This document shows positions 1-64,000 of a stretch of 64,000 nucleotides of DNA, in pieces; the stretch's first letter is position 1; each line of letters starts with the position of its first letter. Source of the DNA: an uncultured Clostridia bacterium. Its GTDB lineage: Bacteria; Bacillota; Clostridia; TANB77; CAG-508. The stretch is from assembly GCA_944393565.1 (NCBI GenBank), contig CALYAM010000001.1:58204-122203 (forward strand). The letters are read 5' to 3'. The notes beneath the pieces are model-generated. The model saw only the letters and a list, made by a program, of their open reading frames with translations, searched no databases and was not told the origin of the DNA. The position numbers were made by a program, and so were the translations under genes.

Positions 1-913
1 GAAACTATTAACAAATACTAATCGAAAAAGGGCAATAGCACTTGCTACAACAGCTGGAATAGCAATTACAACAGCAGGTATACTAACTAATCTTTTGAAA
101 GATAATGCTAATAATAAAAATGTTATCTCACAGATACAAGAAACAGACAATAACGTAATTGATGGTCTAACGATTAATAATATAAGCAAAGGCAATAAAT
201 TTATAACGGATTTAAAGCTGCTTTTTGGTGATGCTATACAAACCGCTCAGAAATTAGAGCAGGGAAATAAAAATGTTATAGAACAAATACCAGAGTACAG
301 TTTATTAAAAAAATATTCTTCTACGATGAATTCCAGTATTGAACAAGCAACAGGTGATGAAATTTTTTCAATAGAACAGTTTATAGAAAATTATGAGAAA
401 AAACCTTCGGGATCAATATCAGCAGGTGAAATAAGTTTTTTACAAGACCTAACTCTTGATCTTATGAAGATTAAGATTGCCAATGCTTATGCGATTACAG
501 ACTGGGAAAATATATTAATAACATATGAAGACAAAGGATTATGTATTGAGGTAAGAGTCAGAACTAATGAAATTCAGCAAGATGGTAGTACGGCTAAGAG
601 AGACTTAGAAACACCTGCATTTTATTATAACAAATTGTCTATAAATATGGAATTAATGCCATCAGATAACAAAGCTGTAGACAGAACATCACGTTTACCA
701 ATAGAAGACTGGGAAACATTTATGTCAATTATAGAAATGGACCCATATACATATTGGGCTACTTTAGAAGGAAAGTACACATTTGAAGAATACAACAAAG
801 GAGTTACTAAAAATATTGAGGAACTTGCTGGCTGGATACCACAAATAAATGAAAACATGAAAGCACATATGAAATTGCTTCTAAAAGACGAAGATGCTGG
901 TTTAGAAAGATAA
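1..913 (+). CDS. 3' part of a membrane-anchored protein. The ORF is open to the window edge; it has one TM helix and then a soluble domain of about 270 aa. Its position directly upstream of glmM is where cdaR/ybbR-like genes sit in Firmicutes, but no diagnostic motif was recognised.
   Basis: The reading frame is open from position 2 with no in-frame stop before the listed TTG at 95. A hydrophobic segment AIALATTAGIAITTAGILT lies near the window start. The assignment rests on gene-order context only. Confidence 0.4.
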   Translation, partial: KLLTNTNRKRAIALATTAGIAITTAGILTNLLKDNANNKNVISQIQETDNNVIDGLTINNISKGNKFITDLKLLFGDAIQTAQKLEQGNKNVIEQIPEYSLLKKYSSTMNSSIEQATGDEIFSIEQFIENYEKKPSGSISAGEISFLQDLTLDLMKIKIANAYAITDWENILITYEDKGLCIEVRVRTNEIQQDGSTAKRDLETPAFYYNKLSINMELMPSDNKAVDRTSRLPIEDWETFMSIIEMDPYTYWATLEGKYTFEEYNKGVTKNIEELAGWIPQINENMKAHMKLLLKDEDAGLER

Positions 914-967
914 TTGAAAAGTTAAGTTTTGTAGATTTTATAAAGTAATAAAATGCATACAAAACAC

Positions 968-996
968 TTGTCAAATTTAAAATATATAGATATAAT
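968..996 (+). promoter_or_regulatory. SigA-type promoter (TTGTCA, 17 bp spacer, TATAAT) upstream of glmM
   Basis: ttgtca at 968-973, a 17-nt spacer, tataat at 991-996; about 50 bp before the glmM RBS. Confidence 0.5.
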
Positions 997-1045
997 GTAA
1001 AAAACGAAGACTTTTTGTATATTTGGAGAGGAATAAAGATAAAGA

Positions 1046-2410
1046 ATGAGAAAATATTTTGGAACAGATGGAATTAGAAGGATTGCTAATACGGATTTAA
1101 CGCCGGAATTAGTATATAAAGTAGCAAAAGCAGGTGCATATGTGCTTTCAAAACATGCAAACCATACACCTACTATTTTAATAGGAAGAGATACACGCCT
1201 TTCTGGAACATTAATTGAAAGTGCTATGACTGCAGGTTTCTTAAGCTATGGAGCAAATGTTAAATTACTTGGGGTTATTCCAACACCAGCAGTTGCATAT
1301 TTGACAAAAAAATTGAATGCGGATGCAAGTGTTGTGATTTCCGCTTCGCACAATACTTTTGAGTTTAATGGGGTAAAATATTTTAGCAACAAAGGAATGA
1401 AAATTTCAGATGAGATAGAAGAAGAAATTGAGGAAATAATGGATTCAGGAAAAATAGATGAATTAATAGCTGTAAAAGATAAAATAGGCACATCAGAGAT
1501 AAGAGAAGATTTAATTGATGAATATGTATATTTCTTTCGAAAAAATTTTGACGAGGATATTGAATATAATTATAATCCGAATTTTGTTGTTGCACTAGAT
1601 GTTGCAAATGGTGCAACATATAAAGTGGCTGAAAAGGTATTTAAAACATTGGGGATTGCATATAAAATAATAAATAATCATCCAGATGGAGTAAATATAA
1701 ACCGAGACTGTGGTTCAACACATATAGATGGTCTAAAAAAATTTGTTACAGAAAACAAGTGTAATCTTGGAATTGCATATGATGGAGATGGCGATAGATG
1801 CCTTGCAGTAGATGAAAATGGAAATGAAATAGATGGAGATAAAATTTTAGCTATTTGTTCTGCTTATTTAAAAGAAAAGGGAAAGTTAAAAAATGACACT
1901 TTGGTTGCAACTGTTATGAGTAATTTGGGCTTAGTAAAATATTCACAAAAAAAAGGTATTACATTGAAACAAACAAAAGTAGGAGACCGTTATGTTTTAG
2001 AGGAAATGCTCAAAAATGATTATAACTTAGGAGGAGAACAATCTGGGCATATCATATTTTTAGACTATAATCCTACTGGAGATGGAATATTAACATCTCT
2101 TATGCTTATAAAAATTTTATTAGAAAAAAAGGTGACAGCATCAAAACTTTGTGATATTATTACACTATATCCACAGGTATTAATAAACGTAAAAGTAAAC
2201 AATGACAAAAAAGCATATTTAGAATCTAATTCAGAAATTCAAGATCTTATAAAGAGAACCGAAAAAGAATTTGCGGGGGATGGTAGAGTTTTAATTAGAC
2301 CATCTGGAACAGAGCCGGTTATACGTGTTATGATAGAAGGAAAGGACCAAGAAAAGATAGAGATTGCTGCTAAAGAAATAGCCAATATGATAGAAAAACA
2401 ATTAAGCTAA
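1046..2410 (+). CDS. glmM: Phosphoglucosamine mutase
   Basis: 454 aa. N-terminal YFGTDGIRR and active-site SASHNTFEFNGVKYF (phospho-Ser loop), with the length and motifs of GlmM. Confidence 0.9.
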   Translation: MRKYFGTDGIRRIANTDLTPELVYKVAKAGAYVLSKHANHTPTILIGRDTRLSGTLIESAMTAGFLSYGANVKLLGVIPTPAVAYLTKKLNADASVVISASHNTFEFNGVKYFSNKGMKISDEIEEEIEEIMDSGKIDELIAVKDKIGTSEIREDLIDEYVYFFRKNFDEDIEYNYNPNFVVALDVANGATYKVAEKVFKTLGIAYKIINNHPDGVNINRDCGSTHIDGLKKFVTENKCNLGIAYDGDGDRCLAVDENGNEIDGDKILAICSAYLKEKGKLKNDTLVATVMSNLGLVKYSQKKGITLKQTKVGDRYVLEEMLKNDYNLGGEQSGHIIFLDYNPTGDGILTSLMLIKILLEKKVTASKLCDIITLYPQVLINVKVNNDKKAYLESNSEIQDLIKRTEKEFAGDGRVLIRPSGTEPVIRVMIEGKDQEKIEIAAKEIANMIEKQLS

Positions 2411-2420
2411 GGGGGAAAAA

Positions 2421-3494
2421 ATGGAGGAAAATGCTAAGGAAGCAGTAGACATAAATGAACATGAAAAAGAAAAGCAGAAAATGGAACAGGCAAAGCAAGA
2501 ATTATATAATTTAAGAAAACAGTTAGAACAAATGGAGTTAACAAAAGACTTTAAAATAGTAAGTATCAGCAAATATAGTGAAATGAAACTAGCAAACAGT
2601 ATTACTGAAAAAAATGTTATTTTAATAGAGCAAAAAAATGAAGAAGAAGAAAGAACATTACTATATAAGCAATTAGAGAACAACGAACTTATGCTAATAG
2701 CCTCAATAAATGATAAAAAAGAAATTACTTTAGATGATGCATACAAAGAAAGATATAGAGGAATTTTGCCAGATAAAGAATTAGAAAACTTATATATACA
2801 AGATGAGAAAAAGACTAATGAACATAAAGTTGGAGAAATTGTTTTAGATAACAAACAAGACATTAAGCCTAATAGAAAAGAAAATTATATTTCAAGAAAT
2901 ATGTTTGGAATTGCAATGGCACTAGGAATTGATGAAAATCAAATTTTAAGTATTATTGAAGTAAAAGATGAAGAAACAATGTCAAAAGTTTTGAATAAAG
3001 ATATAGACAATAAGAATATTTTTATTGTAAAATTAAAACAAGATGATGGAAAAATAGGTGTAAATAACTATGTATTAATGCACCAAAGAACAGATGGAAC
3101 TTTTGAAGTTGCAAGTAAAACAGAAATGAAAGATACTTTAAAAGAAGTAACATATGGACTAGGATTAAAAGATAATATACAAGAACAAGAAATTATGGAA
3201 GGGGATTTAGATACAGTATCTAATCCTAACGATCCTAAAAAGTATGTAGAAATTAATAAATATCGTTTTAGAGATGGCAGTACATATATTTTAGAAGTAA
3301 ATAGAGATTATCAAGCAAATCTTCATATTTATAGAGAAAAAAACGGAAAGCTTCTTCCTCTTTGCATAGAAGAACATGGGCAACATGATAAAGAAAAACT
3401 AGAATTACCTGGTAGAGATGCTATTGTAGATGAAGAACATGAAGAGGAATATGAAAGAACACCATGGAATGACGCAGAAAAAAGAAGACATTGA
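2421..3494 (+). CDS. Hypothetical acidic coiled-coil protein, 357 aa
   Basis: Long ORF with a start 11 nt after the glmM stop and a GGGGGA RBS; K/E-rich; no recognisable domain. Confidence 0.5.
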   Translation: MEENAKEAVDINEHEKEKQKMEQAKQELYNLRKQLEQMELTKDFKIVSISKYSEMKLANSITEKNVILIEQKNEEEERTLLYKQLENNELMLIASINDKKEITLDDAYKERYRGILPDKELENLYIQDEKKTNEHKVGEIVLDNKQDIKPNRKENYISRNMFGIAMALGIDENQILSIIEVKDEETMSKVLNKDIDNKNIFIVKLKQDDGKIGVNNYVLMHQRTDGTFEVASKTEMKDTLKEVTYGLGLKDNIQEQEIMEGDLDTVSNPNDPKKYVEINKYRFRDGSTYILEVNRDYQANLHIYREKNGKLLPLCIEEHGQHDKEKLELPGRDAIVDEEHEEEYERTPWNDAEKRRH

Positions 3495-3542
3495 TTTTAA
3501 ATTTAAAAATTATATATATATTAAAACAAAGGAGGAAAAAAT

Positions 3543-3881
3543 ATGTTTATTTTTAACATCGCAAACCCAATTACATTAATATTAATGCTTGCTATTACAT
3601 TGATATTAATTTTTCTAGGAAAGGAAACTAAAAAAGGATACATTACATCAGTATCACTATTTATTTATCTTGTATTGTTAATTTGGCATGTTTCACAATT
3701 ATTAACTCTAACGCCAGAGCTATTTGAATTCAAATCAACATTAACAAATTGTCTAGCAATTGATTTCACAATGATATTATTATCTTTTCTTTCATATTTA
3801 TGGGTAGACGATTTAGAAAGTAAAACTGGAAAAAAGAAAAGTATTGACGGAGGCTTGGACTGGTTTTGGAGTAAAGTATAA
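3543..3881 (+). CDS. Small membrane protein, 112 aa, about 3 TM helices
   Basis: AGGAGG RBS. Hydrophobic helices. Followed directly by a strong terminator. Confidence 0.45.
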   Translation: MFIFNIANPITLILMLAITLILIFLGKETKKGYITSVSLFIYLVLLIWHVSQLLTLTPELFEFKSTLTNCLAIDFTMILLSFLSYLWVDDLESKTGKKKSIDGGLDWFWSKV

Positions 3882-3900
3882 AAAAATAACAACAGCTATA

Positions 3901-3936
3901 CCCTAGAATAACAAGTATTATTCTAGGGCGTTTTTA
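3901..3936 (+). terminator. Rho-independent terminator (10-bp perfect stem ccctagaata/tattctaggg followed by a T-run)
   Basis: Perfect inverted repeat followed by cgttttta. Confidence 0.7.
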
Positions 3937-3965
3937 AGATAATATATTTCATGTTGGAGGCTAAA

Positions 3966-4640
3966 ATGAATGGTAAGTTATTTGTAATAGATGGAACAGA
4001 TGGAAGCGGTAAACAAACACAATTTAACAAATTAGTAGAGCATTTAGAAAAAGAAAATATACCTTTTAAAAAACTCTCTTTTCCAAGATATGATAATCCA
4101 TCATCCAGTTTAGTAAAGATGTACTTAGCAGGAGAATTTGGAAAAAATGCAAAGGACATAAGCCCATATGTTGCTTCTACTTTTTTTGCAGTAGATCGAT
4201 ATGCAGCATATAAACAAGATTTTGAGCAGTATTATAAAAAAGGAGGATTGGTTTTAGCAGATAGATATACAACAGCTAATATGGTACACCAAGCAGGAAA
4301 AATATATAATAAAAAGGAAAGAGATAAATTTTTAAATTGGCTTTGTGATTTTGAATACAACATTTTTGGAATACCTAAGCCAACAGAGACTTTCTTCTTA
4401 AATATGCCACCGGATTATGCAACAAAACTAATAGAAAATAGAGAAAATAAAATTACACATAAAATAGAAAAAGACATTCATGAAAAAGACAAGAAACATA
4501 TTGTTGATAGTTACAATGCTGCTTGTGATTTAGCTTTAAAGTACAATTGGTTTGAAATAAAATGTGTTAAAGATGGAAGCATAAGGACAATTGATGATAT
4601 TCATAATGAAATTTTTGAAGAAATAAAAAAACATATTTGA
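3966..4640 (+). CDS. dTMP kinase family protein (thymidylate kinase-like)
   Basis: P-loop FVIDGTDGSGKQTQ and the DRY..S..AYQ-like lid LVLADRYTTANMVHQAG. GGAGG RBS before ATG 3966 (the ORF track starts 5 codons earlier). Confidence 0.55.
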   Translation: MNGKLFVIDGTDGSGKQTQFNKLVEHLEKENIPFKKLSFPRYDNPSSSLVKMYLAGEFGKNAKDISPYVASTFFAVDRYAAYKQDFEQYYKKGGLVLADRYTTANMVHQAGKIYNKKERDKFLNWLCDFEYNIFGIPKPTETFFLNMPPDYATKLIENRENKITHKIEKDIHEKDKKHIVDSYNAACDLALKYNWFEIKCVKDGSIRTIDDIHNEIFEEIKKHI

Positions 4641-4664
4641 CATTTGAGAAGGAGGTGTTTTTGC

Positions 4665-4892
4665 ATGTATGTTGTAGGAATTAGTGTAGAAAAAAGAAAA
4701 GAAGCAATTCCTGAAGTACAAAATGTATTAACTAGATTTGGAGATAAAATTACAACAAGGCTAGGAATACATGATGATACAAATGAAAGTAAGGGTATAA
4801 TTATTACAACTTACAAAGCAGATGATATAGGTGATTTTATTGAAAAGCTAAATTCAATTGATGCAGTTGAGGCAAGCTTTATGAAGATTTAA
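4665..4892 (+). CDS. Small hypothetical protein, about 75 aa
   Basis: GAAGGAGGTG RBS at 4648-4657 followed by ATG 4665 (MYVVGISVEKR...). No confident family assignment. Confidence 0.4.
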   Translation: MYVVGISVEKRKEAIPEVQNVLTRFGDKITTRLGIHDDTNESKGIIITTYKADDIGDFIEKLNSIDAVEASFMKI

Positions 4893-5009
4893 AATAAAAC
4901 AGTTCTAACATTTATTAAAAAAATAATTGCCAAGAAAAATTGTGTATCAATATTTATTTTCTTGTCAATTATTTTTTTATGAAACCATATCTTAAAATAA
5001 AAAAGCTAG

Positions 5010-6677
5010 TTATTGTTTATGATTATTGTTTTGTAATTTTGATAAATTACCATGCCGGGGTTTACTACCAGAAGGTTTTTTTACATTTTTTACAGGGCAA
5101 TAATCCACAGGAACGTTAGTGGAATTTTTTGCTTTGCTGTTTTGCACAGCAAAATTTGCACATTTGAGAATGATTTTTTCTGTAATAGGTTTTCCATTTG
5201 ACTTTAAAACAACATGGCAACCTTGTGTGTTTTGCACATGGAACCAAATATCTTGCCTATTTGCAATTTTGAATGTGAGAAAATCATTTTGCTTATTATT
5301 TTTCCCTACTAAAACAGTATACCCATCTATATTAAATTCAATAGGAAAAGATTGACTTTCACTTTTTTTATTTTTCTCATTCTTTTTCGTGTTTAAAAGG
5401 CCACTTTCATTTATTTCAGAAGATATACCTTCAAGATCATCAATATCAGAACTGTTTTCTATTGAAAATAAAATGCTTTGTATGTATTCTAATTCAATTT
5501 CAGTTTCTCTTTTTTGGATGGTTACAACCTTTAAAGTGTTTTTCAATTTATTGTATTTCTTAAAATATTTTTCAGCATTTTTGCTAATAGAAAAGCGTTT
5601 ATCTAATGGTATACAAATTTCTTTTTGGTTGTCGTAATAATTTTGAACAATAATTTCATTTAAAATTAAATGAGGCTTATATCTAAAAAGATTAGCTGTT
5701 ATAAGTTCACCATATATGCGGTATTTTTCAATGTTTTCACATTCTTTTAATTTTAGATTAATATTTTCTAAACGTTTTAAGTATTTTTTTAATTGAGAAG
5801 ATATTATACCTAATAGTTGCTTTTTTTTATTTAAGAAATTGTTTTCTATTTCTTTGTTATGATAATAATTATCTAAAAAGAAGTTAACGTCTAATGCATT
5901 TTTCTCACAAGGAAAAATCATATAATCCTTTTTGTCTTTTGTGAGTTTTAATGATAAGTTTGGTATATTATTAATTATGTTTTTTATTAAATTAAATGCA
6001 TTAATTATTTCAATGTCTGAAAGAATATTAACAGGAGTAGTAGCATTTGGAAGCAAATTTTGGCAAAAACTTCTACTTATTCCAATGAAATTTTCAGATA
6101 GTACTTTATCAAAAGAAACTAAAGCTTCTTTTGGAATGTATTTTAAAAATTCACTACCATTTTTTATTTTTAAAATTGAGTGTTTTTTATTTGAAGGAAT
6201 CTTATATTGCCTAGCTGGTATAATTTCAAGAGAATTGTTTGAAACATGTCGTAATGCATCTATAATGGTATTTTGGCTGTTTGTTAATATAACATTACTG
6301 TGGCTTGCCATTGTTTCTACAAAGATTTTTTTTACGACAATATCTTTTAATTCATTGTATGATTCGAAAACAATTTCTATAACACGTTCTAAGTCAAATG
6401 TATTAATGGCAACTATTTTGGCATTCATTAAGTGCTTGCGAAGCAACATACAGAAGTTTGGTGCTTGAAGAGGGTTTGGTTTATTGTAAGTTGTTAAATG
6501 AAAGCGTGCTATTTCCGGCTGGATGTTGATAAGAAAAGAATAACTTTTACCATGATTATAAAGACCAAAAATTATATCACTTCTAGAAGGCTCAAAAATT
6601 TTATTAACCTTGGCTCCAATGATTTCACTATTAAGTTCATTAACAACACAATTTAAAACGATACCATCAAATGCCAT
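5010..6677 (-). CDS. rqcH: Ribosome quality-control factor RqcH (FbpA/NFACT family fibronectin-binding protein homologue)
   Basis: N-terminus MAFDGIVLNCVVNELN (NFACT-N). C-terminal DUF814/NFACT-R-like region DIWFHVQNTQGCHVVLKS. About 555 aa, as for YloA/RqcH. GGAGG RBS before the ATG at 6677. Confidence 0.7.
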   Translation of the reverse strand: MAFDGIVLNCVVNELNSEIIGAKVNKIFEPSRSDIIFGLYNHGKSYSFLINIQPEIARFHLTTYNKPNPLQAPNFCMLLRKHLMNAKIVAINTFDLERVIEIVFESYNELKDIVVKKIFVETMASHSNVILTNSQNTIIDALRHVSNNSLEIIPARQYKIPSNKKHSILKIKNGSEFLKYIPKEALVSFDKVLSENFIGISRSFCQNLLPNATTPVNILSDIEIINAFNLIKNIINNIPNLSLKLTKDKKDYMIFPCEKNALDVNFFLDNYYHNKEIENNFLNKKKQLLGIISSQLKKYLKRLENINLKLKECENIEKYRIYGELITANLFRYKPHLILNEIIVQNYYDNQKEICIPLDKRFSISKNAEKYFKKYNKLKNTLKVVTIQKRETEIELEYIQSILFSIENSSDIDDLEGISSEINESGLLNTKKNEKNKKSESQSFPIEFNIDGYTVLVGKNNKQNDFLTFKIANRQDIWFHVQNTQGCHVVLKSNGKPITEKIILKCANFAVQNSKAKNSTNVPVDYCPVKNVKKPSGSKPRHGNLSKLQNNNHKQ

Positions 6678-6757
6678 AAATACCTCCAATCATTTTAAAA
6701 TATTGTAAGAGAAACATGCAAAAAAGTCAAGCATGCAAAAAGTGTTATACAAAAAAC

Positions 6758-6786
6758 TTGACATAACAGCTTTTAATGCTTATAAT
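6758..6786 (+). promoter_or_regulatory. SigA-type promoter (TTGACA, 17 bp spacer, TATAAT) upstream of sigH
   Basis: ttgaca at 6758-6763, a 17-nt spacer, tataat at 6781-6786. Confidence 0.55.
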
Positions 6787-6818
6787 ACCAATAGTATTAA
6801 AATACATCAGGAGGTAAC

Positions 6819-7478
6819 ATGCAATTAATGGAAAAAGATGATAATTTTTATCCTTGTGAAGTTAAACTAAAAGATAAATCAGATGAGGAATTGATTCGCT
6901 TAGTAAAAAGTGGAAATAAGGATGCATTAGAATATTTATTAAAAAGATATAAAGAACTTGTGACAATGAAAATAAGTAAGTATTATATTGTTGGAGCAGA
7001 AAAAGAAGATATTTTTCAAGAGGGAATGATTGGGCTTTTTAAAGCTATTCAGAGCTTTAACTTGGAAAAACAAAATTCATTTAAATCATTTGCAAATCTT
7101 TGTGTTGAAAGACAGTTAATTACAGCTATAAAAACATCAAACAGGCAGAAACACCAACCTCTTAATTCATATGTTTCATTAAATACATCTGCATATGATG
7201 AAGATGAAGACACTTCTGTAATGGATGTCTTAGACTCTAACACTATAGAAGATCCTTTAGATACAATTACTAAAAGAGAATATTATCGTTTGGTAGAAGA
7301 AAAAATAAACACGAGCTTAAGTGACTTTGAAAAACAGGTATTGCATTGTTACGCAAATGGTGAAAGTTATAATAAAATAGCTGAAAAATTAAATTCTTCC
7401 GCAAAATCAATAGATAATGCGATCCAAAGGATACGAAAGAAGGCTACTAAGAGTATTATGGAAGACGAGATGATTTAA
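6819..7478 (+). CDS. sigH: RNA polymerase sporulation sigma factor SigH
   Basis: Strong similarity to the remembered B. subtilis SigH sequence (EDIFQEGMIGLFKAIQSF, RQLITAIKTSNRQKHQPLNSY, SIDNAIQRIRKK). 219 aa. Confidence 0.85.
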   Translation: MQLMEKDDNFYPCEVKLKDKSDEELIRLVKSGNKDALEYLLKRYKELVTMKISKYYIVGAEKEDIFQEGMIGLFKAIQSFNLEKQNSFKSFANLCVERQLITAIKTSNRQKHQPLNSYVSLNTSAYDEDEDTSVMDVLDSNTIEDPLDTITKREYYRLVEEKINTSLSDFEKQVLHCYANGESYNKIAEKLNSSAKSIDNAIQRIRKKATKSIMEDEMI

Positions 7479-7485
7479 AATTTAT

Positions 7486-7561
7486 GCTTCTATAGCTCAG
7501 TAGGTAGAGCGCAGCCATGGTAAGGCTGAGGTCGCGAGTTCGATTCTCGCTGGAAGCTCCA
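7486..7561 (+). tRNA. tRNA-Thr (anticodon GGT)
   Basis: Cloverleaf folded by hand: acceptor gcttcta/tggaagc, anticodon loop atGGTaa, T-arm gcgag-ttcgatt-ctcgc, encoded CCA. Confidence 0.8.
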
Positions 7562-7563
7562 TT

Positions 7564-7585
7564 TTATAACAACTTACGAACTATA
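7564..7585 (+). repeat. 22-bp motif ttataacaacttacgaactata immediately 3' of tRNA-Thr; an identical copy lies 3' of tRNA-Gly at 36804-36825
   Basis: Exact 22/22 match read directly from the sequence at both sites. Confidence 0.8.
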
Positions 7586-7596
7586 AGTTATGTAGG

Positions 7597-7625
7597 TTGC
7601 TTTTTTTAAAAGTATTGTGTATAAT
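7597..7625 (+). promoter_or_regulatory. SigA-type promoter with extended -10 (TTGCTT, 17 bp spacer, TGTGTATAAT) upstream of ychF
   Basis: ttgctt at 7597-7602; tgn-tataat at 7620-7625. Confidence 0.5.
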
Positions 7626-7651
7626 AAACAAATATTTAAATGCTATGCTGT

Positions 7652-8761
7652 ATGAAAGAAGTGATAAAGTTGAAAATAGGAATAGTTGGTTTACCAAATG
7701 TAGGGAAAAGTACATTATTTAATGCAATAACTAATGCAGGCGCAGAATGTGCAAACTATCCATTTTGTACAATTGAACCTAATGTAGGGGTTGTTCCAGT
7801 GCCAGATGAAAGACTAGAAGTATTATCTAAATTATATCATTCAGAGAAAACAACGCATGCTATTGTTGAATTTGTTGATATTGCAGGACTTGTAAAAGGA
7901 GCAAGCAAGGGGGAAGGACTTGGGAATAAATTTTTATCACATATAAGAGAAGTAGATGCAATATGCGAGGTTGTAAGATGCTTTGATGACCCAAATGTTG
8001 TGCATGTAGATGGTGGAGTTGATCCTGCTCGCGACATAAATACAATTAATTTAGAACTGATATTGGCAGATTTGGAGACGATTGAAAAGAGAATTGACAG
8101 AACAAAAAAAATGATAAAGGCAGATAAAAAATATGAAGAAGAATTAAAAGTATTAGAAAAAATTAAAAAAAATTTAGACGAAGAAAAACCAGCAAGAAGT
8201 GTAAATTTATCAGACGAAGAAAAAGAACTAGTTAAAGAAGTCATGCTTCTTACTGCAAAGCCAATTTTATATATTGCAAATGTTTCAGAAGAACAAATGG
8301 ACCAAGTAGAAAATAATAGCAATGTAAAAAAAGTTAAGGAAATAGCTACAACGGAAGATGCTGAAGTGATTACTCTTTGTGTAAAAATTGAAGAAGAGCT
8401 AACAGCATTAGATGAAAACGATAAAAAAGAAATGCTCAAAGAACTTGGACTTAATGAATCAGGTCTTGATAAGGTAATAAAGGCAAGCTATAAGCTATTA
8501 GGACTTATGTCATTTTTAACAGCTGGTGAGCCTGAAGTAAGAGCTTGGACTATAAAAATAGGTACAAAAGCACCAGATGCAGCGGGAAAAATACATTCAG
8601 ATATTCAAAGAGGATTTATACGAGCAGAAATAGTATCATATGATGATTTAATAAGAGAGGGCTCTATGAATGCAGCTAGAGAAAAAGGGTTGCTACGTTC
8701 TGAGGGAAAAGACTATGTAATGCAAGAAGGAGATATTGTTTTGTTTAAGTTTAATGTGTAA
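7652..8761 (+). CDS. ychF: Ribosome-binding ATPase YchF (Obg-family GTPase)
   Basis: KIGIVGLPNVGKSTLFNAIT G1 motif and a TGS C-terminal domain. About 369 aa from ATG 7652. Confidence 0.9.
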   Translation: MKEVIKLKIGIVGLPNVGKSTLFNAITNAGAECANYPFCTIEPNVGVVPVPDERLEVLSKLYHSEKTTHAIVEFVDIAGLVKGASKGEGLGNKFLSHIREVDAICEVVRCFDDPNVVHVDGGVDPARDINTINLELILADLETIEKRIDRTKKMIKADKKYEEELKVLEKIKKNLDEEKPARSVNLSDEEKELVKEVMLLTAKPILYIANVSEEQMDQVENNSNVKKVKEIATTEDAEVITLCVKIEEELTALDENDKKEMLKELGLNESGLDKVIKASYKLLGLMSFLTAGEPEVRAWTIKIGTKAPDAAGKIHSDIQRGFIRAEIVSYDDLIREGSMNAAREKGLLRSEGKDYVMQEGDIVLFKFNV

Positions 8762-8894
8762 ATAAATTGTAATATATTTGTAATGTAAAAAACGCAAATT
8801 ACTATTGCAATTAGTTTTATTTTGTAGTATAAATATTAATGTATTATATATACTAAAGATAAGTATATAGTTTGAAAAGTAAAGGAGAATTATT

Positions 8895-9260
8895 ATGAAG
8901 GAATTAAAAAAAGTAGTAGTAACATTATTAATTGCATTATTAATAATAGGAGTATCAAGTATTGCTTTAGCTACTGATGATGGAAATGTAACGATTATAG
9001 AAGATGAAGCAGCAAACAATTCAACAGGCAACATAAATAGTGCAGCAAATAATACAAATAGAAATAATATTTTAAATACAAATACTAATACAAACAGAAA
9101 TACAACAAATACAAACAGTTCAAATAGTAGCAAATATAATAATACTGATTTACCAAAGGCAGGAAGCACAGATAGCATGACAATAGTTTTTGTAATTGCC
9201 ATATTTGGAATATCTGCTCTTTATGCTTACAAAAAAATAAAGGATTATAATTTAAAATAG
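8895..9260 (+). CDS. Small surface protein with a sortase-type sorting signal. It has a signal peptide, an Asn/Thr-rich low-complexity region, the motif LPKAG, a TM helix and a KKIK tail.
   Basis: C-terminus DLPKAGSTDSMTIVFVIAIFGISALYAYKKIKDYNLK has the tripartite cell-wall sorting architecture with Ala in place of Thr at position 4. Confidence 0.5.
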   Translation: MKELKKVVVTLLIALLIIGVSSIALATDDGNVTIIEDEAANNSTGNINSAANNTNRNNILNTNTNTNRNTTNTNSSNSSKYNNTDLPKAGSTDSMTIVFVIAIFGISALYAYKKIKDYNLK

Positions 9261-9274
9261 AAAATAAAATTATA

Positions 9275-9306
9275 AAAATGTACGCCAATTAGGTGTACAT
9301 TTTTAT
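9275..9306. terminator. Bidirectional rho-independent terminator (9-bp stem aaaatgtac/gtacatttt) between convergent genes
   Basis: Perfect inverted repeat flanked by A-runs and T-runs. Confidence 0.65.
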
Positions 9307-9322
9307 TGTAAGATGTAAAGCC

Positions 9323-9959
9323 CTAAGATGTCTTATTAATTTCTATGGCCTTTATAATAATTCTATTGCCATTAAAGTTATTGCATGTAACTAAAGTGAT
9401 TTCTTTCATTCCGTTAGTTTCTTGATTTGTACAACTTATATCTTTTTGATCTATTTCATATTTCTTATAAATTTCATATTCAATTATATTATTGTAATTA
9501 TCTGTAAAAAAAATTTTATCGCCAATGCAAAGCTTTGGAATATTACTAAAAAATTCTCCATTATTATAATTATGCCCGAGCAATACACATGTTTCCTGCC
9601 TCATTTGGAAATGGACCATAAAATTTGCAGATGGAAACCTTTAAAAGATTCTCATTTATGGTTGAATAAACAGGTTGTACAAGAGAAATTGATGGTATTT
9701 CTAAAGTGCCTATTACAAATGGAGACAATTTCTTATCCTCAATATTTATGGTGTTTGAAAGACTATACAACTTTTCTAATGAATATGATTGCATAATTGC
9801 ATTAGATATTTTATTTCTTTTTTCGTTATTGTATGCCAAATAAGGTAAATAAAAAAGTGATGAAAAAATAACTAATAAAGATATAACAAGCAAAATATGA
9901 AAGAAATTCTTACTGTTTTTTTTTGGTATAGCTAAAATTTGGTTCATATAATCCTCCAT
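9323..9959 (-). pseudogene. Sortase gene interrupted by a frameshift near 9600. The N-terminal TM plus beta-barrel start lies in one frame; the GHNY...TLVTC catalytic part lies in another.
   Basis: The N-terminal ORF (9570-9959) aligns to the sortase at 35155 (IGTLEIPSISL / GEIEIPKINI). The C-terminal ORF (9323-9619) carries LLGHNYNNGEFFSNIPKL and the catalytic Cys motif TLVTC. The two overlap in different frames around EAGN. Confidence 0.55.
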
Positions 9960-10079
9960 ATATGTATTTTAAACTGAAACAAATATAAATATTCAAAAAA
10001 GTATAAGTTAGCTTTGCAAAATGTTGAATGAAAAAATCCTTTATGATATACTCTAAAAGTAAAAATTAAGGAGGAAATT

Positions 10080-12401
10080 ATGCTAGAATTTACTAATGAA
10101 GAAAAAGACAACTTTACAAAAAAGTTAAATGAAATTGGACTTGATCTTGAAAACATTCCCAATTTTTTAAAGGATTTTAAACCTTTAGATTTTAGACCAT
10201 TAAAAAAATTTGATAATAAAGAGTATTTAGTATACCGTTATGTGCCTGTTTCAAAAATACAAATACTAATAACACCAACTAATCGTTTAACAGATATTAA
10301 AGAAAAATACAGTCTTGCAAAACCCATTTCTGAATACTTAAAACAAGTTACTGAAGAAAATATAGAAAATTTTGCTACCTTTTTAAATATGCTAAAAAAT
10401 ACAAATCTAGAATCTATAAAAGAGATTGAAACAAAACAAGAAAATTTTAGAAAATCTATTCCATATAGAGTAAGATATGAGAAAAACTATTTGTGGCAAA
10501 TTTACTATTCAGAATATTCAAACCAGTATTTTATGCTGGTACCAAGTGAAGAAGGAGAATATGAAACTTTGTTTTATTTATTAAAAGAACAAATAAAACA
10601 AAATAATGAGAATAATCCGGAAGAATACATTTATGTTCCAATTGTAAACTTTGAGCCATCTGAAAATATTTTAAAAAGGGATGAAAGAAGAGATATTGAA
10701 AATTATTTATGGCTTTTTTCCAAACAATGGCCTAATTTTTATGAAGTACAAGATTTCAATGGATTAAGCAAAATTATAATAATAGGAGAGGTTGAGGTTT
10801 ATTCATCTATTTATGCAACATATCGTGTAATGCTAAAAAATAGAGAAGAAGGACTGCAATTTTATAAACAAATTAAGGCATTATTTATTCTACAAACAGA
10901 ATTACCAGACTATTACAAATTTAGAGCTCAAATAGATGAAGATGGAGAGCTACAATTATTTTATAATGAATCTGTAATAAAATATAAAGAGCTTTCTAAT
11001 TTTATAAAATTAGAATGTATTAAAACAATAGAAAACATAGAAAATACTAAAAAAGAAAAAAGAATATTAAGTGCCAAATTAGAAGAATTAAAACAAGTGG
11101 CTAAGAAAAGAGAAGCTGAATTTCAAGAAAAGCAAAAAGAAATAACACTATATTTACAGTATAAAAAAACTTTTTTTGGACGAGTGAAATATTTTTTTAC
11201 CAAGAAAAAAACAAAGGAAAACATACAAACTTTAGTGGAAGAAGTAAAAGTAAGTGTAGAAGATGATGTTTTTTCTTTTGAAGAAAAAGTTTTTTATACA
11301 ATTGAAGATTTAATTTCAATTTGCAATGTATACACAAATATTTCAAAGCAAGTAAAAAACTTTAAATTAGATATTGATGCACTAAGGCAGAAAATAGAAA
11401 ACTTAGAAAGAAAAATAAAGAATGCAAAGCAATATATTAATGAAATAGATAGCCACAAAAAAAGTATTTTTGACTTCTGGAAATTTAGCACTAAAGATGA
11501 AAAACTTGCTTTAAATGAACCTGAGCAAATAGAACAAATAACTCAAAAAAAATCATTAAGAAAAATATTTGACTATGAAAATGATAGAGAAGAAATTACT
11601 AAGCAAATAGATGAGAAACAAAGAAAAATACTTAGCAAAGAAGAAGAAGATAGTATTTTTGTTGCAAAAACACAAATACTACCAATACTTAATAAATTAA
11701 AATCTTTAATAAAGATACCAGATAACAAAATACAGGAAATTTTAGACGAATTAAAAAATGAGGCGATGCAAGAAGAAAAATTGTATGGAAATGAAGAACA
11801 CGATGTCTTTGGTAATACTTATGAAGATAAGACTAAAATAAGAGTTCTTGGCAATAGTAAGCATCGAGAAAATGGCAGGGATAAATTTCAAATTTTAGGA
11901 ATTACTTCAGAAATAAATTTAACAGAATTCAAAGACATATTAAAGAAAATAGAAATTAATTTGTCCAAGGCAATTGAAAAAACTAAGAATGTAATAGATA
12001 TGCCAATATATAAACTTACTTCTAGTGATGAAAAAATAGATTTATATAATTATAATATATATTCTATAAATCCAGAAAAAGAGTTAGAAAAATCAGACAA
12101 GCAAATACAAGAATTCAATTTATATAAGTTAAATTTAAAAGAGGATATGCCAGCTGTTTTTTATACAAATATAATATATTTTGACAATTATAATAGAACA
12201 TTACCGTTAGGAATGGATAAATCAAATGAACTGATTATAAACTCTAATGATTATTCATTTACACTGCTTAATAAAAAGACAGTTTATACAAATCAATATT
12301 TCCAAGAAAATATAGATGACGCAAAATGGAATGTAAAAAAGGTATATATATATGAATATGATATTGAATTGAAAAGAAAAATGGAGGTTAACAGTGATTA
12401 A
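10080..12401 (+). CDS. Large cytoplasmic K/E-rich coiled-coil protein of unknown function (773 aa), translationally coupled to deoB
   Basis: GGAGG RBS. Long uninterrupted ORF with no signal peptide. The stop overlaps the deoB start. Confidence 0.5.
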   Translation: MLEFTNEEKDNFTKKLNEIGLDLENIPNFLKDFKPLDFRPLKKFDNKEYLVYRYVPVSKIQILITPTNRLTDIKEKYSLAKPISEYLKQVTEENIENFATFLNMLKNTNLESIKEIETKQENFRKSIPYRVRYEKNYLWQIYYSEYSNQYFMLVPSEEGEYETLFYLLKEQIKQNNENNPEEYIYVPIVNFEPSENILKRDERRDIENYLWLFSKQWPNFYEVQDFNGLSKIIIIGEVEVYSSIYATYRVMLKNREEGLQFYKQIKALFILQTELPDYYKFRAQIDEDGELQLFYNESVIKYKELSNFIKLECIKTIENIENTKKEKRILSAKLEELKQVAKKREAEFQEKQKEITLYLQYKKTFFGRVKYFFTKKKTKENIQTLVEEVKVSVEDDVFSFEEKVFYTIEDLISICNVYTNISKQVKNFKLDIDALRQKIENLERKIKNAKQYINEIDSHKKSIFDFWKFSTKDEKLALNEPEQIEQITQKKSLRKIFDYENDREEITKQIDEKQRKILSKEEEDSIFVAKTQILPILNKLKSLIKIPDNKIQEILDELKNEAMQEEKLYGNEEHDVFGNTYEDKTKIRVLGNSKHRENGRDKFQILGITSEINLTEFKDILKKIEINLSKAIEKTKNVIDMPIYKLTSSDEKIDLYNYNIYSINPEKELEKSDKQIQEFNLYKLNLKEDMPAVFYTNIIYFDNYNRTLPLGMDKSNELIINSNDYSFTLLNKKTVYTNQYFQENIDDAKWNVKKVYIYEYDIELKRKMEVNSD

Positions 12402-13572
12402 TAGATTCATTATTATTGTATTAGACGGATTTGGAATAGGAGAATTACCAGATGCCAAAGAATATAAGGACGAAGGGAGTAATACTCTTTTAGGAATATA
12501 TAATAATACAAAATTAAATTTACCCAATATGAGAAAATTAGGACTATATAATATTGAAGGAGTATCTATAAAGGAAAAAGAAAATTCTATTATTGGTTGC
12601 TATGGAAGAGCAATGGAGAAATCCAAAGGCAAAAATAGTCCAGTAGGACATCTTGAAATAGCTGGGTATGTAACAGAAAAACCATTTACTACGTATCCAC
12701 AAGCATTTCCTCAAAAAATGATAGAAGAATTTACTAAATTAGCTAATTTAAGAGGTATTTTGTGTAATGAGGTTGGATCTGGAACAGAAATATTAAAGAG
12801 ATTTGGGGAAGAACATATTAAAACTGGTTTTCCAATTATTTATACATCTGCCGATAGTGTGTTTCAAATAGCAGCTCATGAAAAAGTAATCCCTGTAGGA
12901 AGACTTTATGAAATATGCCAAATTGCACGAAAAATATTAGATAAGCCTGAGTACAATGTTGGAACAGTAATAGCTAGGCCTTTTGTCGGAGATAATCCTT
13001 CAAATTATTTAAGAACATATAATAGGAGGGACTTTGAGTTTAAATCTTTTGGAAAAACAATGCTTGATGTAATATATAAAAATAAAAAAAGTGTTATTGC
13101 AATAGGGAAAATAGAGGACTTGTTTTGCGGAAGAGGCATTACTAAGGTTATACGTACAAGAGGGAATGAAGACGGAATTGAAAAGACTATAATGGAAATA
13201 AAGCAAAATACGAAGGGAATTATATTTACAAATTTAGTAGATTTTGATACACTATATGGACATCGCAATGATGTAGAAGGCTATGCAAAAGCATTAGAAT
13301 ATTTTGATTTTAAAATTCCAGAGATAATTAATAATTTAAAAGAAGACGATTGCCTTATTATAACAGCGGACCATGGTAATGACCCATCAACACCGAGTAC
13401 AGATCATTCAAGAGAATATATTCCAATATTAATTTATGGGAATAAAATAAAGAGGGGCATTAATATACAAACAAGACAATCATACGCAGATATTTCAGCA
13501 ACGATTTTAGACTTCTTCAATTATGAAAGACTAGATTACGGAATAAGCTTTAAAAATTTAATTACAAATTAA
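12394..13572 (+). CDS. deoB: Phosphopentomutase
   Basis: N-terminus RFIIIVLDGFGIG and the metal-binding motif ITADHGNDP. 392 aa. Confidence 0.85.
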   Translation: MINRFIIIVLDGFGIGELPDAKEYKDEGSNTLLGIYNNTKLNLPNMRKLGLYNIEGVSIKEKENSIIGCYGRAMEKSKGKNSPVGHLEIAGYVTEKPFTTYPQAFPQKMIEEFTKLANLRGILCNEVGSGTEILKRFGEEHIKTGFPIIYTSADSVFQIAAHEKVIPVGRLYEICQIARKILDKPEYNVGTVIARPFVGDNPSNYLRTYNRRDFEFKSFGKTMLDVIYKNKKSVIAIGKIEDLFCGRGITKVIRTRGNEDGIEKTIMEIKQNTKGIIFTNLVDFDTLYGHRNDVEGYAKALEYFDFKIPEIINNLKEDDCLIITADHGNDPSTPSTDHSREYIPILIYGNKIKRGINIQTRQSYADISATILDFFNYERLDYGISFKNLITN

Positions 13573-13649
13573 TGATTATTTAAGAAGTACTAAATTTTTA
13601 GTGTTATATATTGAATTTATAATGTTTTCAATATATAATGCTATAAGTT

Positions 13650-13732
13650 GTCCAGGTGGCGGAATTGGTATACGCGCACGATTCAGAATCGTGTGGGAAA
13701 CTGTGCGGGTTCAAATCCCGTCCTGGACACCA
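13650..13732 (+). tRNA. tRNA-Leu (anticodon CAG), class II with a long variable arm
   Basis: Acceptor gtccagg/cctggac, anticodon loop ttCAGaa, T-loop ttcaaat, encoded CCA. Confidence 0.75.
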
Positions 13733-13812
13733 ATTAGGTGTATAGTAATTAAAAAATGTTGTAGACAAATTAACAAAAATGTGTTATCCTAATATATGAT
13801 TTAATCAGATAT

Positions 13813-13899
13813 GCAGGTGTGGCGGAATTGGCAGACGCACAGGACTCAAAATCCTGCGAAGTAACATTCGTGTGGGTTCGACCCCCACCACCTGCACCA
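13813..13899 (+). tRNA. tRNA-Leu (anticodon CAA), class II
   Basis: Acceptor gcaggtg/cacctgc, anticodon loop ctCAAaa, long variable arm, encoded CCA. Confidence 0.75.
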
Positions 13900-13923
13900 T
13901 AAACTAGTTTGCAAATTCACAAG

Positions 13924-13955
13924 AATTTAATTATAAGTGTTACAATAATTAAATT
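13924..13955 (+). promoter_or_regulatory. Perfect 11-bp inverted repeat (aatttaattat N10 ataattaaatt), a candidate metal-sensor operator upstream of the CDF transporter gene
   Basis: 11/11 complementary arms read from the sequence, about 25 bp upstream of the RBS of the czcD-like gene. Confidence 0.35.
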
Positions 13956-13980
13956 TTACAATTACGAGGAGAACTTAAAA

Positions 13981-14871
13981 ATGAAAACAGAAAAAAATAT
14001 CTTGTTTGCTTTTTTATTGAACTTAATGTTTTCCATTTTTGAATTTGTGGGAGGAATATTTACAAATTCTGTGGCAATATTGTCAGATGCTGTACATGAC
14101 ATGGGAGATGCTTTGAGCATAGGAATCTCCCTTTTTTTAGAGAAAAAAAGCAAAAAGAAACCCGACAACAATTATACTTATGGCTATATAAGGTATTCAG
14201 TATTAGGCGGATTAATAACAACTGTTATTTTGCTAGTTGGGTCAGTTTTAGTTATTTATAATGCTATTGTGAGAATTATTAATCCAGTAGATGTTAATTA
14301 TAAAGGAATGCTAATATTTGCAGTTGCCGGTGTGATAATGAATTTTATCGCAGCATATTTAACTAAAGAAGGAGATTCAATAAATCAAAAATCTGTAAAT
14401 CTTCATATGTTAGAAGATGTATTAGGCTGGGTAGTTGTTTTAGTAGGTGCTATAATAATGAATTTTACAGATATACTTATTATTGACCCAATCATGAGTA
14501 TAGGTGTTGCAGTATTTATATTAATAAATACTTTAAAGAATCTAAAACAAATTTTAAACTTGTTTCTAGAGAAGACACCAGAAAATATTAATATTGAAGA
14601 ACTAAAAAATCACTTAAAAAAGATTGACGGAGTAAATGACATACATCATATACATGTGTGGAGTATAGATGGCTATAACAGTTATGCAACTATGCATATA
14701 GTTACGAAATCTAACAATATAAAAGAAATAAAAGAGAAAATAAGAAAAGAACTAGCAGAACATGGAATATGTCATGCAATACTTGAAACAGAAGATGAAG
14801 CGTGCGATGATGTTGAATGCAAACCAAATTTACACACAGAACAAGAAGCCCATAATCACCATCATCATTAA
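13981..14871 (+). CDS. czcD: Cation diffusion facilitator family transporter (CzcD/ZitB-like Zn/Co/Cd efflux)
   Basis: TM-II motif SDAVHDMGDALS, HHIHVWS, and a His-rich C-terminus EAHNHHHH. GAGGAG RBS before ATG 13981. Confidence 0.8.
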   Translation: MKTEKNILFAFLLNLMFSIFEFVGGIFTNSVAILSDAVHDMGDALSIGISLFLEKKSKKKPDNNYTYGYIRYSVLGGLITTVILLVGSVLVIYNAIVRIINPVDVNYKGMLIFAVAGVIMNFIAAYLTKEGDSINQKSVNLHMLEDVLGWVVVLVGAIIMNFTDILIIDPIMSIGVAVFILINTLKNLKQILNLFLEKTPENINIEELKNHLKKIDGVNDIHHIHVWSIDGYNSYATMHIVTKSNNIKEIKEKIRKELAEHGICHAILETEDEACDDVECKPNLHTEQEAHNHHHH

Positions 14872-14963
14872 ATGAACGATTTTCTTTAACATACCAAAGA
14901 TACTTGCATATTTACATAAAATATGGTATTATATATTTATGCAAAATACAAGGAGGGCAATGC

Positions 14964-15303
14964 CATGAAAATTTCTCTCACTTTCAGACGGCTAAAAGAT
15001 TACTTTGACGACATGAAATATAGGAGACTGGAAAATCTAATCCTATATGAGGTCCAAAAAGATCTAACATGGTTATACTTTCAGGAACAAAAATATCAAA
15101 GGATGTTGCTTTTTGGAAAATACTCGGATAAGAAAATTGCGAAGCTAAAAGCAACAATAAAAAAAGAAGTTGAGTTCTTAGAGGAAAAATGCAATGACAT
15201 AACTGAAGATTACTCATTCTTGTTTGAAGAACATGTGTTAAGGCTAATCGAAGACTGCAGAGAGGAGGCATTACAAATTGCCCAACGAATCGGTGGAAAC
15301 TAA
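14964..15303 (+). CDS. Hypothetical protein, about 113 aa
   Basis: AGGAGGG RBS then ATG 14964. The stop is embedded in a terminator hairpin. Confidence 0.4.
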
Positions 15304-15396
15304 TTTCCACCGATTTTTTACATTATAGGAAATGCAATTTCCTATAATGCAGAAAAATATAGATGCACAGAAAAAATTGCTGTGCAATTTTTCTGC
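15288..15396. terminator. Series of three hairpins forming a bidirectional terminator region between convergent genes (cggtggaaa/tttccaccg; ataggaaat/atttcctat; gcagaaaaat...atttttctgc with inner tgcacag/ctgtgca)
   Basis: Perfect inverted repeats read directly from the sequence. T-runs follow the first hairpin. Confidence 0.6.
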
Positions 15397-15508
15397 TGGC
15401 AAATTTCATACGCTTCTTTCTAGACTTTATTAATGTAATCAAATTAAAAAGTAGAGAAAAGGTCTAGCAAAGCTAGATTTGTCCATAGACAGGAGAGCTA
15501 TTTCTCAC

Positions 15509-16817
15509 TTAACAAGTAATATTATCCCTTAATTTTTTTAGACTTGCCAAGAAATTGATAATTTCACTAATAAAAATAGACATAATATAGCCTACAACGC
15601 CAAACTTTGGAACGAAAAAGTATATAAAAGTTGTTGTAATTGCAAGATCTAATATATTAACTAACATAACCGAGGTCTGAGCATCTAGGCCTTTTAAAAT
15701 TCCATCAATAACCATATCCAAATACATAATTATAATTAAAGGACTAAATAATTTTAAATAAAATCCAACAGAAAAATCACCGTAAAGTTTAACTGAAATC
15801 CAATCTGAAAAGAAAAAGAAAATAATGATTATAAGACAGGAAAACAAAGAAGTTACTAAAAATATAAGTTTAGTTACTTGCTTTATTCGTTTAAAATCTT
15901 TTTTAGTATAATATCGCGTAAACTCTGGAATTAAAAGATTGCTAAATGTTGTAATTAATATACTTGGAAACAATATTACTGGCATTGCCATTCCAGAAAT
16001 TACACCATATTCTGCAAATGCGTTTGTACAGTCCATTCCACTCTTTTCCAAACTAGACGGAATAAGAACTTGCTTTAAAGTAGATAATGCTGAACGAACA
16101 TAAGAAGTAATTGCTAGTGGAAAAGCAACACGGAAGATGCGAGGAAAGATGTGACTAACTTTTATACCAAAAGATAAATTGTTTTTATCAAAGCAATATA
16201 ATATAAATGAAAAAATAAAAGAAGCAACTTCAGAAAGAACATCAGCTAATATTAAACAAAAACATGCTGATTCAAGACTAACTCCTAAAAATCTATCAAA
16301 CAAAAACACTGTAAGCATAATTTTTAAAATTTGTTCAAAAAAGTTAGAGATTGCTGTTTTGTAAACTCTTCTAACTGCAACAAAGTAACCACTTATTGCA
16401 GAACTCATAGCAATGAAAGGAAGTGCTATACCTATCATATAAAATATTATTTCAGAAACCCTATTATGCAAAAAATATGAACAAATCCATTTTGCAGAGA
16501 AAACAAGGCAAATACTAACAATAGTAGAAATACATAAGCTAAGTACAATACATTTTTTTATAATTTGTTTTGCTCCCATATCATTACCGGAGCGCAAGTT
16601 CTTCAGAAACTAGCTTTGTTGTTGCAAAATTAATTCCACTGCTTGCTATGGTAACTGTAAAAAGATATATAGACATAACTAATTGAAATATACCAACGGC
16701 TTCTTTGCCAACTTGATTTGAAATAAATACACCAAAAGAAACACCTATAGATTTTAAAATAAGAGAGCTTGTAACCAGGATAATAGTATTTAAAATAAAT
16801 ATTTTTATTTTTTTCAA
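15509..16817 (-). pseudogene. MOP-superfamily flippase (SpoVB/Wzx-like polysaccharide biosynthesis protein) split by a frameshift near 16590
   Basis: A 77-aa N-terminal ORF with two TM helices (ending VSEELALR*) overlaps a 362-aa multi-TM ORF in another frame by 14 nt. Together they match the SpoVB/MurJ-like architecture. Confidence 0.5.
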
Positions 16818-16917
16818 TTAAACCACCTGCTGTTTAAATATATGATATAATATAAAAAACATATTCTAATAAAATTAAAATTAGAATATATGAAACTTTT
16901 TTTTGATATTTTAAGTA

Positions 16918-17718
16918 TTGTTTAATAGGGGGGGATGTAGTTTGAATAAAAAAATAATTATGGTAATTGTAATTATGGTTATAGCTTTGCTTTTAACTTT
17001 AATTATTGCAATGACACAAATAGAAGATGACATAGTAATAGGAAAACCTGGAAACTCATATTTTAGAGGAATAGTAACTGAAGTATATGAAAGTAGTTTT
17101 TTAGTTCGTGTTAGTGAGTGGCATCCAATGGCAAAAGGAGGAAGTGTTGTTAGTGTTGGCTCAAAATTACTAGATGATGAAAAAGTAAATAAAGGAGATT
17201 ATGTAGAAGTTGTTTTTGATGGTGGTGTTATGGAAAGCTGGCCACTGCAAGTTAATGAGCTAGATATTAAAATTTTAAAATCAGATAAAATAGCAAGTAT
17301 GTATGAAACAATGCTTGATGAAATCTGGAAAGAAGATGAAGCATTAAATTCAGATGCTGAATTTATTTGCATTGATTTTGAAAATTTTAAAAAAATAGAT
17401 AACAAAAATAATAGTGAATTTACAAGTATAGAAGATGGGACAAAACAAAATATTTTGACATATGCTAAAAAATATCATGAAATTGTTATAGCCAACAGTA
17501 TGGAAGAACTAAAAGAAAAAGGATTGTTTAACGAAGAGACAATGAGTTTAAAAGGAGTTTTAATTTATATTGATGAGATTGAAGAAATTTCAGAGAATAA
17601 GGCAATTATTTCAATGGTAAAATACAGAAGTGGATTGGGCGCAATATTTTCTAAATATGAATTGACATTTAAAGATGAAAAATGGGAAATAAAAACTTTA
17701 TCTATGGCAATATCCTAA
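16918..17718 (+). CDS. Membrane-anchored hypothetical protein, about 260 aa, with an N-terminal TM helix
   Basis: ORF with an N-terminal hydrophobic helix and no recognised domain. Confidence 0.4.
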   Translation: MFNRGGCSLNKKIIMVIVIMVIALLLTLIIAMTQIEDDIVIGKPGNSYFRGIVTEVYESSFLVRVSEWHPMAKGGSVVSVGSKLLDDEKVNKGDYVEVVFDGGVMESWPLQVNELDIKILKSDKIASMYETMLDEIWKEDEALNSDAEFICIDFENFKKIDNKNNSEFTSIEDGTKQNILTYAKKYHEIVIANSMEELKEKGLFNEETMSLKGVLIYIDEIEEISENKAIISMVKYRSGLGAIFSKYELTFKDEKWEIKTLSMAIS

Positions 17719-17798
17719 ACTATATTTAATGTGTTGACAAAAGAATAAAAAAGGTCTAAATTTATAAGTGTAAATTAAATGGAAAGAAAGGGGAAAAA

Positions 17799-20180
17799 AT
17801 GAAAAAAATTCATGTTTTTTTGCTAATTTTATTTGGAATCATCCTATTTGGCAATATATCACACGCGGCAAGTAGTACAGAATACATTGATTCAGAAGTG
17901 TATGAAATTTCACAATTGGGCGAAGAAAAAATTGCAACAGGTTTAGATCAAAAGAATATGACGGCACAAACAATATTGGATAATTTCACATTGTTTCATA
18001 GTACACTTAGTAAGAAGGCTTATGATTTAGATGATAATGCTGTGGAAAGCACAGAAAAACTTGGCACAGGTTCAAAAATAAAGGCTGTTTTTTCTTATAG
18101 CAGTACTTTTGATTACCCATATGATAGCGTAACTTTAGTACTTTATGGTGATACAAATGGAGATGGAGATATTACTTCAGCAGACGCATTAGCTGTTATT
18201 AAAAATAAAACAGGAAAAGTAAAATTCCAAGATTCGTGTTTTGAAGAAGCAGGAAGGATAACAGAGAACACACGAAAAAATGCATCTATTCCTTCTTCAG
18301 CAGATGCACTAGCTATTATAAAATATAGATTAGGTAAGAACCAAATAACACAAACATATAAAAGAACAATAATAGTATCAAATTATCAAGACTTATATAT
18401 GCAACTTGAACAGGCAAATGAAAATATAAAGTTCGATTCTAGCACTGAAGGAAAACAAATAGAGGCAAGCTATAATCAACTAAAAAATGTTGTTAACACG
18501 TATTGTAAAAGCGATATGTCACAAATTACAAAAGCATTGATATTACATGATTATTTAGTAGCTGGTAGTAAAGTAGATAGAACTTCTGGTAAATATACTG
18601 AAGATTCAGCAGAGAGCAACATACAAAACGTAAATAAAACAATGAATGATTTAGGATTTGCAAATACATATACATCACTTCTTGGAATTGCTGGAATTGA
18701 GTCAAGAGTTATAAAGGGAAGGTCAGGAGCAACTACTATTAATATAATGAATGAAGTAACAATAGATGGACAAATGTATTATGTATCATGTGGAGCAGAT
18801 AGATACATTTCAGATAGGGAAGGTAAAAATGAAGTAAGAAGATATTTCTTTATGAGAAATACAGACGGGTTAAAAGAGCCTTTTTCGGCAAATTCAATGT
18901 TATTTATGTTAGAGCCACAAAGTAATAGAACTTCTACTTCTACAAAATATGAAGGTGTAATTTGGCCAGAATATAGGAAGGAATTGAATTACAAAGACTC
19001 TGAAATAAAATTAGCTAATGGCAAAGTTATAGTAGAAACGCTTTCAGAATTAAAAGAAGCATTACTTTCAGGTAAAAGTTATGCTATAAATGTAGTGGAT
19101 GGTTATTCACAAGAACTATATGAAATAGATGAACGTTGCAAAAAAATACTGGCAAAATATATTAAACCAGGAATGACAATAGAAGAGAAACTACTAACAA
19201 TACATGATTACATATGTTCAAATTTTATAAGAACAGATCATGAGGCAATTCTAGAGAGAGAAAAATCAGATGCTGAATATGATTGCGCATGGGGCCTATA
19301 CAAAAATACAATATTATCTAATATGGGAGACTGCTGGTCAATTACTGATTATTTTAATACTCTATGTGCATATATTGGACTAGAAACAAAATCAGTATCA
19401 GAGCATCAAGTGCCAAATCCATTTGGGTTAGGAAACCATATGTGGAGCCTTGTAAAATTAGATGGAAATTGGTACCACGTAGACTGCGAAGGAGGAGACT
19501 TTTATGCATATGGAAAAGTTGAGAGAAGATGGTTCTTATACAGTGATGATGCTATGCAAATAGAAGAAAATACATATGAACCATGTACTTCTACTAAATA
19601 TGATAACTATGATTGGCCTGAATTTAAAGGAGTAGCATATTATCAAGATGTAACAGGAATAATAGATGAAGATGTTCCAGCAACAAGTATATGGATAGAT
19701 GAGAGAACGGAGACCGTTGTTGGGGATTCATATAATATTATGACAAGAGTATTTCCATATGGCTCTACAAGCAAAGTAACATATACTTCAAGTAATCCTG
19801 CGATAGCAACGATCGATGCAAATGGCAATATGGAGATAAAAGGCAAGGGGCAAGCTACAATAACAGCAAGAACCTCAAATGGAATTACAAGATCATATAC
19901 TTTAACATCTCACTATGTTCCAGACAGAATATTGCTAGATGATTTGACTTTGTCAGTAGGAGAAACTAAACAGGCAATATATAATGTTATACCAGAGGGT
20001 GCTGAATTTGAATCTGAAGGCTGGAGAATAGTAAATGAAGATATTGCAACGATAGATGAAAAAACTGGAAAAGTTACTGGCAAAAGAGCAGGAACTACAT
20101 ATATGTATTTTGATTATAAATACAGAACAGAAGGAACTATTACTAGTACGTCAACATATGCAAGAGTTATAGTAAAATAA
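17799..20180 (+). CDS. Secreted protein with an N-proximal type-I dockerin, a tandem degenerate plus active transglutaminase-like cysteine-protease core, and a C-terminal Big_2 Ig-like domain
   Basis: Signal peptide. Dockerin repeat YGDTNGDGDITSADALAVIKNK with a second segment SSADALAIIKYRLGK. Transglutaminase-like Cys-His-Asp core GDCWSITDYF...GNHMWSLVKLDGNWYHVDCEG. Big_2-like VTYTSSNPAIATIDANGNMEIKGKGQATITA. Confidence 0.6.
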   Translation: MKKIHVFLLILFGIILFGNISHAASSTEYIDSEVYEISQLGEEKIATGLDQKNMTAQTILDNFTLFHSTLSKKAYDLDDNAVESTEKLGTGSKIKAVFSYSSTFDYPYDSVTLVLYGDTNGDGDITSADALAVIKNKTGKVKFQDSCFEEAGRITENTRKNASIPSSADALAIIKYRLGKNQITQTYKRTIIVSNYQDLYMQLEQANENIKFDSSTEGKQIEASYNQLKNVVNTYCKSDMSQITKALILHDYLVAGSKVDRTSGKYTEDSAESNIQNVNKTMNDLGFANTYTSLLGIAGIESRVIKGRSGATTINIMNEVTIDGQMYYVSCGADRYISDREGKNEVRRYFFMRNTDGLKEPFSANSMLFMLEPQSNRTSTSTKYEGVIWPEYRKELNYKDSEIKLANGKVIVETLSELKEALLSGKSYAINVVDGYSQELYEIDERCKKILAKYIKPGMTIEEKLLTIHDYICSNFIRTDHEAILEREKSDAEYDCAWGLYKNTILSNMGDCWSITDYFNTLCAYIGLETKSVSEHQVPNPFGLGNHMWSLVKLDGNWYHVDCEGGDFYAYGKVERRWFLYSDDAMQIEENTYEPCTSTKYDNYDWPEFKGVAYYQDVTGIIDEDVPATSIWIDERTETVVGDSYNIMTRVFPYGSTSKVTYTSSNPAIATIDANGNMEIKGKGQATITARTSNGITRSYTLTSHYVPDRILLDDLTLSVGETKQAIYNVIPEGAEFESEGWRIVNEDIATIDEKTGKVTGKRAGTTYMYFDYKYRTEGTITSTSTYARVIVK

Positions 20181-20194
20181 GAATAATTTATTTT

Positions 20195-20232
20195 AAAAAG
20201 TGAAGTGAATTAAGTTTAACTTCACTTTTTTT
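20195..20232 (+). terminator. Rho-independent terminator (aaaagtgaag/cttcactttt stem followed by a T-run)
   Basis: 10-bp perfect stem followed by ttttttt. Confidence 0.7.
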
Positions 20233-20367
20233 ATGCAAAAAAGTAACGATATAAAGAATGATGATATCTTAAAAAGATTTTTGTTGTTTTTACATATTTT
20301 TAATGTTATAATATACAAAAATTTATAAATTTGAAACCTTTAATTTTAGGAAGGAATACTGTTTTAG

Positions 20368-21042
20368 ATGAACGAAAAAATAAGAAAAGAAATAATTACT
20401 GTTTTTTGGATATTTGTAATTGGAAGTATTTTTGGATGTATAGCAGAGACGGTATATGGCTTTTTAAAAAATGGAGAGTTCTACATAAAAAAAGGTTTGA
20501 TTTATGGACCTTTTATACCAGTTTATGGTATTGGAGCAGTTATGTATTATTTTGTAGTTACAAAGGTTAAACATCCTGTAAATATATTTTTGTGCAGCAT
20601 GGTACTTGGAGGAGTTGCTGAATATATTTGTTCATATGCACAAGAAATATTTTTTGGAACAATTTCATGGGATTATAGTAATCTAGTGTTTAATTTAAAC
20701 GGTAGGACTAGTTTGATACATTGTATTTTGTGGGGGCTTGCTGGGATTTTTTATAGAATAATTGCATACCCATTTATTAAAAAATGGGTAAACAATTATA
20801 AAAAGGCAGAGTTTAAAGTATTTACATTTATAGTTGTATTGTTTATGACTGCTAATATAATTATTTCTTGCGCAGCAGGGAGTAGACAAAATGAAAGAGT
20901 AAAACAAATTCCAGCAACTAGTGAGCTAGACAAATTACTAGACAGATATTATCCTGATTCTGTAATGGACAAAATTTATGCTAATAAAATTGTGACTGTA
21001 AAAAGAAAAGAACCAATTTTGAAGCTTAACATAGAAAGGTGA
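20368..21042 (+). CDS. Polytopic membrane protein of unknown function, 224 aa
   Basis: About 5 TM helices. Contains a GPFIPVYGIG motif. No confident family assignment. Confidence 0.4.
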   Translation: MNEKIRKEIITVFWIFVIGSIFGCIAETVYGFLKNGEFYIKKGLIYGPFIPVYGIGAVMYYFVVTKVKHPVNIFLCSMVLGGVAEYICSYAQEIFFGTISWDYSNLVFNLNGRTSLIHCILWGLAGIFYRIIAYPFIKKWVNNYKKAEFKVFTFIVVLFMTANIIISCAAGSRQNERVKQIPATSELDKLLDRYYPDSVMDKIYANKIVTVKRKEPILKLNIER

Positions 21043-21160
21043 AAAATAATCTTATTTAATTTACTTTTTTAAACTTTATTATTGACGAACATTTTTTTAT
21101 CATATATAGTATAATCGATAATATGTTACAAAATACGTACCAAATAAAGGAGGAGATTTT

Positions 21161-22891
21161 GTGAAAAAACGCGAAATTTTCATAAAATTATTAAGTTCGA
21201 TTATTTTGATAATAATAGCATACACATATATATTACCAAGCATTTCACTAGGTGCTGATATAAAACAGGAGCTTAAAACAGGAATTGATAATTTCCCAGA
21301 TAGCTATCAAGAAAAATTAAAAAAATTGAAAGAATTACACCCTAACTGGAACTTTCAAGCATATTATACAGGAATTGACTGGAACGAATTGATTAAAAAT
21401 GAAACTGGTGAAGTATTACACAAAAGAAGTGTTGTTCCTTCAGATTCACCAGACTTATGGAAATGCAATATGTGTGAAGATGATAAAGGATGGACATGCG
21501 CTTCAAAAGAAATTGTAGAATATTTTATTGATCCAAGGAATTTTTTAAATGAAGTTAATATTTTTCAATTTGAAGAACTTTCATTTAACAAAGATATACA
21601 TACATCAGAAGGAGTGCAAATTGCGGTTAAAAATACATTTCTCGATAATTCTATTACATACTATGATGAGGAAAAAAAACAAAACGTGACAAGAACATAT
21701 ACTGACATAATAATGGAAGTTGCTCAAAAAACTAATATAAGCCCATTCCATATTAAATCAAAAATTATTCAGGAAGTAGGGGCACAGGGAAGTCCATCTG
21801 TTTCAGGGACATATCCGGGTTATGAAAACTACTACAACTTTTTTAATTATGGTTCACATGATACAGGAGATCCAATTGTAAATGGTTTAAGCTTTGCAAA
21901 AGAAAAAGGTTGGAATAATCCATATAAAGCAATATTAGGAGGAGCAGAGCTAATAGGAACAACATATGTAAATCAGGGGCAGAATACATCTTATTTTTTT
22001 AAATATGACGTTGTTGGAGATAAAATACTGAAAGTTAATGAAACTAGTACTATAAGTGATTCATCACTTTACGCACATCAATATATGACAAATATAATGG
22101 ATCCTTATAGTCAAAGTTCATCTGTTTATAATGCTTATGTTAAAAATGGAAATATTGATGCTACCTTAAATTTTATTATCCCAGTATATGAAAATATGGA
22201 GGAATGTTATAAAAAACCAACAAAATATACTATAAAAGATGGAGAACTGTATTATGCAGATATAATAAAAGAAACAGGAGCAAGGGATGATGTGAAATTT
22301 GATAGTCCAGTTGTGTATTCAATACAAAAAGATGAAATAGTAATTATGATAAATAGAAAATGCGTATTCTCAGATGGAATATATTGGGACTTAGTTATGT
22401 TAGAAAATGGTTGGAATGTATATGTAGAAAGTAGCGACATGAAGCCATACAGAAGTGATGAAATGGAAAAACAAGATGAAACAGTTATTATAGATGAAGA
22501 AAGAAATACAATTACAGTAACACCACCAGTAGAGATGAAAAAAGTTATAGACGAACTTAAAATATCAAATTATAGTATAATAGATTCATCTGGAAAGGAA
22601 GTTGCAGGAGATAATAAAAAAGTTTGTACTGGCTATAAATTAAATATTTTAAAAGAAGATAATAAAACATTAGAAAAAGAATATACATTAATAAAAGTAG
22701 GAGATGTAAATGGAGATGGTAATCTACTGGCTACTGATTCTTTGGCAATATTAAAACATAGTATTGATGAAAGAAAGTTAGAAGAAGTATACTTAGAGGC
22801 TGCGGATGTTAGAAAAGATGGAAAAATAAATTCTGTAGATGCTTTACTTGTTTTAAAATATAGTCTAGGGAAAGTAAGTATTAATATTTAA
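21161..22891 (+). CDS. Putative peptidoglycan hydrolase (glucosaminidase-like domain) with a C-terminal type-I dockerin
   Basis: GTG start with an AGGAGG RBS and an N-terminal TM/signal segment. C-terminal duplicated Ca-loop repeats GDVNGDGNLLATDSLAILKHSI and DVRKDGKINSVDALLVLKYSLGK. The central region is weakly GH73-like (…ISPFHIKSKIIQEVGAQGS); the catalytic assignment is tentative. Confidence 0.5.
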   Translation: MKKREIFIKLLSSIILIIIAYTYILPSISLGADIKQELKTGIDNFPDSYQEKLKKLKELHPNWNFQAYYTGIDWNELIKNETGEVLHKRSVVPSDSPDLWKCNMCEDDKGWTCASKEIVEYFIDPRNFLNEVNIFQFEELSFNKDIHTSEGVQIAVKNTFLDNSITYYDEEKKQNVTRTYTDIIMEVAQKTNISPFHIKSKIIQEVGAQGSPSVSGTYPGYENYYNFFNYGSHDTGDPIVNGLSFAKEKGWNNPYKAILGGAELIGTTYVNQGQNTSYFFKYDVVGDKILKVNETSTISDSSLYAHQYMTNIMDPYSQSSSVYNAYVKNGNIDATLNFIIPVYENMEECYKKPTKYTIKDGELYYADIIKETGARDDVKFDSPVVYSIQKDEIVIMINRKCVFSDGIYWDLVMLENGWNVYVESSDMKPYRSDEMEKQDETVIIDEERNTITVTPPVEMKKVIDELKISNYSIIDSSGKEVAGDNKKVCTGYKLNILKEDNKTLEKEYTLIKVGDVNGDGNLLATDSLAILKHSIDERKLEEVYLEAADVRKDGKINSVDALLVLKYSLGKVSINI

Positions 22892-22940
22892 GTAACATTA
22901 TATTCATCTAAATTGTATAAATAATAAAGAGGGAGGAAAA

Positions 22941-24182
22941 ATGTCTAATTTTAATAAAGTATCAATATTAATTATAATTTTTTTGTTTGCACTGTGCAGT
23001 ACAAATATTGTACAGGCAATGACGATAGTATTGGATCCAGGGCATGGTGGACAAGATCCAGGAACTGTTAATGGAAGTATATATGAAAAAGATATAAATT
23101 TAAAGATTGCAAAATATTTAAAAGAATACTTAGAAGAATATGAAGGTGTTGAAGTAATCCTTACACACAATGGTTTAAGTAGTGGGGAATTAACAATATT
23201 TGAAAGAGCGATAATTGCAAGAAACAAAAAAGCTGATTTATTGGTAAGTATACATATTAATAGTTCAGAAACTTCAGAAGGGGAAGGCGCAGAAGTATAT
23301 GTAAGTGCAAATACTTCACTAGAAAAATATAATAAGGAAACAACAGAACTTGCAAATAAAATATTAGAAAATTTATCTGCTATAGGAATTGCTAATAGGG
23401 GAGTTTTAACTAAATTAATTCCAACAGATACAACAGATGTCTATTCAGATGGAACAAGAGCAGACTATATGGGAATTATTAGATATGCAATGAGGGGAAC
23501 TATGATAGATGATGGAGTAGTTACTATATTGCAAAACGGAGAAAAAGTAGAAGTACCTGAAAGTACATCTGCAAATGTCCAAAATGGAGAGGGAATACCT
23601 ACAATTTTAGTAGAACATTGCTTTATAAAAGGAAATGATTATAAATATATTGATTCAGATGAAGATATTAAAAAATTAGCAAAAGCAGACTTAGATGCAA
23701 TAGTTAAACAATATGATTTAAAACTAAAAACAGATGAAAAAGAGCCAACAACTCCAACAGATCCAACAAAACCAGATGAAATAAGACAAACAGATATAGA
23801 AATAAATGAGAAAGATAAAATAATTAGAATAACACCTTCAATAACAGTAGAAAATTTAGAAGAGAGACTAGAGACAACTGAATATTTTATTATTGACTCA
23901 GAAGGAAAAATATTAGATAAGGAAAAAGAAATCTTAGCTACAGGTTATAAATTGAAAGTTGGAGATAATACATATACAATAATAAAAATGGGTGACGTTA
24001 CAGGAGATGGAAAAGCAATTGCGGTTGATGGACTTGCAATATTAAAGCATAAACTTAAAAAAATAGAACTGGAAGGAATATATTTAAAAGCAGCAGATAC
24101 AACAAATGACGGTGCAATAACATCCGCGGATGCATTAGCTGTGATAAAAGATAGCGTATCTAAATTAATGATCCACTTATAA
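22941..24182 (+). CDS. N-acetylmuramoyl-L-alanine amidase (Amidase_3 family) with a C-terminal type-I dockerin
   Basis: Signal peptide. Amidase_3 motif LDPGHGGQDPGTV with EVILTH…SIHINS. C-terminal GDVTGDGKAIAVDGLAILKHKL and DTTNDGAITSADALAVIKDSV. Confidence 0.7.
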   Translation: MSNFNKVSILIIIFLFALCSTNIVQAMTIVLDPGHGGQDPGTVNGSIYEKDINLKIAKYLKEYLEEYEGVEVILTHNGLSSGELTIFERAIIARNKKADLLVSIHINSSETSEGEGAEVYVSANTSLEKYNKETTELANKILENLSAIGIANRGVLTKLIPTDTTDVYSDGTRADYMGIIRYAMRGTMIDDGVVTILQNGEKVEVPESTSANVQNGEGIPTILVEHCFIKGNDYKYIDSDEDIKKLAKADLDAIVKQYDLKLKTDEKEPTTPTDPTKPDEIRQTDIEINEKDKIIRITPSITVENLEERLETTEYFIIDSEGKILDKEKEILATGYKLKVGDNTYTIIKMGDVTGDGKAIAVDGLAILKHKLKKIELEGIYLKAADTTNDGAITSADALAVIKDSVSKLMIHL

Positions 24183-24205
24183 ATACAAGTTTAATGGAGG
24201 TAAAT

Positions 24206-25639
24206 ATGAGAAAACATAATAGAGTAATATTATTCTTTTTGTTTGTTGCTTTAATTTTTCTTGGAACGACTAATTCATTTGGAGCATATAGTGCAGAAAG
24301 CAAAACTGTAAATTCTGGAGAGAGTTTTAGCGTAACTGTAACATCAAGCGATGCTTTAGAAGCATATAATTTAGATTTATCAGGTTACGAGGGGTTAACA
24401 TTTAATGGATGCTTAATTCCAGAAGGAGGAACACTATCAGATAAAAATGATAATGGAAGTATAGCTTATATTAATGTTTCGGGAACTACCAATACACTTG
24501 GAACTTACCAATTTAGTGCTCCAGAAGTCACAGAAGATACTACATATATAATTCAGTTTTTGGTAGATAAAGAAACACCTGTTACATCAAATATTACAGT
24601 AAAAGCAAACAGCGCTCCAACTGAAGAACCAATAGAAGAACCAATAGAAGAATCCACAGAAGAACCCACAGAAGAACCCACAGAAGAACCAACACAGGAA
24701 CAAAACCCTGATGTGCCAGAGACACCAGCAAAATCTAGCAATACCAATTTAAGAAATTTAGGAATAAGACCAAATGACTTTACAGGATTTAAACCATGGA
24801 TTACATCCTATACTGTAACAAATGTACCAAATGATGTTACTACAATTGAAGTATATGCGTATAAGAGTGAAGATGGTCAAACAATTTCTGGAACAGGGAA
24901 AAAATCATTAGATGAAGGAACAAACCGCTTTCCTGTCACTGTAACTGCTGAAGATGGAACGCAAAAAACGTATACAATTACGGTAATTAGATTAGCAAGT
25001 GAAGAGATAAATAATCCAGATGTAGAACAGGCACCAGAAGTTAAACCAGGATTAACTAGCTTATCTATTGATGGTATTACTTTAAATGAACCATTTAGTC
25101 CTGACAAACAAGAGTATACAGCTGTTTTAGAGAAAGATATTGAAAGTACGACAGTAAATGCAGTAGCTAATATAGAAGGTGCAGTTATTGAAATAGAAGG
25201 AGAAGATAATTTAAGCGGAGAAAATAGTATAATAACAGTAAAAGTAAAAAATACTGATGGAAGTGAAGAAAAAACATATACAATAAACATAACAAAAAAG
25301 ATACAAGAACCTCAAGAAAATGAAAATGAAAACAATATTGCAACCATTGTAGGAAGTTCTAATAACTCATCTGGAAAAGGAAAAATAGGAATGGAAAAAA
25401 TTTTGTTCTGCCTAGGAATTGCAATAATTGCTGCTTTAGGAGTTATATTTACAATAATTAAATATAAAAGAGATAATGGAGACTATGAAGAAATTAATAC
25501 AATAGATTATGTTGGAAATGTCAATCCGATAGAAGCAATTAAAGATGCAAGTAGTGCTACATCTAGGCTTTCTGAGGTAAATGAAGAGACTATTAAAGAA
25601 ACAGCTGGAATACCAAGAAAAAAAGGACGTCATTTTTAA
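24206..25639 (+). CDS. Membrane-anchored surface scaffold. It has a signal peptide, a putative cohesin-like beta-sandwich, an EEP(I/T) acidic linker, two cadherin-like beta-sandwich domains, a TM helix and a 70-aa cytoplasmic tail.
   Basis: The N-terminal module SFSVTVTSSDALEAYNLDLSGYEGLTF resembles cohesin strands. Repeats LTSLSIDGITLNEPFSPDKQEYTAV and NLRNLGIRPNDFTGFKPWITSYTV match the cadherin-like (LSxLxxxxGxLxPxF) pattern. TM ILFCLGIAIIAALGVIFTII. The cohesin call is inferential. Confidence 0.5.
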   Translation: MRKHNRVILFFLFVALIFLGTTNSFGAYSAESKTVNSGESFSVTVTSSDALEAYNLDLSGYEGLTFNGCLIPEGGTLSDKNDNGSIAYINVSGTTNTLGTYQFSAPEVTEDTTYIIQFLVDKETPVTSNITVKANSAPTEEPIEEPIEESTEEPTEEPTEEPTQEQNPDVPETPAKSSNTNLRNLGIRPNDFTGFKPWITSYTVTNVPNDVTTIEVYAYKSEDGQTISGTGKKSLDEGTNRFPVTVTAEDGTQKTYTITVIRLASEEINNPDVEQAPEVKPGLTSLSIDGITLNEPFSPDKQEYTAVLEKDIESTTVNAVANIEGAVIEIEGEDNLSGENSIITVKVKNTDGSEEKTYTINITKKIQEPQENENENNIATIVGSSNNSSGKGKIGMEKILFCLGIAIIAALGVIFTIIKYKRDNGDYEEINTIDYVGNVNPIEAIKDASSATSRLSEVNEETIKETAGIPRKKGRHF

Positions 25640-25680
25640 AAAATATATAGATAATATTGAAAAAACAAAAAAAACGATAT

Positions 25681-25706
25681 ATACTAGTATGTGTTCATAC
25701 TAGTAT
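25681..25706. repeat. Two copies of the self-palindromic decamer ATACTAGTAT separated by gtgttc
   Basis: atactagtat-gtgttc-atactagtat read directly from the sequence; located between a gene end and tRNA-Thr. Confidence 0.8.
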
Positions 25707-25710
25707 ATAT

Positions 25711-25786
<76 letters not shown>

Positions 25787-25812
25787 AACAAATAAAATAA
25801 AGGGGAAAATAT

Positions 25813-28203
25813 ATGAAGAAAGTAAAACTTTTTTATCTGGTTTTTATTATTACATTATTTCTAGTTCTTATATGCTTTATACCAAACCAAGTTTTTGCAA
25901 CTACCAACTATTTTAAAACATCAACTTATAAAATTACAGAGGCGAAAAATAAAGTATTATCAAACTTAGATGCAAGTAATGTAAGTGTTCAAAATGTACT
26001 TGCAAATGTGTCGATTAATTTTAATACAGACATGTATGAAATAAGAGCCTATAACAATGGTGCGGAATTAGCATTAGATAAATTAATCGGAACTGGAAGC
26101 ATGCTAAAAGTAATGCACAAAAACTATAATTACTCTGTTGATTCAATAACGATTATTTTATATGGAGATACAAATGGAGATGGAAGCATTTCAGCAACAG
26201 ATGCACTTGCGATAATAAAAAATAAAACAGGTAAAATAAAATTTGAAAATGAATATTTTTTAGAAGCAGGCAGAATTACAACTCTAACTAGACAAAAAAA
26301 CGATGTGCCATCGTCAGTTGATGCTTTGGCTATAATAAAAAACAAACTGGGAAAATTAAATATTAGTCAATTTAGAAATATACAAGTAAAAGTTTCATCA
26401 TATGATGATTTGTACACTCAACTTAAACAATGTAATACAAATATAGAATTTGACAAAACGGCAGATAACTATAATGAAATGATATCGAGCTATGAAAAAC
26501 TACAAAGGATTGTAAAAAAATATTGTACAAATGAAATGTCTCAAACTGTAAAAGCTCTCGTTTTACATGACTATTTGGCGGCTGGAAGTATTTTAAATAA
26601 TGACACAACATACTGTGATAATTCAAGCAAGGAAAGTCATATTTGCAATATAGATGGAACAATGAATCAACTCGGATTTGCAAATACATATACATGCCTT
26701 TTAGGAATTGCAGGGATACCTTCTGAAATAAAACGAGATAAATACGCAAATTACGCCAATAATGCAATAAATGAAGTAATAATAGATGGACAAATGTATT
26801 ATGTTTCATGCGGAGTTGATAGTTATCTTTCTAAGGTTGAAGGAAAGGGCAAACTAAGAAGATATTACTTTTTAAGGAATACTGAGCAATTAAAAGAAAC
26901 TTTTTGGGAAGGTGATATTTACTTTGGCTATACACCATCAACTAACAATACATCAACATCTACAAAATATTATGGAGTAAGATGGCCAGAATACAGATCA
27001 ACTTTAGATTACAAAAATAATGAAATTAAATTAGCAACAGGGAAAACGATAGTTCGAAGCATGAGTGAACTTAAAGATGCAGTTATTAATAAAAAGGATT
27101 ATATTATAGATGTGATAGATGCAAATACAGAATCATTGGCAGAAGTAGACCAATTTAGTAAAAAAGTAATAGAAAAATATATAACAAAAGATATGAGCGA
27201 AGCTGAAAAGGCACTTGCAATATATGATTTTGTATGTTCTAATTTTATGAGAAATGATCATATAGCATATAGGGAAAGAACTAATGTGTCAAATTCAGAT
27301 TATGATGTTGCATGGGGCTCGTATAAGACATCCCTATTATCTGGGATGGGTGATTGCATAGGAGCGACGAATTCTTTTAATACTTTATGTGCATATGCAG
27401 GACTAGAAACTAAAACAATAAATGAACATCAGGTAGATGCTATACATGGTATGGGCAATCATCATTGGAGCTTGGTAAAAATAGATAACCAATGGTATCA
27501 CTGCGACTGTGAAGGAAGCGATTATTATACATATGGACAAGTAGACAGAACATGGTTTTTGTATAGTGATAGAGCAATGGGAGCAACAAATAATACTGTT
27601 GAAGCATGTACTTCTACTAAATATGATGACTATGATTGGCCTGAATTTAAGGGAATAGCATATTATCAAGATAAAACAGACATTATAGATGAAAAAGTTC
27701 CAGCTACAAGTTTTTGGACATCAGAAAGAACAGAAGCAATTGTTGGGGATGAATTTGCAATAATGACAAGGATATTCCCATATGGTTCTACTGATAAACC
27801 TACATATAGTTCAAGTAACCCTAAAGTAGCAACAATAGATAATGAAGGAAATATTAGTGTATTATCAATAGGAACAACCACAATAAAAATAGATGTAAAT
27901 GGAATTTCAAAAACATTTACAATAAAAACAGGTTCAAGACCTAAAGATATAATTGCTAAAGATATGACTTTGAAAGTCGGGCAAACAAGCAAGATTAATT
28001 ATGAAGTAAATCCAAGTGATGCTCTATATACAAAAATTTATTGGTACAGTTCTAATGAAAACATTGTAACAGTGGACGAAGATGGAAATGTTACAGCTGT
28101 AGGAGAGGGAACTGCAAATATAAGATTAAGCTATACATATAGAATGGGAAACTCAACGTATTATTCTTCTGGTAAATCTGCTAAGATAACAGTAACTAAA
28201 TAA
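25813..28203 (+). CDS. Paralog of the 17799 protein: N-proximal dockerin, transglutaminase-like cysteine-protease core and a C-terminal Big_2 domain
   Basis: Dockerin repeat YGDTNGDGSISATDALAIIKNK with SSVDALAIIKNKLGK. Transglutaminase-like core GDCIGATNSFNTLC...GNHHWSLVKIDNQWYHCDCEG. Big_2 PTYSSSNPKVATIDNEGNISV. Long stretches are near-identical to 17799-20180 at the DNA level. Confidence 0.6.
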   Translation: MKKVKLFYLVFIITLFLVLICFIPNQVFATTNYFKTSTYKITEAKNKVLSNLDASNVSVQNVLANVSINFNTDMYEIRAYNNGAELALDKLIGTGSMLKVMHKNYNYSVDSITIILYGDTNGDGSISATDALAIIKNKTGKIKFENEYFLEAGRITTLTRQKNDVPSSVDALAIIKNKLGKLNISQFRNIQVKVSSYDDLYTQLKQCNTNIEFDKTADNYNEMISSYEKLQRIVKKYCTNEMSQTVKALVLHDYLAAGSILNNDTTYCDNSSKESHICNIDGTMNQLGFANTYTCLLGIAGIPSEIKRDKYANYANNAINEVIIDGQMYYVSCGVDSYLSKVEGKGKLRRYYFLRNTEQLKETFWEGDIYFGYTPSTNNTSTSTKYYGVRWPEYRSTLDYKNNEIKLATGKTIVRSMSELKDAVINKKDYIIDVIDANTESLAEVDQFSKKVIEKYITKDMSEAEKALAIYDFVCSNFMRNDHIAYRERTNVSNSDYDVAWGSYKTSLLSGMGDCIGATNSFNTLCAYAGLETKTINEHQVDAIHGMGNHHWSLVKIDNQWYHCDCEGSDYYTYGQVDRTWFLYSDRAMGATNNTVEACTSTKYDDYDWPEFKGIAYYQDKTDIIDEKVPATSFWTSERTEAIVGDEFAIMTRIFPYGSTDKPTYSSSNPKVATIDNEGNISVLSIGTTTIKIDVNGISKTFTIKTGSRPKDIIAKDMTLKVGQTSKINYEVNPSDALYTKIYWYSSNENIVTVDEDGNVTAVGEGTANIRLSYTYRMGNSTYYSSGKSAKITVTK

Positions 28204-28463
28204 TAACAAAAAAAGGGTGATTTTTAAAGAAACAATTTTACAAGAAATTAAGAAAATCACTCTTTTTTTGTTAGGTAAAAAATTGACCTTTATTAGTTGT
28301 TTACCAACATAAAGACATAATGGAATAGATTTAAAAGGATAAGATAAATTGCAAAAAAAATAAAAAATTAAACTATTATCTTGAAAAAAAAAGTATAAAG
28401 ATATAAAATCTTTAAAAGAAAGGAGGGGGTATACTGTATAAAAAAATAAGTAATATACAACTG

Positions 28464-30129
28464 TTGTCATACATTATGTTTATTGTTCCATTCTGGTATG
28501 GATTGTTTTACGAATATGCAGCATTTGCTACAGGAATTGTTTTTTTAATATTACTTTGTAAAACAATAATGCAAAATAAAAAAATAATTATAAAAAGTGG
28601 CAAAAATTTTTATATTTATTCTATATTGATATTTTCTTATTTGGCAACTACAATTTGGGCTATTGATAAAGAAATGGCAATAGAGGGTTTTTTGAAGTTT
28701 TTACCGGGAATTTTTTATTTTATATTGCTAATGCAGTTCGAAAAAGAAGAAAAACAAAAAATATTAAACATGATACCAATAAGTGGTGTTACGATGGTTT
28801 TAATATCTTATGTTTTAGGACAAATACCAATACTTAAAGCTCAATTTTTTTCAGACAATGGTAGATTAGTAGGTTTTTTCCAATATTCTAATAGCTTTGC
28901 ATTATTTTTATTAATAAGTATTGTTATAATAGCAAACAAGAAACAAAAATATTTAAAAGACAAAATAGCACTGTGCATTCTCACACTTGGAATTTTAACA
29001 ACAGGTAGTAGATTTACATTTATCCTTACAGTACTATTTGGAATTTACCAGATAATAAAAAATAGACAAAGCAAGAAAAAAATACTAATTGGTATATTCC
29101 TAGCAATAGTAACACTAATTGTATCCGCAATTTTACTTGAAATTACAGGTAATATTGATATATTTGAAAGACTATTCAAAATATCATTCGAAGAGAGCTC
29201 TGTAATAGGAAGAATAATATATTATTTAGATGGATTAAAAATAATATTAAAAAATCCATTTGGATTACGGTTACATGGGATATAGTTATTACTACCCAGA
29301 AATCCAAACAGCAGACTATGCTATAAAATTTGTACATAATGATTTTATACAACAAGCTATAGATGCAGGCATTATTTCGATGCTTATGCTAATATATTTA
29401 TTTGTAAGTAATATATTTTCTAAAAAAAGCACTAGCTATAAGAGAGAAATATTAATTATTATGCTATTACACATGCTATTAGAATTTGATATGCAATTTA
29501 TAGTAATTCACTTAATATTTGTTATGTTATTGGCAGATAAAGAAGAAAAAGCTTACTTCTTTAGTATAAAACAGGCAAAACTAACAATTGTATTACTAGT
29601 CATAATTCAAACAAGCATTTTTATGTATTTTGGTATAGGTTCTATTTTGGATAAATATGGAAACTACCAAACTGCTTTAGCCTTGATTCCAAACAAAACA
29701 AATCCAAAGATACAAAAATTAAAAAATATGGATAATTTAGCAGAAGCCTATGAAGTTGCAAATGAATTACTGAGAGATAACAAATATATTCTGACAGCAT
29801 ATAAAGCAAAAGCCAATTATGCATATTATACAGAGAATTGGGAACAAATGATAGAAAATCAAAAAAAAGTAATTAGTCTGGATAAATATAATATAGAAAA
29901 TTATGAAGAATACATTTTCATGATTAGCAATGGATTAGATAAAACAATAAAACAAAATCAAACTGAAAAAACGAAATATTTAACAAAAGAGGCCTTAGAA
30001 GTTCGTAATCTTTTAGAAAATGTAAAAAAAGCTACAAGTCCATTAGCTTATAAAATAATAGACAAGCCAGAATTGGAATTAAATGATGCAACTAAGAAAT
30101 ATTTGAATGTGTTAGAAAACTACGATTAA
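28464..30129 (+). pseudogene. Wzy_C / O-antigen-ligase-like polytopic membrane protein with a C-terminal TPR-like soluble domain, split by a frameshift near 29265
   Basis: The N-terminal ORF (8 or more TM helices) ends ...NPFGLRLHGI*. The second ORF begins in another frame, with a 26-nt overlap, right at the conserved HNDFIQQAIDAGII loop motif of Wzy_C/O-antigen ligases. Confidence 0.5.
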
Positions 30130-30146
30130 TAGATAGGGGGAATAGA

Positions 30147-32613
30147 ATGTTAAAAAACATTAAAATTATAATTGGTTTAATTCTTGTTATGCAAGTTGTA
30201 TTTACAGGAGTAATACCTGTTATAAGTAATGCAACAACGCAAAGCCTCATAACAGATGAAACTCTTTTAGCAACGATACATGATTATAATGGAGATAAAA
30301 TTATATCACAAAATGAACTAGACAAAGTAAGTTACCTCCAAATTTGGGAAGGAACGAAGGACCTAAGTGGTCTAGAAAATGCAAAAAACTTACGTAAAAT
30401 TTACTATGAATATGATGGCACGGCACTTGACTTTAGCAATATTAACCTAGATAAAGTAACTGATGTAATTATTTCAATATCAGATAATAATAAATTTGAT
30501 ATTGAGTTTTTAGACAAATTTCCAAGATTAAGAAAACTTGAAATAATATCAGATTATATTAGTAATGTAGATTTATCTAAACTTGCCAATTTCCAAAACA
30601 TAAAAAATCTTGAAATAAGAATTAATGATATTACTAATTTAAACGGAATAAACCAGTTAAAAAATCTAGAAGAACTATCAATAATAGCAAAGAGTAATGT
30701 AGACATAACTGAAATTGAAAAATTAAGTAAATTGGAAAAAGTATCATTTGATAATGTAAGACTTCAAAATGCAGAAGCTCTTGGGAAACTAATTAATTTA
30801 AAGGAAATTAGATTTTTCTCATGTACAGGAATATCTTCACCAAGTTATTTAAAGAATAATACAAATCTATGCAATTTAGACTTTTCACATTCTGATATAA
30901 CAGATATCTCTTTTGCAAAAGGCTTAAAAGAACTTGAAGAAATAGATTTAACTTCTACAAATGTAACAACAATAGAAGTATTAAAAGATTTGCCTAAATT
31001 GACTAGAGCAACTGTATTTGACTCTAAAGTTACAGAGGATCAAAGAGTTAATTTAATGGAATTTGAAGATTATACAGCATATGTTGGAGAAAGAAAAAAT
31101 ATAACTCCTATATTAGATGGAGTTATAGATAGGGAAAATTGGAATTATACATCCTCTGATGAAGATGTTGCCACAGTAAGTGAAGATGGAGCAGTACAAA
31201 CACTTAAAGTTGGAGAAGCTACAATAACAATGACAAATAAATTAACAAGTGATGTAAAAACAATGAAAATTACAGTAAAAGGAATTGAAAGTAATCCAGC
31301 TATAGGTGTTATGACAAATGCAATTCAGATAAGTGATAATTTAGTATTAAAGGAAAATGGAGAACTGTGGAAAATACATATAGATGAAGGAAAATCTGAA
31401 AGAGTAGATACTAATGTTGATAAATGTATAAGTGAATTTATATATAACGCAGATAGTTACCCTGTTCCATATACATTAAAATTAAAAGCTAATGGTACTG
31501 GTGTGCTTGAATTTAATGGAGTAACAAGTAAAATAGAAAATGTAAAAGATATCTGCAGGAAAGGCTACTTAAGTACAGATGGAATCTATTATGAACTTTT
31601 ATTTGACGGCACATGGTTAGAAGTAACAGACAACGTTAAAAAAATAGTTGACTGGTATTTAGTTAAAAACGACGGAAAGACATATGACACTTATGGACAG
31701 TTAGCGTGCAATTTTGAAATAATTGCAGCATCAGGAACTACTGTTGTAGATGAAAATAAAACTGTTTGGAAAAAGAGCTCAAGCACAGTAACTTCTTACA
31801 AATGGGAAAAAATTGGAGAAAACTTTAAACGCTATACAGACGGAACAGAAAATTCATATTCCACTTCATACGAAACAAATGATGGAAAGATTATGAATGT
31901 ATTTGGTAATGAAGTTCAGTACCAAAAAGAAGTATACTGTGAATCAAATAAATTAAGGCTTGATAAAAACAAAAATGCATTATTAAATGATACAATTATT
32001 TTAGATGCTGTAACTTCTATGTATGTAATAGATTCAAATAATATTGTATTTATAAGAAACGATGGAAGTGCATGGGTTTTGCAATTAGAAGGAAAGGCTA
32101 AATTAGAAAAAATAGAAGAACAAACCGGGAAAGTATTTTTCACAAGTGATAAGCTAAAAACAAAAGTAATAGCTTTAGATGAACATGAAGGTGATATAGT
32201 TATAGGAGAAGCACTAATTCGGATTTGATATAAACAATCTAGAAATATCAAATATTATACAGGAATTTAAAGAAGACTATACAGTAAAAGTATATTCTAA
32301 TGGCAAAGAATTACCAGATGATGATAATTTGGCAACAGGAGATGTAATTAGATTATATAATGATGACAATAAGCCTATAAAAGAATATATCGCATTAGTG
32401 TATGGAGATGTAACAAGTTCTGGAAATCCAGGCGCAAAAGATGCTCTAGCTATAGTAAAGAATAGAACAGGCAAAGTTGTAATAGAAAATGCATTAAACT
32501 TAGAAGCTGCAAGAGTAACAGAAATCACAAGAAAAACAGTAGGAGAACCTACATCTTCAGATTCACTCGCAATTATAAAATCAAAGCTTGGAAAATATAC
32601 AATTAATTTATAA
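30147..32613 (+). pseudogene. Secreted LRR (internalin-like) protein with a Big_2 domain, a beta-rich region and a C-terminal dockerin, interrupted by a frameshift at about 32213
   Basis: A 693-aa ORF ends ...GEALIRI*. In another frame an ORF with no start codon continues FGFDINNLEI...VYGDVTSSGNPGAKDALAIVKNRTGK...SSDSLAIIKSKLGK (dockerin). The whole is collinear with the intact paralog at 32628-35054. Confidence 0.55.
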
Positions 32614-32627
32614 GGAGGAAGTATAAA

Positions 32628-41844: not shown

Positions 41845-42711
41845 TTATTTAAATGTAGATGTATGATTTCCTGAAGATGGGTTATTTAAATCAAATATAG
41901 AGTTTACATTTTCACTTTTGTACATTTCTTTATATAAGTTGTATATATTATATATTTTACCTGTATTTCTCAACAAATAAATATTAGTAATATTTTTATT
42001 TGATATTTGATTAGTCTTTATATTTCTAAAATATATGGTATCCGACATGCTATCAAAAAGAATATGATCGTTTGGAGTTTCTATATTATTTGAAGAAGTA
42101 ATATAGACAGGAGCATCAATTACTTTTGCAACAAATTGCCTTTGCTTTCTATGTAATTCAACAGAATAATTAGATTTAGGATCTTCTACATGTATATACC
42201 ATCCATTAGCAAAATCATCTACATCAACATCAAACGAATAGCCATAAGTTTCATTCTTTACTCTTAAGAAAGGAACAGTGTTGTTAAAAAAATCGTTGCC
42301 ATATTGCTTTTCATAATTTAATCTATCGTTTTCAGAAACATCCCAATAGACAAATAATGTTTTGGGAGTTTGCGCCAAAATTTTTACAATGGTTTGATTA
42401 TAATGGTATGGCAAATCATAATGTTCAGGAACATCTACAATCTTTTTTACTGATTTCCTAGATGCTGTGGTTTTCTTCGCTACTTTAGAAGTTGCCTTCG
42501 CTTTTTTTGAGGATGCTTCTTTCTTCTTTTTTAAAGATGAAGCAGCAGAAGCTTTTACAGCTGTCTTGTTATTCTTTTTAGAAGTGGTTTTTCTGGCAGT
42601 TGCTTTCTTTGCCAAAGAGTTTGCCTCTTTTTCTGTTCTGTTTGCAACCTTTTTTGTTTCTTTTTTCATATCTTTTTCGCTTCCAAATGTTTCTTTTGCT
42701 TTCTTTGGCAT
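41845..42711 (-). CDS. Lys/Ala/Ser-rich N-terminal region plus a conserved C-terminal domain. It is probably the DUF4912-type partner commonly encoded next to GH57 branching enzymes.
   Basis: The N-terminal 100 aa are highly basic low-complexity sequence; the C-terminal 180 aa are globular. The family assignment comes from neighbourhood memory only. Confidence 0.35.
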   Translation of the reverse strand: MPKKAKETFGSEKDMKKETKKVANRTEKEANSLAKKATARKTTSKKNNKTAVKASAASSLKKKKEASSKKAKATSKVAKKTTASRKSVKKIVDVPEHYDLPYHYNQTIVKILAQTPKTLFVYWDVSENDRLNYEKQYGNDFFNNTVPFLRVKNETYGYSFDVDVDDFANGWYIHVEDPKSNYSVELHRKQRQFVAKVIDAPVYITSSNNIETPNDHILFDSMSDTIYFRNIKTNQISNKNITNIYLLRNTGKIYNIYNLYKEMYKSENVNSIFDLNNPSSGNHTSTFK

Positions 42712-42881
42712 AACTCCTTCCTCCTTAGTAAACTTTATTATTTAATACTATATCATAATATAAATAAATTCAATAGAAAACGACATATTTTTCCGAAAAA
42801 TTTTTTACAAAAAATTATAAATAGTAAAATATTTGTTTTAAGATAAATAAAAAAGTGTTGACAAAAGGAGGGGAGCCAAAA

Positions 42882-43061
42882 ATGGAAAAGAAAAACAAAA
42901 GCAAAGGAAAAAAAGGAATAACACTAGTAAGTTTAGTAATAACAATAATAGTGCTATTAATATTAGCAGGAGTGGCAATAAATTTAGCAATAGATGAAGA
43001 AGGATTAATAGGGAAAGCAGAAGAAGCGGTAGAAAGTTGGAATAGAGCAGTAGGAGAATAG
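42882..43061 (+). CDS. Small pilin-like protein (class-III signal peptide-like N-terminus), 59 aa
   Basis: AAAGGAGGGGA RBS. MEKKNKSKGKKGITLVSLVITIIVLLILAGVA resembles the type-IV prepilin leader plus hydrophobic helix, but has Ser instead of Glu at position +5. Confidence 0.35.
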   Translation: MEKKNKSKGKKGITLVSLVITIIVLLILAGVAINLAIDEEGLIGKAEEAVESWNRAVGE

Positions 43062-43361
43062 AGCAATGCAATAAAAAACATATTTAACTAAAAACCATGC
43101 ATTTTCAGGACAAAACGAAGAAGATTGCATGAGAAATATATATGACCTTGAAGGAAATCATATTGAATGGACAACAGAAGCCTATTTTACCGACTATCGA
43201 GTTTATCGAGGCAGTAGCTTATATGTATTTTTTAATTAAAAGCGTATATATAAAGTTGGAATATTAGGAAATTCATTAAATAAATATTTTTTTATCTACA
43301 TGTATTGCACAATAAGAATAAATGATGATACAATAAGAAAAAAATTAAGGAGGAAATACCA

Positions 43362-44009
43362 ATGGATGAAAATAAAGTTTTAACAAAAACTTTTTTTTGG
43401 ATGTTTTTAGGGCTATTTATTACAGGAATTGTAGCTGTATTTACTTATAATTCAGAATTATATATTAAATTTATATCTGACAATACGTTTACAATTTTGC
43501 TTATTGTTGAGGTAGTTGTTGTTCTATTATTTTCGTTTCTATTTAAGAAATTACCTCCAACAGCAGTAGCTATTTTATATTTTGTATATGCAATTCTAAA
43601 TGGTGTAACCTTATCAACAATTTTTCTAGTTTTTGATATGTCTTCCATTTACTTATGCTTCTTCATTTCTGCTATAATTTTTGCTGCAATGGCTTTATGG
43701 GGCTATAAAACAAATGTAAATTTGTCAAGGTTTGCACCAATGATGTATGGATTTTTGCTTGCTAGTATTTTTTTAGGGGTTATAAATATTTTTCTACAAA
43801 AATCAATGTTAGATACTGTCCTTTCATGGGTTGTACTTGCGATATTTTTTGGTGTTACAGCTTACGACATACAAAAAATAAAACAGTTACAATATTCAGA
43901 TACAATTCCGGAAAATAAGTTACATATTTATGGCGCAATGGAAATATATCTCGATTTTATAAATATATTTCTAAGAGTTTTATCATTATTTGGGAAGAGA
44001 AAAGATTAA
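43362..44009 (+). CDS. 7-TM membrane protein, possibly of the BI-1/YccA (Bax-inhibitor) family
   Basis: 215 aa, 7 predicted helices, AGGAGG RBS. The family call is tentative. Confidence 0.4.
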   Translation: MDENKVLTKTFFWMFLGLFITGIVAVFTYNSELYIKFISDNTFTILLIVEVVVVLLFSFLFKKLPPTAVAILYFVYAILNGVTLSTIFLVFDMSSIYLCFFISAIIFAAMALWGYKTNVNLSRFAPMMYGFLLASIFLGVINIFLQKSMLDTVLSWVVLAIFFGVTAYDIQKIKQLQYSDTIPENKLHIYGAMEIYLDFINIFLRVLSLFGKRKD

Positions 44010-44692
44010 TGAAAGAAATTTTTAAAAGAACTGAAAGCTTAATTGGAACAGAAAATTTAGAAAAATTAATAAAATCAAAAGTAGCGATATTTGGTATTGG
44101 TGGAGTGGGTTCATTTGCAGTAGAGGGACTTGTAAGAGCAGGCATAGGAGAGATCGTTTTGATTGATAAAGACACAGTTGACATAACAAATTGCAACAGA
44201 CAAATACATGCTACTACCAAAACAATAGGCAAATTAAAAGTTGAAGCAATGAAAGAAAGAGTTATTGAGATTAATCCCGAAATAAAAGTTACTTATTATA
44301 ATGAATTTTACTTACCTGATAATGGAGAGACTTTAATTGATAGCTCGTACTCATATATAATAGATGCAATGGATAATGTAACTGCTAAAATAAGCTTAAT
44401 AAGACAATCAATTAAAAAAAACATACCTATAATTTCATGTATGGGAACAGGAAATAAAATTGAGCCAACGAAATTAAAGGTAGAGGATATAAGTAAAACA
44501 TCAATTTGTCCGCTTGCAAAAATCATGAGACGTGAATTGCGAAAAAATGGAATTTTACATTTAAAAGTAGTATATTCAACAGAAACACCCAAAAACCAAG
44601 GAAATAAAGAAATATCCAGTATTTCTTTTGTACCATCTGTAGCAGGAATGATAATTGCAAGTGAGGTGGTAAAAGACTTGTTGAACAAATAA
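44009..44692 (+). CDS. tcdA: tRNA threonylcarbamoyladenosine dehydratase (ThiF/MoeB E1-like)
   Basis: Rossmann motif VAIFGIGGVGSFAVEGLVRAGIGEIVLIDKDTVDITNCNRQIHAT. 227 aa. The start overlaps the upstream stop (TAATG). Confidence 0.7.
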   Translation: MKEIFKRTESLIGTENLEKLIKSKVAIFGIGGVGSFAVEGLVRAGIGEIVLIDKDTVDITNCNRQIHATTKTIGKLKVEAMKERVIEINPEIKVTYYNEFYLPDNGETLIDSSYSYIIDAMDNVTAKISLIRQSIKKNIPIISCMGTGNKIEPTKLKVEDISKTSICPLAKIMRRELRKNGILHLKVVYSTETPKNQGNKEISSISFVPSVAGMIIASEVVKDLLNK

Positions 44693-44746
44693 AATATATG
44701 ATATAATTAACATGAATAAAATGTAGAAAAAAAGGGGTAGAAACTT

Positions 44747-45451
44747 ATGAAAAAAATATTAACAATAATAGCAATTATTGGAACAATATTAATATATAGC
44801 GTAAATGTTATGGCAGTGGGAATTGAAGAAATCAACATGAATATTGAAATACCTGAGGAGTATTATGATTTAAAATCTGGGATTGAATCTAACGATTCCA
44901 AAATAGAATATTATGAAGCAATATTAAACGTAACAAAAGAGGACTTAATTAGCCAGTATGAACAAAATTCAATTTTATATAATGGAATTAACACAAATTT
45001 ATCTAAAGAAATTATAATATCTCGTGTTGAAAGTAATATTACAAAAAATATATTTCACTTAAATACAGCAACTGCGGATAAAATTAATGAAATTAAAAGT
45101 TTGCTAATTGAGAATGCACAATTGCAAAATATGGAGGTTGAGTCACAAGAAGAATACATATGTAATAATCTTTTATTTATAAATACTATAATACATAGTG
45201 AAGACAGAACAATATTTCAATATTATACAATTGTAAATGGTAGCGCAATTACAATTTCGTTAAACAGCAGTTATACCAATACAAGCAATAATGAGTTAAA
45301 AGAAATAATAGATACAATTTCTTTTGAAGAAATACTAGAAAAACCAACAGATTATACAAATTATATTATATATGGAATTAGTGTAATTTTGATTATAATG
45401 GTAATTGCAATAATGATATTAGCTTTTTCAGGGAAAAAAAATAAATTTTAA
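44747..45451 (+). CDS. Hypothetical exported protein with an N-terminal signal/TM segment and a C-terminal TM anchor
   Basis: Hydrophobic N-terminus and C-terminal helix YIIYGISVILIIMVIAIMILAF followed by SGKKNKF. No domain recognised. Confidence 0.4.
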   Translation: MKKILTIIAIIGTILIYSVNVMAVGIEEINMNIEIPEEYYDLKSGIESNDSKIEYYEAILNVTKEDLISQYEQNSILYNGINTNLSKEIIISRVESNITKNIFHLNTATADKINEIKSLLIENAQLQNMEVESQEEYICNNLLFINTIIHSEDRTIFQYYTIVNGSAITISLNSSYTNTSNNELKEIIDTISFEEILEKPTDYTNYIIYGISVILIIMVIAIMILAFSGKKNKF

Positions 45452-45563
45452 AATAGTCAGATAAACCCTGACTATTTTAAAATTTAGGAAAAATAATTGA
45501 CTTTTTTTTATCAATCATACATAATGATTATATTAGAACATAAGAAAAAACAAGGAGGAACAT

Positions 45564-48134
45564 ATGAACTACATATTTAATAGAATAACAGTTAATCCAC
45601 AATTGCCAAAAAGGATTTCTAGATTATCGGAAATCGCAAATAATTTGTGGTGGACATGGAATACTGAGTTTTTAAAATTATTTAAAAATATAGATATTGA
45701 ATTATGGGAAAAGTGCAATAAAAATCCTGTAAAATTCTTGAAATTAGTTGAACAAACAAAATTAGAGGAAATAGCAACTAATTATGATTTCCTTAAAGAA
45801 TATGACAAAATTGTAGAAAACTTTGATGACTATATGAACAGCAATGAAACATGGTTTAAAAAAAATTACTCTAAGAATAAAGAAAATTTAATTGCATACT
45901 TTTCAGCAGAATATGGATTAGATGAAATCTTACCAATTTATTCTGGAGGATTAGGTATATTATCAGGTGATCATTTGAAATCAGCGAGTGATTTGGGGCT
46001 TAATTTTGTAGCTGTTGGACTACTATATAAAAATGGCTATTTTCATCAAAAAATTAACGGTTATGGTATTCAAGAGACGGAATACAAAAATATTGATTTA
46101 TACAATTTGCCAATTATACCTGTAAATGATGAAAAAGGTGAAGAATTAATTATAGATGTTAGATTCCCAAGAAAAAAAATATATTTAAAAGTATGGAAAA
46201 TTAATGTAGGAAGAATTACCCTCTATTTATTAGACTCGGATATTCCACAAAATACAGATGATTATAGAAATGTCACTCTGCGTTTATATGGCGGAGACAG
46301 AGAAATGAGAATACAACAAGAAATTGTTCTTGGAATGGGTGGAGTAAATTTACTAAAGACATTAGGGCTTAAGCCTACTGTATACCATATGAATGAGGGA
46401 CATTCAGCGTTTGTAACAGTGGAATTAATAAAAAATGAAATAGAAGAAAAAAACGTATCATTTGAGGTAGCAAAAGAATTCGTTACAGCTAAAACCGTTT
46501 TCACAACACATACACCAGTGCCAGCTGGAAATGACATATTTGACATCTCACTTGTTGAAAAATACTTTAAAAATTTTTGGGGTAGATTAAGACTATCAAG
46601 AGAAGAGTTTTTACATTTAGGTATGAGTTGTAAAAATGGAGAACTGGAATCTGGTTTTAATATGGCTATATTAGCTTTAAAAATTGCGGGCAAGAAAAAC
46701 GGAGTAAGCAAATTACATGGCGCAGTTTCAAGAGAACTTTTTTCAGATATTTGGCCTAATATTGCAGACAATGAATCACCAATTACATATGTTACAAACG
46801 GGATACATACATGTTCGTGGCTTGCACCAGGAATAAAGGCTCTTTATAATAGATACTTAATACCATACTGGCAAGATTCTATATATGATAACAATACTTG
46901 GAAAAAAATTGATAATATACCAAATGAGAAATTATGGAGTGAACATAACAAGAGAAAAGAAAAATTGCTAGAATTAATTAAACAAAACATTATTCAAAGA
47001 TTTAAGTCAGCAGGTGTAAGTTACGAGGAAGTAAAAGAACTAATACCAAGTTTAAGAACAGATGTATTAACAATTGGGTTTGCAAGAAGATTTGCAACAT
47101 ATAAACGTGCAACATTAATTTTTAAAGACTTGGAAAGAATTACAAAAATATTAAATGACAAAGATAAACCTGTACAATTGGTGTTTGCTGGTAAAGCGCA
47201 TCCAGCAGATAAAGAAGGACAAGATCTAATAAAATATATTCACGAGATTTCAATGATGCCACAATTCAAAGGAAGAGTTTTTCTATTAGAGGATTACAAT
47301 ATCGCGCTTGCAAGATATTTAGTTAGTGGAGTAGACGTATGGCTTAATAACCCAAGGAGACCGATGGAAGCTTCAGGCACTAGTGGACAGAAAGCGTCGA
47401 TTAATGGAGTAGTAAACTGTAGCATACTTGATGGGTGGTGGGCAGAAGGCTATAATAAACACAATGGTTGGGCAATCGGATCAAATGAGGAATATAGTTC
47501 CTATGAAGCACAAGATAAGGCAGATAGTGAAAGCATATATTACTTATTAGAAAACAAAATTATTCCAACTTATTATAGCAAAGACAAAAATGGAATGTCA
47601 TCAGAATGGTTGAAACTAATGAAAGAATCAATTATAAGTACAGGTGGAAGATTTAGTACTTCCAGAATGTTAGTAGACTATATTAACAAGTTATATATAC
47701 CATTATGTGACTTAACTAATAAATATTTTAATAATGTAGAAACAGTTGAAGATTATGTAAGATGGAAAAATGATGTTTATAATAATTGGAAAGATATTTC
47801 AATAACTCAGCTAAATAATTTAGATAATATAACAATGGATGCAGGAAACAATATAGATGTAATGTGTAATGTACACCTGCCAAATATTAATGTGGAAAAT
47901 GTGCAAGCCCAGGTCTATTATGGAAGAATATTAGATAGCGGTACAGTTGAAAACATAAGCATAATTCCAATGAAGCTTATCAATTCAGAAGAGAATACAA
48001 AAGATTATACTTTTGCAGCAAAAATTGAGCTAAACTCAGGGGGAAATTATGGCTATACATTTAGAATAATGCCAAAACATCCAATGCTATTGGATGCAGA
48101 AAATATGGACTTAATTAAATGGATTACAAAATAA
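45564..48134 (+). CDS. glgP: Alpha-glucan (glycogen/maltodextrin) phosphorylase, long GlgP-family form
   Basis: 856 aa. Pyridoxal-phosphate region ...FAGKAHPADKEGQDLIKYI.... Overall collinear with alpha-glucan family phosphorylases. Confidence 0.8.
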   Translation: MNYIFNRITVNPQLPKRISRLSEIANNLWWTWNTEFLKLFKNIDIELWEKCNKNPVKFLKLVEQTKLEEIATNYDFLKEYDKIVENFDDYMNSNETWFKKNYSKNKENLIAYFSAEYGLDEILPIYSGGLGILSGDHLKSASDLGLNFVAVGLLYKNGYFHQKINGYGIQETEYKNIDLYNLPIIPVNDEKGEELIIDVRFPRKKIYLKVWKINVGRITLYLLDSDIPQNTDDYRNVTLRLYGGDREMRIQQEIVLGMGGVNLLKTLGLKPTVYHMNEGHSAFVTVELIKNEIEEKNVSFEVAKEFVTAKTVFTTHTPVPAGNDIFDISLVEKYFKNFWGRLRLSREEFLHLGMSCKNGELESGFNMAILALKIAGKKNGVSKLHGAVSRELFSDIWPNIADNESPITYVTNGIHTCSWLAPGIKALYNRYLIPYWQDSIYDNNTWKKIDNIPNEKLWSEHNKRKEKLLELIKQNIIQRFKSAGVSYEEVKELIPSLRTDVLTIGFARRFATYKRATLIFKDLERITKILNDKDKPVQLVFAGKAHPADKEGQDLIKYIHEISMMPQFKGRVFLLEDYNIALARYLVSGVDVWLNNPRRPMEASGTSGQKASINGVVNCSILDGWWAEGYNKHNGWAIGSNEEYSSYEAQDKADSESIYYLLENKIIPTYYSKDKNGMSSEWLKLMKESIISTGGRFSTSRMLVDYINKLYIPLCDLTNKYFNNVETVEDYVRWKNDVYNNWKDISITQLNNLDNITMDAGNNIDVMCNVHLPNINVENVQAQVYYGRILDSGTVENISIIPMKLINSEENTKDYTFAAKIELNSGGNYGYTFRIMPKHPMLLDAENMDLIKWITK

Positions 48135-48384
48135 CGAAAGCAGGTTTTTCCTTTCGCAAAATTTGCTTCACCAATATGTACAGTTTAATGAAAATTAATG
48201 CCTCATTGTATATGAAAATAAAAGTTTTTTTTATATACAATGAGGCATTTTGGCTAAATGACTTTTTGAATTAATTGAAAAACATGCTTTATTCTCAAAC
48301 TCTGACGAATATAATAAAATTAGGGTATTCATATTCAGAAAAATGTGATATAATATATTGGTTAAATTAAGAGGAGGAATTAAT

Positions 48385-49821
48385 GTGAGAAAAACAAAAA
48401 TTGTATGCACTATCGGTCCAGCAAGTGAAAAAGTAGAAACAATAAAGGAATTAATAAAAGCGGGAATGAATGTAGCTAGAATTAATTTTTCACATGGTGG
48501 ATTTGAAGAACAAAAAGAAAAAGTAAATAATGTAAAACAAGCAAGAGAAGAATTAAATGTACCAGTAGCTTTGATGCTAGACACAAAAGGACCAGAGATT
48601 AGAACAGGCAAGTTGGAAAAGGATCATGTTTTATTAGAAAATGGTAAATCTATTATTTTAACAACAGAAGAAGTATTAGGAAATGATGAAAAAGTATCAG
48701 TAAGTTATAAAGAATTATACAGAGAGGTAAAAAAAGGAACAACTATATTAATAGATGATGGCTGTATTGAAACAATTGTTGAAAATATTAATGGAACAGA
48801 TATAATATGCAAAGTTATACACGGAGGAATGCTAGGAAATAGAAAAAGTATTAATGTTCCAGGACTAAAATTAAATCTACCAAGTCTTACACAAAAGGAT
48901 ATTAGAGATATAAAAGATGGAATTAATTCTGACTTTGATTTCATTGCTGCATCATTTGTAAGAAGGGCTCAAGATGTATATGACATACGAAAAGTATTAA
49001 AGGAGAATAACGGTGAGAAAATAAAGATTATATCCAAGATAGAAAACAGAGAAGGAATAGACAATTTTGATGAGATACTAGAGGCATCAGATGGAATAAT
49101 GGTAGCACGAGGAGATTTAAGTGTAGAAATCCCAATGGAAGAAGTACCAATTCTACAAAAACAATTTATAAAAAAATGCTATAACGCAGGAAAACCAGTT
49201 ATAACAGCTACTCAAATGCTAGAATCTATGATGAATAGTCCAAGACCAACAAGGGCAGAGGTAAGTGATGTCGCAAATGCAATTTTTGACATGAGTAGTG
49301 CAATTATGCTATCTGGTGAATCTGCTATGGGGAAATTTCCAGTAGAATGTGTAAAGACTATGGATAAAATTGCAACAACAATAGAATCTTCTATTAAATA
49401 TTGGAAAAGATTTCGCAATAGGAACTGCTTATTTGAAAGGACTAATTATGAATTTAATATAAATCACTCAATATGTGCAACTGCTATGAATATGGAAGCA
49501 ACTGCAATCTTTGCTTATACAGAAGGTGGAGACACACCAAGAATGATATCAAGCTTTACACCATGTTGCCCAATTTATGCTATAACACAAAATGAAAAAA
49601 CATATAGACAATTAGCATTGTCATGGGGAGTATATCCAAAATTATTAGAAGAACAGCCATCAATTAATCAACTTTTAGCAGAAGGGATTAAAATTGTAAA
49701 ATCAGAAAACAATTTGAAAGACGGAGATACTATTGTTATTGCTGGTGGTGCGAGTGTTGTTCCTAATATTAAGCAAGAAGATACTATAAATAGGATGATT
49801 GGCGGAGTACTTAAGGTATAA
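48385..49821 (+). CDS. pyk: Pyruvate kinase
   Basis: KIVCTIGPAS, MNVARINFSHG, MLDTKGPEIR and MVARGDLSVEIP motifs. GTG start at 48385 with a GAGGAGG RBS. Confidence 0.9.
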   Translation: MRKTKIVCTIGPASEKVETIKELIKAGMNVARINFSHGGFEEQKEKVNNVKQAREELNVPVALMLDTKGPEIRTGKLEKDHVLLENGKSIILTTEEVLGNDEKVSVSYKELYREVKKGTTILIDDGCIETIVENINGTDIICKVIHGGMLGNRKSINVPGLKLNLPSLTQKDIRDIKDGINSDFDFIAASFVRRAQDVYDIRKVLKENNGEKIKIISKIENREGIDNFDEILEASDGIMVARGDLSVEIPMEEVPILQKQFIKKCYNAGKPVITATQMLESMMNSPRPTRAEVSDVANAIFDMSSAIMLSGESAMGKFPVECVKTMDKIATTIESSIKYWKRFRNRNCLFERTNYEFNINHSICATAMNMEATAIFAYTEGGDTPRMISSFTPCCPIYAITQNEKTYRQLALSWGVYPKLLEEQPSINQLLAEGIKIVKSENNLKDGDTIVIAGGASVVPNIKQEDTINRMIGGVLKV

Positions 49822-49835
49822 AACACAACAAAAAA

Positions 49836-49904
49836 GCAGAGTTTCAACTCTGTTTTTAGACTGCTAACGAAATATATAAAACATATTTCGTTAGCAATTT
49901 TTTA
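49836..49904 (+). terminator. Two tandem rho-independent terminators after pyk (cagagtt/aactctg followed by a T-run; gctaacgaaatat/atatttcgttagc followed by a T-run)
   Basis: Perfect stems read directly from the sequence. Confidence 0.7.
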
Positions 49905-50033
49905 TTTCATAGGAAATCCCCAACGAAATTACCTGAACAATTAGGTTAAATTACCTATCTTCCGATACGATTGCGAAGCAATCTGTGCATGTGGCAGGCC
50001 GATTTTCTTATCTTACTAATCACAGGTATTGCT

Positions 50034-50648
50034 TTAATTTGTACTACCACGACCACAATTACATGGACTATTCATATAGAATTTCTTCTGTGCTAATTTT
50101 TCATGAACTCCATTTAATGCTTCACCAAATCGCTGAAAATGAACGACTTCTCTTTCACGTAAGAAACGAAGAGGATCAATCACATCTGGCTCATCCTTAC
50201 ACAAATCGATTAATTTTTCATAAGTTGCTCTTGCTTTTTGCTCTGCAGCTAAGTCTTCTTGCAAGTTAGCAATAGGGTCTCCTTTGCATGCAATATATGC
50301 TGCTGTAAAAGGGGTACCAGCTGCTGATTGTGGATATATATCTACACCATGATCTGTATAATATGAACCTAAACCAGCTTTTTCTAATTCTTCTGCAGGA
50401 ACACCGTCGGTTAATTGATGAACAATTGTGCCTACCATCTCTAAGTGTGCTAATTCTTCTGTACCAATATCATTTAAAATTGCTTTTGACTTTTGGTCTG
50501 GCATGCCAAACCTTTGAGAAAGATATCGTAATGAAGCTGCAAGCTCACCATCTGGACCACCATATTGAGATATTATAAATTTTGCTAAACGTGGATTTTT
50601 ACATTTGATATTAATTGGATATTCTAATTTTTTATCATAAGTCCACAT
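50034..50648 (-). CDS. cotJC: Spore coat protein CotJC (manganese-catalase family)
   Basis: MWTYDKKLEYPINIKCKNPRLAKFIISQYGGPDGELAASLRYLSQRFGMPD is near-collinear with the remembered B. subtilis CotJC sequence. Confidence 0.85.
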   Translation of the reverse strand: MWTYDKKLEYPINIKCKNPRLAKFIISQYGGPDGELAASLRYLSQRFGMPDQKSKAILNDIGTEELAHLEMVGTIVHQLTDGVPAEELEKAGLGSYYTDHGVDIYPQSAAGTPFTAAYIACKGDPIANLQEDLAAEQKARATYEKLIDLCKDEPDVIDPLRFLREREVVHFQRFGEALNGVHEKLAQKKFYMNSPCNCGRGSTN

Positions 50649-50917
50649 TATAAATCACTCCTTTCCCAAGGCCAAGGTTCTTCAAGCCATCTCCATCTAT
50701 TACATGGAAAGTTAATTGTTAAAGGACCATATACCTTTTGATATTTATCTGTTAAATCTTTATAACATTTTGTATATTCTTTATGAAGGCAAAGTGCTTT
50801 TTGATCTTCGGGATGAGTATCTAAATACAAAGCAAGTTCAATAATTGCAAAATTATATTCTCTAATTTTTTTTAACATTTCGCATCTTGTTTCTTGACAA
50901 GGTCCTGTGTTAAACAC
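50648..50917 (-). CDS. cotJB: Spore coat protein CotJB
   Basis: 89 aa. ELALYLDTHPEDQKA, YGPLTINFP and WPWE motifs. Translationally coupled to cotJA (8-nt overlap). Confidence 0.75.
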   Translation of the reverse strand: MFNTGPCQETRCEMLKKIREYNFAIIELALYLDTHPEDQKALCLHKEYTKCYKDLTDKYQKVYGPLTINFPCNRWRWLEEPWPWERSDL

Positions 50918-51263
50918 GATTACATCCCTCCTTAATTTTATTAGTTTTCTTTATAAAATCAATTTCATCCATAGATTGACCAGGCACATAAGGACTTACT
51001 AATTCTGGAAAAATTGTTCCCATACGCAGACCAACTTCTGGTGTAAATGTTTTGTTTAAAATTTGATTTGCAACATAGCTTTGGCCAAACATTGGATTTA
51101 CTGGAAATACTGATTCTTCTTCATCAAAACCACAAGTACATTCATCATTGTGTTTACAATTATCATGACATAGCATATCATCACAAATATTTTCTAACAT
51201 ATTGCTTTTATCGTTACTAGAAGAACAGCAATATATTTTATTGGTTCTGCAATTTTTATACAT
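50910..51263 (-). CDS. cotJA: Spore coat protein CotJA with an unusual Cys-rich N-terminal extension
   Basis: C-terminal VNPMFGQSYVANQILNKTFTPEVGLRMGTIFPELVSPYVP matches the CotJA signature. GGAGGA RBS before ATG 51263. The N-terminal 45 aa contain 9 Cys. Confidence 0.6.
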   Translation of the reverse strand: MYKNCRTNKIYCCSSSNDKSNMLENICDDMLCHDNCKHNDECTCGFDEEESVFPVNPMFGQSYVANQILNKTFTPEVGLRMGTIFPELVSPYVPGQSMDEIDFIKKTNKIKEGCNRV

Positions 51264-51371
51264 TACAAACTCCTCCTTTACTATACTTATAGGATATTTT
51301 ATGACAAAATAAATAAATTTGTTACAATAAATAACCACCAATTATAATTGGTGGTTATAGGATTTGCTAAT

Positions 51372-64000: not shown

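Follow-up and report, generated by a model that had tools for sequence, protein, structure and literature searches.

Transglutaminase-like proteins with a dockerin have already been described in Ruminococcus flavefaciens, whose strain FD-1 has 10 of them, including four in tandem beside an LRR-dockerin protein (PMC2930009). A related arrangement is that of RflaF_05439, which joins tandem papain-like NlpC/P60 modules to a dockerin binding the sortase-anchored ScaE cohesin and for which a putative role as cell-wall peptidase was proposed (PMC3573020). Several transglutaminase-fold enzymes also have cell-wall roles, such as PeiW/PeiP, WbmE and TgpA (PMC3507681, PMC10318531). Among them, PeiW and PeiP use a Cys-His-Asp triad to cleave an isopeptide bond of the cell wall (PMC4592898, PMC10318531). 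In C. perfringens, cohesin-dockerin pairing assembles non-cellulolytic secreted enzymes.

Two genes, hereafter TG-A and TG-B, were analysed in the window, i.e., the whole stretch of 64,000 nucleotides from an uncultured Clostridia bacterium (contig CALYAM010000001.1). Their products belong to an uncharacterised but recognisable protein type, of which the domain annotation given below is correct.

Organization of the Locus

The features of the locus are as follows:

17799..20180, + strand: TG-A gene, 793 aa (open reading frame list and Pfam domains)
18138..18338, + strand: TG-A dockerin (Pfam Dockerin_1, 24.1 bits, first repeat only)
18366..18998, + strand: TG-A N module, transglutaminase-like pseudo-enzyme
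19026..19658, + strand: TG-A C module, transglutaminase-like core
19332-19334, 19437-19439 and 19482-19484, + strand: TG-A triad codons (Cys512, His547, Asp562)
19680..20177, + strand: two Big_2 Ig-like domains of TG-A (Pfam Big_2 3e-15, two stretches)
21161..22891, + strand: 576-aa protein with a SagB-like glucosaminidase-related region and a canonical C-terminal dockerin (Dockerin_1 4e-11)
22941..24182, + strand: N-acetylmuramoyl-L-alanine amidase with a canonical C-terminal dockerin (Amidase_3 2.7e-35, Dockerin_1 1.3e-7)
24194..25639, + strand: membrane-anchored protein with a candidate cohesin-like N-terminal domain (Pfam Cadherin-like 2e-20)
25711..25786, + strand: tRNA-Thr(CGT) (ARAGORN), 27 nt upstream of TG-B
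25813..28203, + strand: TG-B gene, 796 aa, with the domain layout of TG-A
26155-26355, + strand: TG-B dockerin (aa 115-181)
27355-27357, 27460-27462 and 27505-27507, + strand: TG-B triad codons (Cys515, His550, Asp565)
35155..35805, + strand: sortase gene (Pfam Sortase 1.6e-23), syntenic in loci L005, L007 and L010
35830..36627, + strand: candidate cohesin gene, probable dockerin receptor, 8 kb downstream

The first-pass annotation had described two open reading frames of about 790 aa sharing one architecture, and both lie on the + strand exactly where it placed them. Its domain reading (N-proximal dockerin, degenerate-plus-active tandem of transglutaminase-like cores, C-terminal Big_2) is upheld. 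TG-A comprises a signal peptide (aa 1-23), a beta domain (28-113), an atypical dockerin (114-180), a dead transglutaminase-like module (190-400), a live one (410-620) and two Big_2 domains (628-706 and 710-793). In the same order, TG-B displays a signal peptide (aa 1-29), the dockerin, the dead module (191-402), the live module (412-623) and two Big_2 domains (631-708 and 712-796). The two proteins are collinear end to end (BLASTP E = 0, 50% identity, 67% positives), and all their domains are under purifying selection (dN/dS 0.06-0.29). The genes are on one strand, with 5.6 kb between the copies.

The C-terminal Big_2 region had been announced as a single domain. Its presence is confirmed, but Pfam and the structural model both give two domains (Pfam PF02368, 56.4 and 70.5 bits vs a cut-off of 22.8, two stretches per protein). 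The sequence and fold matches of this region in the PDB are intimin, LigA and Big_2-CBM56. A phage origin was considered and rejected: tblastn against 50,697 phage records matched the Big_2 region only, at 31% identity or less.

TG-A and TG-B resemble FD-1 ORF01263-01266 (dockerin group 4b), which also combine a signal peptide, a transglutaminase-like domain of putative function and a dockerin, and are likewise head-to-tail paralogues with an LRR protein in the cluster (PMC2930009). However, the dockerin of the FD-1 proteins is C-terminal and cellulosomal, whereas that of TG-A and TG-B is N-proximal, half degenerate and found in a non-cellulolytic, peptidoglycan-hydrolase context. Furthermore, a dead module and Big_2 domains are present in TG-A and TG-B but are not reported in the descriptions of the FD-1 proteins used for this comparison. 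P0114, a database relative whose transglutaminase core and C-terminal dockerin recall the FD-1 architecture, is only a remote match.

The likeness to RflaF_05439 lies in the duplicated papain-like Cys-His modules, one repeat of which has no catalytic Cys in strain 17, and in the module-plus-dockerin (XDoc) carried by a single-cohesin, sortase-anchored wall protein, as in the model proposed below (PMC3573020). However, the modules are NlpC/P60 in one case and Transglut_core in the other, the dockerins lie at opposite protein ends, and the cohesin partner is experimental for RflaF_05439 but predicted for TG-A and TG-B.

A Live and a Dead Transglutaminase-Like Module

The C module matches Pfam Transglut_core (PF01841) above the gathering cut-off of 23 bits, over residues 453-563 of TG-A (46.9 bits) and 454-566 of TG-B (45.1 bits). 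Because this match is significant, the transglutaminase-like reading made in the first-pass annotation does not founder on the HMM search. The Cys-His-Asp motifs on which it relied (GDCWS...GNHMWSLVKLDGNWYHVD) are present, as Cys512/His547/Asp562 in TG-A and Cys515/His550/Asp565 in TG-B, and the three TG-A residues are invariant in the 15 sequences of the C-terminal module alignment. In the AlphaFold2 model of TG-A (mean pLDDT 82.7), Cys512 opens helix 512-525, His547 comes just before strand 548-554 and Asp562 directly follows strand 557-561. This predicted placement of the triad fits the canonical transglutaminase topology.

Relationships to characterised enzymes are remote. Among PDB sequences, the TG core profile retrieved no relative at E ≤ 1, so substrate specificity is not transferable from characterised enzymes; a single TG sequence retrieved matches to Big_2 only. 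Ig-like domains dominated the list when the full-length model was compared with the PDB by Foldseek, and for this reason the 440-aa core was re-predicted and searched alone. S. pyogenes TglA (PDB 9crn) and S. suis TGase (PDB 4xz7) show 13% sequence identity, and neither has a sequence-level match to the TG family even by profile. A literature search for a paper describing S. pyogenes TglA (9crn) returned unrelated proteins also named TglA. We know of no dockerin or Big_2 domain in either of these two enzymes. Neither TG-A nor TG-B matches Pfam PF12386 (pseudomurein endoisopeptidase C71, PeiW/PeiP) or PF06035 (BTLCP/LapG C93). TG-A reaches 61.6 bits, vs a cut-off of 450, with NCBIfam NF045980 (MAG6410 family transglutaminase-related lipoprotein), which TG-B does not match.

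The segment upstream of the live core had been presented as related to it and devoid of the catalytic Cys. This is borne out and extended, since each of the three triad residues is substituted (Leu285/Asn315/Ser330 in TG-A, Leu287/Asn317/Ser332 in TG-B) and the homology of the two modules is found both by BLASTP (E 9e-12 to 2e-15) and by profile-profile comparison (98.7%, E 2.6e-16). The N module is, judging from its residues, homologous to the live core yet catalytically dead. Across the family alignment, its motifs GFANTY..LLGIAGI..IDG..YYVSCG are invariant or nearly so. With a dN/dS of 0.07-0.12, the dead module is shown, at the level of codon substitutions, to be as constrained as the live one. 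Dead-plus-live tandems also occur in distant database relatives.

The Dockerin and Its Candidate Receptors

The dockerin of TG-A and TG-B is N-proximal (114-180 or 116-180 in TG-A, 115-181 or 117-181 in TG-B), unlike those of the neighbouring hydrolases (514-567 of 576 aa and 351-403 of 413 aa), as first noted. It matches Pfam Dockerin_1 (PF00404) by a small margin (24.1 bits for TG-A and 26.6 for TG-B vs a cut-off of 22.9), and the match is limited to the first of two repeats (profile positions 1-21/22 of 57). Whereas a typical dockerin contains the Ca2+-binding loop-helix segment (DxNxDGxxxxxD, then a helix) in two copies, that of TG-A has a canonical first loop (DTNGDGDITSAD) and a degenerate second one (GRITENTRKNASIPSSAD), which has no acidic ligands and is 5-6 aa longer; the TG dockerin is atypical for this reason. 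The helix of the second segment is kept (ADALAIIKYRLGK). At full length, BLASTP relates the TG dockerin to that of the glucosaminidase (E 2e-15) and to that of the amidase (8e-14), with 39-47% identity over about 72 aa. These alignments show that, over both segments, it is homologous to the dockerins at the C-terminus of the two hydrolases. It is also among the most constrained regions of the protein (dN/dS 0.07).

Two proteins of the locus could receive such dockerins. The more probable one is encoded at 35830..36627 and consists of a signal peptide, a single predicted cohesin domain, an (NTAGNT)n linker, an IPQAG sorting motif, a TM helix and a KTRKK tail. Pfam Cohesin (PF00963) does not match this protein itself at E ≤ 10, but its L005 orthologue passes the cut-off (26.4 vs 24.1 bits). 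The cohesin family profile, A3, has as its closest relative by sequence profile the non-cellulosomal C. perfringens NagJ cohesin (2jh2/2ozn, E 5e-6), cellulosomal cohesins being found at E 0.008-0.4. The carriers differ, since the cohesin belongs to a secreted glycoside hydrolase in C. perfringens and to a small stand-alone sortase substrate in the window. The other candidate, encoded at 24194..25639, has a signal peptide, a cohesin-like domain, a Pro/Glu/Thr linker, two cadherin-like domains and a C-terminal TM helix. Its N-terminal domain aligns with the A3 profile (hhalign 86.5%, E 4.6e-6), although this domain alone has no cohesin match in Pfam or the PDB.

Synteny was compared among the window, L005, L007 and L010, four loci that represent three or four genomes. 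In all of them the order TG gene, Wzy-like gene, LRR gene, sortase gene, cohesin gene is kept, and the cohesin orthologues of the three other loci come after the sortase gene. The peptidoglycan-hydrolase neighbours accompany the A-type cluster only. It should be noted that the glucosaminidase-related assignment comes from a sub-threshold match (NCBIfam SagB 1.9e-17, below cut-off). In this AT-rich locus, a promoter and terminator scan gave counts not above shuffled expectation.

Age of the Split and Copy-Number Variation

The two copies had been taken for a recent tandem duplication, hence a hot spot for recombination or variation. They do have the same architecture, on the same strand and 5.6 kb apart; their best 90-nt segment is 90% identical, and there are exact runs of 22-24 nt. 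However, the "long near-identical DNA stretches" that had been reported do not appear in the pairwise alignments, which give 62-63% identity globally and 68% over 1.7 kb in the blastn HSP, the longest exact match being 24 nt; protein identity is only 50%. The 90-nt segment encodes CTSTKYD.YDWPEFKG, the most conserved peptide of the TG family, and it is 78-83% identical in the control, A orthologues from genomes that have no copy B. Furthermore, in a neighbour-joining tree, A and B fall in two deep clades, each spanning several species, and each copy groups with orthologues of other species, not with its paralogue. The nucleotide similarity of TG-A to copy B (0.617) is no higher than that of A orthologues from B-lacking genomes (0.620 and 0.622). 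Exact runs, the global alignment and these B-lacking controls revealed no gene-conversion signal between TG-A and TG-B. On the alignments and the tree, TG-A and TG-B are anciently diverged paralogues and no fresh duplication; a recent origin is hardly credible and is in effect refuted.

As to the supposed hot spot, recombination found no support; the variation that does occur is of a different type. Sister species differ in whether the interval from tRNA-Thr to the Wzy-like gene contains copy B, the tRNA gene being the boundary of this polymorphism in the alignment with locus L003, and one lineage has a frameshifted TG gene. Because a tRNA gene marks the boundary, insertion of TG-B as a mobile island was considered; it was rejected, the indel being exactly one gene and the interval from the tRNA gene to the Wzy-like gene holding no integrase-like ORF. 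In a window-related contig and two genomes that are more distant, the gene immediately upstream of the Wzy-like gene belongs to the B clade or is its homologue P0010. As B-type genes occupy this place next to the Wzy-like gene even in distant genomes, loss of TG-B in sister species is at least as likely as gain. Homologues of 453 aa covering the N half only (P0014-16) could have been natural dockerin-plus-dead-module proteins but represent the 5' portion of a full-length gene with a frameshift.

The family is very narrow, with one full-length 50%-identity representative among 1.84 billion, and none of the homologues of TG-A and TG-B has a functional name. Its members, which are uncharacterised, are probably secreted enzymes at the surface of uncultured, low-GC Clostridia from the human gut.

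Proposed Function and Alternatives

We lean, with some caution, to the explanation that TG-A and TG-B are wall-tethered transglutaminase-like surface enzymes, ancient paralogues docked on a single-cohesin sortase substrate. Both proteins would be exported through their predicted Sec signal peptide and tethered by their N-proximal unit of beta domain plus dockerin. By this unit, TG-A and TG-B would dock, like the glucosaminidase and the amidase, onto the single-cohesin 35830-36627 protein, which the neighbouring sortase would link covalently to the wall via the IPQAG signal; the cohesin-like domain of the protein encoded at 24194 might be a further docking site. As the second Ca2+ loop has no acidic ligands and contains an insertion, cohesin binding is not guaranteed. 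The C-terminal module, with its Cys-His-Asp triad, should pass through a thioester acyl-enzyme, resolved either by water, giving a peptidase, isopeptidase or amidase, or by an amine, giving transamidation. The substrates may be peptide or isopeptide bonds of the envelope, e.g., those of peptidoglycan stem peptides or surface proteins, although this step is tentative. The dead module would most likely be a substrate-binding or scaffolding partner, and the two Big_2 domains could act as spacers or binding modules. As an envelope peptidase, the enzyme would have a role complementary to the glycan-cleaving and amidase activities beside it. However, since the peptidoglycan hydrolases occur only in the A-type cluster, the envelope-peptidase idea draws on a lineage-specific association. 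For this idea, PeiW/PeiP (MEROPS C71) are no more than a mechanistic analogy; they differ in being phage-encoded archaeal lysins with pseudomurein-binding repeats and in belonging to PF12386.

A wider hypothesis, which we regard as unlikely, is that the 17.8-36.6 kb cluster encodes a non-cellulosomal, wall-anchored "envelope-remodelling complex" that recruits three complementary, wall-active enzyme classes by one dockerin type. Its base would be the sortase-attached single cohesin, perhaps with the membrane-anchored cohesin-like protein as a second one. The three classes would be a glucosaminidase, a MurNAc-L-Ala amidase and transglutaminase-fold peptidases or isopeptidases guided by their dead twin module.

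The preferred reading has to be weighed against others. TG-A and TG-B could be true cross-linking transglutaminases, which would transamidate Gln and Lys in host or surface proteins and help, e.g., to assemble or strengthen a surface layer or to escape host defences. S. suis TGase is reportedly a precedent for this. Cys-His-Asp chemistry also supports transamidation, Big_2 domains and LRR neighbours point to a context of adhesion or host interaction, and P. aeruginosa TgpA has transglutaminase activity in vitro (PMC3507681). However, no sequence-level relation links the family to characterised TGases and the co-docked partners are hydrolases. In the Transglut_core literature cited here, the bacterial and archaeal members were first presented as a papain-like superfamily, and those characterised in a cell-wall role are hydrolases or a deamidase (PMC10318531, PMC3507681). 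Overall, cross-linking seems rather improbable. The position of a TG gene directly upstream of a Wzy_C-like gene in the window, L005, L007 and L010 evokes instead an amidase or deamidase that would act with the Wzy-like protein on a surface polysaccharide or glycan. Such an enzyme would be similar to Bordetella WbmE, which has a transglutaminase fold and deamidates uronamide-rich O chains (PMC3507681). This is very unlikely, as gene adjacency is the sole link, no glycan-binding module was detected and WbmE is absent among the structural matches listed.

The tethering step itself could be questioned if the dockerin were a relic or a purely structural Ca2+ element, TG-A and TG-B then being free secreted enzymes or adhesins held by Big_2. 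The Pfam match to the first repeat only (24-27 bits vs 22.9), the Ca2+ ligands missing from the second loop and the internal N-proximal position are compatible with this, all the more as the dockerin-like motifs of distant TG-like relatives are C-terminal in 7/7. But the region is strongly constrained and close to the bona fide dockerins next door, a sortase-cohesin pair is present at every locus with enough flank, and an N-terminal dockerin has a precedent in the SIGN-Doc-SERPIN protein of R. flavefaciens (PMC2930009). A relic dockerin is clearly unlikely.

If docking on the wall-linked cohesin is true, this lineage of uncultured human-gut Clostridia displays wall hydrolases and transglutaminase-fold enzymes on its surface via cohesin-dockerin pairs, and the known non-cellulosomal uses of this connector are extended. 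If the envelope-remodelling complex exists, such scaffolding would serve the turnover of the cell's own wall or attack on the walls of neighbours, and not polysaccharide degradation. The TG family would likewise be a clear example of an active module whose pseudo-enzyme twin is conserved beside it.

Age of the TG-A/TG-B Duplication

The window is AT-rich (25-33% GC) and its DNA is chromosomal, since it contains genes for pyruvate kinase, glycogen phosphorylase, YchF and several tRNAs, all housekeeping functions. The nearest public DNA is found in metagenome-assembled genomes from the human gut ('Clostridia bacterium HGM13623' and 'uncultured Clostridium sp. UMGS1754'). Two genes, at the positions first noted, encode dockerin-bearing transglutaminase-like proteins:

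17799-20180, + strand, TG-A ORF, 793 aa
25813-28203, + strand, TG-B ORF, 796 aa

Their paralogy and common architecture, noticed in the first-pass annotation, are real, the proteins aligning end to end (50% identity, 67% positives, E = 0). That annotation was wrong in describing a recent duplication with long near-identical DNA stretches: global DNA alignment gives 62-63% identity, a blastn HSP of 1.7 kb gives 68%, and no exact match exceeds 24 nt. The best 90-nt segment reaches 90% identity and encodes the family's best-conserved peptide (CTSTKYD.YDWPEFKG.AYYQD); the same segment shares 78-83% identity between TG-B and the A orthologues of genomes lacking B. With these orthologues as control, no signal of gene conversion between TG-A and TG-B was found, since overall DNA identity to B is equal for A of the window (0.617) and for A of the related loci L001 (0.620) and L003 (0.622). 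Furthermore, A and B fall into separate deep clades, each with other species, when 14 family members are clustered by neighbour-joining. The duplication is thus old.

Domain Organization and the Tandem Core

Pfam recognizes three families in both proteins, Transglut_core, Big_2 (two stretches) and Dockerin_1. The Transglut_core hit is significant in each (A 453-563, 3.8e-12; B 454-566, 1.3e-11). The layout of TG-A was drawn with an AlphaFold2 model built from a 15-sequence alignment (mean pLDDT 82.7):

Residues 1-23, signal peptide
Residues 28-113, beta domain
Residues 114-180, helical dockerin region
Residues 190-400, first alpha/beta module
Residues 410-620, second alpha/beta module
Residues 628-706, beta-sandwich 1 (Big_2)
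Residues 710-793, beta-sandwich 2 (Big_2)

The domain reading of both proteins is right and well supported, except that the C-terminal Big_2 region comprises two beta-sandwiches and not one. The alpha/beta modules are homologous to each other (E 9e-12 to 2e-15 by pairwise BLASTP; profile-profile probability 98.7%, E 2.6e-16 over 150 columns), the profile match taking in the trailing TSTKY..WPE[YF] motif. The C-terminal, live module carries a Cys-His-Asp triad (Cys512, His547 and Asp562 in A; 515, 550 and 565 in B) that does not vary among the 15 aligned family members. In the model, helix 512-525 starts at Cys512, and His547 and Asp562 flank a hairpin (548-554/557-561), a predicted layout that corresponds to the canonical transglutaminase/papain topology and gives indirect support to the juxtaposition of the triad residues, which the first-pass annotation had set as a test.

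The upstream segment, described at first as related and lacking the catalytic Cys, carries Leu, Asn and Ser in place of the triad in both TG-A and TG-B, and the triad is absent from this module in every family member examined. Many of its residues are nevertheless invariant across the family alignment, and dN/dS between A orthologues is 0.07-0.12, versus 0.15-0.16 for the live module. This dead module is a conserved pseudo-enzyme module and is not decaying.

An Atypical Dockerin in a Probable Surface Cluster

Pfam Dockerin_1 scores just over cut-off in TG-A and TG-B and covers only the first of two repeats. Repeat 1 is canonical (DTNGDGDITSAD followed by a helix). Repeat 2 retains its helix (ADALAIIKYRLGK), but its loop (GRITENTRKNASIPSSAD) no longer has the Asp/Asn ligands and is longer by 5-6 residues, which makes this dockerin atypical. 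The whole region of about 72 residues shares 39-47% identity with the dockerins of two neighbouring hydrolases (E 2e-15 and 8e-14), and its dN/dS of 0.07 indicates strong constraint. As first noted, it lies near the N-terminus, unlike the C-terminal dockerins of these hydrolases. Outside the family, a dockerin-type Ca2+ loop motif occurs in 7 of 148 distant transglutaminase-like representatives, at the C-terminus in all seven; the N-proximal position is peculiar to the TG-A/TG-B family. The surroundings are as follows:

21161-22891, SagB-like glucosaminidase-related protein, canonical C-terminal dockerin
22941-24182, Amidase_3 protein, canonical C-terminal dockerin
25711-25786, tRNA-Thr(CGT), 27 nt upstream of TG-B
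28464-30129, Wzy_C-like (O-antigen ligase/polymerase-like) gene, split into the overlapping ORFs 28464-29285 and 29260-30129
30147-35054, large LRR proteins of 693 aa (also Big_2) and 808 aa
35155-35805, sortase, downstream of the Wzy_C-like and LRR genes
35830-36627, 265-aa putative cohesin protein: signal peptide, one globular domain, (NTAGNT)n linker, IPQAG, hydrophobic helix, KTRKK tail

Four proteins within 10 kb (TG-A, the glucosaminidase-related protein, the Amidase_3 protein and TG-B) bear one dockerin type. Dockerin enzymes usually degrade carbohydrates, and its combination with peptidoglycan hydrolases in two of the four departs from this role.

The 265-aa protein's globular domain is probably a cohesin, because its L005 orthologue scores above the Pfam Cohesin cut-off, most database homologues have precomputed PF00963 matches, and the family profile matches the C. 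perfringens NagJ cohesin (E 5e-6; cellulosomal cohesins at weaker E-values). The protein is small and stand-alone, its linker consists of (NTAGNT/NENTAG)n repeats, and IPQAG is a non-canonical sorting motif. On the - strand, a 121-aa protein (8895-9260; signal peptide, Asn/Thr-rich low-complexity region, LPKAG, TM helix, basic tail) looks like a small sortase substrate; it adjoins an apparent sortase (9323-9959, - strand; TLVTC motif) whose coding sequence is divided between two reading frames. Together, IPQAG and LPKAG suggest [LI]P[KQ]AG as the sortase motif of the organism. The membrane-anchored product of 24194-25639 has two cadherin-like domains and an N-terminal domain that weakly resembles the cohesin profile (hhalign 86.5%); this candidate cohesin could be a second dockerin receptor.

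The order TG gene, Wzy-like gene, LRR, sortase and cohesin is repeated in the related loci L005, L007 and L010, where identity of the TG protein to A or B falls to 43-67%. The LRR genes separate the Wzy-like gene from the sortase and are syntenic in related loci; neither a dockerin motif nor a sorting signal was found in their products. The Wzy_C-like gene is likewise split in L003, L004 and L010, and is a single ORF of 478-548 aa in L005 and L007.

Variation between Species

The locus had been proposed as a site of recombination or variation. Copy number and integrity do vary between species, through gene gain, loss or decay and not through recombination between copies. L001 and L003/L004, from species with 83-86% A orthologues, have the A cluster, but their tRNA-Thr(CGT) is followed directly by the Wzy-like gene, without B. 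The more distant L005 and L007 have a single copy at this locus, in the B position. A family member in L012 (345-2736; database proteins P0014-16) has a frameshift in the linker that joins its dead module to the live one; the site, near AACCGGAGAAAG, is no homopolymer, and ORFs of 453 and 336 aa result. This frameshift is probably genuine and not introduced by assembly, since the same break is seen in three 90%-identity clusters (P0014-16).

In the window the tRNA follows a perfect palindrome (25677-25710; 15-bp stem). L003 has the same palindrome and tRNA (the tRNA at 17040-17115), then a GC-rich hairpin and the Wzy-like gene, without TG-B. Recombination between TG-A and TG-B was rejected on the missing gene-conversion signal and the age of the duplication.

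Relatives and Possible Function

Searching 1.84 billion 50%-identity representatives with a two-module core profile recovered a single full-length representative, along with a few fragments, before scores fall to E 1e-28 and below, among generic Transglut_core proteins (3,437 matches at E<1e-3). A word-indexed search gave no more than about 16 clusters, all unnamed. The dead-plus-live tandem is not unique to this family, as distant relatives have two dead modules and one live (P0056, P0057) or one of each (P0058, P0059, P0093). The core has no sequence relatives in the PDB, even by family-profile search. Its fold matches, with which Foldseek agrees, are:

S. pyogenes TglA (9crn), 15.7, 201 residues aligned
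S. suis TGase (4xz7), 10.3
BDI_1141 putative protease (3kd4), 9.1
LapG, 8.2
Cytophaga putative cysteine protease (3isr), 7.4
PeiW catalytic domain, 7.3

Weaker matches are TG3, TG2, factor XIII, arylamine N-acetyltransferases, TgpA, PNGase and vasohibins.

TG-A and TG-B would be exported by Sec, tethered to the wall by dockerin-cohesin pairing and act through thioester catalysis by Cys512, the dead module possibly having a binding or scaffolding role. Envelope peptide or isopeptide bonds are the favoured substrate, on the analogy of PeiW/PeiP and given that wall enzymes cleaving glycans and amides bear the same tag. This idea is weak, as only the A-type cluster has hydrolase neighbours, and the neighbour conserved throughout is the Wzy-like gene. 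The proteins could instead be true cross-linking transglutaminases or glycopolymer deamidases of the WbmE type, and their dockerin could be non-functional.

In R. flavefaciens FD-1, dockerin-tagged transglutaminase-like proteins have been catalogued, including tandem paralogues adjoining an LRR-dockerin protein (PMC2930009), and an R. flavefaciens tandem papain-like protein docks on a sortase-anchored cohesin (PMC3573020). Dockerin-tagged transglutaminase-fold surface enzymes as such are thus already known; TG-A and TG-B are uncharacterised and narrowly distributed, and their setting is plausibly a non-cellulosomal cohesin-dockerin cluster.

Follow-up and report, generated by a model that had tools for sequence, protein, structure and literature searches.

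Dockerin-bearing peptidoglycan hydrolases beside a cohesin-like membrane protein: a predicted system for tethering autolysins in an uncultured Clostridia bacterium

Little is known of how gut anaerobes of the class Clostridia place their autolysins and keep them in check, and the majority of such organisms are uncultured. A locus within 64,000 nucleotides of DNA from an uncultured Clostridia bacterium (the whole stretch analysed, hereafter the window) raises the question of whether the cohesin-dockerin pairing, best known from cellulosomes, could serve this end. If confirmed, the pairing would routinely tether wall-cutting enzymes to the envelope of their producer in hundreds of gut species. 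An earlier sequence-only reading had described two adjacent hydrolase genes ending in dockerins, and these were recovered as same-strand open reading frames at exactly the following positions.

Two predicted hydrolases with C-terminal dockerins

21161-22891, + strand: gene 1, open reading frame of 576 aa, predicted secreted GH73-like N-acetylglucosaminidase followed by an SH3b-like module, an X module and a dockerin
21266-22198, + strand: GH73-like catalytic region of gene 1 (aa ~36-346) with putative catalytic Glu205, from phmmer against the PDB
22229-22435, + strand: diverged SH3b-like module of gene 1 (aa 357-425), from alignment and a relative-built profile
22487-22690, + strand: X module of gene 1 (aa 443-510), directly upstream of the dockerin and common to the amidase, from profile matches
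22691-22888, + strand: class-A dockerin of gene 1 (aa 511-576), PF00404
22941-24182, + strand: gene 2, open reading frame of 413 aa, predicted secreted Amidase_3 followed by a linker, an X module and a dockerin
23025-23705, + strand: Amidase_3 catalytic domain of gene 2 (aa 29-255), PF01520
23799-23981, + strand: X module of gene 2 (aa ~287-347), profile match E 2.8e-15 and BLASTP against gene 1
23982-24179, + strand: class-A dockerin of gene 2 (aa 348-413), PF00404

The catalytic identities first given to the two enzymes, glucosaminidase-like and Amidase_3, both held. The gene 1 product has an N-terminus that reads as signal-peptide-like, and its residues 178-283 match solved GH73 enzymes (SagB 6fxp/6u0o, Atl 6fxo and AtlE 4pi7; phmmer against the PDB, E 4e-12 to 1e-10). 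E205 aligns with the catalytic general-acid glutamate of GH73 (index 155 of 6u0o) and is invariant in an alignment of 16 relatives. No Pfam glucosaminidase model matched the catalytic region even at E <= 10, and the NCBIfam SagB model (E 1.9e-17, 63 bits) scored far below its cutoff of 425; because no curated family model reached threshold, we use the name GH73-like. The predicted product of gene 1 is a Sec-exported endo-N-acetylglucosaminidase of the GH73-like type in which a diverged SH3b module is retained.

In gene 2, PF01520 matches at E 2.7e-35 and 122.4 bits (cutoff 27) over profile positions 1-173 of 174, with a domain longer than the profile by ~55 residues. H35 (GHGG), E49, H105 (SIH) and E225 (LVE) align with conserved motifs in 4rn7 and 8c0j; we take the first three to be the His-Glu-His zinc ligands and E225 to be the catalytic glutamate, in keeping with a predicted Sec-exported zinc Amidase_3. 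The protein scored below the NCBIfam equivalog cutoffs for CwlD, AmiA-C and LytH (CwlD 74 versus 221 bits, AmiB 64 versus 532) and, by these models, falls outside every named amidase subfamily. A CwlD-like sporulation amidase was rejected, as the best NCBIfam match lies far under its cutoff, and a spo0A gene beside one related locus (L004) is absent from the other loci examined.

The X module and dockerin of the two proteins are 43% identical over 133 aa (BLASTP, E 1e-31), and the dockerins themselves are 53% identical; no Pfam family was found for the X module of gene 1. Dockerin_1 (PF00404, type I) matches gene 1 at aa 514-567 (E 4e-11, 43.4 bits) and gene 2 at aa 351-403 (E 1.3e-7, 32.2 bits), both above a cutoff of 22.9, and the gene 1 dockerin also matches solved dockerins in the PDB at E 2e-7 to 1e-3. 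As the criterion for a dockerin we used a tandem pair of ~22-residue segments in which a Ca-binding loop of 12 residues (D1, N/D3, D5, D/E12) precedes a helix. Each protein has two such loop segments, DVNGDGNLLATD and DVRKDGKINSVD in gene 1 and DVTGDGKAIAVD and DTTNDGAITSAD in gene 2, so the duplication described earlier is present, but the label "canonical" is too strong. D1, D5, G6 and D12 occur in all four loops, while position 3 is N in one and R or T, not N/D, in the other three; by their residues the loops are near-canonical.

These dockerins had also been read as standing in place of wall-binding repeats. That description suits gene 2, where no recognisable wall-binding domain was found, but not gene 1. 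Although Pfam SH3_3 (PF08239) gave no match to the SH3b-like module alone in searches to E <= 10, aa 357-425 align column for column with PF08239-positive relatives and reach 46.5 bits (E 1.4e-16) with a profile made from five SH3_3-positive relatives only; therefore gene 1 retains a diverged SH3b. The SH3 profile and hhalign tests were run with disjoint sequence sets and negative controls. SH3b and dockerin also occur together in 94 of the 120 clusters nearest gene 1, and replacement of wall-binding modules by dockerins is not supported as a premise.

A prophage lysis cassette was considered, since many endolysins have glucosaminidase or Amidase_3 domains and phage records match the amidase catalytic domain. 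These matches are at most 34% identical, however, and span the catalytic domain alone (56-59% of the query); none reaches the X-dockerin region. Both hydrolases have predicted signal peptides, they are surrounded by genes for surface proteins, tRNAs and envelope functions, none of them of phage type, and the same locus recurs in many MAGs. On the catalytic-domain-only matches and the lack of nearby phage genes we rejected the endolysin reading, which we regard as extremely improbable.

A putative membrane partner with a cohesin-like module

24194-25639, + strand: gene 3, putative monovalent scaffold of 481 aa (open reading frame, PF12733, AF2 model, family alignment and synteny)
24275-24616, + strand: cohesin-like N-terminal module of gene 3 (aa 28-141)
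25391-25474, + strand: transmembrane helix of gene 3 (aa ~400-427; AF2 model helix 400-427, family-conserved hydrophobic segment)

The three genes share one strand, with 49 nt between genes 1 and 2 and 11 nt between genes 2 and 3. The gene 3 product (PF12733, E 2e-20) consists of a signal peptide, the cohesin-like module, an acidic P/T/E linker, two cadherin-like domains, the transmembrane (TM) helix and a cytoplasmic tail ending in ...KKGRHF.

Its N-terminal module alone had no match in Pfam, Cohesin (PF00963) included, and a profile of its clade reached a cohesin in the PDB (5n5p) at E 1.1 only. Partner N-terminal modules were compared all-against-all on trimmed domains, without signal peptides and linkers. 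In profile comparison, hhalign scored the gene 3 module at 96.9% (E 1.5e-10, 100 columns) against partner modules of relatives that are recognisable as cohesins; a strict window-clade profile gave 91% and E 1e-6 over only 41 columns, with controls below 3%. Among the relatives, 16 of 42 partner modules match Pfam Cohesin PF00963 (best 3e-8), and their family profile matches solved cohesins at E 6.5e-6, those of Clostridium perfringens and Archaeoglobus fulgidus among them. Foldseek with the full-length gene 3 model was dominated by multi-domain cadherin and Ig chains; the domain was then folded alone, and its best structural matches include the C. perfringens cohesins and the A. fulgidus cohesin (2xdh). 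The structural matches, the profile comparison and the Pfam and PDB matches of relatives together suggest a cohesin-like module, probably a divergent cohesin. Like C. perfringens NagJ/NagH (2w1n, 2vo8, 2ozn) and the A. fulgidus protein, the locus would place a cohesin-dockerin pair outside plant-fibre degradation, although in C. perfringens the modules join secreted toxins and glycosidases among themselves and attach no autolysin to a membrane stalk.

We consider it probable, at roughly 60% for the explanation as a whole including the predicted identities of both enzymes, that genes 1 to 3 form one unit that tethers autolysins to the envelope of the producing cell. After export, the hydrolase dockerins would bind the gene 3 cohesin in a Ca2+-dependent manner. 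The single-pass gene 3 protein would present this one divergent cohesin atop an extracellular stalk made of the acidic linker and the two cadherin-like domains, and docking would hold both hydrolases on the producer's envelope with a fixed spacing from the membrane. Tethered in this way, they may act as autolysins for wall turnover, glycan-strand trimming or daughter-cell separation, the dockerin filling the targeting role that SLH, CWB2, LysM or SH3b domains would have elsewhere. We infer the dockerin-cohesin binding, the choice of receptor between the two cohesin-like proteins of the window, and the activity, localisation and physiological role of the enzymes; as between the septum remodelling and the antagonism of neighbours suggested earlier, the anchoring of the scaffold in the cell's own membrane would favour a self-directed role.

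Clostridium difficile Cwp6 (Amidase_3 plus CWB2, PDB 5j72) and SLH-amidases have an Amidase_3 domain homologous to that of gene 2, but targeting in the window would use protein-protein docking, not wall-polymer binding. SLH (PF00395) occurs without a dockerin in 8 of the 120 nearest amidase clusters, and these proteins fit a role for the dockerin as one of several apparently interchangeable envelope-targeting modules.

Spread, synteny and co-variation

The architecture is not the rarity that the sequence-only reading had implied. Of the 120 clusters closest to the glucosaminidase, 117 have a dockerin, and of the 120 closest to the amidase, 94 do; the architecture is also partly published (PMC4611034, PMC4081043, PMC6487960, PMC6403190). 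The glucosaminidase/partner pair occurs in very many gut Firmicutes. Loci from Ruminococcus and Ruminococcaceae MAGs (L051, L074) are among the relatives of the window locus, and the partner protein of L074 has a Pfam Cohesin match below threshold.

Positioning through a cohesin scaffold, as proposed earlier, gains good support from comparison with relatives. In related genomes, 47 glucosaminidase genes encode a dockerin, and the partner gene adjoins 46 of them, in 45 cases immediately downstream and often with an overlap; it adjoins 14 of the 39 genes that lack a dockerin (Fisher odds ratio 82, p 1e-10, uncorrected for phylogeny). A cohesin-like TM protein gene follows the amidase-dockerin gene in five of six contexts examined. 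Dockerin distances correlate with those of the cohesin-like module (r 0.60; with the catalytic domain controlled for, partial Mantel r 0.50, equalled in 0 of 2000 permutations in a test that is liberal for phylogenetically related sequences). Thirteen dockerin-less glucosaminidase relatives have a cadherin-like neighbour, and seven of these neighbours carry a homologous N-terminal module, so the partnership is not strictly dockerin-dependent.

The same data bear on whether the dockerin-like modules need a partner at all, or are Ca2+-stabilised folding units encoded next to the cadherin-like gene because of some other function that they have in common. For many non-cellulosomal dockerins no cohesin is known. 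The gene 3 module itself lacks a sequence-level cohesin match, and Ze 2015 (PMC4611034) notes that in noncellulolytic species there are few cases in which these modules work as part of a complex. Against this stand the excess of adjacency beside dockerin-bearing genes, the partner modules of relatives that are recognisable as cohesins by sequence, and the co-variation of the two modules, which together make a partnerless dockerin very unlikely.

A bolder version of the tethering explanation, which we hold tentatively and would not bet on, is that the glucosaminidase-dockerin and cohesin-stalk-TM pair, with the amidase-dockerin as an optional client, is a widespread core module for autolysin control in gut Clostridia and Bacilli. 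The nearly invariant cytoplasmic ...KGKHF tail of the membrane protein would then receive an intracellular signal, and docking would couple the peptidoglycan hydrolases to that protein, as a counterpart of FtsEX-hydrolase or SagB-SpdC control made from cellulosome parts. In Staphylococcus aureus, the SagB glucosaminidase works with the membrane protein SpdC and the LytH amidase with ActH; the NCBIfam name for SagB is "peptidoglycan release complex glucosaminidase", and the LytH structure is PDB 7tj4. The proposed likeness is a hydrolase that owes its position or control at the membrane to a membrane protein dedicated to it, and the catalytic domains of the two systems are homologous. SagB and LytH, however, have membrane anchors of their own, polytopic partners and no cohesin-dockerin pairing, and the window proteins score far under the SagB and CwlD cutoffs.

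Upstream of gene 1 is a CmpB-like gene (20368-21042) that recurs only in the close clade (L001-L003, L007, L087), so we do not count it as part of the system.

Other dockerin and cohesin-like proteins and published systems

17799-20180, + strand: transglutaminase-like/Big_2 protein with a class-B dockerin-like module near the N-terminus (aa ~116-180)
25813-28203, + strand: paralogue of the preceding transglutaminase-like/Big_2 protein, also with a class-B dockerin-like module (aa ~117-184)
30147-32610, + strand: LRR/Big_2 surface protein with an X and class-B dockerin tail
32628-35054, + strand: second LRR/Big_2 surface protein with a C-terminal X and class-B dockerin-like module
35155-35805, + strand: sortase gene (PF04203, E 1.6e-23), directly upstream of the second cohesin-like protein
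35830-36627, + strand: second cohesin-like protein, 265 aa, an alternative candidate dockerin receptor (partner-module profile E 1.2e-13)

In total the window encodes six dockerin-like and two cohesin-like proteins, the hydrolase dockerins being of class A and those of the LRR and transglutaminase-like proteins of class B. The system is non-cellulosomal: its scaffold has one cohesin-like module, and no CBM, cellulase, hemicellulase or other plant-wall enzyme was found in the window ORFs scanned.

Such an inventory, with adhesin-like LRR/Big_2 proteins among its members, could instead belong to an outward-facing "lyticome", in which surface-displayed hydrolases and the LRR and transglutaminase-like dockerin proteins would lyse, or scavenge peptidoglycan from, neighbouring or dead bacteria and would not remodel the producer's own wall. 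The SH3b of gene 1 could recognise foreign walls, attack or defence has been proposed for dockerin-borne lysozymes and carboxypeptidases (PMC6487960), and the lyticome idea is in print (PMC6403190). The syntenic scaffold speaks for the tethering of autolysins instead, with its one cohesin-like module, its TM anchor in the producer's membrane and a stalk of just two cadherin-like domains. The two dockerin classes differ, the glucosaminidase/partner pair is so widely kept in gut Firmicutes that it looks like housekeeping, and no immunity gene is obvious. An outward role seems unlikely to us.

The second cohesin-like protein raises the matter of the receptor. It has no Pfam match, its top six PDB matches are all cohesins (E 0.005-0.2), and its C-terminus resembles a sorting signal (IPQAG, a hydrophobic stretch and KTRKK). 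Together with its module-profile score and the sortase gene upstream, this suggests that the class-A dockerins might bind this wall-anchored, ScaE-like protein, leaving gene 3 with some other function, for instance control of the glucosaminidase by way of separate contacts; dockerin-less glucosaminidase relatives do keep the membrane partner. There is also a precedent: Ruminococcus flavefaciens RflaF_05439, with two NlpC/P60 domains and an X-dockerin dyad, is reported to bind sortase-anchored ScaE (PMC3573020). That protein is a putative peptidoglycan peptidase that likewise has an X-module and dockerin dyad and docks on a cell-anchored single cohesin, but it differs in catalytic family and has an R. 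flavefaciens-type X-Doc, whereas for the window we favour a TM receptor over a sortase substrate. By synteny and co-variation the hydrolase dockerin is linked with the neighbouring membrane protein rather than with a gene farther off, and the sortase-linked protein adjoins the class-B LRR genes, which suggests service to those proteins. We think the sortase-linked receptor quite unlikely for the hydrolases.

The idea of docked hydrolases is already known, which limits the surprise of the locus: the R. bicirculans pair of a GH73-dockerin and a single cohesin, dockerin-borne lysozymes and the lyticome are all in print. The non-cellulolytic Ruminococcus bicirculans is described as having a GH73 enzyme with the only dockerin of the genome, associated with its only cohesin (Wegmann et al. 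2014, as described by Ze et al. 2015, PMC4611034), and strains of R. albus have dockerin-bearing GH73 (Dassa et al. 2014, PMC4081043). As far as the citing paper describes it, R. bicirculans resembles the window in being a gut Firmicute with a dockerin-carrying GH73 peptidoglycan glycosidase and a lone cohesin; set beside that description, the window locus also has an Amidase_3 client, a common X module and a TM-anchored cadherin-like stalk. This type of architecture is spread far beyond Ruminococcus.

Peptidoglycan-active modules in cohesin-dockerin assemblies are also described for Ruminococcus champanellensis, which has a cellulosomal lysozyme, the GH25-fused ScaK (Morais et al. 2016, as cited in PMC13463774 and PMC6403190), and for rumen metagenomes with dockerin-linked lysozymes and D-Ala-D-Ala carboxypeptidases (Bensoussan et al. 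2017, PMC6487960); cell-wall attack or defence was proposed there. In those cases GH25 or peptidase modules sit inside large plant-fibre cellulosomes; here the GH73-like and Amidase_3 enzymes would have a monovalent membrane scaffold to themselves, and no plant-cell-wall enzymes were found among the window ORFs scanned.

With dockerins of two classes and a pair of cohesin-like candidate receptors within 20 kb, the locus offers a compact, testable set of parts for studying docking specificity, for surface-display design and for understanding lysis and cell separation in gut Firmicutes. One member of the set is interrupted in the window: a frameshift splits the X and class-B dockerin tail of the first LRR/Big_2 protein (32218-32610) from its LRR/Big_2 body (30147-32228), and the ortholog at a related locus (L007) is a single 827-aa ORF.

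Two exported hydrolases and their X-dockerin cassettes

The window, low-GC Firmicute DNA (~28% GC), contains two adjacent hydrolase genes followed by a gene for a membrane protein:

21161-22891, same strand as ORF2: ORF1, GH73-like glucosaminidase, 576 aa, signal-peptide-like start
22941-24182, same strand as ORF1: ORF2, Amidase_3, 413 aa, signal-peptide-like start
24194-25639: putative scaffold ORF, 481 aa, beginning 11 nt after ORF2

In layout, the three genes resemble an operon. Several human-gut metagenome contigs bear the same locus, and at species level the closest genome, 85% identical, is that of 'Clostridia bacterium HGM13623'.

The sequence-only reading described, at coordinates that proved exact, two hydrolases with canonical C-terminal dockerins, and this description was largely sound. 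ORF1 has a Pfam-significant C-terminal Dockerin_1 match at aa 514-567 (E 4e-11), and ORF2 pairs Amidase_3 (E 2.7e-35) with Dockerin_1 at aa 351-403 (E 1.3e-7). Each dockerin contains two Ca-loop segments, but position 3 is R or T in three of the four loops, making them near-canonical rather than fully canonical. The central region of ORF1 resembles GH73 glucosaminidases of solved structure, namely SagB, Atl and AtlE (E 4e-12 to 1e-10), whose catalytic Glu aligns with E205; its match to NCBIfam SagB (E 1.9e-17) falls far short of that family's cutoff. Because the Pfam glucosaminidase models did not match ORF1, 'GH73-like' is the right term. In ORF2 the zinc ligands and catalytic Glu are retained, within GHGG, E, SIH and LVE motifs. 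The possibility that the pair is a prophage lysis cassette is effectively excluded, as phage matches covered the amidase catalytic domain only, at ≤34% identity.

C102 and C113 in the GH73-like N-lobe (21464-21499) are invariant in 16/16 aligned relatives, as is a YYIDPRNFL motif, and a C102-C113 disulfide is possible in the exported enzyme. At 227 residues, the Amidase_3 domain of ORF2 exceeds its 174-position profile by ~55 residues (23325-23600). The additional stretch, a possible regulatory insertion, separates the substrate-groove region from the catalytic Glu.

The earlier claim that dockerins replace wall-binding repeats was wrong for ORF1. Residues 357-425 align in register with the SH3_3 domain of relatives and, against a profile made solely from SH3_3-positive relatives, reach 46.5 bits (E 1.4e-16), so the architecture, as read from these alignments, is GH73-like, SH3b-like, X module, dockerin; Pfam alone did not detect SH3_3 in this segment. 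No wall-binding module was recognisable in ORF2. The supposed rarity of the hydrolase-dockerin combination was not borne out either: a dockerin is present in 117 of the 120 protein clusters nearest to ORF1, with Pfam SH3_3 also in 94, and a dockerin likewise occurs in 94 of the top 120 for ORF2. Among 8000 candidates scored, 1970 proteins matched ORF1 at E ≤ 1e-5 and 529 matched ORF2 by the same count. Relatives of ORF1 occur in at least 591 stretches of species-representative genomes, all from uncultured gut Clostridia, Lachnospiraceae, Bacilli and similar MAGs. SLH domains without a dockerin occur in 8/120 of the nearest amidase clusters, as would be expected if the dockerin were one among several envelope-targeting devices that can replace one another.

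Over their last ~133 residues, ORF1 and ORF2 share 43% identity (E 1e-31). This common cassette (aa 443-576 in ORF1, aa 287-413 in ORF2) consists of a ~65-aa X module with no Pfam match and then the dockerin. Within the window this two-loop dockerin (class A) is found in the two hydrolases only. Four further dockerin-like modules form a separate class (class B), with a longer R[IV]TE..RK segment (R[IV]TE.[TS]RK, 5 residues longer) standing in for the second Ca loop:

17799-20180, aa ~116-180: near the N-terminus of a transglutaminase-like/Big_2 paralog
25813-28203, aa ~117-184: near the N-terminus of a second transglutaminase-like/Big_2 paralog
32218-32610: tail of the first LRR/Big_2 protein
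32628-35054: C-terminus of the second LRR/Big_2 protein

The first LRR/Big_2 gene is frameshifted, with its body at 30147-32228 and the X module and dockerin tail in another frame. The ortholog at L007, a related locus, is one intact 827-aa ORF (14898-17378), to which the two pieces are 79% and 73% identical; the frameshift reflects either genuine pseudogenisation or a fault in the assembly.

A putative membrane scaffold with a probable divergent cohesin

From the N-terminus, the putative scaffold has a signal peptide and a ~110-aa beta module (aa 28-141), then an acidic P/T/E linker, two cadherin-like domains (PF12733, E 2e-20) and a TM helix, and it closes with a ~54-aa tail. Its family is coherent, with a nearly invariant KGK[HR]F at the C-terminal end. 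The N-terminal module has a confidently predicted nine-stranded fold (pLDDT 90.6) and gave no cohesin match at sequence level in Pfam or a PDB profile search. Among partner N-terminal modules from other loci, Cohesin was the most frequent Pfam family (16/42, best E 3e-8), and a profile of those modules reached solved cohesins (6kgc at E 6.5e-6, also 1g1k, 2vn5, NagJ and others). The window-clade profile matched this cluster with 96.9% probability over 100 columns (E 1.5e-10); when the clade set was kept strictly disjoint, the figure was still 91% (E 1e-6) but over only 41 columns, and cadherin-like-domain controls stayed below 3%. Together, these results point with moderate-to-good confidence to a divergent cohesin.

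In the predicted cytoplasmic tail (25475-25636), G478 and F481 are kept in ≥90% of the 44 sequences of the scaffold family alignment (A1). The near-invariant ...KGK[HR]F(K) end suggests a putative intracellular binding partner. The most far-reaching view, that the locus is a widespread, cytoplasm-connected autolysin-control module, is rather unlikely.

Linkage, co-variation and candidate docking sites

An adjacent same-strand cadherin-like gene accompanied 46/47 dockerin-bearing glucosaminidase genes, 45 of these 46 lying directly downstream and often overlapping, compared to 14/39 dockerin-less ones (Fisher odds ratio 82, p 1e-10, uncorrected for phylogeny). A cohesin-like TM protein gene follows the amidase-dockerin gene in five of six contexts (the window and the relatives' loci L004, L087, L088 and L089, not L090). 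Across 35 loci, dockerin and cohesin-module distances correlated at r 0.60, versus 0.43 and 0.48, respectively, for each against the catalytic domain. Controlling for the catalytic domain gave a partial Mantel r of 0.50 (0/2000 permutations as high), which is supportive only, because this test is liberal for related sequences. That the dockerin-like modules are partnerless Ca-stabilised units is highly improbable.

Checking 13 dockerin-less glucosaminidases revealed no hidden dockerins; their C-termini are Big_2 or cadherin-like domains instead. In seven of them the partner still has a homologous N-terminal module, and the partnership is therefore not strictly dockerin-dependent and may also form via cadherin-like contacts:

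L042, L065, L069, L070, L077, L078, L082: dockerin-less glucosaminidases with cadherin-like ends, then a cohesin-like partner gene

The earlier idea that a cohesin scaffold positions the lytic activity is well supported by comparative evidence (synteny, co-variation and the partner's cohesin homology), from which we infer docking. In the proposed scheme, each hydrolase, once exported, would use its class-A X-dockerin cassette to attach to the scaffold's only cohesin, held at the end of a stalk that is anchored in the membrane of the producer itself. Wall cutting would then be limited to the envelope of that cell, serving turnover, strand trimming or cell separation. We give this scheme of autolysins tethered by dockerin to a membrane scaffold, including its binding, receptor choice, activity and role, a probability of roughly 0.6. 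SagB-SpdC and LytH-ActH are membrane-partnered hydrolases, and the arrangement in the window would be functionally like them, although its hydrolases score below the NCBIfam cutoffs and fall outside the SagB and LytH families.

Hydrolase-dockerin/cohesin systems of this kind are already on record. In the non-cellulolytic Ruminococcus bicirculans, a GH73 enzyme is reported to go with the one dockerin and one cohesin of the genome (Wegmann et al. 2014, as cited by Ze et al. 2015, PMC4611034). R. albus has a dockerin-bearing GH73 (Dassa et al. 2014, PMC4081043), the R. champanellensis cellulosome includes a GH25 lysozyme (as cited in PMC13463774 and PMC6403190), and an R. flavefaciens NlpC/P60-XDoc protein is reported to bind sortase-anchored ScaE (PMC3573020). 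In a literature search of incomplete coverage, neither Amidase_3-dockerin proteins nor the TM cohesin/cadherin-like scaffold turned up in any paper. For dockerin-borne lysozymes, an outward-facing 'lyticome' directed at other bacteria has been proposed (PMC6487960, PMC6403190); the term was coined by Vermassen et al. 2019 (PMC6403190). Such a role seems unlikely here.

The hydrolases could instead dock onto a second cohesin-like protein (35830-36627, 265 aa). Its module (aa 24-160) matched the module profile at E 1.2e-13 and its top PDB matches are all cohesins, while Pfam did not detect the module. It also has a signal peptide, an (NTAGNT)n repeat linker and a sorting-signal-like end (IPQAG, a hydrophobic stretch and KTRKK), and since its gene lies directly downstream of a sortase gene (35155-35805), it looks like a putative ScaE-like wall-anchored receptor. 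We consider docking of the hydrolases at this site distinctly unlikely. A stretch of ~20 kb within the window holds both dockerin classes and both cohesin-like modules.

Neighbouring genes

At L004-L006 (4667-5404), loci of a 48% identity relative, spo0A directly precedes the hydrolase/scaffold cluster, whose gene order differs from the window's; there the two hydrolase genes are separated by an additional 260-aa cadherin-like TM protein without a cohesin-like module. Immediately upstream of the window's glucosaminidase gene is a CmpB-like polytopic membrane protein (PF06541, 20368-21042), which is confined to the window's close clade (L001-L003, L007) and L087 and absent from the wider family. 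A Wzy_C (O-antigen-ligase-like) membrane protein is seemingly split into overlapping ORFs (28464-29285 and 29260-30129), the second with weak Wzy_C/Wzy_C_2 matches, which may point to a further frameshift. A tRNA-Thr(CGT) (25711-25786) separates the scaffold gene from the second transglutaminase-like gene and is preceded by an inverted repeat with a 15-bp stem (25677-25710).

Follow-up and report, generated by a model that had tools for sequence, protein, structure and literature searches.

One gene in the window, which is the whole 64,000-nucleotide stretch of clostridial DNA analyzed here, probably encodes a docking receptor, monovalent and anchored in the membrane, for peptidoglycan hydrolases that carry dockerins. 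Its N-terminal module (N-module) is most likely a socket for the dockerins of neighbouring enzymes, as comparative genomics suggests. A sequence-only reading had already proposed a docking anchor, and this idea has gained ground: cohesins are the best fold match, the gene lies among four dockerin genes, and over ~90 loci the presence and class of the N-module track the dockerin. What that reading overlooked is the cargo, which, judged from sequence, is peptidoglycan hydrolases rather than carbohydrate-degrading enzymes.

Gene and domain layout of the proposed receptor

The receptor reading frame is open from 24194 to 25639 on the + strand, with an ATG at 24206 and the stop codon ending at 25639 (Table 1). 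The spacing of a GGAGG element to this ATG makes 24206 the likely true start, giving a product of 477 aa. The protein begins with a signal peptide and a ~106-aa beta module, continues through an acidic Pro/Glu linker and two cadherin-like domains, and ends with a transmembrane (TM) helix and a tail. Sequence, Pfam and the AF2 model all agree with this layout, which, from the cohesin-like tip to the cytoplasmic tail, is the one proposed earlier. Read by eye, residues 1-27 (MRKHNRVILFFLFVALIFLGTTNSFGA) form a Sec-type signal with a basic N-terminus, a hydrophobic core and a closing SFGA, and the linker, at about residues 134-172, reads APTEEPIEEPIEESTEEPTEEPTEEPTQEQNPDVPE. Hydropathy, charge and the AF2 helices at residues 2-19 and 396-423 indicate that the receptor is a bitopic type I protein with its N-terminus outside and its C-terminus inside. 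A Pfam scan of the receptor returned no SLH and no Gram_pos_anchor match; its C-terminus consists of the TM helix and a tail ending in RKKGRHF.

Table 1. Features of the receptor gene and its dockerin-bearing neighbours (positions in the window).
Feature	Position	Strand	Residues	Basis or remark
Partner 3, transglutaminase-core + Big_2	17799..20180	+		Pfam; N-proximal dockerin from residue ~116
Partner 1, predicted secreted GH73-type N-acetylglucosaminidase	21161..22891	+		C-terminal type I dockerin
Partner 2, Amidase_3 N-acetylmuramoyl-L-alanine amidase	22941..24182	+		Pfam; C-terminal dockerin, residues 351-403, nt ~23991-24149
Shine-Dalgarno GGAGG	24196..24200	+		5 nt 5' of ATG 24206; direct sequence reading
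Receptor gene, predicted 477-aa type I membrane protein	24206..25639	+		Stop codon included
Signal peptide	24206..24286	+	1-27	Sequence reading, AF2 helix 2-19, aligned homolog N-termini
N-module, class A, proposed dockerin socket	24287..24604	+	28-133	Compact 9-stranded cohesin-like beta sandwich
Acidic Pro/Glu/Thr-rich linker, predicted disordered	24605..24721	+	134-172	Weak Pfam PT-repeat match
Cadherin-like domain 1	24731..24997	+	~176-264	Pfam PF12733, invariant columns, AF2 strands 182-262
Cadherin-like domain 2	25046..25300	+	~281-365	PF12733 best stretch 283-364, AF2 strands 283-364
Single transmembrane helix	25400..25459	+	399-418	Hydropathy maximum, AF2 helix 396-423, KYKRD next
Cytoplasmic tail, 59 aa	25460..25636	+	419-477	Basic juxtamembrane, acidic middle, basic end
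C-terminal motif RKKGRHF-COOH	25616..25636	+		Family consensus [KR][KR][KR]G[KR]HF or KGKRFK
Partner 4, paralogous transglutaminase-core + Big_2	25813..28203	+		Pfam; N-proximal dockerin from residue ~117

The stalk of the receptor matches Cadherin-like PF12733 in two stretches (E 2e-20; 73.5 bits against a gathering threshold of 24.2). AF2 builds each domain as a beta sandwich, and the block means of pLDDT are ~81-94 over most of each. The two cadherin-like repeats claimed earlier are found by Pfam and by AF2 strands alike. Domain 1 opens with a near-invariant KSSN(A/T)NLxNLGIxPNDFxGF, the most conserved region of the family in the homolog alignment. Relatives also give weak Pfam matches to TP_0781 and to Enas (endospore appendage), the latter marginal; these fall on the cadherin-like region and were set aside.

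A diverged cohesin-like tip

Structure prediction and genomic context support a cohesin-like receptor tip, reduced in size and strongly diverged, that would serve as a socket. Modelled by AF2 (pLDDT 90.4), the N-module has nine strands, which form a beta sandwich superposable on solved cohesins. In a Foldseek search with this model, cohesins account for 17 of the 19 matches at E<=1e-3, with TMq of 0.46-0.70. The module is ~106 aa long, compared with ~140 aa for cohesins, and the window holds no second copy.

Sequence searches give a fainter picture. Pfam finds no Cohesin (PF00963) match in the window N-module at E<=10 and none among the ~43 window ORFs scanned, and neither the full receptor protein nor the N-module family profile retrieves a cohesin from the PDB sequences. 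Ten class-A relatives yield only scattered weak Ig-like matches in Pfam. The relative P0052, which is related to the window N-module (phmmer E 7.7e-16), scores E 1.4e-4 and 22.5 bits against Pfam Cohesin, under the gathering score of 24.1, and P0053 and P0043 reach E ~5e-3; all of these alignments fall in the C-terminal two thirds of the model. The cohesin-like character claimed by the sequence-only reading therefore stands on the Foldseek and AF2 results and on context, and lacks a Pfam Cohesin match in the module's own sequence. The socket of class B relatives scores as Big_2 rather than cohesin, which suggests that the receptor role may not depend on cohesin ancestry.

Dockerin-tagged wall enzymes beside the receptor

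Pfam places four Dockerin_1 genes within 7 kb of the receptor on the same strand. All four dockerins are type I and share the helix motif DAL.I[LI]K; in partner 3 the second repeat lacks the Ca-loop consensus. The dockerin of partner 1 (residues 514-567, nt ~22700-22888; Dockerin_1 4e-11) matches the solved dockerins 1ohz_B and 2vn5_B by sequence. The catalytic domain of this enzyme matches SagB (6fxp/6u0o, E 4e-12), Atl (6fxo, 1e-10) and AtlE (4pi7, 1e-10) in the PDB, and its NCBIfam SagB match, at E 1.9e-17, is far under the equivalog-type cut-off. In most related loci, the gene immediately 5' of the receptor gene is a partner 1 ortholog. In the window, only 23 nt separate the stop codon of partner 2 from the receptor ATG.

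A sortase and LRR/Big_2 surface proteins are also encoded in the receptor cluster. An origin from a prophage or mobile element was rejected in view of the housekeeping genes for RecA, RNase Y, pyruvate kinase and YchF and of the even GC of the window. No cellulosome genes are present within the window.

The same docking receptor could instead display weapons, with the held glucosaminidase, amidase and transglutaminase-fold enzymes attacking competitors' walls on contact and not remodelling the wall of the producer. Dockerin-tagged lysozymes and other wall hydrolases of cellulosome producers have been read in this way, as a "lyticome", a term coined there (PMC6403190, PMC6487960), and the LRR/Big_2 proteins and sortase of the cluster would fit a contact or adhesion locus. 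We regard this use as unlikely: the minimal conserved unit, one GH73 enzyme plus the receptor, is surrounded by housekeeping genes in many Clostridia, there is no recognisable immunity gene, and the closest characterised GH73 relatives, SagB, Atl and AtlE, are self-acting autolysins.

N-module and dockerin vary together

The comparison set comprises about 90 related loci, with presence and absence counted per 50%-identity cluster. Of the clusters with an N-module, 19 have a gene for a dockerin enzyme directly upstream and 1 does not; of those without the module, 0/6 have one (Fisher p = 3e-5). In the loci examined, this gene is 0-70 nt upstream of N-module-bearing receptors, with the exception of the L077/L080 clade, which has the N-module and no nearby dockerin. 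A sizeable receptor sub-family carries no N-module at all, and within 5 kb of these receptors homologs of dockerin, GH73 and amidase are all missing.

The class of N-module follows the type of dockerin as well. Class A N-modules pair with DAL.ILK dockerins in 14/14 distinct sequence pairs, class B (Big_2-like) modules with DY..IKN in 16/16, class C with DLL.IQK in 7/7 and class D with DMY in 2/2. Module class and dockerin helix motif thus co-vary perfectly, in counts that are not phylogenetically independent. Both tail-motif clades include modules of classes A, B and C; class D was seen with RFK only.

Two near-identical operons, L031 and L041, locate this variation in the DNA. Their identity is 93-100% outside nt ~241-790 and 37-68% inside, and the divergent block of ~550 nt runs from the dockerin helices across the intergenic spacer and the signal peptide through the N-module. 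The cadherin-like domain is 98% identical between the two, compared with 45% for the dockerin. From this pattern, dockerin, signal peptide and N-module appear to have been exchanged jointly as one ~550-nt cassette. Since dockerin and N-module adjoin in the DNA, one recombination tract could swap both without functional coupling.

These data bear on two further readings. The first takes the N-module for a generic adhesin or spacer of Ig-like type; the dockerins would use a canonical cohesin elsewhere in the genome, and adjacency would reflect only the co-regulation of envelope genes. This is improbable, as it fails to explain why a dockerin neighbour is always missing where the receptor lacks the module, why dockerin helix motifs switch exactly with N-module class, or why the L031/L041 breakpoints coincide with the dockerin-to-module block. 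In the second, the enzymes bind the cadherin-like domains, or the receptor mainly binds or senses carbohydrate or wall, with the N-module as a dispensable decoration. Domain 1 is indeed the most conserved part of the family, and the sizeable sub-family that works without an N-module implies a core function of stalk, TM helix and tail that is independent of docking. This second reading is nevertheless very improbable: members with both cadherin-like domains and no N-module lack a nearby dockerin enzyme, and between L031 and L041 the strong variation lies in the dockerins, with the cadherin-like domain nearly constant.

Least plausible of all is a sporulation device: the receptor would hold the amidase, the glucosaminidase and the transglutaminase-type enzymes on the forespore or in the intermembrane space, where they would remodel cortex or coat. 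SpoIIM (55319-55981 in the window) and BofA (near L006) mark the organism as a spore former, and sporulation precedents exist for Amidase_3 and transglutaminase activities, but the Enas matches of relatives are marginal and overlap the cadherin-like region.

A conserved cytoplasmic tail

Residues 399-418 (ILFCLGIAIIAALGVIFTII) are the hydropathy maximum of the receptor, with a mean Kyte-Doolittle value of 2.87. KYKRD follows directly as a positive-inside flank, and together with the AF2 helix these features uphold the earlier claim of a C-terminal TM segment. The tail had been given as 70 aa; the string quoted for it is itself 59 aa long. The AF2 model places a low-confidence helix at residues 441-459 of the tail.

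Conservation is concentrated at the tail end. The search for homologs with conserved tails, suggested by the sequence-only reading, found a shared C-terminal motif, G[KR][HRK]F(K), in 112/120 homologs, and G, H and F are unvarying in 123/123 HF-type tails. Across 181 representatives, the median net charge changes along the tail from +3 beside the membrane through -12 in its central part to +4 at the C-terminus. The near-invariant [KR][KR]G[KR]HF end implies that the receptor tail is under selection. A homolog search that used the TM helix and tail alone gave no candidates that could be scored.

In the related loci inspected, no cytoplasmic neighbour gene is consistently linked to the receptor. 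Only Peptidase_U32 and LexA recur nearby, in some loci and with inconsistent linkage. The JGI name of the relative P0072, "Na+-transporting decarboxylase gamma subunit", was rejected as a TM-helix artefact. Within the library searched, neither the receptor operon nor the tail motif was found described.

Proposed mechanism

In the docking model, the N-module would bind dockerins, presumably in a Ca2+-dependent manner as in cellulosomes. Two cadherin-like domains form the stalk of the receptor, beyond which a flexible acidic linker bears the cohesin-like module as the outermost part. A single socket facing several dockerin-tagged enzymes suggests that the enzymes dock singly and in turn. Docking would retain secreted wall hydrolases at the producer's surface, with the stalk setting their distance from the membrane; the stalk, which is conserved more than any other part, probably spans the wall or binds to it. 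Wall cutting during growth, turnover or daughter-cell separation would then be localised instead of diffusive, presumably on the cell's own wall. Inside the cell, the acidic tail with its basic/aromatic [KR][KR]G[KR]HF end most likely acts as a short linear motif, and a cytoplasmic or membrane-surface factor may read it and thereby position, regulate or turn over the receptor.

A broader reading joins three parts, and as a whole we hold it to be tentative and rather doubtful: the receptor operon would be a widespread, previously unrecognised means by which Clostridia control their own autolysins. First, a dockerin and a cohesin-like module would form a plug-and-socket tether on a membrane-spanning stalk. 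Second, the division or elongation machinery, or a protease, would read the invariant [KR][KR]G[KR]HF end; if the motif is read inside, the cell would set where and when wall hydrolases are held outside. Third, sister lineages would have re-paired the dockerin with non-cohesin (Big_2-like) sockets, in which case dockerins would be general-purpose plugs and receptors would be exchanged as cassettes.

Comparison with known systems

The receptor resembles the type I cohesin-dockerin pairs and scaffoldins of cellulosomes, yet displays several distinctions. Its N-module model matches their cohesins best (1OHZ, C. thermocellum CipA-Xyn10B; 2VN5, C. cellulolyticum; R. flavefaciens ScaB/ScaE), its partners bear bona fide two-repeat Ca-loop dockerins, apart from the second repeat of partner 3, and socket and plug diversify jointly, like species- or type-specific cohesin-dockerin pairs. 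Unlike cellulosomal cohesins, the N-module is short and stays below the Pfam threshold. Cellulosomes use multi-cohesin scaffolds anchored by SLH repeats or LPXTG/sortase and carry plant-polysaccharide enzymes, whereas the receptor has a single socket, is anchored by a TM helix with a cytoplasmic tail, and neighbours GH73, Amidase_3 and transglutaminase-core proteins. In C. perfringens NagH/NagJ/NanJ (2VO8, 2W1N) and A. fulgidus 2XDH, cohesins lie inside secreted enzymes and link enzymes together; these systems have no membrane receptor, cadherin-like stalk or conserved cytoplasmic motif.

Closer parallels exist in Ruminococcus, where, according to a recent preprint, sequence-divergent cohesins are seen by predicted structure only and some are monovalent with a C-terminal TM anchor (bioRxiv 10.64898/2026.02.05.704116). 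On that account, membrane-anchored single-cohesin proteins are no longer unprecedented. The Ruminococcus proteins serve starch and fibre degradation with many dockerin-bearing glycoside hydrolases, and the portion of the preprint available describes no GH73/amidase operon pairing, cadherin-like stalk or KGKHF tail. By analogy with S. aureus SagB-SpdC, to which the catalytic domain of partner 1 is related through SagB, a membrane protein would hold or position a hydrolase. SagB-SpdC is an intramembrane complex and FtsEX an ABC-type transducer, whereas the receptor would use a dockerin-socket contact on a long extracellular stalk. The "lyticome" idea of Vermassen et al. 2019 (PMC6403190) speculated on dockerin-tagged wall hydrolases held on a cohesin scaffold in cellulosome producers. 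It shares the dockerin-bearing wall hydrolases with the present system, which differs in having a receptor of its own, in a two-gene operon that is dedicated and widely conserved.

Significance

The ways in which Gram-positive bacteria retain secreted wall hydrolases, and prevent them from lysing the cell, are only partly understood. Two kinds of answer are known: repeats that bind the wall (SH3b, LysM, choline-binding) and a small number of membrane regulators (FtsEX, SpdC). If the docking model is true, a cohesin-like socket on a membrane stalk, operon-paired with a GH73 glucosaminidase, would be a new tethering principle. The seven-residue cytoplasmic motif could be used as bait for an intracellular partner, and the natural L031/L041 cassette swap would delimit the interacting units. 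Minimal sockets of ~106 aa, each matched to its dockerin and together falling into at least four specificity classes, could become orthogonal parts for protein assembly. More broadly, the docking model, if correct, would move cohesin-dockerin biology from polysaccharide degradation to envelope housekeeping in common, non-cellulolytic Clostridia of the human gut.

Architecture of the putative receptor and its neighbours

The gene for the putative docking receptor probably starts at the ATG given in the sequence-only reading, which stands 5 nt behind a GGAGG ribosome-binding site, and this gives a 477-aa product. AlphaFold modelled the full-length protein at a mean pLDDT of 69.5, with three confident beta domains as separate sandwiches, disordered low-confidence linkers between them, a helix and a poorly ordered tail, also of low confidence. 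Sequence, Pfam, hydropathy and this model confirm all the features described in the sequence-only reading, which had proposed a membrane-spanning scaffold with a cohesin-like module, cadherin-like domains and a cytoplasmic tail; only the length of the tail needs correcting, from 70 to 59 aa.

Features of the window (nucleotides) and of the receptor (residues)
Feature	Position	Strand	Remarks
773-aa ORF	10080-12401		no Pfam family at E<=1e-4; overlaps start of directly downstream metalloenzyme/sulfatase-superfamily gene
Transglutaminase core + Big_2 + dockerin	17799-20180	+	Pfam; ~55-aa segment 17900-18140, dockerin 18144-18340
GH73-type N-acetylglucosaminidase, C-terminal dockerin	21161-22891	+	576 aa; Pfam dockerin 4e-11; ~55-aa segment 22520-22700
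Amidase_3 + dockerin	22941-24182	+	stop codon 23 nt upstream of receptor ATG; ~55-aa segment 23800-23990
Receptor ORF as listed	24194-25639	+	GGAGG 24196-24200; ATG 24206
Second transglutaminase core + Big_2 + dockerin	25813-28203	+	Pfam; ~55-aa segment 25920-26160, dockerin 26161-26360
273-aa ORF	28464-29285		Wzy_C/O-antigen-ligase match just at threshold
289-aa ORF	29260-30129		overlaps 273-aa ORF
Surface-protein cluster	30147-36627		two LRR + Big_2 proteins, sortase, 265-aa protein with faint NEAT/pilin-like matches
LRR/Big_2 gene	30147-32228
Out-of-frame piece	32218-32610	+
Gene after the piece	32628-35054
Sortase	35155-35805
Signal peptide, Sec-type	residues 1-27
N-module region, ~106 aa	residues 28-133		beta sandwich 28-133
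Acidic Pro/Glu/Thr linker	residues 134-172		quoted in the sequence-only reading
Two Cadherin-like PF12733 domains	between linker and hydrophobic segment		Pfam E 2e-20; beta sandwiches 182-262, 283-364
Hydrophobic segment	residues 399-418		top hydropathy of whole protein; modelled helix 396-423
Tail, 59 aa	C-terminus		starts KYKRD, ends RKKGRHF; one possible helix 441-459

Four genes for dockerin-bearing proteins flank the receptor gene, and the helix motif DAL.I[LI]K is common to all four dockerins. The GH73 protein matches NCBIfam SagB (E 1.9e-17) and the solved S. aureus SagB, Atl glucosaminidase and AtlE domains (E 4e-12 to 1e-10), and its dockerin matches 1ohz_B and other classical type I dockerins. 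By homology, at least two of the four putative cargo enzymes clearly belong to the peptidoglycan hydrolases rather than to the polysaccharide-degrading enzymes. The receptor would keep such hydrolases on the producer surface, at the tip of the linker and two-domain stalk, and wall cutting would thereby be localised for growth, turnover or cell separation. With one socket for several dockerin-tagged enzymes, the receptor would presumably hold a single enzyme at any given time. The same lytic cargo could instead be displayed against competitors as a 'lyticome' (PMC6403190; also PMC6487960), a reading that we consider unlikely beside retention for the producer's own wall.

A segment of about 55 aa (...ATGYKL......YT[IL]IK.GD) precedes every dockerin of the cluster, an arrangement reminiscent of the X-module/dockerin dyads of type II/III systems; amidase and GH73 protein cross-match at E ~1e-26, beyond what the dockerin alone would give. 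Both transglutaminase-core proteins carry their dockerins near the N-terminus, and these may be single-site, since no D.N.DG calcium loop is present in their second repeat (RITTLTRQKNDVPSSVDALAIIKNK). The out-of-frame piece downstream is homologous to that N-terminal dockerin region (phmmer E 3e-24), has degenerate Ca-loops (YGDVTSSGNPGAKDALAIVKNR...SSDSLAIIKSKLG) and looks like the LRR protein's dockerin tail, which a frameshift (from pseudogene decay or an assembly error) has severed, or else like a small ORF in its own right. The two overlapping ORFs before the surface-protein cluster could together represent a single polytopic membrane gene broken by a frameshift, and Pfam Gram_pos_anchor gave no match in that cluster at E<=0.01. 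Among genomes, the nearest match (69% identity) is a MAG of an uncultured Clostridium from the human gut.

A diverged cohesin-like module

The window N-module has no Pfam match even at E<=10, and a profile from 29 family members found no cohesin among PDB sequences. An AlphaFold model built on the 29-member alignment has nine strands (pLDDT 90.4), and in Foldseek cohesins account for 17 of its 19 matches at E<=1e-3 (best E 3.5e-5, TMq 0.46-0.70). Cohesin also gives the best Pfam E-value among the 29 members. The homolog P0052, clearly related to the window N-module (phmmer E 7.7e-16), reaches E 1.4e-4 and 22.5 bits, just below the gathering score of 24.1, and P0053 and P0043 reach E ~5e-3; all these alignments cover the C-terminal two thirds of the Pfam model up to its last position. 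The module is therefore termed cohesin-like on the structural match plus a weak sequence bridge through near-threshold relatives: by sequence alone it is not, by predicted structure it is. It is compact and strongly diverged, and we do not class it as a Pfam-level cohesin. A reading of the module as nothing more than an Ig-like spacer, with the actual cohesin encoded at another genomic site, is improbable. The window holds no second N-module copy, and Pfam Cohesin is absent from the roughly 43 window ORFs scanned.

Comparative evidence for docking

Scripted analysis of 89 related loci (L-numbers) reveals a conserved operon. A dockerin-bearing gene, usually a GH73 ortholog and sometimes an amidase, ends 0-70 nt upstream of every receptor that has a folded N-module and available upstream sequence, except in the L077/L080 clade. 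That clade alone has an N-module (Big_2-like) yet no dockerin gene within 5 kb, with just a 104-aa ORF 148-185 nt upstream. Receptors without an N-module (L042-L056, L058-L060, L062, L065, L069, L073, L078, L081, L083, L085, L087-L089) pass from signal peptide and Ser/Thr/Asn-rich linker directly to the cadherin-like domains. The KGKRFK ending is retained by most of those whose C-terminus is intact, and none of this sub-family has a dockerin, GH73 or amidase homolog within 5 kb. Among clusters at 50% identity, which are phylogenetically non-independent, an upstream dockerin is present/absent in 19/1 with an N-module versus 0/6 without (Fisher p = 3e-5).

At least four N-module classes can be told apart: A, the window type; B, scored as Big_2 in homolog P0101 (Pfam, E 4e-7); C, an A relative with 'AWNLKL'; and a fourth, D. 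In distinct sequence pairs, each class is always matched to a single dockerin helix motif: DAL.ILK for A (14/14), DY..IKN for B (16/16), DLL.IQK for C (7/7) and DMY for D (2/2). Both tail-motif clades (HF and RFK) contain receptors of classes A, B and C, so receptor-core phylogeny by itself does not explain the pairing. All partner dockerins of the Big_2-type relatives (L002, L007, L008, L012, L031-L039, L057, L084, L086) have DY(V/M).IKNYIM helices, and here a dockerin may pair with an Ig-like receptor that is not a cohesin. At L002, L005, L006, L008 and L009, in several otherwise different genomes, a large Peptidase_U32 gene lies directly upstream of the operon, usually on the opposite strand.

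Loci L031 and L041 are 93-100% identical in DNA over the enzyme gene, linker and both cadherin-like domains, versus 37-68% from past the dockerin's first Ca-loop to the N-module end (nt ~241-790 of L031). Protein identity is 97% in the enzyme flank, 45% in the dockerin, 35% in the signal peptide and 23% in the N-module (class B versus C), then 95% in the linker and 98% in the cadherin-like domains. This pattern indicates that plug and socket were swapped jointly, with breakpoints at domain borders; since the two adjoin in DNA, hitch-hiking is a less likely alternative. Presence/absence, class pairing and swap are most economically read as a matched interacting pair, in which the N-module would bind the dockerin. 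Docking on the cadherin-like domains instead appears very unlikely.

Core and tail of the putative receptor

The receptor has over 1,000 homologs, and its domain architecture is conserved. Clustering at 50% gives 218 representatives of the N-module family; almost all are 450-570 aa long and carry the module at residues ~24-138. Two parts stand out as conserved: cadherin-like domain 1, starting KSSNANLSNLGIxPNDFxGF, and the extreme C-terminus, which ends in G[KR][HRK]F(K) in 112 of 120 homologs, with G, H and F invariant in all 123 HF-type tails. Past the single TM helix the tail has a median of 72 aa, and its median net charge runs from +3 by the membrane through -12 in the middle (32% Asp+Glu) to +4 in the last ten residues (n=181 representatives). 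This pattern fits a cytoplasmic location. The invariant end has the character of a short linear motif; candidate partners of the tail are a cytoskeletal or divisome protein, an anionic lipid or a protease adaptor.

Members without the N-module show that stalk, TM helix and tail do something in their own right, which may be wall binding or sensing. Such a role would agree with the carbohydrate binding that Pfam curators suggest for PF12733. The socket would then be an add-on that recruits enzymes to this core. The rest of the window is an ordinary low-GC spore-former chromosome (RecA, RNase Y, pyruvate kinase, SpoIIM). A sporulation-specific role for the receptor is hard to credit.

Relation to known systems

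The receptor would work like a monovalent anchoring scaffoldin, but lacks the SLH or LPXTG anchor and polysaccharide-degrading cargo of classical ones, and its cohesin-like module falls below the Pfam Cohesin threshold. A recent Ruminococcus report (bioRxiv 10.64898/2026.02.05.704116) describes cohesins whose identity shows only in the predicted structure, and also TM-helix-anchored single cohesins, so both traits have precedent. Our literature search found no description of an operon dedicated to a GH73 or amidase enzyme and its receptor, a ~106-aa socket, the cadherin-like stalk, socket classes (one of them Big_2-like) exchanged as cassettes, or the invariant cytoplasmic C-terminal motif. 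The earlier interpretation as a docking anchor is partly supported; the system would be a variant of the cohesin-dockerin theme with cell-wall hydrolases as predicted cargo.
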